A stretch of 64,000 nt of DNA, taken from Microbotryum violaceum. Taxonomy: Eukaryota. The notes beneath the pieces were generated by a model, which was not told the origin of the DNA, searched no databases, and saw only the letters and a list, made by a program, of their open reading frames with translations. This document shows, in pieces, positions 1-64,000 of this stretch. Location: the NCBI GenBank assembly GCA_001244265.2, contig LN717261.1:558001-622000 (forward strand). The letters are read 5' to 3'. Positions within the stretch are counted from its first letter, which is position 1. Each line of letters opens with the position of its first letter. A program made the position numbers and the translations under genes.

Positions 1-46
1 TCGTTGACGTGGACCTTGCCCTCGCGTGATCACCCTCGCCCCACAG

Positions 47-1489
47 CTCGATTTGAATCCACTGGCTTGGTCGCTGTCGTCGGTCGCCGATCCACAGACT
101 CACGATCAACTCTCACTCGAACAGGCGTTGGATCAGGTGCTGATCTTTGCCAATGCCCATCTTGCGTTGCGCCATGAGAACCAGATCGCCGTATTCGGAG
201 TGGGATATTCGATGTCGTCAGTCCTCGCTTCAGCCTGGTCGAGCCCAAGCAGCCACCGGCTCGGCGGCCGGTGCCCCGGGCCGGGCACGATGCAAACGAA
301 CTGACTTGTTCTGTTCTGTTGGACATCGTTCCTTGAACTAGGAAATTGCTCTACTCGTCCTCTCTTGCACCTTCGGCTGCACCTTCCGTCGAGCCACTCT
401 CATCCGCGAGAGATGCCAACACCTATCAGCAGTTCAGGATCGTCAACAAGGGTACCACAAACGGTGTGAGGGATATGATGGCCGAGCAGTCGGACGATAA
501 CGTTGGGAAAGGTGCGTGCTCTTTTTCACCAGGCCATCGGCGGTCCACAGGCAAGATTGGGACCATATCGCTGACAAGTGGCCCACGTCGATCCCAGCGG
601 ATGTCGACATGGTCGGCGCCCTCGCAATGGTGCTGTGTCGTGCGTTGTTTTCGGCACTCCTTCCACGATTTGCATACAGTTAAGGTGGAGCTGAACTTCC
701 TCAGTTCTCTTTCGTCCTCACAGATGTGAATCGACTGAACTCGGCCTCGACACTTACGCCGAACCTGAACAAGCCTCGACCACGGATCCTGGTTCTTAGC
801 GTGACCGATGACGCCTCAACGCAATACGTCTCGACTATGAATTGCATCTTCACCGCACAAAAGAATGTCAGTGATTCAATTGTTGAGCGGACGGTTCGTA
901 TTGCGTCCCAGTTTCCCCGTACCTAATGCACAAGCCCGTGGGACACATTTTGCCGTCTCTAGAGTATTCCCATTGATGTCTGCAAAATCTTTGGGCGAAA
1001 TGCGGTTTTTCTACAACAAGCCTGCCACCTCACAGGCGGATCGTATTTCAAGATCGCTCAGCGACGGGGCCTCTTGCAATACCTCATCGTGCGTGTATCG
1101 CTGCAAAACTCGTCGTACCTTCGCTCTATCCAAATTCGGACTGCGAGCTCACTCAGCACGGAAGCGAACCTCCACAGATGACCTTCCTGCCTGGCCCATC
1201 GGCTCGCAAGCATCTAAATCAGCCGACACAAGATCAAGTTGATCTCCGCGCGGCATGCTTCTGCCACCGCAAAATTGTTGATGTCGGCTACGTGTGCTCC
1301 GTGTGCCTATCGATCTTCTGCGCGCCGGTGCCGGTCTGCGCGACGTGTCGGACCAAGTTCCCCATGGCGACCTTGAAACGATTTGGATTCGGTGCAAGAC
1401 CAACGAACAGTGGGGCAATTGCGAGATCGAAGAAGCGGAAAGCGCCGCCGAACGGGGAGACCCTCCCTCCAGTTTCGATCGGCGTTTGA
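47..1489 (+). CDS. TFB4: TFIIH subunit Tfb4/p34 (multi-exon; 5' end lies upstream of the window)
   Basis: Exons encode DLNPLAW...QVLIFANAHLALRHENQIAV, RILVLSVTDDASTQYVSTMNCIFTAQK, IPIDVCKI...FLQQACHLTGGSY and the C4 finger VDLRAACFCHRKIVDVGYVCSVCLSIFC..C..C; separated by GT-AG introns. Confidence 0.93.
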
Positions 1490-1599
1490 ACCGGCCAGGG
1501 GACTGTGCGCTATACCAGCATAATGTACGTTGACGCCTTCCGATGTTGTAACAATGACGGTGCATGTGTCGCGTCGTATGCGCATGAGACGTGGGCCCT

Positions 1600-3695
1600 C
1601 TAAGGCCTATGGTCCGATATCTTGCGCGTGACATGAGCCCACAGTTTAAGCCAGTCGGCTCTGACTTGCTCCGAGCCTTGGGTCCACTCGCCTCGCAAAG
1701 AGCACCCGGCATCTTCTCCATCATCCTGTAGAGCCGTAAAAGTGGCTTCGATCTGATTGCCACCTGTTCCAGCGGTGTTTTGGCCGGCGATACCTGTCTG
1801 AGTGGGGTTTCGCGCCATCCGACGAGCCGAGCGAGACCAAGAATTGCACGCCGCTCTCATTTGAATCACGCCTGGTGCAGAATGTGAGGTCTTGACGCCA
1901 TCTAGCGAGTATAGAATGGTACAGACAAGATTATAAAGAGTCGGGGCGTCCATTTCTGACGGAGCACGAAACGTGGCGGAGTTCACCGGAGGGGAGAACT
2001 TGGTCGTGAACGGTGTAATTTGCGCGAGCGACTGCATACCCGCGGCCCAAGAATATTCGCCCCTCGTCAGCAGCCAAATTCCAGAAGTAGGAGCTATAGG
2101 GGGGCAGGGGACGGCAGGGGACGGTAGCATACCTGAGGTATACGCCAAGCCCCGAGTGACCAGACGAGTATATGACGAGTTGTTCGACCCGAGGAGAGCG
2201 CGTGGACGATGTAATTACTGATCTGTGAGTCCAGTTTGTGGAGAAGACTCAGCACCGCATTCGAAAGGAGATTTTGGGTCCCGCGGTGGCAGTGGACGCA
2301 CTTTGTGTGTTTTCAGCTTGGCGATTAATTGACTCAAGCTGGAAAACTTCCCAAGTAACGACGAGAACAGTCTTTGAATTGACATGTGTGCTTCATCAGC
2401 GAATGCTTCTCTCGATCAAGGTCCTGCCCATGGAACAACCGTTTCTCCGCCTACCGAATATGGCTGCCAAGCCGGACGCTCTCTTCGATCATCCTCCCAA
2501 CGAATTCGATCTCGCCGCCCTTGGTTACCATCTCGTTGGAGGCGCCGGTGCAGACCTGTCGAAGCCCGAGATGAATCAGCGTGCAGCACGTCGACTTTTC
2601 GAGTAGCAGCATCTGTACTCACCGCACTCGGTTGTCCGTCCTTCTCCGTCTCCAAAGCTCTGATCTCGACCTCGCTTTCGTAAAATGGTGGATTACACAT
2701 TGTGAAGTCGAGCTCGTTATCCGCCCAGGTTTCCTTTGGAAATAAAGGGTCCTCCTCACGAGTCGAACAAACGACTTGAACCCGTGCGGTCAAGTTGTTC
2801 GCATTGACATTGCGTATGGCACAAGATTGCGAGTGTTCGTCGACCTCTGATCCGTATACGAAGGCATCCGCTTGCATCTTGGCAACGAGTAGAGCATAGA
2901 TTGCGGAAGCACCTGTGCCACTGCAAGACGGGAAACTGTCAGTGCCCGCACGGCATGGCCTCGATGGGACAGATTCTCTCTCCAGGGTCTACGAACACGT
3001 CCAGGCCGCGAACATGTGACGACCTTTGTGGATTGAGATGGACCAGTCTGAGAATGAAGGTAACGTATTCGACTCTGGGTGTTTTTCGGGACGGGGGCAA
3101 GATGTGAGTCAGGCGTAATTAATCAGGTGCCAACATGGAGGCTGTGGGGGGGAGGGGGTGCTGTGCCAAGTGGGGCGCACGAGCGCAAGATGGTTCGCAA
3201 ACTCACCGGCCCGGCACCTGAGAGTCGAAGCACAGGAATTGACACCCATGTCCCATAATTTCAGCGGCGCCGCCTTGAAACGGGAAGTTCTTCCAGCAGG
3301 TGCAACTCACGATCGGGCAGAGTCGGTCTCTGGGTAGCTCAATCCGGAGTCCGAAGTCGCGTTCAAGCAGTGCTGAACTCAGCGCTCTGCGCGACGCGTC
3401 GGCGTGGGGTAAGTGGGATGCACAGGCCGAGCGGAAAAAGGTTGCCTTGGAGGTACGAGAGCATACCTCAAAGCGTTCTCATCTTTGTAATCGATGGTCG
3501 AGCCCCCGTATGGGTTCGTTCGTAGGCTATCGGAGACCTAGCGCTGTGAGCTGAGCGAGCCTGAGAGCTGCGGAGCTCGACGGTGGAACACAGCGCAAGG
3601 GCCTGAACGTACAAAGGTGCAAAATAGGGTACATCCTGCGCCAGCTGGGAATAATCCGGTGGCCCGTCCGCATACGGATTATGAACGTGGGACAT
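1600..3695 (-). CDS. METTL16/RlmF-family RNA m6A methyltransferase (U6 snRNA methyltransferase-like), multi-exon
   Basis: [57 protein letters not shown]; catalytic DFTMCNPPFY; EMVTKGGEIEFVGRMIEES; C-terminal WLKLWAHVTRKI. Exon borders in the 3' half are approximate. Confidence 0.85.
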
Positions 3696-4385
3696 CTCTC
3701 CGTACGGGAGGGTACGGCCGTCCGTTGTAGCCGTGTCGGGGTCGGCGTCGTCCCGTGCTGGCGGTTGAACTCCGTGGCGTCTCCGCCGACGATCAGAACT
3801 CGGAGCGCTCAGAGGTCGAAGCTGCCGGCGGGCATGAGTGGGGAGGACTCTGTCACGTGTCGGTAGCTTAGCAACTGTCTTTGATCGAGACGACGCCACG
3901 TTGCAGATCCAGAACCTGAGCCGCTGGAAAAGGACGACGTGGGCCCAGGTCGATGTCGTCTGGGTAGATAGATCGATATCAGAGGCGAGGACACAAGAGG
4001 GCAAAGAAGAGCACACTCGTGCACTTTAGTGTAATTAGTGTACCAAAGGAGACTCGCGCTAGCTCCTGCTATTAGCTATTAGCTCGCGCTCCCTTATTAT
4101 AAGTCACTTCTGCGCCCACCACCCCGTTCCCCATCTCGAATTCACCTCAATCGCCCTTTCGCACGCCGTTTCTTCGGGCTTCAGCTACCAGTGAACACTT
4201 GGGCGGAGGACACGGACAGGGTCCTGTCTTGACTAAGGTCCTTGTCGCGTGAAGGTGTGACCGTGGTCTGCTCATCGGCTGTTGCCGGCTAATCACACGG
4301 CTTCTTGCGGCTGGTGATTGAACGTTGAACGTTGAACGGCGATTCGACAGTTCGTCGAGCGACGAAGAGGGGTCCAAGGCACTCA

Positions 4386-5859
4386 ATGCTGGGATCTTTG
4401 AATCAGCCGACACCGTCAAACTCCTCAACTCAACCGCATCCGCATCCACAATCTCATCCGGCACCTCTCAACCGTTACCCGCCACTCCTTCTAGCCGTCG
4501 ATGGCGGTGGTTCCGGCGTACGAGCCGTGATCGCATCGCATGCTGGCGTCGAATTGGCGCGAGCTTCGGCAGGTCCATGCAATGTGTCAGTGGGCATTTC
4601 AGAGTTGAGCCGCGTTTCCGAATAACTTGGAACAGTGGAGACTGACTCCTCGGCTATCGGAACCAATGTCTCCTCCGATCAGCAAGAGCGTGACGGCTCC
4701 GGTTGCGGTCACACGAATTCTCCAAGCCGTCAATGCCGCTCTGACTCTCGTGCCGCTTTCCGGTGACGAGACTCGCCCGGGTCCGCAAGGTCGGACCCCT
4801 GACGCTGTCCCTAGCCTCACATCGGATACTGATCAAGAGCAGTCCTCTTTGATGGGACACTGCTTCGCCAAGGCATGGGTGGGCGTGGCTGGCGTGGACT
4901 CGCGAACGCAGGGATCCGACTTTGAGGACTTGCTCCGTCAAGCGCTTCGTATGGCCACCACAGATTTGATTTTGACGAATGGCGAGTACACCAGATTTTA
5001 ATGATCCTGGCGATGGATTTGTGCATTGACGCTGACCTGAGACTTTATGTGCGTCTTTGCTTCAGATGGGCACCTCTTCGCCGCTGCGTCAACCAGTCTT
5101 CCCCACGTTGACGCCACGGTGGTGATGTGCGCAGGCACGGGCTCCGTATCACTCGCATTCCGCATACATCCCACCACACGCGAACCAAAGCTTGTGGCCT
5201 GTAGGGGTGGCTGGGGCCCCGTCTTGGGAGATGAAGGTTCCGCCTATTCCATCGGCCGACTCGGTATTCGCTCGGTTCTTTCTTACTTTGACGAGCTATA
5301 TATGGCGTCCGCAGGCAAGGGCCCAACACCGCCAAAACCACATCGAACCTGTCTGATGTTTGGGGCTATATTACGCTACTTTGGAGCCACCACCTCAGAA
5401 GGTCTGATCGACCGCATCTATTCGGATTGTTCGACGCCTCAAGCTTCCCACGAAACGGAGTCACGGCGCAAAATTTGGATCGCCGATTCAGCGCGCATCG
5501 TTCTAGAACATGCCTTTCCTGCGATTGTTGAATGCGTAGAGTCAAAGAGAACCGCTTTGGGCATTCTGGCGGAGGCCCAGGCCTACTTGATCGACGTGGT
5601 TCTGCTCTTTGTCGATCAGCTCCGACTCGACCTGCACCGCACAGTCTTGACTTTGGGAGGGAGTCTTTGGACAAATTCAGGATTTGCGCAGATGTTTCTG
5701 GAGAGGCTCGAGGCGACACAATGTGTGTTCAAGCATGTCATCATTGCGTCGGATACCGCAGGACCCGCAGCAGTATCTCTTGCGCAACGTTCGAAGCGAA
5801 CGGCGGACGCCCCAACGCAGAAGGCAGACGAACTTGAGTTGCATAACAAAATACGGTAG
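4386..5859 (+). CDS. BadF/BadG/BcrA/BcrD-type ATPase, N-acetylglucosamine kinase-like
   Basis: LLAVDGGGSGVRAVIA..ARASAGPCN; AWVGVAGVD; LILTND; CAGTGSV; GGWGPVLGDEGSAYSIGRLGIR; LTLGGSLW; introns near 4586 and 4982. Confidence 0.8.
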
Positions 5860-5940
5860 AGGTCGGACCCACACTACGAAGGCTGAAATCATAGTTTCAG
5901 CTCAGCGCCATCTAGATCCTGTATCGGTGCCCCGACGTTC

Positions 5941-8900
5941 CTAGAGTTTGTACGCGACATAGAATGATGCGTACATATTGACCCGATCTATCGGGGTCTT
6001 GGATCCTATCTCCCGTTGGTGGATGCAGCTGTACAGCAATGACGGAAACTTTTGGCATCAGCGTTCGGTCATAGTAGGATTGTCAACGAAGTGGTCAGGA
6101 AAAACACTGACTCGACTCTGAAGCCCTCGCGCTTGTAGAGAGCGATGTACCACGGCTCAAGACCGGCACTGCGCCAGAAAACTCGACCGCCAGGAGCAAG
6201 TGCGTTGCGGAGGGCGCGGATCGTCAAAGTCAAATCGTAAGGATTAGATCTGACTGTTTCGTCCGAGTCGCCCGGCGAGTTGCGGAACCAATCTTGCAGG
6301 TCCATAATGATCGCAATAGTCAGCGAGTTACTTTCAAGTCGTTTCATCACCTGCCAAACAGATGCATAATCGGTTGCCGAATCAGGTAAGCTGCGATAAG
6401 CCTTATCGGGCGCACTCGGCACATTCTTGTTCTAACATTGATGATGGAATCGGTGTGAAGACGGAAAGAATCCAGTCTCGCCCCGTTGTCTTTGTTGAGT
6501 GCCTCAAAACCAGCTCGCGTAAGGTATTCTGGGCTGTGACGAGCAAGGTGCAAACCTCGGTAAGAACTTGCCACTCGGGGATGGGGAGAAATCTTCGCAA
6601 AGGCCGGGGAACTTGTGACTTGCCAGGAGTCATGAGTGTATCTCTGCGTCAGGCAGACCTGGTAATGGTACGCTCCTGATGCGATGTGGGTGCTGTGGGC
6701 CACAGAGTCGAGAGTATCGATTGCAAACTGTTCGGTTGTTGTCTCGGATAGGAACACTTGAGCTTGGTTGGTCGGAACACCTGACAGTGGAGCGTTATCG
6801 TCCGCGCAGCAGTTAGCGCTTGTACTTGCTCTGCCGGCTTCAGTGGGACCGAGCCTCCGGTTCTCGAGAACTCACCCAGCGCATTCCATAGGAAGCAGAG
6901 TTCGACAGAAAGAGCTTGGTGATGAGTTTGCTGAGCAGAACCGGTCTAAACTTGTCTTCCCAAATCTTCTTCTGTTCCGCTTGTGTGGTCGCCGAGACGA
7001 ACGCGTCCACTTCCTTGGACAACCCCCCGATCTTGAGCGCGACCTTGGCCAGCCGGAGGGCCCAGCCAGAGTAGCCCCGGAGGTAGAAAGAGGATGCAAA
7101 CGCACGGTCGTTTTTGCGCCAGAATTGGTACGCGTGGGAGGTCAAGAACGGTGAAAGCTTGGTGTCGAGCAGTTCACGAAATTGGGGGTGCGTTCCTTCA
7201 CCGAAAAGCTAATCAATCCCCGTGCAAATCGACGTAACCATTTAAGGTTAAGTATCCATACCCTTGGCCTGTGCTGGTAGCCTGCCTGTTACAGCAACGC
7301 CGCTAAAAGACACTTACTTTCCAATGGTCGTCATAATCCAGAGCGCAGATTGAGGCGAGCTTGAGCTCCAGCAGGTGACCCTGGCAAGGGTTCATGTCTA
7401 CGGCGTGGATACGCCTTGGTTGTTGACCCGGTTCCCCAGCGATAGCCTCTGCCGTTCGGGTCAAGAACTTAGTTCTTGAGGGGAGGTTCTTGACCATCGT
7501 TGAAGATGAACTTACAGTGCAATGCATTGTCTCCGGCCGAGGTGATGCACAGTGTGGAATCGTCCTTTGTTGGCTTCAAGTACTTCATATCGACGGCCGG
7601 GTCTTCCCACTGCAAGATGAGAACGAAACGCAAACAATCCTCAGCAACTGCTTGTGGGGCCAGAGGCAAACAACCGGAGGCGCTGACTGTGAACCCAAAG
7701 ATCCAGGTTCGGAATTCTTTGTGCACCGGAGAATCCAGGTACGGCACGCGGAACTGTCTTTTGCCGTAGTGAAACGAACTCAATTGCTCGACGGGCGACA
7801 CGTCGATACGAGTGGTCGCGCTCTCCTGTGATTTGGATCGGCAAAGTTGCTGCGGCGAGGAGTTGCGACGCGACAGAGCCGCGAGGCCAATATTGAGCGC
7901 CGGTAGATCGACATTGGACTGTCGTGCAGCAGCAAGGAGTGGCGATGCAGATGCCGATATGGTATTGCCTGCGTCGACTTCGTAAGCAACGTTGGCTCGC
8001 GATGTGTCGGCACGACGGGATGTCATCAAGTTGACATAGTAAGGGCTATTTGTAGAGCCTCTCCCCAAAGTCAGGACCAGGTATGCAGGCCATGGACCCA
8101 TAGAGTGCGACTCACATCCGCACGATCCAGGGTAGGGCAAAGTGGTTGCGACCATTGAATGATTTGATTGTTGCGAAACAATGCTCGAGGTACTGGCGCC
8201 GTGACGGGTGGAGGTCGATGTGATCGAACTCAAACCAATGAAGCCAGAACAGTCGCGTAAGCCAGGAGCACTGGCGCGAAGCGACGTCCCCAATGATCTC
8301 AGCCAGTGAGGATTTCTCGCGAGCCGAGACGTAGAAATCGCAGACGGAGAGCAATCCCGAAGGGATCAGGAAGCGATCGACTCGATCAATGAGAGCCAAC
8401 ATGTTTGGCATCATTGATAGGCTGTAGGACATCGTGACGAAGTCAAGTGCACCCTCCGGAGCCGCGCCGTCTTCCCAGCCTGGCAAAACGAATGCGGTAG
8501 CATCCTAAGTTTGTCATCTAACTTCAGCGGTCGAACGATGTCTCCTAGCTTCAGACCAAATTATCCAGCTGATCAGGAGCGCTCACCTGTAAGAGACAAT
8601 GCACATTTTTCCATCCCCTGGCCTCAAAGCGTTTACGCGAAACCGTCAATAGGGGTTCGCACAGGTCCAAGACATACACCGCGTCAAAGTCGGTGATTGA
8701 AAAGTACAAGGGTCAGTAACCGCAGATGAGCAAGCGTACAACAACGTGGTCGAAGGAGCCGAGCTGAGAGCAGATAGCGCTTGTATGTGGGGGTGGGGCC
8801 GAAGCCGGTGAGGTCGACGCTCACACGTGCGGGAGCTATCGGCGGCAGAAGTCTCAGCAAAGTGTCTGACACCCAGCGCTCCACCTACTTTGTCCATTTC

Positions 8901-9390
8901 CTCTACATTCCACCCTATGCACACAGTTGAGGAAGTTTGTCAATTTCAGCGCCAGGGCACGTGAGGTTCCAACCTCTGGCGAGCACAAAGGGGCCACGGG
9001 CCATGTACTCACCAGTGCCGCCTCCGATATCCAGCCAGATGAGGCGTTTGCAGGGATCGCTCTTGCGTTGTTCTCGAAGGTGAGCGGCGGAAAGCTTCAG
9101 CATGGTCCTACGGCCACGCAGAAGCGCGTTGCGCGTCTTGTCATAGACTGCGGATTAAGGCAAAGGTTTAGGGCTCAGTGCCCACGTTCCCACGTCAGCT
9201 ACTCCGCTCAGGCTGCCATTGGCCTGACGTGCCCGGCCTGGGTCGACGCACTATCCGCTTGTCCAGAGTAAAACGCGTAAAAACGTCCTTCTTGATCCTT
9301 GCTCTTTCCGAGAGGTTTAAAAAAGCAGTTCCAGCAGAATTGCAGGGCAACGTGCGTCGGGCCAGCAAATGCGAAGACGATCGCGAGCAT
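5941..9390 (-). CDS. BTA1: Betaine lipid (DGTS) synthase, fused BtaB methyltransferase + BtaA/DUF3419 domain, multi-exon
   Basis: FCWNCFFKPLG..FYSGQA; YDKTRNALLRGRRTML; WLDIGGGTG-WNVEEM; VTMSYSLSMMP; WEDPAVDMKYL..LCITSAGDNAL; IHAVDMNPCQGHLLELKLA; VFWRSAG; ends DRVNMYASFYVAYKL* at 5941. Start codon uncertain. Confidence 0.88.
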
Positions 9391-9479
9391 CGTGGTGAGT
9401 GAGAGGATATAGCCGCTCGCGACCGAGGATTTGGTGTGAGTATCGAGCCCATGCTTGAGAGGCTGGTAGCCAAAGAAAA

Positions 9480-9525
9480 GTGACGCGGCGAAACCAGTCA
9501 AAGTGACGCGGCGAAACCAGTCAAA
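9480..9525. repeat. Perfect 2x23 bp tandem repeat upstream of BTA1
   Basis: GTGACGCGGCGAAACCAGTCAAA at 9480-9502 and 9503-9525. Confidence 0.95.
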
Positions 9526-10589
9526 ATGATGCGACTCGCAACATGCGACATCGTGGCCTCGCGAAGGATGTTGTGTCAGTCGAGACAGTGAAAGAAAGAG
9601 TCGGAGGTTGAAGCCGAAGGTCAAACTGTGGCGCTGCGCACCTGCGCCGAATTCCGTGATTCTCCAAGATCACCAACGTGGCTCACTGCAGCCGCGCGAC
9701 CAGACCATTCGTGTGAAAGGGGCCGTGGAACCTGACCCGATTCGCCTTCAACTTGCGGAGTTTATTTGCCGGTACAATGGGGCAGGACGGGCTCGCACCG
9801 TACTCTTAGTCCTTCAAGTTGAGCAGAGTTGAGCCTGGTCTAAAAGCCATGTACATACCCTCACGTACTACACATCATCTTCTTCAGTAATTTCCCACTG
9901 TTCGGGTTGAAATATTTACCCTGGAAGGTCATGTCGTCTGCCAGGTCATTGAGTCGACTTATAAGTAGTGGCCCTGAGCCCGCCCACGTACGGTCTCCGC
10001 TGCCCTTGTGCACGTTCGTCACATTGAGGCTTGAGGGACTGTGTCACCTCGGAATCTACGGAGTCGGCTCCTCCTACCTAGGACATCACCGTAGCGGTCC
10101 GGCAGCAGACACAACAGATCTAAATCACGCTGGATGTGAATGGTAGCTTGCTGGAAGTGCTCTATAATCGCATCTTGCCGACTTTTTGTTCCCTCCAAGC
10201 TCAAAAGTTTTCAGGCTGCCAGTGCATGCAGCAGTGGGCGTCCAGATCTTCAGGTGATGAATAATCCGGTACTTGTGTGAACGCTCCAGTCGAACACATC
10301 TGGGCCATTCTTTGCTAACGACCGATCAAGAGAACTCGAAGCTGCAGTGCGCTGATGGGTCATTGCATCAGCGAGGCTGACATGATGATGTCGGTGCCGC
10401 CTCGGAGCCCAGGTCTTTGGACAATGCTCAGATTGGCAGGCGTAGTGTACTAGACGAGTGGGAATCCGTAGAATTAACGGGGTGAAGTAAATCAAATAGT
10501 AGGAGGATTGCATTGAGCAGAGGTAAAAGAACACAATACGAAGGTCAGCAAAGGAACGAATATCCATTCATCGCCGTAACAGCAGGTAA

Positions 10590-10712
10590 CAGCCTGTTGC
10601 TTGTTGCCCAAAGTGTCGTCGTAGAGTCGGTCGGTCCAACTTGGCTTCAAACACTCGCGCAATGAAACCCGCCGGACGGTTATTCGTGCTTCGTCGTTCC
10701 GCCCCAGTGCAG
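10590..10712 (-). mobile_element. Short Helitron Rep-domain relic
   Basis: ACTTGGCTTCAAACACTCG..AATGA..CCGGACGGT..GCCCCAGTGCAG aligns with the Helitron RPDLIARVFEAK segment at ~22555-22623. Confidence 0.65.
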
Positions 10713-11079
10713 GGAGGAAAAGGGAAGGAATAAGAGTAGGATGGGACTGTCTATAGCCCCTCCAACCTCATGTTGTTGTTGAGCCCCTAAAGCCGGTGTC
10801 ACAATGTAGACAATACGCCCTTTCTGAAGCAGAGTCGTGCGCTTGAACTTTCAGCGCGGAGTTAGGACCCATGAAAGCTCAGCCTGAGGTGCGTCAGCTC
10901 CTAATACCGCTTGCGCCGTGCATTTGTTTAGCGAGCAAAGGATGTCTTGTAGTTGCAGCAGGGCTTGAGAGAAAACCGAAGGGACCGTAGTGTAACAACA
11001 CGGACGGCCTTAGTGGAAATAACAAATCAAAATAAGCAAAAATTAGAGGGAAAGGGAAGGAGGGTGGGAAGGTTCAAGG

Positions 11080-11665
11080 ACGAAGGATCGCTTTGCGAGG
11101 CGTAGCGCGATGGAGATTCAGTAAGACAGAGCAACTAAGACAAAGACAGTAGCCCCAGCGTAGTAATATGGCATACCTTTGCGAGGCGTAGCGCAAGCGT
11201 CAAATAGAAGATTTGAGGGTTGGCAGTCTCGGCGAAGGTTATCCTATAGGGTGCTACGTATTAGTTTGGGCGCGCCCAACTAGGACGCTCCTGAAAGACA
11301 GACGAAGGGTCATGCAGAGGTGAGTCACGGAGACCACTTGAACGAGTAGGGGAGCGATTTGAGAACGTCAACAACTAGTCGAGCGTACTCAGACCGGCTC
11401 GAGGATGGGCGCGTGGCCGCTAGGAATCGTCGAGTCGCTTTTTTTCCCGCGGCAGACGCGTGATGCTGTGCGGGTCGTTGGGAGGTTGACTCGCAGGCAA
11501 TTGCGAGGTAGATCGAGTGCAGCCTTGAGCAAGGTGAGATTCGACTTGTAGAGGGTCACCGAGACGAGCAGCACGATTGTAACAGGATCCAGACGACGCG
11601 ATCAGTGAAGAGCGAAGCCTAGCCTGGAGGCGCTGAGCGCTGAGCGCTCCGGAGAGGCCGGCCGG
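11080..11665 (-). mobile_element. Non-coding terminal-repeat relic of the DIRS/Ngaro-type YR retrotransposon family
   Basis: Shares CTTTGCGAGGCGTAGCG x2, TTAGTTTGG.GCGC.CCAACTAGG and CGCTGAGCGCTCCGGAGAGGC with 44235-44880 and 55247-55951. Confidence 0.75.
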
Positions 11666-11754
11666 TTGCCAAAGGCGCTTTAAAGGCGACCAACGGGCGC
11701 GCTGCGCGAGTCGAAAGGCGAGTGCGGTGTGAATCACTCACTCTTGCTAGAACC

Positions 11755-14453
11755 TATGGGCCGCCGTTTGGGCAACAAATGGATTTGCGCGCCCGGGGCT
11801 ACTTGCGCGTTACAATTCGTTTGTATGCGCGCCTCAAATCGTGCAATTGCGCGCCAAAAGGCCTTCATACGCGCGTCATTCACTCTTGGACGCACTTTTG
11901 GTCTCTAACGCGCTCTGGAACCTGCGGAGTTGCGCGCTTTCCAGGAAAAACATCTGTTTCTGGCCCCTATTGGCGGTCCACGCGCGTTTCGCTCACTGTT
12001 AGACTCGCTCGCCCCGCCGTATCCACGCACGGACGAGGCATTACACGCGCTACAGCGCGCTCATGCGCGCTCATGCGCGCGCAACCTACTCAACTTACGC
12101 GCTTTTTGGTATTTTTCCAAAAATAAGAAAATAAATCCGAAAAGTGATTTTTTCAATTTTCATAGCTAAATTCCGAACCCCGCACGCCCCGCTCTTTACG
12201 ATTTGCGCGCCTCGGAAGTTGCTTACGCGCGCTCCCAAACAGTTCTCACGCTCGCAGAATCGCAGATGCGCGCGACCGGAAACGCTCTCACACGCTCGCG
12301 GCGCTCTGACTCGCTAGCGGCTTTTTCTACTTGCGCGACAACCGACCCGAGGAGGATTGCCTTTTTACTCCGCGGTGTGTCATGGCAGGAGGGCGTTTGC
12401 TTCGATTTCTAAGTCTTAATGTACTTGTAAATAGTGACATTGCTATGGTGTATTGGGTTGGTGTGGCTGTCGAAGCGTTCGAGGCTCAGGGCTGGGCATT
12501 CCGGCTCCAAAGTTGAGTTTCAGAGATCCAGAGAGCTAAGGGCTCGTTCCAGAGAATTATTTGTCGGGGCCAAGAGTCTTGGTATGCAGCAGCAGAATCG
12601 TTATTCAACTTGGAAAGCCACAGAAACATGATCACCCAATGCTTGACCTCAAGTACTAGTTGTTTGATTGTACTACTAGTGGCTCTTAACCAGTAGTATC
12701 TGAGCTTACATAAGCTACTGCCAAGCTGGAGCAACTTCGAGCTCGGGCTTGGATGTGGACGCAGACCTCCCTCGTAAACACCTGACAGCTGACACCGCAT
12801 CTGATCCGATGGATGCTAACCCATGGAAGAGCGCGGAACGGCCATCGACTTGCATTCACTTGCGTCAACCTGGTCAGCAAACGTGCAGAAAGCCCTGTAC
12901 GCCCTTGCGAACTGTGATGGTGATCGTCATCGCCTCCTCAAGTGCCACGAGCGCCTCGTGTCAAACCGAGCGCAGTTCCAACAAGCGATCCAAGTGGGTG
13001 CTCTCGATCCTCAAGAAGAGACGACTGGCCTTGAGCATTTCGACTCTTTACTGTCATCTCTTTCAGCGCAAATCAGCGCGGCCACCGACACGACTGTCTC
13101 AGCCACGTTCACGCCGGTCTGATTAGGAAAGTCGCCGGCAGGGGCTGGCCGCGCGAATGCTGGTAGGATTTAGCAGCTTCGTCACGTCTGTGCGAAGTGG
13201 GGCACGGGGCCGACCGCAACTTGAAGTAGACCCGGGACTCTTATGACAAGCTGCTCATGAGCAAAATCTTGGTACCACACAAATTGCGAAGCTGTTTGGG
13301 GTCTCTCGACGGACCATACGAAAGGCCATCGTTGATCAACAAGTGCGACAACCCTTCGAGCGCACGAGGGTCCGGACCCTCCTCCCCGATGTCGAACTCG
13401 ATCGTCTCGTGATGGAGATACTCGATCACGAAACAAGCTTGGGCGAAATACTAGTGGGAGGTGCACTCCGGGCTCGGGGTATCGACGTTCCCCGAGAAGC
13501 ACTTCCAGCGTCGATCCAGCGCACGCGTCCGCTTCGCCGTCACGTACATGCAAATCACCCGGTGATGAGGCGCAGGTACAATGTGGCGGGGCCGAACGCG
13601 CTGTGGCATCACGATGGCCAACATGCGCTCATCTCGTTTGGCATTGTCATACATGGATTCATTGACGGGTACTCCCGCGTCCTTGCTGGGGTCAGAGCAT
13701 CTTCGAATAATCGGGCAAGCACGGTACTGAGCGTCTTCCAAGACGCTATTGCACTCTACCCAGTTCCGTCTCGAGTCAGAGAAGATAGCGGGGGAGAGAA
13801 CGTTCAAGTGGCTGCAATGATGGAAGCCGTTTGCGGTCTTGGGCGCGGATCTTACCTTTGGGGAACGTAAGTCACCGCACCATGACCCGTCCTAGGCCCC
13901 AGGTTGCTGTCTCCAACGCTGATCATAGTCATGTTGCGGCCCCACAATCTTCAGGTCCCCACACAACCAACGAATTGAAAGGTTCTGGCGTGCCTTGGAG
14001 AAATCCGTTCTCAATGCGTGGCTACACCGCTTTCGTCATCTGGAAGACGAGCATGGCCTCAACATCGAGCTCTCCCGACATGTGTGGCTCTTGGAGTTCC
14101 TATTTCTCCAAGGACCTGGCATGGTGTCAAGATGTTTGGAACAACCACAAGCTTTGCAGCGATCCACACCAAACCAACTCTTCTGGTCCGGCAGGATTCA
14201 AAACGGAGGCCGAGGTATCTATGACGAGAACCTGCACATTCCGGAGTCGACGGAACAAGCAGGCAACGCAAACAACAACATGTTTGGAGAGGAAGTGAGA
14301 AGTCATGTTGACTTGCACAGTCAACGCTCACCATTTCTCAATAATCCCGAAGGTCTTGAAGCGCTCCAGCGGCGGATGACGGAGCGATGGCATGCTTCAG
14401 CGGTTGACAGATGGTTGGAGGGTGTGCGTGCTATGGAGCAACTGATTGAGTGA
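11755..14453 (+). mobile_element. IS3EU-like DDE DNA transposon, left end plus degenerate transposase; right end not found
   Basis: Starts TATGGGCCG (TAY terminus, as recalled for IS3EU), then a CGCG-rich subterminal region and an integrase-core transposase. Confidence 0.6.
12823..14453 (+). pseudogene. IS3EU-type integrase-core transposase (spliced, frameshifted)
   Basis: GARGRPQLEVD; RRRYNVAGPNALWHHDGQHALISFGIVIHGFIDGYSR..SNNRASTVL..PSRVREDSGGENV..GRGSYLWG, intron from ~13867, then HNQRIERFW..WNNH. Confidence 0.8.
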
Positions 14454-14499
14454 TGGTTGAGGTGATGATCACGCATAATTGACCCATTCTGTGTTATTG

Positions 14500-14708
14500 C
14501 CTCCTGCGTCCATCTCCATTGTACGCGACGGCGTGACTGAGTGAATCCCGCTCAGGATCACCGGTGGCATGCGTCATTGTGTTTTCTGCCGCTCCGCGGC
14601 CCATGTCCGTAAGGACTGCCCCGTCACCCCGGCGTGCAAGTCGTGCGCAAGCACCTCGCACGCCAGCCAGCCTTGCCCGGGCCGCCGCCTCGCGTCGAGC
14701 CCCCAGGG
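14500..14708 (+). mobile_element. Fragment of LINE ORF1 (zinc-knuckle region), paralog of 16210-16415
   Basis: MRHCVFCRSAAHVRKDCPV.PACKSCASTSHA is nearly identical to the ORF1 segment of the adjacent LINE. Confidence 0.85.
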
Positions 14709-14711
14709 CAC

Positions 14712-15175
14712 TATCACGAAGGACAAAGATAGGAGGAACGAGCCGGACGAAGGGGCTCGAGACGAGGGGCGAGGGACGAGGGACAAGTCGAGAGAGGTTC
14801 TAGGGACTTCTCAAGAGAAATGAGGACAAGGGACGAGTGCAAGGATGTGACCTTTGAGCAGAAGGGCAAGAGAGAAGTAAGCTACGGAAAGGGGGAACTA
14901 GACCAGAGGAGTCGGGGACGAGGTGACAAGCTTGAGGAGGCGAGGCACGAGGATCACGTAATAGTGTTGAGGCTGAGGATCACGTAATAGAGCTTGGTTG
15001 ATGATCACGTAAGAGTCGGGGGCGAGAGGGTTGTGAGTGTGTAGTTGGAGGAGAAGAAAGCAGTGCAGGTGCCGAAGCGGGGAGAGGAGGTCCGAGGCGC
15101 GGGAAGGCCGAGGTCACGCGGATGACGAGAGTGCTGAGAGGCCGAACTCGGAGTGGCGAGCTTCCATTCGTGACA
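14712..15175. mobile_element. Solo LTR (464 bp) with 5 bp TSD GGCAC
   Basis: Termini TATCACGAA...TTCGTGACA (inverted, one mismatch); GGCAC at 14707-14711 and 15176-15180; internal GAGGATCACGTAATAG repeats. Confidence 0.85.
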
Positions 15176-15180
15176 GGCAC

Positions 15181-15441
15181 AGAACCCCCGAAAGCCCAGC
15201 CGGAGGCGCATTTTTTTTTTGACATTTTGAGGACCCAAAATCCTGAAAATCTCCGAGGCGCATTGCAAAAATTTGACATTTTGGGACGAAACACACGTTT
15301 CGCCCCCGAGGCGCATGCCCAGATTTTGACATTTTCCCGTGAGTCGGCCCAATTTTGGCCTACCCTGAGCAGCCTTCGGCATGACTCTTGGCCCGTTTGC
15401 CTTCGCTTTGAGACGCGTTTCGCAATGCTCGCGCTTGAACA
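15181..15441. repeat. Probable transposon-end module with three ~52 bp-spaced AGGCGCAT..TTTGACATTTT motifs
   Basis: Motifs start at 15204, 15256 and 15309; related motifs at 22328 and 41640-41664. Confidence 0.65.
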
Positions 15442-15595
15442 AGTCACTTAGTACTAGCCATCTTTGGTAATCACTTGAGTTAAGTGGCTGTGAGGGATTA
15501 GGCCGATTAGATATTGAAAGGGCGCAATTTGTCTACCAACTAATTTTTCAACTTGCCTCTCCCCGCGGACTCTCAAAAAAGTAAACTCCTATTGG

Positions 15596-17026
15596 ATGGA
15601 CAACAACAACAACACCAACAACGCTAGCCATGCTGCTATACCACCTCTTCGCCCTGACCCTCCCGATCCCCCGGCCAAGCCCGTGCCACCACCACCAAAT
15701 TATACTCCGCCGCGGTCGGCGCCCGCTCCGCTGCGAAGCACGGAAACGCCACCGCCAATGCCTTGACTGCCGTCGCCGCCCATCCACTGATGCACAACAT
15801 CGAGAATTGTGTCATCATCAACACCCCACCCTCAACCTCGGTCGAGCAAGTCCTCCTCGCGCTTGACAAATACTACCCTGGCCTTACCGGCGCAATGCCA
15901 TGCGTCATCAAGGGTCAGCGCGGCCTCCGCTTTCCCAAGGCCGCCAATCTCGACGCCCTGGTGGCCAACGGCCTCACTGTTGGCAAGACTCTGTGCAAAG
16001 TCGAGAAGCTGTACAGCTCTACTAGAGGAGGTGTTGTACAATGCACCCTTACGGGCTTTTTCTCCGACCCCGAGGGCCTCTGCCTATTCGATGAGCAGAT
16101 CGCTGCCTATGGCACGGTCCTCCGTCGTCGCATCCAATACATTGGAAAGACGAAACACATCTCTGGGGTGTACGACTTTATCCTTGCTCTTAAGGATGTA
16201 GATGTTTTGCCCCCTGCCTCACTTTCTATTGCTTGTGACGGTGTCACTGAGCAAATCCCACTGAGGATCACCGGTGGCATGCGCCACTGCGTCTTCTGCC
16301 GTTCCGCGGCTCACGTCCGTAAGGATTGCCCCGTCGCCCCGGCGTGCAAGTCCTGCGCGAGCACCTCGCACGCCACCCAGCACTGCCCGGCCCGTCATGC
16401 GTCGAGCCCCCAGGGACCCCCCACGTCACGTGCCCCGCAAGCCTCCACCGTTACCACCGCCGCCCCGCCGCCGTGTCCAAGTCGATCTCCCCGGCCTCCG
16501 CCCACAACCGCACGACCAAAAAGCGTCGAGTGGAACAGGATCTGGCTGCCCAGACTGAAGATCTGTCCAACAGAGCTCAGCCCAATTTCTGTCAAAGAAT
16601 ACCCGCCCCAAGTTCTCCTTCAATTTCCCTTGCAAAACTGCCACTCCTCCTGCCCCCCAGCCTGCCTCCAATCAGGGAATTGCCTACTCCCTCATTGAAA
16701 AATCCTCCGAGTCCCCCAGCTCAGAGACCACCTCTCCATCCCCAAGCCCTCCTCCGGCCATGCCAAAGTCGATCATAACTCAATCCCAGTCGATTGCCGC
16801 CCTCTCCAAGCCAGCCACTCGTGAAGCCCCTCCCACTGCGCCTGCCCTCGAAGCCTCCGAGCCGAGCCCCGAGCCTTCTTTGCCCACGCCGTTGCCCTCA
16901 GCTGCACCCAAAGCCCGACCCGATGACGCCGACACCAACAACGAGGCCGACGAAGAAGCCGAAGACCAAGAAGCACCTCCTAAGGACGTGGAAGACGCTA
17001 TGGACCAAAATGATGAGCACAACTAA
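15596..17026 (+). pseudogene. LINE ORF1 (gag-like, zinc knuckles), frameshifted
   Basis: HCVFCRSAAHVRKDCP..CKSCASTSHATQHCP followed by Pro-rich and acidic tails split over frames. Confidence 0.8.
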
Positions 17027-20000
17027 AATCCCAAACGTGTATTTTGTTGCTGCCAACGTGCAGTCAATCAATGAAGACCGTAAGCGTGCCTCTCTTTTCT
17101 CCAATCTCCGCTCCCATAACGCCGACGTCTTTCTCCTGAGCAAAACTGGCCGACCTTCCCCGAAAGGGTGGCCCAGTGGACTCAGGAGTGCCAAGACTTA
17201 AAGTTCTCCGCTCTTTTCACTCCTTTCAACAACACTGCCATACTTTGGAAGAGCGACTCCGTGGCCATTACTTTTGATCCCGAGTCGCCTCCAAACACTC
17301 TTCGTGCCTCTTTCTCTTTCCCGGACCGAGTCATCAACGCCATCTTTTGTGTGGGTGATTCAAAAGTCCGGGTTGTATCAATATACGTGCCTTCCTCCGA
17401 CAAGCCAGACAAAAAACGCTTCCTCTCACACCTCAGCACCGCCCTCCAACAAGTTGTACGTGACGAACCCTCGCCGCCTGCACTCCTAGTCGGGGGGGAC
17501 TGGAATTGTGTTGAGTCCCAGCCCCTCGATTCGGAGAACCAAAACGGAACGAATTATGGGGTCAGGAGATGCGCAACCTTGCCACGGCCAACAATCTTTT
17601 CGACACCTATCGGCTCCATCATCCCAAAGGACATGGCACGACGAATCGCTCAGCGCCCGGCACGTGCCGTCGCCTTGATCGCATCTATGTCTCGCCTGAT
17701 TGGGTCGACCTCTTCCATGATCACAAAATTTGGGCTCCTGTCCTCAAATCGACGCACTCAATGGTTGTGGCACGGTTCCAAGTGCCGGGCGCAATCGACA
17801 TTGGTCCGGGCAAATTCAAGCTGGGTTTGCACGTGATCGAGGGCGACGCGACCTGCGAGTACCTCACCTCCATTGTCCGCACCCTTTACAACAAAGCCCT
17901 CCTCCAGACGCCCAACGATCCACCAGCAGCTTGGACATCCACCAAACACCGCCTGCTGCCCGAGCTGCAGGCTCTGGCCCGGGCTTTCGCTCGGTTCCGT
18001 CGTGGTGGGTCGGAGCAAGAGAGGGCTGACCACTCGCGCTACGGCGCGGCCCTGCGGTCCCGCCTCGACCCATCTCTGGCGGGTCCCTCTTCCATCTTCA
18101 TCCGCCTGCGCAAAGTGCGAGCATCCGACCTGATCCCTTCGCTCACGGTCGACGATGTTGTTCATTCCGACCCTGATTCGATGCTTGGAGCGGCCAGCGA
18201 CTACTTCGAGCGGGTCTATGAGGACCGCCCCATCGATGACGCGGCCCTGAAGGCGATCATCGACGGCCTCGCTTCAACTCGCCTCTCCCCCGCGGACTCA
18301 CTCAAGCTCAAGGAAGCGTACCCGTTGGAGGAGATGACAAAGGCTCAAGCGGCGTGTAAGTCGAACTCTTCGCCAGGGCCTGACGGCCTCCCGGTTGAGT
18401 TCTATTGCGCTACGTGGCCGGCCACTGGCCCGATTCTTCGAGACGTCATCAACTCAATCCCCACCGAGGCCCGTCAACCTGGACCTCTTCCCCGCAACAC
18501 CGCCCACATCCATCTCATCCACAAACGCGGCGAGAGGGATCAGCTTTCGAACAAACGCCCCATATCGCTCATTAATGCGGACAAGCGCATCATCTCGCAA
18601 GCCCACAACCAGCGCCTCGCTCCCTTGCTCGAGTCCCTGATTGGCCCAACCCAACGTGGCTTTGTTCCGAACCGTTGGATCGGCACAAACATCGCTGAGG
18701 TCCAATGTCTCATGGACCCTGGACTTCCGGGCTCAACACCCGTGTCTGGCATGCTAGCGGTGATGGACTATGAAAAGGCTTACGATCATCCTTCCCACCC
18801 GTACCTTGATGCAGTCCTCTGCGCCGTTGGCCTCGGCCCCAAAGCCCGCCAATGGTACCGAGCGACCTACCCCAACCAATCTGCCTCGATCTTCCTCAAC
18901 AGTTGGCTCTCTGCCACTTTCGACATCCTGTTGGGCGTTCAGCAAGGTGATCCTTTGGCTCTGCCTCTCTTTGTCCTGACGATCAAAGGTTTTGCCTGTC
19001 AGATTCGATTGAGAGTCAAGGGCATCGATATTGCGGGCCACCAAAACGTTCGCGAACTCCTTTTTGCCGACGACGCTTGCTGCGCACTCCACAACCTCTC
19101 GGACCTCGACCACCTCAATCGGGCGATCGAGCTTTACGAACGGGCAAGTGCCAGCAAGCTCAGCAACGTCAAATCTTTCCTCTACCCCCTTGGAGCTTTT
19201 CGGGATCGGTCGATTACCCCAGATCTCGGGACCTGGCGTCTCAGCGATTCGCAGTTTCGCTACCTTGGTATTCAGGTCGGGGTGGAGATTGCTGAGGATG
19301 CGGGCTGGGAAGATGTCAAGGCCTTGACCATCGCTCGGATACGCTTGATTCCGATGTAGGATCTCCCATATGCAGCCAAGTGTTCGATCATCAACATCTA
19401 CTGCTACACAAAGATCTTGTACTACAGCCAATTCCTTCCCGCCCCAAGAGCGTTGTCAAGGAGATCGAGGAGGCCGCCATGCTCGCCATTCACGGTCGAG
19501 CTTCGGATGGTACTCAGCGACGTCCGAAGGTCTCCCGGTCGCGCCTCTGCACCCCTCTTGATCACGGCGGCTTTGGTTTGATTGATCTGCCTCGGCGTCT
19601 AGCAATCAATCACGCGAAGTGGGTCTTCCAGCTCCGGGCCCGGACAGCTGCTTCACACGCCACCTCTTCGACATCCGCATCTGCCTCCAGGCACCAAACG
19701 AACCAACCCCTTTCACCTTGTCCAGACCGGCCCCAACCAGCATCGTTGCCCTTGGATTTGGATCTGGTGGGCTTACTTTTGCCATCCTCCCCCAAAGTGG
19801 GACCATGCAGTGAGAAAAATGACAAAACCTCTTCCTGCTCGTTGGGTCCGATACTTCGAAACCTGGGCGTTGGTGACCACGCTCAATCCCCGGAACTCTC
19901 CAAGAGCCAGAACCTCGAGCAATGGGCGACGCACGTACTCTATTTCCCAGCGGGCCACGGAATACAACTCTCGGTAAACCCGACGCTTTTTCGAGGGCCC

Positions 20001-20564
20001 GATGGCGAGGTGATGACCCCGTCTTCGTTTGTGAACGCGTCCAAACGCCACCAAGTCTTCATCTTCCCCAAGGGACACCAGAAGGTATTCGATCTGCCTG
20101 AGCAACGCTGGAACGCTTGGTGGAAGGCTTTGCACAAGGTTCGCCGGGTTCACTCGGACGCCAAGGATACCGGCCACCTTCTCTCCCTGGGGTCCCTCCA
20201 TCCGGGAAGCCAAGTCGCCTCCCCAACCAGCCCACATCCCAACAATCGATCTACCTCCTGTGTGATGTGCCTCTCGGAAGCACCCGAGTGCCTGGTTCAC
20301 CTCGCGGTCGGCTGCCCATTTGCCCGGCGCCTCTGGTCTGCTCTGTCCCCGACCCCCACCCAGTCTTTGTGGACTTTGTATGCCCGGTTGTGTCTTGCTC
20401 GGAACGTCGACTTGTCGAACTACAAGTCCTCTTCTTTCACTCGATCTGGAAGCTCTGTTGCCGTCGTCAATTCTCGTCCGATCTTTTGGAACCAATCACC
20501 GAAAGAGTTCAAGGGGCTTCGAGCCTCTATCCAGGAGTCCAAGGGTCGCCTAGTGTCTCTGTAA
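17013..20564 (+). pseudogene. LINE ORF2 (apurinic endonuclease + reverse transcriptase + zinc finger), frameshifted
   Basis: VAANVQS, VGGDWNCV, RRLDRIYV, SPGPDGLPVEFY, KRPISLINAD, DYEKAYD, GVQQGDPLA, LFADD, FRYLGI, GGFGLIDL, CVMC..E..HLAVGC. Confidence 0.9.
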
Positions 20565-20865
20565 GACACCAAAGGGGGTTTTAGTGGGAATGGTTGATCC
20601 TGGTTCAGGGCCAATGAGTCCTACACTACTGGCTTCTGCCAGTGTGCGTAACAGCATTCCCTCCGACTTTTCCGAAGATTTCTAGGTATCAATATAATTG
20701 TGCTGTTAATGAAGTCTATCAAATAAATAAAAAAGGTTCCGTTCCGCTTCACTTCGGTCCGAGATTGGAGCATAGCACAACAACATCATCCCATGCAGGC
20801 CTTGATCGATGCCTTCGATTGATTATTGCCGCTCACCAACATGAACATGACAATCGCCGAGCTCC

Positions 20866-22176
20866 TTGCCTTTGATGTCGCTCCCGCCGACGCGTCTCTT
20901 CACATCGAGTTGTCCAAAGATGAGCTCACCCACTACTCGACCCTATCATCTACTCGAGGCCGTTGAGAAGGCAAACAGCTTCTCACAAACAATTGTCTAC
21001 CAAGCTCAACTATCGAAATTTCGGTCTAAGCTCACGCGTGTTTGGTTCTACACAGCCCACACACTTGAAACTTCCGCCTCAAGCTGTCGATGCTCGCGAT
21101 ACCAATTTCTCACTGAACTGGCCAACCTGATTGCCCATCAAGCTGCTCATAAGTGTAGCCACCTCAAGCTGTTCTACTCAAGGGAGGCCAATGGACTCGA
21201 GCGACCCAACTTGCGGAGAGGCAGGCGTAGGGTTTAGCAATACACAGGAAGGACGCAGTACAACACATTCAAGCGTCTTGAAAGGGTTGGTACAGTCCAT
21301 GGGACCATCTCGCTGCGAAGACATGGCGGGCACGACGAGGAGCTTGAACGAGATTCAGAAGAACGCCTATATTGAGGACGGCCGCATCCAAGTGAGTTGT
21401 TGCTGAATTTAGGAACGAAGGCAGCTGGATCTAATGTTTTGCCGGTCCTATACTTTTAGGAAAAGCTCCCTGAGAGAGACAAGCAGTATGGAGCGCTAGC
21501 ACAACGCTATCCTCATTTTGGATCGCTTGACGGAGCTGTAAACGCTGCCACACCATTGGAGATTGGATCTCTGATCTGCTTTGGCCTCAAGCGTGGCATG
21601 CATTCACTCAGCTGCGATCAAACTGCTTATGGAGAAGAAGCGCTGTCTATCGGAATTGGTGCATTGTTTTGAGTGGCAGTTGAGCTGTGAAGTTCTCGTT
21701 TGACATAAGTCTTGTGTCCTACAGTGCGACACATCTACAGCAGAGTGACACCAAACCACTGCAACCAAGACACGCTCGCCTCGTTGGTTCTACTCTCAAG
21801 TGTCGTCATACAGGAGCTTCGCCTCATCAAGAAAACATGCTATTCCACACACCTCATTGATGGCACTATGCCGTTCCGCATGATTGATGGTCGACAGGTC
21901 ATCGAGTCATTAGGCCCGTCAACGACTACATATCGTTCAACCACGGACTTTGCCTCATGTTACCCGGACGAGCGCCTAATCAGCACGAGCGCACATGCTG
22001 AGCGAAGGTTTGCCGCCCTTCGGAGCGTGCCCGGCCTGCGAGATGCCGCCGGCAGAACCTCTACAAGTCGCACAAATGCCACCGCAGAAACAAGGAGCTC
22101 AACTTCAGCAATAAGGAAAAGGAAGTCTGACAACGAAGCAGCGAGCCAGCCAGCAAAGCAAGGAAGGCTTGTTTGA
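20866..22176 (+). pseudogene. Spliced gene relic with possible SWIM-type zinc finger, probably transposon-associated
   Basis: CRCSRYQ...HKCSHL pattern; GTGAGT..TTTAG intron at ~21391-21459; downstream ORF ends in KRK-rich tail; no firm family call. Confidence 0.3.
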
Positions 22177-22259
22177 AGCGTGGAGCCACGCGTAACACCA
22201 GCCGAAGCGACGCGCACCGCAAGCCACTTTCGATAGGCCGCCGCGCACCCGCAAACGCT

Positions 22260-22413
22260 CGGAACGCGTTTTCAAGGACTTTTGAGCGATGTTTGTAGCA
22301 TGTAGAACACATTTTGATAATGTTCCCAGGCGCATGAGAAATTTTGACATTTTGGGGCCAAAATAGGGTAAAAAACTTTGACGAAACCAGTGGGAACCCG
22401 TTAAATTAACGGG
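22260..22413. repeat. Second copy of the AGGCGCAT..TTTGACATTTT module, ending in palindrome CCCGTTAA-A-TTAACGGG
   Basis: Motif at 22328-22353; 8 bp perfect stem at 22397-22413. Confidence 0.55.
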
Positions 22414-22519
22414 AGGATGACATTCAAATAGCAGGATAATTGTACAGTCTACGTGATTTCAGCGCAGAGGTTAAACAACCCAATACGAAGAAGAAACAAA
22501 ATCCATTCATCCTACATTC

Positions 22520-23680
22520 ATTGCCAAAACAGCCTGCATGTCGCTTGCTGCCGGACTTGGCTTCAAACACTCGTGCAATGAGATCCGGACGGTTGCATGC
22601 TTTGTCGTTTGGCCCCAGTGCAGCCTTGATTTTTGGTGATTCAGGAACGCACGTCATTGTGATGAGCAGCGGAGGCTTTCCATGTTTGACAACGCACGCC
22701 ATCGCATCCTGGTATCGCTGCATGATGTCGCGCGGTCTATTCTTGAACGTCGAGCCCAAAGTCGTCGAGCGTCCAATTTGGTCCGGGGTTAAGCCGTTGA
22801 TGCCTTGGGTTGTGGTGAGGCGTAGGTTTTCTTAATGCAACTGGATGTAATTGAGTCGATTGGTCTCAGCCTGGGAGTATCCTTCGATCACGAACGCCGG
22901 GAAGGGATGTTGAGTGCCATGCGGGCTCGTCGCGTTTGTGCAAGTAGAACGCAAAGGATTTGTGAACGCGAGACTCACCACCTTGACCCTCTTTACTTGA
23001 ACTTTGTCGTAGGTGTTCAAATACTCAATATCAATCTGTGCTCGAGCCTTAACAGAATGGAACACCCGAGAAGGAGCCAAAGATGCTTACGTTCACCATC
23101 ACCATTCTCTTCGTCCCCTTCCTCCTTGTCTTCACCTTCTTTGTTGCGGTCTTTTGGCGAAGAGTGGCCCAACTTGATCGAACCGCAAAGAGGAATGCTG
23201 GGGTGGAATCCATCTTTCCCCGCGGGGAAGAGTAGTGGGTACCGGAGAGGCATCCCAGACGGATGGAGCGAGCCAAAGATTTGGTACTTGGGCCGACCAT
23301 TGGGACATTGATCACCGTGCACCTGAGGAATAAGGTCTTGCGGTCCACGATCTCCCGTGTTGGTGTCGGAATCGCAGAACCGCATCGCCATTTCCGTGCT
23401 TGACGTCGGAAGGTTGTGGGTGTGTTGGCCTTGGCCTAGTGGTATGCAAAGGCGCAGGATCCACTCTTTGGCCGTATCCCAACCTGCGCGAGCGTTGACC
23501 AATGCAAAGCCCCTCACAAAGCGATTGTCGGTACGCAAGTTGGACTCGAGCTTGGTCAACGTAGATCTTTGTATGCGACTGTCTGCGCCGTTGGGTCCCA
23601 AGTTGTGTGTTGGTGGCCTCGGCCGGCTTGATGAGCCATGTCTGAGTAAAGGCTGGGCGTTGATTCACGGCAGGGATCAG
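22520..23680 (-). mobile_element. Helitron Rep (Helitron_like_N) fragment, degenerate
   Basis: LHPSGMPLRYPLLFPAGKDGFH; YSQAETNRLNYI; STFKNRPRDIMQRYQDAMACVVKHGKPPLLITMTC..RPDLIARVFEAK. Confidence 0.88.
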
Positions 23681-23689
23681 GGCGCGTGA

Positions 23690-24649
23690 ATCCTCGAGTT
23701 GCAAGAATGGACTCCGCAAGGTGATGCTGATCCATGCGAAGCTCCCCCCGCGTCTCGTCGACCGTGATTTTCATGCCAAGGAACATGTCGACCTCCCCTT
23801 CCCGAAGCTTGAACCGTACACTGAAAGCGAGAAGGAACTCCTCGATGTCATCATCGACACACATCGCCAGCAAAAGAGTGAGAGACTTGCCCCCAACCTC
23901 GCAAACACAACGATACATTCCACGGTCTTCCTTGATGCGTACGAAACCGTGACTCTTTGTCAATTCATCGCGTAGTGTCTGATTCCAGTTGTGACCGGCT
24001 TGCTTCAGACCGTAAATCAAGCGACGGAGGCGATGGACTGTCTTGTCCGGCAGCTGGATCCAAACTTGTTCCAAGACATCCGCATTGAGGTACGCGTTGT
24101 TGACATCGAATTGTCGGCGTCGCCAGCGATGTACACGTGCTAGAACGTTCAAAATGCGTACCGAAGCGATGCGGGCGGTAGGAGCGTATGTGGTTCCGTA
24201 GTCTCCCGGCTTTTGAAGATCGCCCCGAGCGACAAGTCTGGCTTTGAAAATGAGTACGTCCCCTCGATCATTGCGCTTCTTCAGGAGGACCACCTTAGTT
24301 GGGATTGCCCTTCGTCCGACTGGTGGCTGAGACTCCTCCTTGTCCCAGGTGCCCATGCCCTCATGGTTGGACAGCTCGCGTGCATACACAACACACCATT
24401 GTTCCCTATCCGGACCATTTATCGCTACGCGGAAAGTGGGCTCGTCTGGGTTGCCAGTCCAAAGCTCGTAGCAGTCTCCGACAATGTATTTTGTGTCAAG
24501 ATCGCCGACGACGTCCGCAAGAGGTGTCCAGCCACCGTCACACCGGGAGAGATCGATGTGACCCACGAGAGGTAACCGGTGGCAGTCATTGTCGAGAAGA
24601 TCGGTGAGTTCAACAAAATTTCCATCGTCCACAATCGGTCGGCGACGAG
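23690..24649 (-). mobile_element. Ty1/Copia reverse transcriptase fragment
   Basis: FKARLVARGDLQKPGDYGTTYAPTA, QFDVNNAYLNA, IYGLKQAGHNWN, CVDD, FLGMKI. Confidence 0.88.
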
Positions 24650-24860
24650 TGTTGAAGTAAATTACTCTTGCCTTAAATCCGCACTACGCGTGTCTCCACT
24701 TTATATTAGTCGCGCGCGATTCGCGTCTTTGTCTCCTCTTCTTCACTTGATTACGAACTCATTGGCTCGTCCCTGCCGCCAACTCGTTCAGCACATCGCT
24801 GTTCAGTTTCAATAGGTTACAAGCCCAACCGAGCGGCCAGCCAATTCGAGTCATCAAGAC

Positions 24861-27800
24861 ATGAGCACTCCTCTCATGGTCACAGGGGGAACAACCCCTA
24901 TTGTCCTCGTCAAACCACGCGATGTTGACCCATCATGCCATCTGCGAAACGCTGGGGGCTGGTCGCAATGGATCGACGACGTGCGAGGCGCCCTTGGCGG
25001 CGACTATTGGAACTGCACCCTCGCGACACCCGTCCAATCACCCAACACGCGCACGGATCTTGATCACGCCAATTTCCAAGCGGTCGCGCTGCTGATGCGT
25101 TCTATCTCACCGGACATCCGAAAACACATAAAGGATGGTTACGATCACACTCCTGCGGAAGTCTTACAGATGATCAAGAAGGCGGTCGGTACCGGCACGG
25201 TGACTGACATTCTCATCCGTCGCCAAGCATTGCTCGATGTGGGACCCCCTCCCACCGGCATGGACGCCTTCGCAAAGTACCAAGCGACGACCATTGAGCT
25301 ATTTAACACGCTCTCGGGACACGAGCTTACTTTCGAGCAGATTGTGTCGTTCCGCCTTGTCCACTTTGGCAAGAATCTGTACCGTGAATACTACATGCAA
25401 ACACTTCGGCAAGGATTGTATAGGCTACCGAGCCCGACGGAGGTCCTCCAGTCGCTCCACACGCAGGCGGATCAGACGCCAGCTCCCAAACCCGTCGCCA
25501 TGGTGGCAAGCCCGATTGCGACAGCGGACAAGTCTACCGCGCCTCCTTTCTCCCCATGCCACCACTGCGGAGGTCCGCACTGGAATCGCAAGTGCCCGGA
25601 CAACAAGGCTGGGTCCAAGGGAAGAAGGGAAGGCTCCTTCAGCGCCTTCCGCCTCGCTCGTTACTGCGCCTGATATCTCAACGCTGGTTGACGGTCCTGT
25701 GCTTGGCTACCTCACAGCCACGATGTCCACCTTGGCCAGGCCCTCCATCATCCTGGACAGCGGGGCGACGCACCACATTGTCAACGATCGCGCATGTTTC
25801 ACGTCCTTCCCCAAGTGCAAGCCAGCTTCGCTCAAAGGCATCACTGGTGAAGTTGTCAACTCCATCGAAGGCGTCGGCTCCACAATCGTTCGTTCCTTCG
25901 ACTGCAGCATCGGCCAACTCAACGACGCCTTGTTTGTGCCCACCGCTCCGGTCAACCTGTTCTCCGCCAGTCATGCCGACATCGGGGGTTACGACATCCG
26001 TCTGACTTGGGCCAAGGCAACGGTCTCCATCGCCGACACGGTGTGTCACACTGGCGAGCTCAAGAACGGACTTTACCACATGCAGGCCTCGCTCGTCGAC
26101 GTCGCTGCTCTCGTTCATCAAGTGGGTGCGTTCCCGCGTGCGCTTGTGGCCGTTCCCATGTCGGTCTTGCACGGACGCTTTGCTCACCTCCACCCACGTG
26201 CCCTCCGACAGTTGATTTTGACTGAAGCCGTGTCGGGAGTCAGCATGGAGGTAGATTCAAACGAGGATTTGAAATGTGACACTTGCCAAGCTGGCAAAAT
26301 TACGCATCACCCGTTCCCTGCTGTCGCATCGAATCACTCTGCTCAGCCGCTCGAACAAGTCCACATGGACCTCCTCGCATTTGACAGTGCCGTGTTTAGG
26401 GGGTGCGAGATACGCTCTTGTCATTGTGGACGACCATTCTCGGTAGTTGTGGGCAATTCCGATGTCACACAAGTCCGACACCTTTGCGGCCTTCAAATCC
26501 TGGCTCGCAAAGGTGGAGCGCTCCACGTCATGCAAAGTCCTTGCTGTCTGCTCGGATAATGGGGGCGAATTCATGTCGAACAAGTTCTCCAGATTCCTGG
26601 AGGAGCAAGGCATTACTCGTCAGCTCTCTATCCCTGACACGCCTCAACAGAATGGAGTCACCCAACGTGCAAATTGTTCGATCACCGAGGGTGTCCGCTC
26701 AATGCTCCACCAGTTGGGCCTACCTCACGCTTTGTGGGCCGAGGCATTGGCAATGTACGTCTACGTCAAAAATCGCTCGCCGCACTCTGCAAACTCGGAC
26801 ACCACGCCTCACACACGTTGGTACAGTTCCAAACCTTCAGCTGGCCATCTACGCGTGTTTGGCTGTTGAGCATGGAAGGCCGCTACCACCGTGCCGCGCA
26901 GCAAGCTCGATCCGCAAGGCATCCCACTCGTCTTTGTCGGCTACGACCTCGAGTCCAAGGGGTAGAGACTGCTGGACCCCAACACAAGACAGGTCTTCAA
27001 GTCCCGCAGCGTCACATTCTTTGAGGACAACTTCCCTGCTCGAGCAACGGGTATCCGAGCGCCCTCGCTTCTGGCCGCGGGGGACAACAACAGCAGGGTC
27101 GTCATTATTCCAGCATGTCGCCCCTGAGCACGTTGACCCACCGGCTGCCTTGCGTTTTGACGCCCCTGGCCCGGCCTGGCAGCCAGCCGCAGGCCCACGT
27201 GCGCGCAATCCGCCGGCTTGGTACGGAACCCTTGCATCCTTGCGCTCGATACCTTCTGCCTTTGCATTCTCACTCGGCGACGAGGTTGTTGCGCTGGTTG
27301 CCAATCTTGCGGAGGCCGGCATCGATGTCTCAAAGGCGGACCGTCCTCTCTCCGAGCCCAAAGATCCTTTCACGCTTCCCACCAGCGATCCCAGTACTTG
27401 GAAGGAAGCCATGCGCCATCCTCATGCGGAAGGTTGGAAAGCTGGTGCCATCGAGGAGTTCTGCTCAATGAAGGACAACTTCAAGGTGTTCAGCGTGGTT
27501 GACCTTGCCTCCGTTCCCAGGGCAGCCACTATGTTGCCGAGTCGCCACGTGTTTCGGACCAAACGCGATAAGGCGGGCAAAATGGTGTCGTTAAAGAGCC
27601 GCATCGTAGCTCAGGGATGCGCACAGCGGGCAGGTGATTTTGACGAGACGTTTGCACCAACGGCAAAGTTCACCTCCATTTGCGCTCTCGTCGCGCACGC
27701 AGCCGCCAGGGGCCACCACATCATACAAGCCGACGTGGACAAGGCCTACCTCCACGGCGTCCTGGAGGAAGAGATCTACATGCGCGTCCCCACTGGCATC

Positions 27801-28940
27801 GAAGGCTATGATGGCAAGTGCCTCCGTCTTCACCGTTCCATCTACGGGCTCAAGCAAGCCGGTTGAGTCTGGAACGACACAATCAAGGCCACTCTAGCAA
27901 ATCTTGGCTACCGCCGTCTCGCCTGTGATGAATGCATTTATAGGCGCGCCGACGTTTTGGGTGATCACTACATTGCGCTCTACGTAGACGACCTCCTCTT
28001 CTTTGGTCCCGACCTTGGGGAGATCAATCGAGTCCTGGATGAACTTGACACCCTTTATGGCATAAAACATCTCGGCCCGGCTGACTGGATTCTAGGGGTT
28101 CAGGTTGTCCGGCATGATGATGGCGGGATCACCCTCCTGCAGCGCCAATACCTTGTCGACGTTTTGGCTCGTTTTGGCATGTCCGATTGCAATCCCTGCA
28201 AATCGCCAATGGAGGCCAACTCCAGTTGTCGCCCGAGATCGACCCCGATGAAGCCGACAACTTGACGTATTGTTCTATGATCGGCTCCCTTATGTACGCC
28301 GTTGTTGCCACCCGACCCAATCTTGCACACGCTGTGGGGTATCTCTCTCGGTTTGTTGGAAAAGCGGGGGCAGCGCATCTCGAGGCCATCAAACGCGTCC
28401 TTTGGTACATCAAAGGCTCGCTCGATCTGGGCATCCATTACATGGCTAACAACGAACCCTTGCTGGGATACAAGGGGTTTTCTGACTCGGACTGGGGATC
28501 CGACGTGAACACGTCGAGGTCAACAATGGGCTACTTGTTCAAACTGGCTGGTGGCGCAATATTGTGGTCATCCCGTCTCCAACCCCGAGTGGCGTGTTTG
28601 TCTACGGAAGCCAAGTATCTGGGTCTTTTGCACGCTGCCAAGGAGGCAGTCTTCCTTCGCTTGCTCCTCACCGAGCTTGGCCTTGACACATCATTGCCCC
28701 TTTGTCTGCTTGGAGACAATCAAGGCGCTATTGCGCTCACCAGAACCCGGTCTTCCATGCTCCCACCAAACACCTTTGCATGTTGGAGCACTTTGTTCGG
28801 GAGCACGTTCGAAATGGAGAGATCTTGGTCACCTACATCCCTACCCATGACATGGTGGCCGATATCTTCACCAAGCCGCTGCCTCGAGCGATTTTCCAGC
28901 GTCATTGCGACGCTATTGGCCTTCGGCAAATTTCAGGCCA
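24861..28940 (+). pseudogene. Copia gag-pol (CCHC, protease, integrase, RT, RNase H) with stops and frameshifts
   Basis: CHHCGGPHWNRKC; ILDSGATHH; HGRFAH..CDTC; SDNGGEF, PQQNGV; LWAEA; IYGLKQAG; YVDD; SDSDWG; DNQGAI; MVADIFTKPL. Confidence 0.92.
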
Positions 28941-28984
28941 AGAGCAAGGGGGGGTGGTGAAGTAAATTACTCTTGCCTTAAATC

Positions 28985-31534
<2,550 letters not shown>

Positions 31535-31676
31535 AAATCCGCACTAAGCGCGTCTCCACTTTATATTAGTCGCGCGCGCGATTCGCGTCTTTGTCTCCTC
31601 TTCTTCACTTGATTACAAACTCATTGGCTCGTCCCTGCCGCCAACTCGTTCAGCACATTGCTGTTCAGTTTTAATA

Positions 31677-36421
<4,745 letters not shown>

Positions 36422-36949
36422 GCGGGTGGGCCGACGTACAAAGGAGCCCCTATATAGCATTTGAAATGTCAGTATATCATGTGTATGCTGCAATCAATGG
36501 CACGCACTTTGCTGGATAAAATTTATGGCTGTGTTTGTAATGACTACATCAGGATGTGAGCACTACTGCCTGCCGTGTGGTACAAGACTCTGACTAGTGT
36601 GTATAAGACCGTGACAGCGAAAACAATTTATTGCACAAGTTGCTACTTCAGTGTGACAAAGTGGTGGATCTAGACACGATTCAGAACGATTCAGACGGTA
36701 AAGTCATCTAGACAGATTTAGCCTTGCACCGGCAAGTGGTAAAGTTCCTGATAAGTTGGATGTGTGCTGCGTCTTTTCTGCATGCGGATCTGTGCCTTGC
36801 GGCAATACAGACGCTACCAAATAAGAGACTGACGTGCGTGTAATCCAACCGTCAGTTAATTGCAACGAAAGTGGCTGTGAAGCTAAACATGCGTACCTGA
36901 CGAGCATGTAATCCAACCGTGGAGAGAAGACAACAGTTGGTGCGCATCG

Positions 36950-38339
36950 TCAGGCTTCACTAAACAGACGAGCGCTTCTAAACAGATTACCAACGAATGC
37001 GCCATTCCTAACCCTCATTTCCAACACACCAACTGCGGCACCCCCTCCGCCGGACCCCTTCTTGCGCATCCAACGATAGACGTCCCTCGGTTTGCTCGAC
37101 AGCGCCAACCACCTGTGGGCACACTCAACAATCCAGGAGTCCCAGATCTTCTTCCTTTCGGGCTCGAGGTCCGCATCGGTGGGCGGCTTGGGAGGTTTAG
37201 AAATGTGGACGAGCACTGTCGTTGCAAATGGTCTTGGCGCTGCTTGCCAGGTGTGATGTTCGCTTTCTAATTGATCCCAGTACTCGTCCGGGACATGTTT
37301 CCCCAGAAAAGGGCGGTACGCCTTTTGGATCCATCTTAAAAGGTGGTCACTCCCCTCCTGGTCCTCGTCGGTCATTATTTCGTCCTCAGGGAGGGGGCGT
37401 TGGCACTCTTGGTACAGGGGTGAAAGGAATTCACGGAATAGGTGCAATTCCCCGTGTTTGGCGGCAATGTGGATGGGGACGGTAAAGATGCGCACAAGGA
37501 TGTTGTCAAAAGCTTGAATGCGGGTCCTATACTCCTTCAAAACTCTCGCGCTCCCTCCACCTCTCTTTCGCTTCGGCCTCAGCGCAAAACGCGATATACT
37601 GGCGCAGAAGCGCTGGCCGTTCCAAGTGTAAGGCGCCGCTCCGCTTACACCTCACAACGACCTCGAGCCGACCTCTGCGGCCTCACGCTTGCCCTCGTGC
37701 GCGGCGCCGCCGCGTCTCTTGACCTTAGTCCTTTTAGTAGTCTTTCTTTGCCTGCGAATTACACCGTTTGATCCTTTCAGTTTAGACTCGGAACCAGTGA
37801 GGCTCGAGAGCAATCTCGTGCCTTTCACCAAACTCCTTAGATGAGCGTCGTTGAACACGAACTGCTTTGTACGTTTCTTGCTTTGACTGACCACATGTGG
37901 CTGGTTCGAAACTTACGACTTGGCGCAGATCAGTCAGTGATAATCGCTCGGCGGTTGCAATATAGTCAGGCGCGATTGGCATATGGGATGCTCGATCCGG
38001 AAAGTATGGGGCCGGACTAAAGTCGCGTTCATGGCCACCACCGTACTTGCTGTGACGTTCATCATCCCAATCCATCCTACTCGGGTTGGCGGCTTCGTCA
38101 AAATTGGCCTGAATCAGAGGGGCCAGAGGCCGAGGAGACGGCGAGCTAGCTTCGCCACGAGCATGTTCATCAAAGGTTCTTTGCTGAATTTGGCGCGCAG
38201 TGTACGTAACCATGTGCCGGGTTCCGGGGATGTTGGTGCGGAGTCGAGCATCCGAACGAAGGCCCCGGGGGTTATAGTCAGGATATCCCTTGAAGTAGTC
38301 AGGTCGGAACTTGAAACGATTCCATTTATGCCTGCCCAT
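36950..38339 (-). CDS. Hypothetical spliced protein (orphan); last exon weakly resembles the Mad3/Bub1 N-terminal domain
   Basis: Three successive minus-strand ORF blocks (MGRHKWNRF.., VVSQSKKRTKQ.., KEYRTRIQAFD..) with GT-AG-like joins; LLRWIQKAY and W..PRDVYRWMRKKGSG motifs. Confidence 0.4.
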
Positions 38340-38595
38340 TGTCTGATACAAATTCAAGAATGTGTTACTGTGTGTTACAATAGTTGGTGCTCGTCTTAGA
38401 ACTGAGCCGGGTCTGATTTGGCGCTGAGCGCGGGGAGGCTGGAAGAGACAGCTCTGTGGGCAACTGCACAAGTACTCCCTAATAATAGGTCAATCTCGTT
38501 AGCAAGTCGCCCTAGTCCTCGGACCATCTAGCAACCCGGGTTGCAGGCGGGCAACATGTACGGCTACGTCGCGCGGGAGCAGGGGTCGGAGCAGT

Positions 38596-38867
38596 AGCAA
38601 AATGGCCACGCGCGCGAACCCGCTTAAGGATTCGCCCGAGATTACGCGCGCTTAACGGTGCATAAGATGCGCATAAGAGCGCTTACGGACCGCTTTGCGT
38701 ATGCAAACAAAGCGCGCCGTCAGTGCGCCGTAAGAGTCCCTTATCTAGGGTACACTTAACGCGCGCGCGGCTTAACAAATGGTTAAGGGCGCTTAAGAGC
38801 AGCTTTAGGCCGCTTAACGACTGCTTTATGAGGTTTCGCGCGCTTACGCGCGTTTGGCCATTTTGCT
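38596..38867. repeat. 272 bp module with 13 bp terminal inverted repeat and ~10.3 bp periodic GCTTAA-like units
   Basis: AGCAAAATGGCCA at 38596-38608 and TGGCCATTTTGCT at 38855-38867; phased hexamers inside. Confidence 0.75.
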
Positions 38868-39413
38868 GATGAGGCGCGCTGCGCGCGCCACTTTTTAGCG
38901 TGCTTATATATATAGCTAGAGGTGCAGGTGCTGACGCGGTAGGACGCGGTTGGCGGGCGGGCCCTGACCGAGCTATCACCACTTGCCCGAGCTGAATTCG
39001 CATTACACCGGCCGAGCTTGTTGAAATGGTGAAAACCTGTGAAAAGCGCGCGGCGGGTGAGAGGGAGATGCGCGTCATAGGCTCACGGCGCTCTTCGGGA
39101 CCTGACCTCCATCAGCACCGAGCCACACCACGACGCTCACCTCTTTGAGCCCTTATCAGATCCACAACGTATGTCAATCCTAATGCAAGGACCACCTACT
39201 CGAGCTGACACCTTTCCCACCCTCCCACCCTCCCATCCTGCCACACTACTGCGCCCGCGTACCACTACCTGCCGTCGCTCCGGCTCCGGCTCCATATCGT
39301 CATCGCCCCCCTCCCCGCGGCGGTCATCGATCCCCCATCTCGCCGCTTTCTGCTCTTGCGGCTATGTCCATGCGTAGCATCCTCAACCACCCTACAGAAA
39401 CCACCCTGAAGCC

Positions 39414-40266
39414 ATGGCCATCCCCAACCAAATCGTCTTTGGCCTGCTCCTGTTCGAGAGTCAGTCCCGGTGACCCGTCCTTTTCCTTTTCCTGCTCCTG
39501 CTCCCCACACGTCATCACGCCTTTGCCCTGGGTGCTCGGGCTGGGTTCCCGACTACGCCTCCCTCCTCCCGTCAGCCGCTCACCACGACTCCCATTATTC
39601 TTTCCACAGTTGCGACCTTTATCGTACTCATCGTGCCTCTTCCCTTCACGTCCGTCACTATCCTCCTTGCACCCTACTCCCAAATCTGACTCGATTCTTC
39701 TCGCTCCCAGTTGGCGCCGAGCGCTCTTCAAGGCCATTGCCGAGTCGCAGCTGGTCGCAAAGGCCCAGTACGCGCTCAAGATCACCTTCATCTTTGTCTT
39801 CCTCTTGTTCGCCGATGCGGTCAACCATATGCTCGTACGTGCCCGCGCTCTAGGTCGAAAGCTCCGCGACCGCAAGTGATTCCCACCATCTAATCGCGTT
39901 CCCCATCGGTCAACTTTTGTCCAGAAAATCCAACGCGAAGGTGTGCTGAACAAGCAACTCGGTCAACGTTCGGATCTACGCGGCGAATCCGATTACCGCT
40001 CGCGCAAATTCCTCTCCGAACGCAATTTCTATCTCCACGGGTTCACCCTCTTCCTTTCTCTGATCCTGTCGAGAACCTATTCGCTCGTTCTGGACCTCAT
40101 CAAAGCTCAGGAGGATTTGGCTCTGTTGAAGAAGGCGAACGCGGGTGGGGGGTTGATGGGCAGTGTCGGCGCCGGGGATGAGCAGTTGAGGAAGGAGTAC
40201 GAGGACTTGTCAAAGAGGTACGACGAGCTGGTCAAGAAGAGCCCGGTGGAGAAGAAGCAGGACTGA
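39414..40266 (+). CDS. BAP31: BAP31/Yet-family ER membrane protein, 4 exons
   Basis: MAIPNQIVFGLLLFE-IATFIVLIVPLPFT-WRRALF..FIFVFLLFADAVNHML-..RKFLSERNFYLHGFTLFLSLILSR, coiled coil, KKQD ER-retrieval C-terminus; canonical introns. Confidence 0.9.
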
Positions 40267-40674
40267 GAGGGCATAGATCGAGTTGAGTACGAGGAATGAG
40301 ATGGGACGTGTGGAAGGATGGAGGCCAAAAGAAAGAAAAGATGTGACGAACAAACAGGCAAAGCATCCTGCCCCCCCCCCCCATACTTTGTAGTGTTCAC
40401 ATTTTGTGTGTCGCTTGCAAATTCGTGATCCTGTCACCTCTTGGTCTGGCCTCTTGAAACGCTGCGCAGGCCTATGCGCCGATAGTGGATGTTGCTCTCG
40501 CGGGCCTACCATTCAGCTCGATCGCGCTCGTCGTTCCGACCTAACCCCAAGTGAGGAGAAACCCATGCCGAGAAACACACTTATCGATTACAGATCTAGG
40601 ATCCACTACGCTTCTCTGTTCCTCACGCCTTCGAACGCTCCCTCTCCTGAGCTCAACCCCAAAACTCGGGCATC

Positions 40675-41575
40675 TTATGAAGTCGGTTGCACGACCTTGC
40701 CATCGTCCCTGGAGAGATAGAACGCGTCGAGAAAGTTGTCCGGTCGGGCGGGTAACTGAGAATGGGGGCAACGAAGTGGGAGTGGGGTCAGGGATAGGCC
40801 GGGGGAGGTCAGGGAATCGTTTATCGCGGTAGGGACTTACTTCTTCGGCTTGGAACCAGCGCAAGAGTTGGCTAAGGGGGGGGGGGTGGGGGGAGCGGAA
40901 AAAGAGGGGACAGGAAGATTAGGATTATGGCTTTCGGAGGCAAGTGTATACAAACGTACGACTCCATCTTCCACCCATTCATGGTCTGCAATCGATCAAA
41001 CCGGAAAGAATCAGCTCCCTGCGCCGCCCCCAACGCCAACGACAACGCCAACGCCAACGCCATCGATTGGAACCTAAACCCAACCCACCTCCTGATACTC
41101 CTGCTGACCCTTCAACAACAGGACATCGTACGTCTGCAAGTCGTCGACGAGTTGATTGCGTTCAAACTGTTGGCGCACTTTGGCGCGTACGGCCGAGGCG
41201 GGAAAGTTGACCGCGTACAGTTGGACGCTGGGAGGGGTGGGAGGGGCAGGTGGCGAGTGAGTTGAACGAGGGTCTTTGGAGCGTTTCGGGTAAAGGCGGG
41301 TGCTTACATCTCGGGAGCTAGAAGAGGAGGAGGAGGGGAATCGTCGAAGCGAGCAGGCGGAGGAAGGAGAGACCACACGTAGCGAACACGAACACAGCAG
41401 CCGGAAAAGCGATGACCCTCATCGATCAGCACGACCAGCCACCATCACCCAGCTCGCACGATGACTCACCGGACCTATGCCAAGCCCGGTACAGACTCCT
41501 GGCCCTGAACCGAGCGTCGTTCCAGGAAGTGGACGAGGTCGTCAAGCGCGCCAAGCGGGCCGGGATCGTCGTCAT
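40675..41575 (-). CDS. NDUFA6: NADH:ubiquinone oxidoreductase subunit B14 (LYR family), multi-exon
   Basis: MTTIPARLARLTTSS..ARSLYRAWHRS-APEI-VQLYAVNFPASAVRAKVRQQFERNQLVDDLQTYDVLLLKGQQEYQE-TMNGWKMES-QLLRWF..FLDAFYLSRD..*. Confidence 0.9.
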
Positions 41576-41639
41576 CGTTCAGGCGGTCAGGGAGGTGGCA
41601 GGTGGCAGAACGGGGTCAAGACAGCCGCTGCCCGGAGGG

Positions 41640-41890
41640 CCCCCGAAAGCCCAGCCTGAGGCGCGTAGGTAAAATCCGCCAAAATTCCCGATTTTGGACC
41701 TCATTTGTCCACCAATTTTTGGAATTTTCGGCCAAAAAGGTCCCCAAAATGTCCAGTCTATCTACGCGCGTCCAAAAATAGCTCTAGAACTGCTTCAAAT
41801 GCGCTGCAACATCTTCAAAAATCGCCAAAACGCCGTCCGGACGTTTTTCGCCCGGACCGAATCGCCGGAGCCCGCGCGCGCGTCAGCCGT
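41640..41890. repeat. Phased A/T-tract module related to 15181-15441, directly upstream of NDUFA6
   Basis: CCCCCGAAAGCCCAGCC(T/G)GAGGCGC shared with 15185-15209; GTCCCCAAAATGTC resembles the reverse complement of the GACATTTTG(G)GGAC motif. Confidence 0.6.
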
Positions 41891-42475
41891 TTCGGATCTG
41901 CTTCGCCGAGGGCTCCTCACCTGCACTTACTCCCTACCTCTTGACTATGATTTATCGTGGCCATGGTATACATGTAACGTACTACGAGAGGTAAGATCGA
42001 TTGCAGTCACTCTGCGAAGCAGTAAGCTAGCTACCGTGAGATGTACGAACCAAGTCCAATCGACAGTTGTTCTTCTCCTATGTTGCTGGCGTCACAACTG
42101 ACAGGTATCATGCCTCGTTTCAATACAAAGCAGACAAGAGAGCCGATTTTCAAAGGCATGGCTGACGTGACGTTTCCGTCGATCAACCCAAACGGTGGGT
42201 TCTTGGCAAATACCGTGTATTGCCTTGCTCGCAATTGCATCCGTACCTGGGCAAGAATGCAGTGAACATTATTGATGAGCACTCTCTGGGCCATATGTGC
42301 ACAGCACACGATTGTAGCTCACTTCTTTACGTCCGTCTTCGATGTATCCTACCTTTTCCCTCGTTTGCGGTCGAAAAGCGACTGAAGGTCGCTTGTCCTG
42401 TCCAACGAATGGACCTCACAACACCTGACACGGCTTCGAGACGGGCTGCACCCATTGAATGCACTAAGCCTCGGA

Positions 42476-42929
42476 TGTAACGGTCTTGGTAAGCCGAAGT
42501 CCAACTCCGGTCCGGCTCAAAGATCCAGCGCAACTAATGCCGGTCCTCTCCTCACCTTCCTCTTCCAGAGAGCACGCCGAAACCCGAGAGTCGTCTTTGT
42601 TCCATAAGACTCCACCTCCTGCCTCAACCTTCCATCTGCCAACCCGGACATCGAGTATCGTGATCTCTCGCTTGTAGAAAACCTTTCATAACCTTCCATG
42701 GCTTTTACTATAAAAGCCGGCCATCTGATAGTTTCTCCTTTGCTTCCTGCAAGCAAAAACTCATACACATTCTCATATATTAACTCCTACCACACGCCTT
42801 TGCAATCACACTCCTTACCCTTCTCGAGATACCCTACAGTCCAAGTCCTGCTTCAGTTGCTTCACAGTCCTAACCTGATCCTCCCTCGAGAACTCCCTCG
42901 CACCTCGTCCCCGAAAGTCTAGCCTCAGC
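42476..42929 (+). mobile_element. Probable truncated LTR
   Basis: Starts TGTAAC, TATA-like TATAAAA at ~42708, pyrimidine-rich 3' half, shares CACCTCGTCCCCGA with the solo LTR at 14712-15175. Confidence 0.45.
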
Positions 42930-43152
42930 TGTAAGGCCCGTGCGCCTGGGCCTTAGGAAGAGGGGACGCGCGCCTGGGCACTCTTAGTCTCTCTCCAGCG
43001 ACTGATACGAGTGTCCAGGTGAGCACCAGGTGGATCAGAAGGCAATGTCATACCAGCAACTGATACAAGTGTCCAGTGCCAATTCTACATACTTTGGTCC
43101 TGTGATCCTTGTCGTCGCCGCTCAGGTGTACACTCCAACGGGGTGTATTACA
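42930..43152. mobile_element. Solo LTR-like sequence (223 bp) without matching TSD
   Basis: TGTAA...TTACA termini; internal repeat CCAGC(G/A)ACTGATAC(G/A)AGTGTCCAG; truncates the YR-element copy at 43153. Confidence 0.7.
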
Positions 43153-44880
43153 GTGGGAGCGTGCGGGCTTTATCCCAAGACGCTTCTTGGCTGAGTCGTC
43201 CAATCACTTTGGGATCCGCGGAGTAGGCCGTCACCGCACAAGCTGCATTGAGGCGTTCAAGGGGGTAGCGGTGGTCCTTGTCATCGGCGGGCTCTGCAGT
43301 GGGTACATGGATAGCGGGGGACGTGGGCTGGTACACTGAAGGGTACTGTTGCATTGGGGGTGCCAAGTGGGCTTGCAATGGCGCCGTTTGCGCTCGGTGG
43401 ATGGGCAGGCGAGCCGGAGCTGGAGCTGGAGCTGGGGACCCGGCGAGATGCATGAGTTCCTCCATCCTCTCGGATTCGATGTCTGCCCAATTCTGCTCTT
43501 CATCTTCGATGGCGTCTTGGGTAGAGACGAGCATTCCTCTGGGAGAGGTTACGAGTTGAGCAAGACAGCCGACTGGGAACTGAGTGGCGTCAAATTGCGT
43601 GGAAAACACGAAAAGACACTTCTCCACAATGACAATCCCGTCCGTTCCCCGAGGAAGAGCGTTGAGGTGGTAAGAGGGAACTTTGCCCACACCTTCTATC
43701 GTCACAATACTAGGGGGCCCGGGAACCGCAGCAGCCGCGGGCGCAGGCTGCGCAACATGGAAGGCGCCCTCCGCAAGAGGGGCATCGGGGGTCGTAAGTG
43801 CTGCCAAAGTCGCGCGCTTGCGGTAATAGCCCTCGTTCGTCCAGTATCAAGAGCCATTTGTTTCGAAAAAGCCTTCGACGTCTCCGGAAACCAGGGTGTG
43901 AGCAAGCACAGGGTGGAGCTTGCTGAGGTTATTGATGGCTAGCAGAGTATCCGTCGGGATGGCTCGCAACTGCCCGAGCCAAAAAACCAGTTTGATGTCC
44001 CCAGAGGGGTGGTTCCTGGTCGAACCCGCCTCAAGAAAGAGCTTAGTGATAAGATCCCTGCGCGCGTCCTCCGTTAGCATGTCGGCAGAAAGCGCCGCGT
44101 TGACTAGCTTGATTGCGTTGACTGTTTGCTTGAGCAAGCACGGGATCGGATTATCCTTTTCTAGGGGAGGCAACGACATGATCCTTGATGGCTCGCAAGG
44201 CGGGCTGTTTGAAGCTTAAAGGACCGAGAGATCGCTTTGCGAGGCGTAGCGATTGGGGATGATAAGTAACCGGGTAACTATGACAGAGGCACGGCGTAGC
44301 ATACCTTTGCGAGGCGTAGCGCAGGCGTTCAACACAATTGAACAAGCGTCTGGGAAGACTCCGCGGGAGGTAGCCTATGGAATGCTATGCGTTAGTTTGG
44401 TGCGCCCAACTAGGGTGATCCAGGAAAGGGTGGAGATCGTACAGAGAGGTTGCGGAGAGCTACTTGAGCGCGTGGCAGGCGTGCGTGCGTCAAGGGTTTC
44501 TGGAGAGCAGCAGGCTGCTGTAAGGTCCTGATGAAGGGAGACTGCCGAGTGAGCGACGGATCGCTTGGATAAGGATCCAATGTTGGAGGACCAACTGACC
44601 CTTGGCAGAGGGTGGCAGTGCTGGAGCAGCGAGCTGGTCCCAGAACGTGTCGACGGTGCAGAACCGAGGAGAGGGTAAGCGGCGCGGATGCGAGGCACTC
44701 GCAGAGAGGCTGAGGGCTCTGAAGAACTCACGGAGAGACCTAGGACGCTGAGCGCTCCGGAGAGGCTGGGAAAACGCTGAGCGCTCCGGAGAGGCTAGGA
44801 AAATACGCTGAGCGCTCCTGAGAGACTAGGATTGGCTGACGCTGAGTCAGGACTAGAATGCACGGATGCGCGCTTGAACA
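43153..44880 (-). mobile_element. 5' part of DIRS/Ngaro-type element; inverted duplicate of 46966-48664
   Basis: Near-identical reverse complement, same ORFs (MSLPPLEKDNP.., ..ALTTPDAPLAEG..). Confidence 0.95.
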
Positions 44881-44919
44881 ATGAGCGTGGAACTCTTACC
44901 GCTAAAGCTGAACAGACAT

Positions 44920-46231
44920 CACCTCACTTGGCGATTGGCGAAGGCCCGCTTTGCGAAATCTCACAGGTTCCACCATAACATGGTCGAGCGTCGAATCAAT
45001 GTCGGTGTTCAAGGAGTGCCTTCCATGGACGCCATCATCAAATCGTTCCAATCACTAGTGCAGGACCTGTCAGGCAAGGGACATTTGTGCCAACTTGTGC
45101 AGGTTCTGCGCATTACCAGTGTGGACAACGCCTCGGCCTTTGCCCATGTTGCCGGAGACTACTCAGCTTTCCTACACTTCGATGACGACTCCCTGTTCAA
45201 ACGCCCTAACACGACCTTGAAAGAGATCCGACCTTCGAGAATCGGCCTTCCCACTCGAGGCATCCCGGTCACCGCCCTTCGCCATGACTATGAGAAGGAG
45301 GCGGCTTGCGGTAGGTGCCACTTCGTTGGTCACGTGGGAACCTGCGAACTGGATCAGGAGAGGAAGCGAAAGGAGGCTCACAACGGCAACGGCAACACCA
45401 ACGCTAACAAGAACACCATCACCAATGACACCAACATTGTGGAGGCCAAGGCCCCCATTCCTGTGCCGGTTGTTAACAGCATCGCATCACAGAATCGCTT
45501 CGCTGGGCTCGAGGTTGAGGAGGGACAGGAGGAAGCGGTAACTGGTCAGAGTGGACAGGGGCCGGAGGAATCGGGGGAGGAGGACGCTGGTGATAAGGCG
45601 GATGACGAGGACTCGGAGGACTCGGAGATGGAATCGGAGGCGACCATGGTGTATGGAGGTCATCAAACTTGAGAGCGAGGACGAGTCGGTTTTAGAGGAC
45701 CGCGGAGGATCCGATGGAGAGGTGATTGATGAGGATGAGGTGATGGCGGATGGAAGGGGCGAAACAGAAGGCAAGGTGGCGACGGAGATGGAGGGGGAGG
45801 AGGTGGCGATGGAGGTGGACGATGTGGACGAGGCAGGGGGAGCGACGAAAGCGGAGAACGCGGAAGCGACGGACTTAGGGGAGACAAACAGGCTGGACAA
45901 CGACGACGACAGCGACGCAACAGCAACCGCCGCCACCGCTTCCCGCGAATCGACACCCCACGAACCAACCCCACCTTTGTCACCCGAAACTCTCGCCAAG
46001 TCGCTTCGCGAGGGGGAGGAGTGGGACAGGATCAGAGCAAAATGGGTTGAGCAGGTACGACTCAAGCGGGACCAAAGCATCGAGAGGAGGCTCGACGCTG
46101 AAGCCCCTTTGGTGCGTCACAACTTTGCCATGTGGGATGAGGATGGTGAGATACGTTCCATCTACATCAGGGGGACCGCTGCGAAAGAAGCCGGTAATGA
46201 AGAGGTCGCAGACTGCGGCGGACCTCAGTGA
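44920..46231 (+). pseudogene. Probable LINE ORF1/gag-like fragment
   Basis: [13 protein letters not shown] knuckle, [10 protein letters not shown] motif, long acidic tail split by a stop or frameshift. Confidence 0.5.
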
Positions 46232-46443
46232 CCCGAGTTGACGCCAAGCGAGTGATCATCAAAGGGAAGAGCCTTTTTGATTTTGATTTTTTTTAACTGG
46301 GGCACATAAATTGCAATCCTTTGGGTTGGCTGGGACCGCTACAAAAGGAGCTAAAGGAGGTTATAAAGCAACAACGGCAAGCAGTTGGGTGAAAGTCAAA
46401 CCCCTGCGCGCAAAGACTGTCACCTGTCACCACTCGTGCTTGC

Positions 46444-46926
46444 ATGACTGCAAATGAGCTGTGGAAGAGTTTACATGACAACCATGTCAGACTGATCTCT
46501 GATCAAGTTCGATTTTTAACGGCACAACTTCGCAATCTTCAATTCTCGAAAGGAAAAGAGATCATGAAGCACTTCACCAGTATACAAGATCTGTTCACTC
46601 GACTCGACGAGCTTGGCCGATCTTTTGATGACATTTACAAGTCGAATCTGATGCTGGACTTGGTCACTCATCCCGCCTGGGCTTCGACTTTAGACAATCT
46701 TCGTTGTCCGCTCGCTCCACCGGCGGAAATCATTACCTACACTCGGTCCAAGCTGACTTCGCTCGAACTTCAAGCTCGGTTCTCACCTCGATCTACTCCA
46801 ACTGTCGACAAACTTTCGGATATTTCGCCTACTACTCTTGCCGCTTGTATTTCGGACGCGAGTCAGGGAAATGGTGGAAAGCGGGGGGGGGGCTCGAAGA
46901 GGGACCAAGGACCGAAGCGCAAACCC
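46444..46926 (+). pseudogene. Copia gag (UBN2/Retrotran_gag_2-like) fragment
   Basis: TANELWKSLHDNH..LTAQLRNLQFSKGKEIMKHFTSIQDLFTRLDELGRSFDD; truncated at the inverted-repeat arm. Confidence 0.65.
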
Positions 46927-47637
46927 ATGTCTGTTCAGCTTTAGCGGTAAGAGTTCCACGCTCATTGTTCAAGCGCGCATCTGTGCATTCTAGTCCTGAC
47001 TCAGCGTCAGCCGATCCTAGCCTCTCAGGAGCGCTCAGCGTATTTTCCTAGCCTCTCCGGAGCGCTCAGCGTCCTAGGTCTCTCCGTGAGTTCTTCAGAG
47101 CCCTCAGCCTCTCTGCGAGTGCCTCGCATCCGCGCCGCTTACCCTCTCCTCGGTTCTGCACCGTCGACACGTTCTGGGACCAGCTCGCTGCTCCAGCACT
47201 GCCACCCTCTGCCAAGGGTCAGTTGGTCCTCCAACATTGGATCCTTATCCAAGCGATCCGTCGCTCACTCGGCAGTCTCCCTTCATCAGGACCTTACAGC
47301 AGCCTGCTGCTCTCCAGAAACCCTTGACGCACGCACGCCTGCCACGCGCTCAAGTAGCTCTCCGCAACCTCTCTGTACGATCTCCACCCTTTCCTGGATC
47401 ACCCTAGTTGGGCGCACCAAACTAACGCATAGCATTCCATAGGCTACCTCCCGCGGAGTCTTCCCAGACGCTTGTTCAATTGTGTTGAACGCCTGCGCTA
47501 CGCCTCGCAAAGGTATGCTACGCCGTGCCTCTGTCATAGTTACCCGGTTACTTATCATCCCCAATCGCTACGCCTCGCAAAGCGATCTCTCGGTCCTTTA
47601 AGCTTCAAACAGCCCGCCTTGCGAGCCATCAAGGATC

Positions 47638-49194
47638 ATGTCGTTGCCTCCCCTAGAAAAGGATAATCCGATCCCGTGCTTGCTCAAGCAAACAGTCAAC
47701 GCAATCAAGCTAGTCAACGCGGCGCTTTCTGCCGACATGCTAACGGAGGACGCGCGCAGGGATCTTATCACTAAGCTCTTTCTTGAGGCGGGTTCGACCA
47801 GGAACCACCCCTCTGGGGACATCAAACTGGTTTTTTGGCTCGGGCAGTTGCGAGCCATCCCGACGGATACTCTGCTAGCCATCAATAACCTCAGCAAGCT
47901 CCACCCTGTGCTTGCTCACACCCTGGTTTCCGGAGACGTCGAAGGCTTTTTCGAAACAAATGGCTCTTGATACTGGACGAACGAGGGCTATTACCGCAAG
48001 CGCGCGACTTTGGCGGCACTTACGACCCCCGATGCCCCTCTTGCGGAGGGCGCCTTCCATGTTGCGCAGCCTGCGCCCGCGGCTGCTGCGGTTCCCGGGC
48101 CCCCTAGTATTGTGACGATAGAAGGTGTGGGCAAAGTTCCCTCTTACCACCTCAACGCTCTTCCTCGGGGAACGGACGGGATTGTCATTGTGGAGAAGTG
48201 TCTTTTCGTGTTTTCCACGCAATTTGACGCCACTCAGTTCCCAGTCGGCTGTCTTGCTCAACTCGTAACCTCTCCCAGAGGAATGCTCGTCTCTACCCAA
48301 GACGCCATCGAAGATGAAGAGCAGAATTGGGCAGACGTCAAATCCGAGAGGATGGAGGAACTCATGCGTCTCGCCGGGTCCCCAGCTCCAGCTCCAGCTC
48401 CGGCTCGCCTGCCCATCCACCGAGCGCAAACAGCGCCATTGCAAGCCCACTTGGCACCCCCAATGCAACAGTACCCTTCAGTGTACCAGCCCACGTCCCC
48501 CGCTATCCATGTACCCACTGCAGAGCCCGCCGATGACAAGGACCACCGCTACCCCCTTGAACGCCTCAATGCAGCTTGTGCGGTGCCGGCCTACTCCGCG
48601 GATCCCAAAGTGATTGGACGACTCAGTCAAGAAGCGTCTTGGGATAAAGCCCGCACGCTCCCACGCAATGATCCGATTCGTCTCGAGATGGCGGCAGGCA
48701 TCATCAGGCTTAAGCTCCAGCGCCAAGGCGAGATCAAGATGGACGTGATTGAAGTCATGAAGATCATGTGTGGCGCCTACATAGACGTTTGCGACACAGT
48801 ACACCCCCAAGAGGCTGAACTCTTTGACTCCTACACTGACGAGAACGGCATCCAAGCGCGAGCCCAGCGAAAGGCCAGCAAGGTCAAGACTCTTGTTACC
48901 AACTTCCCCAAGTATCTCCGCGCTCTGAAAGAGATTCAAGCGGTCGAAAACGAGGTTTTTGGCACGTGGGCGGGAGCGGATTGGTCTCATTACCTCAAGT
49001 TCCTTGATGACATGCATGCGGGAGTGCACAGCGGCATGAAGGGCTCCAAGCTTCCGATTGCTTTTGATGAGCGTTTTCGGACCCTGCGCTCGGAACCAAG
49101 CGCTACGGTCACCTCTCTCCTCGAGGCCAGGATTGGCGGCCGACTTGCACAAATGGCAGCAAAGTCCTCAGCTCGTTCTGCCGCTCGGAAGTAG
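47638..49194 (+). pseudogene. YR-retrotransposon ORF1 (gag-like) with premature TGA at 47968
   Basis: ORFs 47638-47970 and 48010-49194 are in the same frame; paralogs read through as ..SRYWTNNG.. Confidence 0.75.
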
Positions 49195-49199
49195 ATTCC

Positions 49200-50773
49200 T
49201 CAACAACGGCGACAGCTCGGAAGACCAGGTCCCCCTGTCCCCGCACACCCTCCCGCCCCCTGGTCACCCTCCCCCCTCTCTCTTCGCTGGCATCGGGCCG
49301 GCACCCCGCATACAGCGCCAATTCCACTTCGAGGTTCCCACTTCAGACCCTCCCTCTACCCCACTTCTCACTTCCTCCGCAACCGGCCTGGCAGGGCCGC
49401 TCGCGCGCGCAACCTTCACCCCGCGCAACTTCACTCTATCCAGTGTGCAAAATGCATGTACCTGTCACAATTCAATTTGGGTCCGTAAAATCAAGGACAA
49501 CTCGTTCGAGACATTACTTTGCTCACATCCTGACCAGGACCTCGTCCAGTCTTTTGTTCTCGAATTTTGTTCAGAGGGGTTTGAACCAGAGCACAATGGC
49601 AGCGTGGCCTCTGGGGACGACCCATCAACGATAAACTTCCCTCGCTCGGAAACTCACCGGAGCTTCATCCAATCAACCATTGATGAAGAAGTTGGCAAGG
49701 GCTGGCTATCAGCGGGAACGTCTTTCCCCATCCCCGGCGCAACATACAGCTCCGTCTTTGTCGTAGAGTCAACCAATCACCGGATGCGCGTCGTCGCCGA
49801 CCACACAAGATTGGGCCTCAACGATGGGATCTCTCGGGCAGCTTGTCCCACGGTCTACAACATGATCATCGATTTCATTCGACTGCTTTGGTGGCACCGC
49901 TTTGCCTCCAAATTGCTGACACCCGATTCAGTTCTGTGGAAGCTCAACGTCTCCTCTGCGTTCAAAGTCCTCGTCATGTCAAAGAATTGGTGGGCTTGCC
50001 AAGGGATCGCAATCAAGAGGCGGTTGCCGGACGGTGATCTTGTCACGTGGTATCACATTGAGTGGCACGGCGTATTTGGTTGCCGGGCTATGCCCTATCT
50101 CTGGACCCGCTTCATGTTGCTTGTAGTTTGGATCACTCAGCAGTCCTACGGCATCGAGTACCCTCTGGCCTACATGGACAACGCTTTCGAGGTGGACGTA
50201 TTCGGTACACTCGTGCCCTTTGTTCACGACGGGGTCCAACACATGATACCCTCGCAGTAGGCGCAGATGGCGGACCTGTGGCAATCGCTCGGCCTCCCCT
50301 TCAAACTCTCACCGGGCAAAGCCCCCTTTGGCCGGCGGGTAACCATCACGGGGATCGATTGCAACTTAGACGACTTGCCACTACTTTGCCACACGCGCCC
50401 AGGCCGCACGTTCGAGCGGATCCAGTTCGCGGAAGCCCTGACGGTGGTCATCACTCTCAACATCGCTACATTGGGGGTGTTCGGGTCTTTTTGACGAGTC
50501 TTGGTTCGCACGGACTCCGCACCCGCAGTTTACGCGCTAGATTTGGGCGCGTGCTCGGACACTCCATTCCTCCTGCTGCGGACATTGACACTGCGGGCTT
50601 TCACCATCTCCGCCTCCCATCGCTTTGACCTGAACGTCCAACACGTTGCGGGTAAGAACAACACCACGGCGGATGCTCTGTCTCGCCTGCCTCTTCCGAG
50701 GCTTTGCCGGACCTTCCCGGCCTTTCATGACTTTGACCCCTCCTTGCACGTGCTGGAGGGGACACCATTATGA
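49200..50773 (+). pseudogene. DIRS/Ngaro-type reverse transcriptase / RNase H, internally deleted
   Basis: IDEEVGKGWL, MRVVADHT..GLNDGI, LWKLNVSSAFK, VFGCRAMP, YMDN (YMDD), RTDS..HVAGKNNTTADALSR. Confidence 0.85.
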
Positions 50774-51727
50774 CGACCTACCGCCCAGGGGGCGGACAAG
50801 GTGTCTCCTTTGCCTCCCGCCCCCTGCCCGGACCAAGCCTGCGAGGTTTGGTCCACCCACTGTCAGATGACCTCGAGTTTTCTGACAAGCTAGTCCTTTG
50901 TGCGCTCGAGCCTTGCAAGAGATCCGACTACCAACGCTCCCTTTGCCAGTGGTTGACGTATGTCCAGGTTCAAAACGACATGGACCTCAACCTCAGCTGC
51001 CACCCGACTGTGTCCACACTGCGCGCCTTCATCGCTCATCGCTATCGCTCCGTCACCGCTGTGCACCAAACGCTTTCTGGCCTTGCCCACTTCCTCGGTC
51101 CCATCATGGGCTTGATGTGGGAAGAAGTGCGGTCTGATCGCTTGGTTTGGGCCGCAATCGTTGGAGGGCAAAAACTCTGGAGGCACGCACCGGTACAGGC
51201 TAAACCCCTCCCCTTTGAACTGGTCAACAGCTTACTTGATTGCGCACTTGCCAATCCGCTGCTCGAATATGATCTTCTATGCTTTCTTGCAATGCTCGCC
51301 TTGGGATTCAGCGCCTGCGCAAGGAGTGGCAAGCTCACTCTTCCCAACACCATACGCTTTCGAGACACGGAGAAGCTACCGGACCGCGACTCTGTTGTCA
51401 TCTCCAAATCGGGCTTTCAAAGTGCTCTCCCTTTTCCTTGCGGCACGTGACTCTCGTTTTCGTACCTCAGGGAGCGGAGCAAAACTGTTCCTGTCGTCCA
51501 CCGGTTCCCCGCTGACTTGCACATGGTTTGTCATGCGCCTTCACGCGGAGTTTGGCAGGGCATACTCTGGCCACTCGCTCCGTTCCGGCGGCGCCACCCA
51601 CTACGCGCTCAGGGGCTTTCTGCCCGCAGAAATTCAACGCATTGGCCGCTGGAAATCAGCCGCATGGGAGGAGTACATTTGCATTTTGCCTGAGCTCAAT
51701 ATGGCGCTCCTTGCACACCAAAAGTGA
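50770..51727 (+). pseudogene. Tyrosine recombinase of YR retrotransposon (deletion/frameshift near 51425)
   Basis: LGFSACARSGKL (R box) and YSGHSLRSGGATHYA..IQRIGRWKSAAWEEYI (H-x-x-R, W, Y). Confidence 0.9.
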
Positions 51728-52264
51728 TCTTCATCTGCCGGTCATCAATCAAATTACAACATATATGACACGGTCCCTTTCGGTTTCTTGAGCCCCGCTG
51801 CAACATGACATCACCTCTCTCGCTAAAAATCACTGTGCAAGCGGCTTTGGAGAGTTGAACTGCGTCTGTACTGCTTGCGGGGAAAACGGACATTGGTCCA
51901 TTGACATGAAGTGCCCTCAACACAAACAACACTCCGGATGGAAATCCAAGTCTGGTAGTTTGGCTGTTGATGCAAAACGCGGTGACTGAAATGTCAACAA
52001 ACCATACCATTTACTCCATCAGTGAATCTTTGGGTGCCGCCCCGCTCCGAAACACGTACATTAACAAGGTCTAGTCTCTTTCAACTCCTCCATAGTGCGC
52101 GCTGTTTGTGGCATTTGTTTTAGGATGGAAGAGTCGAGTTGCAGTGATAAGAGAAAAACCCGCACTCTGTATTTTGGTATTGTTTTTGTTGATGATTCGG
52201 CAGATGTAAGATGAGGGTTTTCAGGAACCTTGGAGCGGGAGGGTGGGTGAAATTTTGATGTGCG

Positions 52265-54064
52265 TTATACAGGCAAATGAAGGTCAAACTGGCTGATGTA
52301 CAGCTGGATATTATGGTCAAATCCCTGATTCCACAGGGAACATGTAGGCCGTCCGCATCTGGATCTCTTGGCAATGTCGTGGTGGTGTAAAACTGGGCCG
52401 GTGTGAGGGCCTGGTTGATCAAATGAGGCTTGAATAAGGGCTCGAGACGATTTCTTGGTCCACTCAGCCTGACATTCATGCATCACAACGTCACCCCAAG
52501 AAGCTTGAAGCAGTGAGTGAATCGACAAGGAGTGGTTGGCAAGCATACGGCGGAACTGATCGTCGTATAGCACCATGAACTCGTAATCCCATGCAGGCCG
52601 GGCCGCCACTTCTTCCAGAAAATCGAGGTAGTGGACCCAATCGCATCCTTGGTGCGTGAAGAAGGTGGCGTTCTCAAGTGCCTCAAGATTCTTGAGGGCT
52701 TGGAGATGTCCAATGGGTCCTCCGAGAACGTCCAAATTCGCCTTAGACTTTTTTGAGTGGATCAACGCGTCGATGCCTTGATGCTGGCTTCCCTCCGTAG
52801 AAAACGTGTAGAAGAGGGAATCTTCGGCCACGTGGGAAGCCTCTGCGGCCGATACGAAATTTCCGCAAAGGACTTTCATTGCCTCGAGCACATCAAGCTT
52901 GATGCCATGGGTACTGAGGATTTTTGCCGTAACGAAATCTAGCCTGTACTCGTTGCCGTTCTTCATGAACCCTGCTCTTTTGTAGAACTCTTGCTTTTGG
53001 CGCAGTCCCAGCACGTAGTCTGGCAGCGGTTTCTGCCTGCTCGTAGGAGCGTTCAGGACACCGTCAAGGAAGTCCTTCAGCGGATCTCGTGGAGGGCCCG
53101 GATCGTCTGGATCAAGGGGCTGATATGTCAACAGGGTAGCCGGGGGCAAGTCGTTTTCGGGATTCAGTTGTTGTGAGGAAGGACGGAATGCCAAGGGCGG
53201 ATGGGGAGCAAGCGCGGTCGGTCGTGGTGCTGGAATTGCCTTTGACTTCTTGGCTCGGGGGTCTAGTTGACGTACTTGGGCCATTAGAGCTTCCCTCTGA
53301 GCCGCGGCGACTGCATCATCGTTTTCCCCTTCATCGGTGATATCCTCCCAGTCGAAGTCCATAGCGACGGGGCGTTTGGATGTGCGCGACGCTTGCTCGG
53401 ATCGATGCAGTGGTCTACCCGAAGGAGTCGCCGCTGAAGGAGGTCTCAAGACCCATCCACGTGGTAGACGGCTGAATTTATAGTCGACCTCGGGTGGGAA
53501 AGTAGCAGGGTCGATGTTGCCTTTGACAAAGAGGGCGGTATGGACCATAATCTGGCCTGCGCTGTCTTTTTTCAGCTCGTCAAAGGTGTAGGTAGGCAGG
53601 TCGCCCACATGTTCGATAGCGGTGACCCGTTTCAAAGGCGGGGGTGGCCCGGCGGACGATTGTTGGCGAAGACGATACAAAGCCATATTGTTCGTCCAAA
53701 AGTGCGCACCGTATCGGCTGAGATACTCGCTGGGGCGCCCGCATCCCAGAGCATGGGCGATCACGGGGTGGACATCGGCCTTCAGGAGCGCTTCCATGGA
53801 TAGGCTCTTACCCAAGGGCAGCTTAGCTAACTGAGGTTCCCAGAAGAGGAGTGTGGACGGGTCAGAGTCCTGCGCAGCGGCCTTGTATCCGTCCTTGAGG
53901 TTGGTGAGGGAGGCGACGGAGAGCACACTAATGTCGGAACCGTCCCACGCGCTCAGAGTCTGCAGCAATGCCGCCTCCGTCTGAGGCCCCGACGAAGGGA
54001 TTGGGTTCGAAGGGTCCCAATCGGGAGGGGCGTAGTTGTCGTCGGAGAAGGGGTCGATCGCCAT
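52265..54064 (-). CDS. Divergent YR-retrotransposon gag-like ORF (open ~600 codons; RT and YR not present downstream)
   Basis: LLFWEPQLAKLP..VHPVIAHAL..HFWTNN; KLDVLEAMKVLCGNFV; LQALKNLEALEN..DWVHYLDFL; YDDQFRR, all paralogous to 47638-49194. Confidence 0.7.
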   Translation of the reverse strand: MAIDPFSDDNYAPPDWDPSNPIPSSGPQTEAALLQTLSAWDGSDISVLSVASLTNLKDGYKAAAQDSDPSTLLFWEPQLAKLPLGKSLSMEALLKADVHPVIAHALGCGRPSEYLSRYGAHFWTNNMALYRLRQQSSAGPPPPLKRVTAIEHVGDLPTYTFDELKKDSAGQIMVHTALFVKGNIDPATFPPEVDYKFSRLPRGWVLRPPSAATPSGRPLHRSEQASRTSKRPVAMDFDWEDITDEGENDDAVAAAQREALMAQVRQLDPRAKKSKAIPAPRPTALAPHPPLAFRPSSQQLNPENDLPPATLLTYQPLDPDDPGPPRDPLKDFLDGVLNAPTSRQKPLPDYVLGLRQKQEFYKRAGFMKNGNEYRLDFVTAKILSTHGIKLDVLEAMKVLCGNFVSAAEASHVAEDSLFYTFSTEGSQHQGIDALIHSKKSKANLDVLGGPIGHLQALKNLEALENATFFTHQGCDWVHYLDFLEEVAARPAWDYEFMVLYDDQFRRMLANHSLSIHSLLQASWGDVVMHECQAEWTKKSSRALIQASFDQPGPHTGPVLHHHDIAKRSRCGRPTCSLWNQGFDHNIQLYISQFDLHLPV

Positions 54065-54452
54065 GAAGACTTTGATGGGGGATGAGTCGTGCAAAGTGAG
54101 AGTTGTCCCTGAACAGCTCAAAAAATATATAAATGGTCGATCGGCTTTGCTCAAAGAGCGCAGGTCCGATTAGTACCTAAACACTGCAACTGAATTGGGG
54201 GATAGGGCATACCTTTGCTCAAAAAGCGCAGGGCGATGGCAGGGGAGGAAGGCGACGCGGTAGGTAGACGCGGCCAAACGAGGTCTGTATACAAGGTAGC
54301 CCCATGAGTCAACTTGCCCAACAAGGACAAGGAATTTGGCAACATGCCCAACAAGGACAGTCGTGATCCGGAATGCGAACCTTAGCTAGAAACAGCGAGC
54401 CGCGATAGTGCGAGTCCGAAAAGTTCGCCGTTTGCGCACGCGAGATCGGAGG

Positions 54453-55951
54453 TCAAGCAGGGGCGGAGCCAGCAAGTTGTATGAGCTCATCCATTTGCTG
54501 ACTTTCCTCATCCACCCACTGGTCTTTGTCGATTGCGGCTTGGGTTGAGACAAGAGTACCCTTCGGCAAGGGAATCATCTGGAACACGCAAGCAGCAGGG
54601 AAATCCGCCATGTCAAGCTGGGTGGAGTCGACAAACAAGTGGTCAACAACGAGAATTTTGTCGTTGGTGACTCTCGGAAGGTTGTTCACCCGGCATGCTG
54701 GGACATTGCCCATGCCTTCATGGGCACGGTCTGCAGTTGCGTCGTCGTGCCAGGTGGCGCAGGGCGCGCCCCAGGGGCGGGGTCGGTACCGGGTGTGTTG
54801 CTGTCCGTGAGGGTCTGAGCCGGCGCTGAGGGAGCTCTCCTTCGGTATAGCCCGTTGTTGGTCCAGTAGCGCGAGCTGCTGGCCGCGAAGAAAGCGTCTG
54901 GGTCTTCGGAAACAAGGGCTGAGGCTACCACCGGGTGAAGGTCGCTAGTTGTCTCAGGCAAAAGTTTGACGCCGAGGGGGATGGCGCGAACTTGGGCGAG
55001 CCAAAAAGCGAGTTCGGCCTCCGCGGGCGAGTTCCTTCTAAACGGCCCGGCATCATCGCTCAGTTTCGAGATCAGATCGGTTTGGGCCTCCTGCGTTAAG
55101 CAGCCGGTGTCGAGCGTGTCGAAGACCAATTTGACAGTCTGTGTTGCTTGCGGAAAAGTCCCGGGAATGGGGTTATTCTTGTCGTAAAGCGGGGCAGACA
55201 TGATGGCGCGGCGGGACGTTGCGCTTTGGAAGCTCAAAACAGAGGTCTTTGCGAGGCGTAGCAAAGATTGTATTTAGTGACGTGCAACTATGACATGGGC
55301 TTTGCGTAGCGTGATAGCGTACCTTTGCGAGGCGTAGCACGAGTGTCAATGAGAATTGAAGCACTTAGTGCGGTCTCGGCGGAGGTAGCCTATAGAATGC
55401 TAGGCGTCAGCTTGGATTGTCCAACTAGGGCGTTCCGGTAGGGAGAGCAGTTTCGTACAAAAGCGTGTGCGGAGACTGCTGTGATGCAAGTGAACAATGA
55501 GTACGTCGTGCAACTAGCCGAGCGTAATCTGGACACTTACCTCGAGCGCGTGGCAGGGCCTGCGGGCGTCGAGCGTTTTCTGGAGGCAGCGGCTGCTGTA
55601 AATCCTGTGCGAGGGGGGCTTTGCGTGAGCAACGGATTGCTTGGATGAGGATCCTAAGGTGGTGGCTAACCGACCCTTGGCAGAGAGTGGCAGTGCTGGA
55701 GCAGTGGGCTGGCAACAGAAAGCGTTGACGGTGCGGAACCGAGGAGGAGTAAGCGGCGCGGACGCAAATACGCTTGAGGGGTGGAAACACTCTGAGGACT
55801 CAGGGAGAGGCCTAGGGATGCTGAGCGCTCCGGAGAGGCTTGGAAAGTACGCTGAGCCGCTCGCGGGGAGGGCTAGGCTCTAAGCACTCCGGGGAGGCTA
55901 GGAAAGCTGACGCTGAGTCAGGGACTGGATGCACGGATGCGCGCTTGAACA
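54453..55951 (-). mobile_element. 5' part of another DIRS/Ngaro-type copy (terminal region + start of gag)
   Basis: Ends ..GGATGCGCGCTTGAACA like 44880; MSAPLYDKNNPIP..LAFWLAQVRAIP..LHPVVASALVS. Confidence 0.88.
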
Positions 55952-56419
55952 TTGCCACATCAGCAACTTTGCCACTCGCGCTTTAGTGAAATTTAGTGAA
56001 ATTTAGCGCACTTTTAGTGTTCTAGAACGTTCTTTGTCTCGACGGCCGATCTATCTTCTACTAGGTTCGGCGGCGCGCTCCGCGCGCCACCTCACATTGA
56101 GAATCAGCAGTTCTGTTACTTTATTGCAGATGGCTACGGTTCTATGCTGCTTCAATCTATGCGCAATCATTTTTCCCTGATCTCCTGGAGGTGGCCTGAT
56201 TCATCGTGATTTGGCAAAGGCAGGGTCGGGCGGAAAACTTTGCGGGACCGAAACGGAACGCTCTCGCTCAAGCCTTTCCCGTTGACGACGTCTTTGCTGA
56301 CCTTGAGACCTTCGAGAGATCGCAGCGTTCACAGGCGGTGGATCCATTGGACGAAGTTGATCCTTGGGCAGTGGACGCAATGCAATCAGTGACTGTGCGG
56401 CGACATCCACCGCGACGAA

Positions 56420-56771
56420 GGTGTCCAAATCCGCGCTGTAGAAGGTTTGAGCGTCACCCGGCAGCAGGTCGAGCCCCATGTCGTTGATGTGATCCACCTG
56501 TGGATTTTTGGGCGCCAGTTTTACTCGCTCTCGGAAGTATTCGACTTTTTCGCCTATCGACATATTGTCCAGTTCGAGCGCGGGACGGGATAAACGTGTC
56601 TGATCAACCCGGATCTGTTCCTCGTGGTTGCCGGTGGGAGAAGCTCACGTGGGAGCGCTGTGAAGTCTTCTGTTTTGCTTGCCAAGCCGTCCCCAACTCC
56701 AAAGAAATCTGCAAAGTGCTGTGCCTTTGCCTGTTCCGTTTCGGTCATGCGGTCTGCAGCGGCCAGAAGCC
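56420..56771 (-). mobile_element. Helitron PIF1-type helicase fragment
   Basis: [61 protein letters not shown]. Confidence 0.75.
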
Positions 56772-57095
56772 GTCGACTGCCGGAATGACACTCCACCGCC
56801 GGCGCACCGCATCACGTGACAAACGCCAGCCCTCGCCTCGCACGTCAGGCAGAGCTCTGCTGTAGAAGCAATATCATGCAAAGCCACGCGCTTGCGGTTC
56901 ATTAAATGCAATATGAGTGGAAGCACTGTTTTATGTGGGCGAAGAAAAGAAGGAAAATACTAGGAGCGCTGTAGCTTCGTTGGAACGGCGCGGAAAATAC
57001 AAAAGTCACCATAGGGCTTGTACATGACTTCTGATCGGCCCAACACCACAGGCAGGTGCGGCAGACACAACAGTATGCTGGTACATCCACCACAG

Positions 57096-57120
57096 GCGGC
57101 CCGGAGGGCCGCAACCTAGT
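57096..57120 (+). mobile_element. Helitron-type 3' terminus (GC hairpin + CTAG)
   Basis: GCGGCCC-GGA-GGGCCGC stem-loop followed by AACCTAG|T. Confidence 0.55.
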
Positions 57121-57999
57121 TAAAAACAGCGATTTTAGGTACATTCTTAACTCACACTTTTTTTTCACTAGTTAGGGTAGCTAGTTAGGGTAAAGAGGTA
57201 GTAATTAATGTTGTAGGCGCTGGCCCAGTAGGTTTCGCCAGTCAACAAAAGCAGCTGCCAATGTAGATATCTTCCTGTTATCTGGGTAGGTAATCTACCT
57301 ACTGGCTGGCTCGCTTCTTTCGCTGTCGCGCCGTGTCCGAGTCGACTACTAGTATTAGTAGCCGAGGACTCGCGCCGGTCTCGGGCCACAAGGGTACCAA
57401 AATAGGTATCCTAAATTCGCGATTGTCCTACAAAACAAACAAAAAAATGGTACTAGAAGCGATCTGTTGCCTAGCCAATCGCAAGCTACCTAGGTATCAT
57501 ACCGGCGGCCAAATATCGCTAAATACCCACTTCTGCCATCCGATCGAGCACGAGTCGAAGAGCTTTCACATCTTCGTCCCACGACGAGGATATTGTCCCT
57601 CTTCCTGCTTGATCATAGAGTTGTGTACTTACCTACCTCACGCCGGCAATTTATTTGGCGCCTAGCACTGGGTGCGTCTACATCGGACCTGAAACCGTTC
57701 TTTCTTTAGATATATGGGCACCTTAGAGAAAGGTGCGGCCTTGCCGCCGTTTCGACTGGTACTATACAACACGATGTCGCTGCAATTGCAGTGGACCGAA
57801 AACCAAACGTAGACTGCGCAAGAACAATACGGCCGGCAAGATAGATGGTGGTCTTCTGGGCAGCTATTAGTCCCATGATGCCTGAATACAAGCCTTAGAT
57901 TCGAGCCATAGATACAAGCGTAGGGAAATGGGGCATACCCAAGTAGATAGAATTGAGGCAAGCAGAAAGCACGCGTACGTGTGCCACACTCGATGGGTA

Positions 58000-60900
58000 T
58001 CAGAACCACTTGTCTGCCAAGAACCACCGCGCCTCAGTCCAACCGGGCTGCAAAGCCGCGCCGACTGGTCCCATCTCCGAAGCAGCGTCGAAAGCGTTTT
58101 CGAAAGGCTTGCGCTGTACATACCCTTCTAGCTCGAGCGTCTCAATCGCAGTCATCAATTCGACGAAGGTGAGCAGTTTTATGGACTCGCAATCTGCGGC
58201 GAGGTAACTCTACGGTTGTGACAAATTCGGCCAATGTCAGTGAATGCCGCTCCCAAACGGTCACCGGCGCAAGACCGAACAAACTGACGATAGTAGCTCC
58301 AGCGTGCCGCGATATCAATCCTCGAACCCATGATGCGATTCGTACCCACATACCCAGTACGGTCTCGCCGCGAATATCGATCCAAAGTGCCGGGAAGACG
58401 AAAGGCGCCAGTGTCTCGGTGTTCTCGGGATCGCTGGGCTCGTTGGTAACTTGGTTGGGAAGTCGAATGCACCAGCGCGAAAGCTCTTGCGAGGCGATCA
58501 ACGTAGGTACCCGGAGACCGGCCCAAAAAGCCAAGGGTGGGACAGTAGAGACCAGCACGCTGGCGGCGCGTTCAAAGCTCGCCAAGTTCGGAAAGATCGA
58601 AAGCAAGTTCATGGCCGCAGTCGCGCTAAGACCATCACGACCAGCATTGACGAGTTCGCCATGCAGCTCGAGCGCAGCTTGCTCATCAGCGTGCAAGGCC
58701 CCGTTTAGTAATCCGCGGGCCTTCGCTAGCTTGGTCGCGTCGTCGGTATAGCCAGAGTGGGGGCGGGAAAGTGGGGTCAAGTCGTTGGCAGCAGTGGGCC
58801 GCGCAAAGGTCATGCCAGGTCTGACAGTCACATTGACCTGACACTCGATCGCTTCGTCATCCTTGGTGCGTGTCTGGTAGTCATCGGGATCACGTAGCTC
58901 TTGCGTTGGAGACGTGTCGATCTCGAGGGTGGCTAGGTCGAGGGCCACAATCCGGACCAGCGCAAGCATCGCTCCGTCCGAGACGTCGAGGGGGAGGATG
59001 CTCGCCTCCTCTTGCACGAGTTCGTGCTCCATGTTCTGTGCGTCGCGTAGGCGGTGAGGGGCAGGCGAATCATCGAGGGCGGCGAGAAAGCGTTCGGAGA
59101 AGATGAAGTTGCGTCCTGGCCCCCGACGACTGGAGTCCTTGTTGCGACGGGTGATGACTTGGCCGTGGAGCAAATCGGCGACGGCTTGATCAATGAAAGG
59201 CTCGAAGGGGGCCAATAGGTCTTTTGCTGTTTCCTCGGAGTAGACGGACCGCGACGTAGCAAGAACCATCTGTAGGGCAGCGACGTTTCTCGATTTTGCG
59301 CATCAGCACTGCGCATCAGTACGAACAGGACAGAGCTCATCTTACCTTCAAGACACCTTGGGCCAGATTGAAGCGATGAAAATCCGGTCCTGCCGCTCCT
59401 GGAGGATCAATCGACTTGCATGAAGTCGCGAACGAGACGTTGGCCGCTGCTCGTTCTCGAATCAGATTCGCTGCCTGAGACCGGGACCAAAACTCGACCC
59501 AGCGCATCGCCACCGAGGTCGAGATATTGCTCCTATCGATCTCGAATGAGGCGTCGAGCTCTTCCAAGGTTTCGGGCAACTCGACGACGGCGATCGGTTT
59601 GGCGACTGGAGCTCCCAAGCGACTGCGAGCCATGAAAGTACGGAGATGTCTTGGTCAGCAACAAGCAAAGCGCCAACGGGAGCCTGCCGAGCGAGGGATG
59701 AAGAACACACAGAGCTCGTTTGTCGACATGTTTCCGCAAGAACCTGACGAATGCGACGAGATCGAAATCAGCCGGATCAGTGGGATTAGGGTCGGGGAGA
59801 TTCCCACCGTGCTCCGTCCAAGTCTGCGACCAGGATGCCTGCAGCCGGTCGAAGTAAGCCGCATCGGCAGGAGAGGTCTCGATGCGACGCCCATAAACTT
59901 GGCGGAGCTTGCCGTAAGCAGGGGCCGGGAACACCTTTGCAAGAGGCGTGAAGATCACCTTGCGCCGGAGGTGCGCGGCACGTGCTTTAAGTATGGCTAC
60001 GCAGTCGAAAAGCAGGTCGATCTGATCTTCACGCATGAAGTTGCGCGGCAGTCGATGTCCAGACGCGATCGAGGGAACCTCGCGAGCTGGGGCATTCAGG
60101 AATTCATTCTGTGGATTGTGCGCCGCCGACGTCGACGGGTTTGGCGATGGCGCAAGCGCACCAGCGTTTTCTGTGTTGACGTTGCCGACGGTGTCCATCG
60201 CCTGTGCGCTCGCCTTCGGTTTGCGACGCATCGACTTGAAGGATCGAGGTATGGCATACGGATCCTGACTAGACCGACTGGCGGAGAACACCGCATGCGG
60301 CACTATTGACTTGTAGCGGGATGGATCGAGCTGGTCTATGTCGATCGGCGGCAACAAAGCACGAAGCTCGAGCTCGACTTGTCGAAGGTCGATAGCATGA
60401 CGGCCTGCGGCGCAGAACCGGTTCCTGACGTAGGCGACAACTTCCGGATCGAGCTCGACATTGCTGTGAGTCGACTTGAAGCGTTGAAGCAGTGCGTCGA
60501 AGTCGCGCGCACGCTGGGCCGCTGCATCGTTCGCTTTGTTCAAAAGAGCTTGCCGCGCGCCGTACGCTTCCGCCGCTTCATCCAAGTCTTCATTGTCGCT
60601 GCGAGAACTTTGCGATCCACCCTCCGCCCTAACGCGCCTTCTCTTGATGCTGCGCTGAGTGCGTTGCACTCCTCGGCCACGACCGCGCCCGCGCCCGCGT
60701 CCACGAGCGCTACTCTGCCATCGATGACGCTTGCCCATGGGGGGCTCACCCGCTACCCGCCCTCGGTGGTCAAGCCTGCGCCAGAACGCTTCCACCACCG
60801 GAACGGGGGCGAGCAGATCGTCGGCGACTTGCGCGATCCGCACGCTGTCGTTAATCAGATCGTGGTCGTGGCGATGCAGGCGTGTGAGGAAGCGTCGCTG

Positions 60901-63900
60901 GTCGGGCAGCAACATGTACTGGTCGCACCATTTGGTCGTGGAGCTGATGTACTGCGCCATGCGCTTTGACGCAGGGTTCGTCAGCGCAAACCCTTTCGCC
61001 AGGGTCGCGTCTACGATCGCGGCAGGCGAGGGCTTCGATGAAGGAAATGCCAGTCTCCGCAGCCGGGACCAGTAAGAACGCGCGTCATCGCCCGTCGTGA
61101 AGGTGCAGGTGTCAACGAGCGGCTTGGTGGAGGTTGCAAACTTGTACAAGGGAACGAGTCGAAGGATGGTCCAGTGGGTGGCAAACTTAATGCGAGCAGG
61201 CGTTCGGAGCGAGGCGAGAAGCGAGACCTCGTCCGAAATTTCCTCGGCTGGAGCCAGGGGTGCAATCAGCTCCAGATCCATCAGCTCTTGCAATGTCGCC
61301 CAAAGACTGGTCCGCCGCTTCGCTGATCGAGGCGCGAGAACGGCGAGGATGGAAGGGGGTAAGTCCTTCAATCGCGTGGTCAAGCTGAGCGCATCTCGGA
61401 CAAAATCGTCAAGCTCTGCCGATTCCACGGGGAGTTGCACGACTCGAAGATAGTCGCCCAGAGGCATCTCGGTCTCGAACAGCTCGTGCGCGACGATAGG
61501 ATCGGGCTCTATGGCGAGCACTAGACCGGATAACGTCTGCTCGACTTCGGAGAGCTCACTGAGGTATCTCCACAGCCACGAGTGTAAATGCCGGGCACGG
61601 GCGTAACGGCCATAGTAAACCCCGAAGCGAGCGCCCAAAACGCTTGGTGCTTGTCTGAAGAAGTCGCGGATGAGCTCTCGCTCAGAGCCGGCGGCGGGCA
61701 CATCCCTCTTGTCGACCTGCCCGGAAGCATCGTCGTGGGGCAGTTGACTGTTGATAAGAGCAGTCTCGGTGGCCGAACGCATCACCAACTTGCCACGGGT
61801 CGAGCCGGTTCGGGTCGAGAGGTTTGCCAGAAACTCGCGCATTTGCGGTCCATCTACGTCAACTGATGACAGGTAATAAACCTCAACCCGAGACGCCACA
61901 CCCCCTGACTGCGCAACAAGGCGCCGAAGCGAGCCCTGGTCGACCAGAGAGCCGAGAAGCCTGGCGAGATGTTTGCGATCCATCATGCCGGTGCGATCAT
62001 CGCCTGATCGAGACTCGACAAAGTCCTTGATCGCCTGATTGAGCCTGAAGAATGGTGCAGTAATGCCTCCGACGTGTTCGATGTACGACAGGATCTCGCT
62101 GCGACGTTTGGAGGTGACGAGGAGGGAAGAGCGTCCTTGTTGCTGGGAGGAGCGGGCCGTCGCAGTCGGAGTCGAGTGGCCGGGTGAGACAGTCGGAGTG
62201 CCCGACGGCCGGGCAGCGTCGATACTTGATCGCGCGACCACCTGAGAGCCGCGGCGCTCGATTCGCTGCGACGACTCCTGGCATGCGCTCGAGGGCGGAG
62301 ACCGTTCTTTGATGGCAAAGTCGACGCGCCGCTTCTTTGCGGGACTTCCGTGCGCTTTTGCTGGCTGTGCACCGTTATCCTCCGCTGGAGCGTCAGAACG
62401 GCCGACGGGTGCATTCGAGGGCACGGGGGTCGCAGCATGCGTCGATTCCAAGTCGAGGTCGTCTCTCCCGGAGCGTGTGCGCTTATGAACAACGAGGTGT
62501 GAAGGGGTAATAGGTTCCGCCAGTGATGATGAAGCTGCCGACGCCCTCGTCGGCCTTCTCGGGGCTCTGTGTCATTTGGGGCCGAATCAGTTCGAGCCGC
62601 GCGTATTTGTACCTACAGTGCCATGAAGACTTACGAAGTTGGCTGCTCCAGGAGTAGGGCATCAGTTGCGGAGGCGGATTGTGATTGCTGCGGCCGTTGG
62701 GGGTCGTCCGGCTCGTCGCGCGGAGCAGTAGCTTGCACTTCACCGGCCTTGTTAGCTTTTCGCGGACGGCCTCGTCCACGCTTGACCACGGGTGAAACTA
62801 CGGGCTCCTCCACCAGGCTTGACACAACAGAGGATACAACGGTATCAATGCAACGCTCGACCGACACGGGAGACGTCACGGGTTCGTCCACGGGACGGGA
62901 ACGAGGCCGGCCGCGTCGCCTGACCGTGTCAACCGCGGCCACTGTTTCAAGGGTGGGATCATGCTCGGCTGAGGTTTGGTGCGTACAGGCCAGAGTCTCA
63001 ACGGTACTACGGGGCTTTTTCGCAGGGGATCGAAGGCCGAGCATGATTGCAGCCTCCTCGGCTCCGTCGGACGAGGAATGATCGGGGGACTGATCATCCT
63101 CGGCCGGTGGTTCGCCAGAGACGGGCATCGCTTCGTTCGCCATGTCTTTGGCCGATGTTTTGGACGCCGCGTTCTTTCCTGTCCCTTTCGATCTCTTCTC
63201 GACTACGGGATCTGGTGAGGGCGTAGGAAGCCCCCTCTGGATCCTTTCGGCCTCCTGTCGCGCTACGAACTCGGCTCGATCTGCCTTGATTTGGTCCCGC
63301 TTCCAGCCTTTCTGGCGAGGCAGCATCCCGAGTCGTTGTCGCTCAGCGTCTTCGAGCTTGCGCCTATCGTAGTACGTAAGAACCCCCTCCTCTAGGGGAC
63401 GTTTGCGAGGGCGGCCACGAGGGCCTTTAAGTGCCGGCGACGGTACGTTTTCACTCGCTGACTGCGTTCCGCCCTCAGCATTGTCATCTGTGGCAGCTGT
63501 GAATGTATGAGCACAGTAAAGGTAAGAAACGGGAGTGTATTCTCGTTCAAGTTGCGGATAAAACTCGATAAAACTCGACTAACCTTCACTTCTAGACACT
63601 TTGACCATCTTGGAAGCCTTGACCGGTTTCGGTAACTTGATCGAGGCACGTCGGGGTGCCTGGACCCTCTTTGCAATACCGGTTCGAGTCCACAACGTTT
63701 CCCTCGCTTCCATGGCGTGGAATCCGCCTTTAGCTCGTTTGACGGTGGCCCCGGAACGGAGATCGAGCTCACCGGTCCACTTTCTCTTGCTCTCGAGGAT
63801 GTCGTAGCATTGTTCGATGGGTTGCCACGTTCCGACCACGTCCGAGTCGGGCGCATTGCCACCCTCCCGCACCTCGGCTCCGTCTTGACGGCACCGGGCA

Positions 63901-64000
63901 ACGTAGCCAGCAGCCGTAAAAAACCTCGAACGCTTCTCCCTTCCAAAGGTTTCGGTCATCATCTTGACGCAGTAGTCCTTCGTTTGCGCAGGCACCAACG
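58000..64000 (-). CDS. TFC3: RNA polymerase III transcription factor TFIIIC B-block-binding subunit (Tfc3/Sfc3/GTF3C1), 5' part outside window
   Basis: Very long multi-exon gene; GREKRSRFFT; AT-hooks RRRGRPR, KRGRGRPRK; RRSEILSYIEHVGGI..MMDRKHLARLLGSLVDQG; FWAGLR; WIDIRG..W..VRGLISRHAG; ends ..ADKWF* at 58000. Confidence 0.72.

Follow-up and report, generated by a model that had tools for sequence, protein, structure and literature searches.

An intron-end repeat of the upstream exon end in Ngaro-like retrotransposons of a Microbotryum-type fungus, with a tentative reading as a landing site for template switching

Five intron-like units in the 64-kb window analysed here (the whole stretch of DNA, 64,000 nucleotides long) share an arrangement for which our literature searches, in agreement with the original prediction, found no published description. 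Namely, the last 17-20 nt of each unit (hereafter M2) repeat the last 17-20 nt of the exon immediately upstream (M1). What is more, the two repeats co-vary in two lineages while their flanks are about 60% alike, and on this ground it appears, as had been proposed, that something keeps the exon end and the unit end identical. The reading that we favour, tentatively and at somewhat less than an even chance, is that the tail of the intron imitates the junction left by splicing: a cDNA begun on spliced RNA would switch to an unspliced copy of the leader, restoring the introns and overwriting the tail in each cycle. The five units, 68-86 nt long, represent four diverged lineages and are as follows.

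Copy A, plus strand: repeat pair of CGCTACGCCTCGCAAAG at 47496/47566 (motif search, up to 3 mismatches); exon e4 at 47443..47512 (70 nt), its last 17 nt (47496-47512) being M1; intron i4 at 47513..47582 (70 nt, GTATGC..AAG), its last 17 nt (47566-47582) being M2.
Copy B, minus strand: repeat pair at 44305/44235, from the same motif search; M1 44305-44321, intron 44235-44304, M2 44235-44251.
Copy C, minus strand: repeat pair at 55323/55247, both with T at position 1 of the motif; M1 55323-55339, intron 55247-55322 (76 nt, GTACGC), M2 55247-55263.
Copy D, minus strand: repeat pair at 11177/11091, from the same motif search; M1 11177-11194 (18 nt), intron 11091-11176 (86 nt), M2 11091-11108.
Copy E, minus strand: repeat pair at 54213-54232 (M1) and 54145-54164 (M2), CCTGCGCT(T/C)TTTGAGCAAAG, 19/20 identical; intron 54145-54212 (68 nt, GTATGC).

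Within the window, CGCTACGCCTCGCAAAG has eight matches at up to 3 mismatches, making up four pairs, against 0.20 expected from shuffles, and 0 of 100 shuffles reached eight. A blind scan for any 10-mer directly 5' of GT[AG]NG that recurs 30-200 nt downstream returned the five units and no others. In other words, the predicted GT...AG units between direct repeats are present and are recovered by motif search and blind scan alike, with spacings of 70, 70, 76, 86 and 68 nt in copies A to E. The GTAYGC donors and branch-like words that had been described can likewise be read in them: the donor is GTATGC in four of the five and GTACGC in copy C, of the fungal type expected for a U2-type spliceosomal intron, and the branch-like words are TTACTTATC, TCACTAAAT, TTACTGAAT and GTACTAATC. 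ACTTATC, ACTAAAT, ACTGAAT and ACTAATC sit approximately 23-35 nt before the 3' end of the unit. The branch-point consensus CTRAY is matched in copy E only (CTAAT); the unit of this copy also contains one extra AG, 5 nt ahead of its 3' end. We considered and set aside a conserved upstream reading frame starting at the ATG of GTATGC, which is missing in copy C, as well as a tRNA-type primer-binding site, since the motif lacks a TGG start.

The claim that every copy of the tyrosine-recombinase (YR) element has this layout holds for all five copies with a leader that the window contains; a further element with a reverse transcriptase, at 15.6-20.5 kb, is a LINE and not a YR element. On their sequence, the host elements are best identified as Ngaro-like tyrosine-recombinase retrotransposons in a Microbotryum-type fungus. 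Their features, other than the units themselves, are the following.

46927..51857, plus strand: copy A, a whole unit of 4931 bp that runs from the leader ('A' repeat) through gag, pol and YR to a tail of 91 nt ('B' repeat).
47639..49191, plus strand: gag of copy A, with its ATG at 47639 and one in-frame stop at 47968-47970.
51767..51857, plus strand: 'B' tail repeat of copy A, similar to the tails of D and E.
43153..44919, minus strand: copy B, consisting of a 5' part in inverted orientation, with 97.8% sequence identity to A.
10905..11660, minus strand: copy D as a whole, a gene-less leader-tail fusion ('A-B' solo).
52268..54063, minus strand: gag of copy E, in a 634-aa open frame from 54169, 27% identical to the gag of A.

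Ngaro elements, of the order DIRS, have gag, a reverse transcriptase with RNase H, a tyrosine recombinase and split direct repeats in the order A-pol-B-A-B, and they occur in Pucciniomycotina and Agaricomycotina (PMC3783388). The elements studied herein resemble them in gene order (gag, pol with a YMDD motif, recombinase), in their size of about 4.9 kb, in the lack of a visible target duplication, in a B|A junction seen in DNA and in the gene-less A-B solos. In particular, copy A splits the gag frame of a single copia element after exactly 178 codons, and this frame is picked up again at 51858, where a zinc knuckle (zf-CCHC) scores weakly, at E 0.002 and below the cut-off; no repeated flank is visible around copy A. 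The recombinase frame at the 3' end contains the motifs ARSG, HSLRSGGAT and GRWKS..EEY; it matches Pfam Phage_integrase below the cut-off (E 0.055), and 25 of its 30 Atlas matches fall in the PF00589 set, with a score of 0.96. As for reverse transcriptase and RNase H, homologues have a PLAYMDD motif and match Pfam below threshold only (RVT_1 at E 0.0037 in one of six, RNase_H at E 0.005 in one of six), and Atlas neighbour clusters carry RVT_1 and RT_RNaseH. Sequence searches of the PDB with the recombinase frame, P0002 and the A5 profile gave nothing meaningful, an hhalign comparison of A5 with the gypsy reverse-transcriptase and RNase H pieces of the window gave nothing, and two scans of metagenomes, one using P0003 and the other alignment A5, turned up no relative. 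That said, the elements also differ from Ngaro as described. A complete A1-genes-B1-A2-B2 copy is not seen in the window, copy A being A-genes-B only, and the elements have four or five leader introns with the intron-tail/exon-end repeat; in the available text of the fungal Ngaro survey (PMC3783388) the word 'intron' does not occur.

The position of the unit within the repeats can be followed in sequencing contigs, which we compared for one DNA run (X1) and for three runs (X18-X20) that are only guessed to be RNA, over copies A, B, C and E; the comparison lists 15 of 26 joints and 24 of 235 loose ends. The leader is the A repeat of the element, and this repeat ends 13-24 nt downstream of the unit: in copy D the A-type similarity stops about 24 nt past M2, where the B tail comes next, and a DNA contig of the E lineage joins 54131, 13 nt past M2, to the tail start at 52167. 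In X1, one contig links 51857 head-to-tail with 46927 (B|A), and loose contig ends begin at 51767, the tail start of copy A, in X18 and X20. These joints bear on two candidates put forward in the original prediction, namely a back-splice or circularisation signal and paired recombinase sites, both of which now look scarcely credible. Circular intermediates are assumed for elements of this class, and there is a joint of the head-to-tail kind; however, it comes from the DNA run and, as the only such joint listed, lies approximately 570 nt upstream of the motif, so that the motifs are apparently not where element DNA is joined. None of the listed DNA joints (at 51857|46927 and 54131|52167) ends in the motif. 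The latter is repeated in direct orientation and has no dyad symmetry of its own, so it does not form inverted arms flanking a short core, and a circle of 70 bp would be implausible. Finally, no joint that goes back occurs in X18-X20 among the 15 of 26 joints listed.

The 5' leader contains four or five short introns of spliceosomal type, and the unit is the one nearest to its 3' end. The neighbouring introns are as follows.

47086..47183, plus strand: intron i1 of copy A, 98 nt, GTGAGT..CCAG; the identical sequence in copy B is spliced out in X20.
47218..47289, plus strand: intron i2 of copy A, 72 nt, GTCAGT..TCAG; joint 47216>47289.
47375..47442, plus strand: intron i3 of copy A, 68 nt, GTACGA..CTAAC..ATAG; the same sequence in B is spliced out.
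55476-55540, minus strand: intron i2b of copy C, GTAAGT..CAG, without a counterpart in A/B.
55390-55458, minus strand: intron i3 of copy C.
54285..54380, minus strand: intron i3 of copy E, 96 nt, GTTCGC..ACAG; joint 54284>54381 in X19 (2 contigs) and X20.

For four of these neighbours, in copies A, B and E, GT..AG joints occur in X19 and/or X20. The joint that removes i2 of copy A (GT..AG, cut +1) is found in X19 at a depth of 5500 and in two contigs of X20. The copy B counterpart of i1 is removed in X20 by the joint 44633>44732 (CT..AC on the plus strand), and that of i3 by 44373>44442, in agreement with an X19 contig that has its loose end at 44442. In copy C, a loose end at 55389 in both X19 and X20 reads as the removal of i2b and i3 together. 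Leader-intron joints, 47216>47289 included, are absent among those listed for the DNA run X1, and X18 has no GT..AG joint among those listed. As for the unit itself, its spliced form can be read from loose ends in two lineages: at 44305 in copy B (X19 and X20), e4-M1 is followed by letters like those of exon 5, and the same holds for the motif at 55323 in copy C (two contigs of X19, and X20). Note that these overhangs are 11-30 letters long, come from two runs of one study and belong to sister copies whose exon 5 is unlike the window's. In copy E, a contig of X20 stops exactly at 54213, and one of X18 crosses the unit unspliced. The 15 of 26 joints listed do not include the exact one of copy A, 47512>47583, and, owing to the M1/M2 repeat, a splice product would in any case have the same sequence as a repeat-mediated deletion. 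The interpretation given in the original prediction is partly supported, in that the unit probably behaves as a real intron, given the clear GT..AG removal of its neighbours and the M1|exon 5 overhangs in two lineages, and in that exon end and unit end are kept identical. A recursive splice site at M1|GT was also considered and rejected, there being no conserved branch upstream of M1 in copy E.

The acceptors set the unit apart from the other leader introns. All five units end in AAG, while the six other leader introns that were read end in CAG or TAG; the identity of M1 and M2 therefore overrides splice-site preference. This identity is high within each copy (17/17 in A, 17/17 in C, 18/18 in D and 19/20 in E, over the core), and where the motif has changed it has changed on both sides. 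In copy C, position 1 has gone from C to T in M1 and M2 alike, and in copy E, the most divergent one, approximately 7 of 21 positions differ from the motif of A in both repeats, just as had been claimed. At the same time, among A, C and D, e4 is 59-68% alike and the spacer 57-63%, and gag is 43-49% identical between A and C.

Could the repeats be nothing more than a passive relic of the birth of the intron? Introns flanked by direct repeats are known among Daphnia intron gains, and the Rogers model derives introns from tandem duplications. Under such an explanation, M1 and M2 would be a target-site duplication made by a small inserted element of introner type, filler from the repair of a staggered break or the ends of a tandem duplication, with no present function. 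Indeed, introns made by transposons with a target-site duplication are known to leave just this footprint, an exon end that equals the intron end, and in them splicing returns the exact pre-insertion sequence (PMC12130899). We nonetheless consider a relic very improbable. The spacers of the units have the core TGTCATAGTTRC in common, which argues for a single old origin of the intron, and, sharing position as well as core, they place this origin before the split of lineages whose gags are now 27-49% identical. Over this span one would expect a relic to decay as much as the sequence around it, yet M1 and M2 still agree at 17/17 to 19/20 positions and have changed together. For an introner in particular, the spacer core has 5 matches in the window against 4.16 expected, 4 of them inside units, so no dispersed element is indicated. 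A Rogers duplication is likewise at odds with the bodies of e4 and i4, which are unalike in 4/4 lineages (z of -0.25, 1.01, 0.35 and -0.17), and with the intron start GTATGC.., unlike the exon 5 start CGATC... Introns can be lost: A/B lack a segment of intron size that C and D carry, and the gap lies 1-4 nt or less from the splice junction.

The degree of conservation of the motif raises a different point. Among lineages A, C and D, 16-17 of its 17 positions are kept. Since a pure homology function does not require the motif to be invariant, this near-invariance points to a possible additional, sequence-specific role. One could argue that the motif is a duplicated binding site for a factor encoded by the element, most plausibly Gag. 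Placed immediately upstream of donor and acceptor, the two sites would control the splicing of the last intron or mark unspliced RNA for packaging, much as in the retroviral logic of placing a packaging signal inside an intron, and their identity and co-variation would reflect co-evolution of both with the protein. The contrast between the motif and flanks that are 57-68% alike agrees with this, as does the finding that both motif copies have changed only in E, the copy with the most divergent gag. What is more, four of the eight GCTAC in the 4931-nt unit cluster within 140 nt, and the conserved spacer core is found only in these units. That said, sites bound by proteins rarely require perfect identity over 17-20 nt, each change would need the same mutation twice, and no conserved RNA fold is apparent (4 predicted pairs, 0 of them compensatory). 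On balance, we regard a binding site as an unlikely explanation.

Another possibility is that the motif, together with the first bases of exon 5, forms a cis signal for gag translation, priming or RNA stability that is needed in both RNAs. Selection would then keep the two versions alike, and replication would use a separate pool of unspliced RNA. Indeed, the unspliced RNA (..M2|exon 5) and the spliced RNA (..M1|exon 5) are identical over at least 30 nt across the leader/gag boundary, and exon 5 begins with CGATC in A and D and with CCGATC in E. There is also a precedent for the importance of a leader intron. Namely, Penelope-like elements retain an intron of approximately 75 bp in their 5'UTR, which is spliced in most transcripts and whose deletion abolishes reporter expression (PMC2377424); its need for expression would entail selection for keeping it. 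Speaking against such a signal, exon 5 of lineage C starts differently (ACCTCTG), no complement to the motif stands at a conserved place within the elements, Rfam gives no match and the window contains no tRNA gene. Moreover, co-variation at approximately 7 positions would call for parallel double changes. We hold this explanation to be distinctly unlikely.

Template switching, the favoured reading, would account for the co-variation, and its steps could be the following. The leader would be spliced in the translated, abundant RNA. On this RNA, minus-strand cDNA would copy the start of exon 5 and then M1, and could thereupon pair with the stretch 'M2 + first 13-24 nt of exon 5' that ends an unspliced copy of the leader, M2 acting as a mimic of the spliced junction and giving the reverse transcriptase its landing homology. 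Such an unspliced leader might be supplied by the downstream A2 of an A1-genes-B1-A2-B2 element, by a tandem neighbour or by a co-packaged RNA. From there, the cDNA would run on through the spacer and the whole intron-bearing leader, with the result that the daughter element would recover all leader introns and that its M2 would be a copy of the parental M1, from which identity within copies and co-variation would both follow. Daughters arising without the switch would lose their introns and are assumed to be poorly expressed, founding no lineages.

Several findings are in line with restoration of this kind: the non-random layout (8 matches versus 0.2), the splice joints of RNA type, the co-variation of M1 and M2, the AAG end of all five units, the loss of an intron-sized segment from A/B, the existence of a B|A joint in DNA and, in particular, the position of the unit, beyond which only 13-24 nt of the A repeat remain. 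That introns can be lost is also seen in a tagged DIRS-1, which loses a sense intron upon retrotransposition (PMC7192593). Of the candidates offered in the original prediction, template switching thus fits best, the mechanism itself being hypothetical. Against it stand the near-invariance of the motif in A, C and D, the missing complete A1-genes-B1-A2-B2 copy in the window and the X18 contig that runs unspliced through the E unit. For BARE, replication from a separate pool of unspliced RNA has been demonstrated (PMC3735527); if the present elements did likewise, no restoration of introns would be needed. The full form of the proposal, i.e. a self-renewing intron whose element replicates via spliced RNA and has its leader rebuilt every cycle by strand transfer from M1|exon 5 to M2|exon 5 on an unspliced terminal-repeat copy, is one that we put forward as doubtful.

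How does the arrangement compare with known systems? The R regions of LTR retroelements are identical within an element, differ between families and are regenerated by strand transfer in each cycle. M1 and M2 resemble them in being identical within an element and diverging between families, their near-invariance in A, C and D excepted, but R stands at both ends of the RNA, whereas M1 and M2 are separated by 53-68 nt and lie on either side of an intron. If the self-renewing design were true, the 17-20-nt motif would work in the manner of an R region that brackets an intron. In split-intron retroviral vectors, an intron is assembled by reverse-transcription jumps from parts located in the terminal repeats (Ismail et al. 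2000, as described in the review PMC3182074); unlike the units in the window, these are engineered, have donor and acceptor apart on the RNA and show no junction-mimicking repeat. With introners the elements share an exon end repeated at the intron end, so that splicing restores the original sequence (PMC12130899), but the introner repeats are decaying footprints, while those in the window stay identical and co-vary, and their spacer is not dispersed there. Penelope-like elements are similar in being retroelements that keep a short leader intron, but belong to another class with another integration mechanism, and the accessible part of their description (PMC2377424) contains no duplicated exon-end/intron-end motif.

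Taken more broadly, the units make sharp and testable the puzzle of why some classes of retroelements, such as Penelope-like elements and DIRS/Ngaro, keep introns. Retroelements copy themselves via RNA and should lose introns, yet here four or five leader introns appear to be removed in RNA-type contigs, while 5/5 genomic copies retain introns. Should the repeat indeed be a landing site for template switching, it would bring to light one step in the replication cycle of Ngaro, of which little is known, and a novel means by which selfish elements retain introns that enhance expression, and it would provide a built-in natural marker (which M templates which) for tracing this cycle. A self-renewing intron, if real, would be a natural solution for retroelements that keep introns needed for their expression.

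Finally, the layout is not confined to the YR elements. The LTR-like sequence at 42995-43076 of the window has it as well, with a repeat of 22/24 and a GTGAGC donor, which is in keeping with restoration by template switching and suggests a general pressure in this fungus; the self-renewing design may perhaps be convergent in its LTR elements.

Up to three mismatches being allowed, the motif CGCTACGCCTCGCAAAG is found eight times in the window and its matches form four pairs; in shuffled sequence 0.20 matches are expected, and none of 100 shuffles reached eight. The fifth pair belongs to copy E:

54213-54232 and 54145-54164, minus strand: fifth pair, reading CCTGCGCT(T/C)TTTGAGCAAAG

A blind scan of the window for any 10-mer standing directly before GT[AG]NG and repeated 30-200 nt downstream returned exactly five units and no others, which are those of the five leader-bearing copies (A-E) of Ngaro-like tyrosine-recombinase (YR) retrotransposons. 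Namely, the exon upstream (e4) ends in the motif (M1), a donor follows (GTATGC, replaced by GTACGC in copy C), and the intron-like unit of 68-86 nt ends in the motif again (M2), with AAG as its last letters in 5/5 cases. The four pairs, the fifth pair and the scan confirm this layout of motif, donor and motif as originally predicted, and the predicted branch-like word is present inside every unit; the statement that every YR copy carries the layout holds for 5/5 copies in the window, the other reverse-transcriptase-bearing element there (15.6-20.5 kb) being a LINE. As a separate observation, four of the eight GCTAC words in the 4931-nt unit of copy A fall within 140 nt (47443-47582), the places being the start of e4, M1, the intron start and M2; such words cluster likewise in the counterparts of this stretch in C and D, and lineage E has no GCTAC there.

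Downstream of its unit, copy A carries three genes: a gag-like ORF, a pol ORF, whose intact homologues contain PLAYMDD, and, on the 3' side, an ORF bearing ARSG, HSLRSGGAT and GRWKS..EEY, motifs of tyrosine recombinases. Pfam matches in this group are weak (Phage_integrase, E 0.055; on pol homologues RVT_1, E 0.0037, and RNase_H, E 0.005, each in one of six), and in the protein Atlas the recombinase part falls among PF00589 clusters (25/30 hits, score 0.96) and pol among RVT_1 and RT_RNaseH clusters. Of 4806 candidates searched with the pol ORF, 8 proteins matched at E 0.001 or better, the sources including Microbotryum silenes-dioicae, M. saponariae and Sporobolomyces johnsonii. Copies A and B, mutually inverted, share 97.8% identity across 1767 nt, and gag identity to copy A is 43-49% for C and 27% for E; the five copies represent four lineages. 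In copy D, a leader of about 600 nt is joined directly to the tail, with the genes absent between them. Copy E (about 52080-54416, minus strand) has a leader, an intact gag-like frame of 634 aa and a B-like tail, without pol or recombinase, which suggests a gag-only, non-autonomous relative; it is covered by RNA-type contigs.

The limits of copy A follow from a contig of the DNA run X1, in which 51857 is joined back to 46927; therefore, copy A is a 4931-bp unit. This head-to-tail junction stands at about single-copy contig depth (255), and could stem from a tandem pair, from a full Ngaro copy, as its B1-A2 junction, or from a circle. The flanks of copy A (46393-46926 and 51858-52079) are a single copia gag frame, interrupted after exactly 178 codons on the left (Retrotran_gag_2, E 2.4e-7) and resumed on the right (a weak zinc knuckle, E 0.002, below cut-off). 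In other words, copy A has inserted precisely within a copia gag ORF, with no target duplication visible in either flank. Copy E adjoins the same copia piece tail-to-tail, so that the two YR elements form a nest within a single copia.

Ngaro elements, according to the available part of a fungal survey (PMC3783388), carry 'A' and 'B' repeats in the order A-pol-B-A-B, and leader and tail features here match these two repeats, respectively. In particular, the last 91 nt of copy A (51767-51857) recur as the tails of D and E, an X1 contig of the E lineage joins 54131, 13 nt past the unit, to the tail start at 52167, and in copy D the likeness to the leader of A stops about 24 nt past the unit, where the tail begins. 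The key point for what follows is that the unit occupies the extreme end of the A repeat. The window holds no complete A1-genes-B1-A2-B2 copy. Past the tail of D, 10830-10905 (minus strand) resembles the first 55 nt or so of the A leader (37/55 identical, including GTTCAAGCGC), and is thus a B-A junction followed by a truncated further A.

Is the unit an intron? Contigs of X1 and of X18, X19 and X20, three runs taken for RNA by guess only, were placed on 43100-56100. Four GT..AG joints lie on the element sense strand in X19 and/or X20, and none of them is among the X1 rows listed.

GT..AG joints in the RNA-guessed runs
47216>47289, 72 nt: X19 at depth 5500; X20, two contigs
44633>44732, 98 nt: X20
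44373>44442, 68 nt: X20, with a matching loose end in X19
54284>54381, 96 nt: X19, two contigs; X20

Leader of copy A, the four joints read against the sequence
47086-47183: intron i1
47218-47289: intron i2
47375-47442: intron i3, CTAAC branch
47443-47512: exon e4, 70 nt
47513-47582: intron i4, the unit discussed here

A loose end at 55389 (X19, X20) corresponds to two further introns removed in lineage C. As regards i4, contigs on e4 and M1 run on at 44305 (X19, X20) into CGATCC.., an exon-5-like start, and at 55323 (X19, two contigs; X20) into ACCTCTGTTTT.., the start of exon 5 of C; these overhangs are only 11-30 letters long, come from two runs of one study guessed to be RNA, and stem from sister copies with an exon 5 different from that in the window. 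In the E lineage, an X20 contig breaks off at 54213, precisely where the exon ends, and one of X18 crosses the unit unspliced. The predicted intron is backed by loose ends that join e4 and M1 to exon 5, but not by an i4 joint among the 15 of 26 joints listed, and because of the repeat the splice product is the same as a repeat-mediated deletion product. We consider it very likely that the unit is a spliced intron.

Copies C and D have an extra leader intron (55476-55540, minus strand; GTAAGT..CAG, about 65 nt), degenerate in D. It is missing from A and B (at 47353-47356, plus strand, in A) to within 1-4 nt of the splice junction, which could be either loss through spliced RNA or gain in C and D. 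Summed X19 and X20 contig depth over the leaders (47006-47439, 44402-44835, 55252-55685) is several-fold to more than ten-fold above most gene-body bins, a hint, contig depth being a poor measure, of abundant short RNAs from the leader, such as A-B solos might yield.

The repeat itself is kept to a striking degree. The cores of M1 and M2 agree within copies at 17/17 positions in A and C, 18/18 in D and 19/20 in E, while lineage C has T, not C, at position 1 of both, and in lineage E about 7 of 21 positions are unlike those of A, changed in M1 and M2 alike. The predicted joint change in the divergent copy is thereby borne out. Among A, C and D the remainder of e4 is 59-68% alike and the part of the intron before M2 (spacer) 57-63%, and the lineages share a spacer core, TGTCATAGTTRC, in the same place; therefore, the intron is old and of single origin. 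A passive relic would have decayed as its flanks did, and we regard such an origin as very improbable; the repeat is actively maintained. Moreover, the six other leader introns read end in CAG or TAG rather than AAG, so that identity of tail and exon end evidently takes priority over an optimal acceptor. An intron copied from the exon was rejected, the bodies of e4 and i4 being unlike, as was, within the window, a dispersed element as the spacer. The proposed back-splice or circularisation signals and recombinase sites fared poorly: among the joints listed, none in DNA has an end within M and the RNA-guessed runs show none that goes backward, and we give these signals and sites hardly any credence.

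What, then, maintains the repeat? Since M1 equals M2, spliced RNA (M1 joined to exon 5) and unspliced RNA (M2 joined to exon 5) are identical for at least 30 nt across the leader/gag boundary, and this common stretch belongs to the last part of the A repeat. Tagged DIRS-1, the available text reports, loses a sense intron upon retrotransposition, and therefore elements of this order copy spliced RNA (PMC7192593). The intron-sized segment of C and D that is missing from A and B points to loss here too, yet i4 is kept in 5/5 copies; for this reason, we tentatively propose, at somewhat below even confidence, that the leader introns are restored by template switching. Namely, minus-strand cDNA on spliced RNA would read through the beginning of exon 5 into M1. 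From there it would jump to an unspliced A copy, be it a tandem neighbour, a second packaged RNA or, in a full element, A2, whose end offers M2 followed by the beginning of exon 5, and would then copy the spacer and the entire intron-bearing leader. The daughter M2 would be a copy of the parent M1, so that the two would agree inside each copy and co-vary from lineage to lineage, as R regions do in LTR elements.

The mechanism remains a proposal. Against it, a separate unspliced RNA pool, as described in the accessible part of a report on BARE (PMC3735527), would need no restoration, and the motif hardly varies among A, C and D, a constancy beyond what homology alone calls for. The two copies of M could instead be binding sites for an element protein governing splicing or packaging, which we think unlikely, or a cis signal required before gag in both RNA forms, which seems rather improbable; around the unit we found no conserved RNA fold, for M no complementary partner at a conserved place, and in Rfam no match.

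Among known systems, Penelope-like elements likewise retain a leader intron, a 75-bp 5'UTR intron spliced in most transcripts, whose deletion abolished reporter expression (PMC2377424, in excerpt). Introners have direct repeats on both flanks (PMC12130899, in part), and an intron rebuilt by reverse transcription is, in the sections available, known only from engineered split-intron vectors (PMC3182074). The literature search turned up no retroelement intron described as having its tail held the same as the end of the exon before it, in keeping with the novelty originally claimed, and the word 'intron' is absent from the fungal Ngaro survey (PMC3783388).

A relaxed scan of the window added one further case, a 22/24 repeat at 42995-43018 and 43053-43076 (plus strand), with GTGAGC after the first copy, a 58-nt unit and a CTGAT branch-like word within the repeat. 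It lies in LTR-like sequence (42700-43152), with a TATAAAAG box near 42740 and an end in ..TGTATTACA at 43152, which adjoins the truncated end of copy B and places the layout outside YR elements. At 21078-21172 (minus strand), GTGGCT is preceded by a 10-nt word, ACAGCTTGAG, that recurs 85 nt downstream, perhaps by chance, about 0.4 such hits being expected in the relaxed scan by a rough estimate. The LINE-type element spans 15658-20561 (plus strand; RVT_1, E 7.7e-17; endonuclease and zf-RVT matches both weak), with an 82% direct repeat upstream (14492-14708 and 16203-16415). Other mobile-element pieces are an rva_4-type integrase core at 13247-14450 (plus strand, E 3.8e-34) and a Helitron_like_N fragment at 22427-22831 (minus strand, E 5.6e-17).
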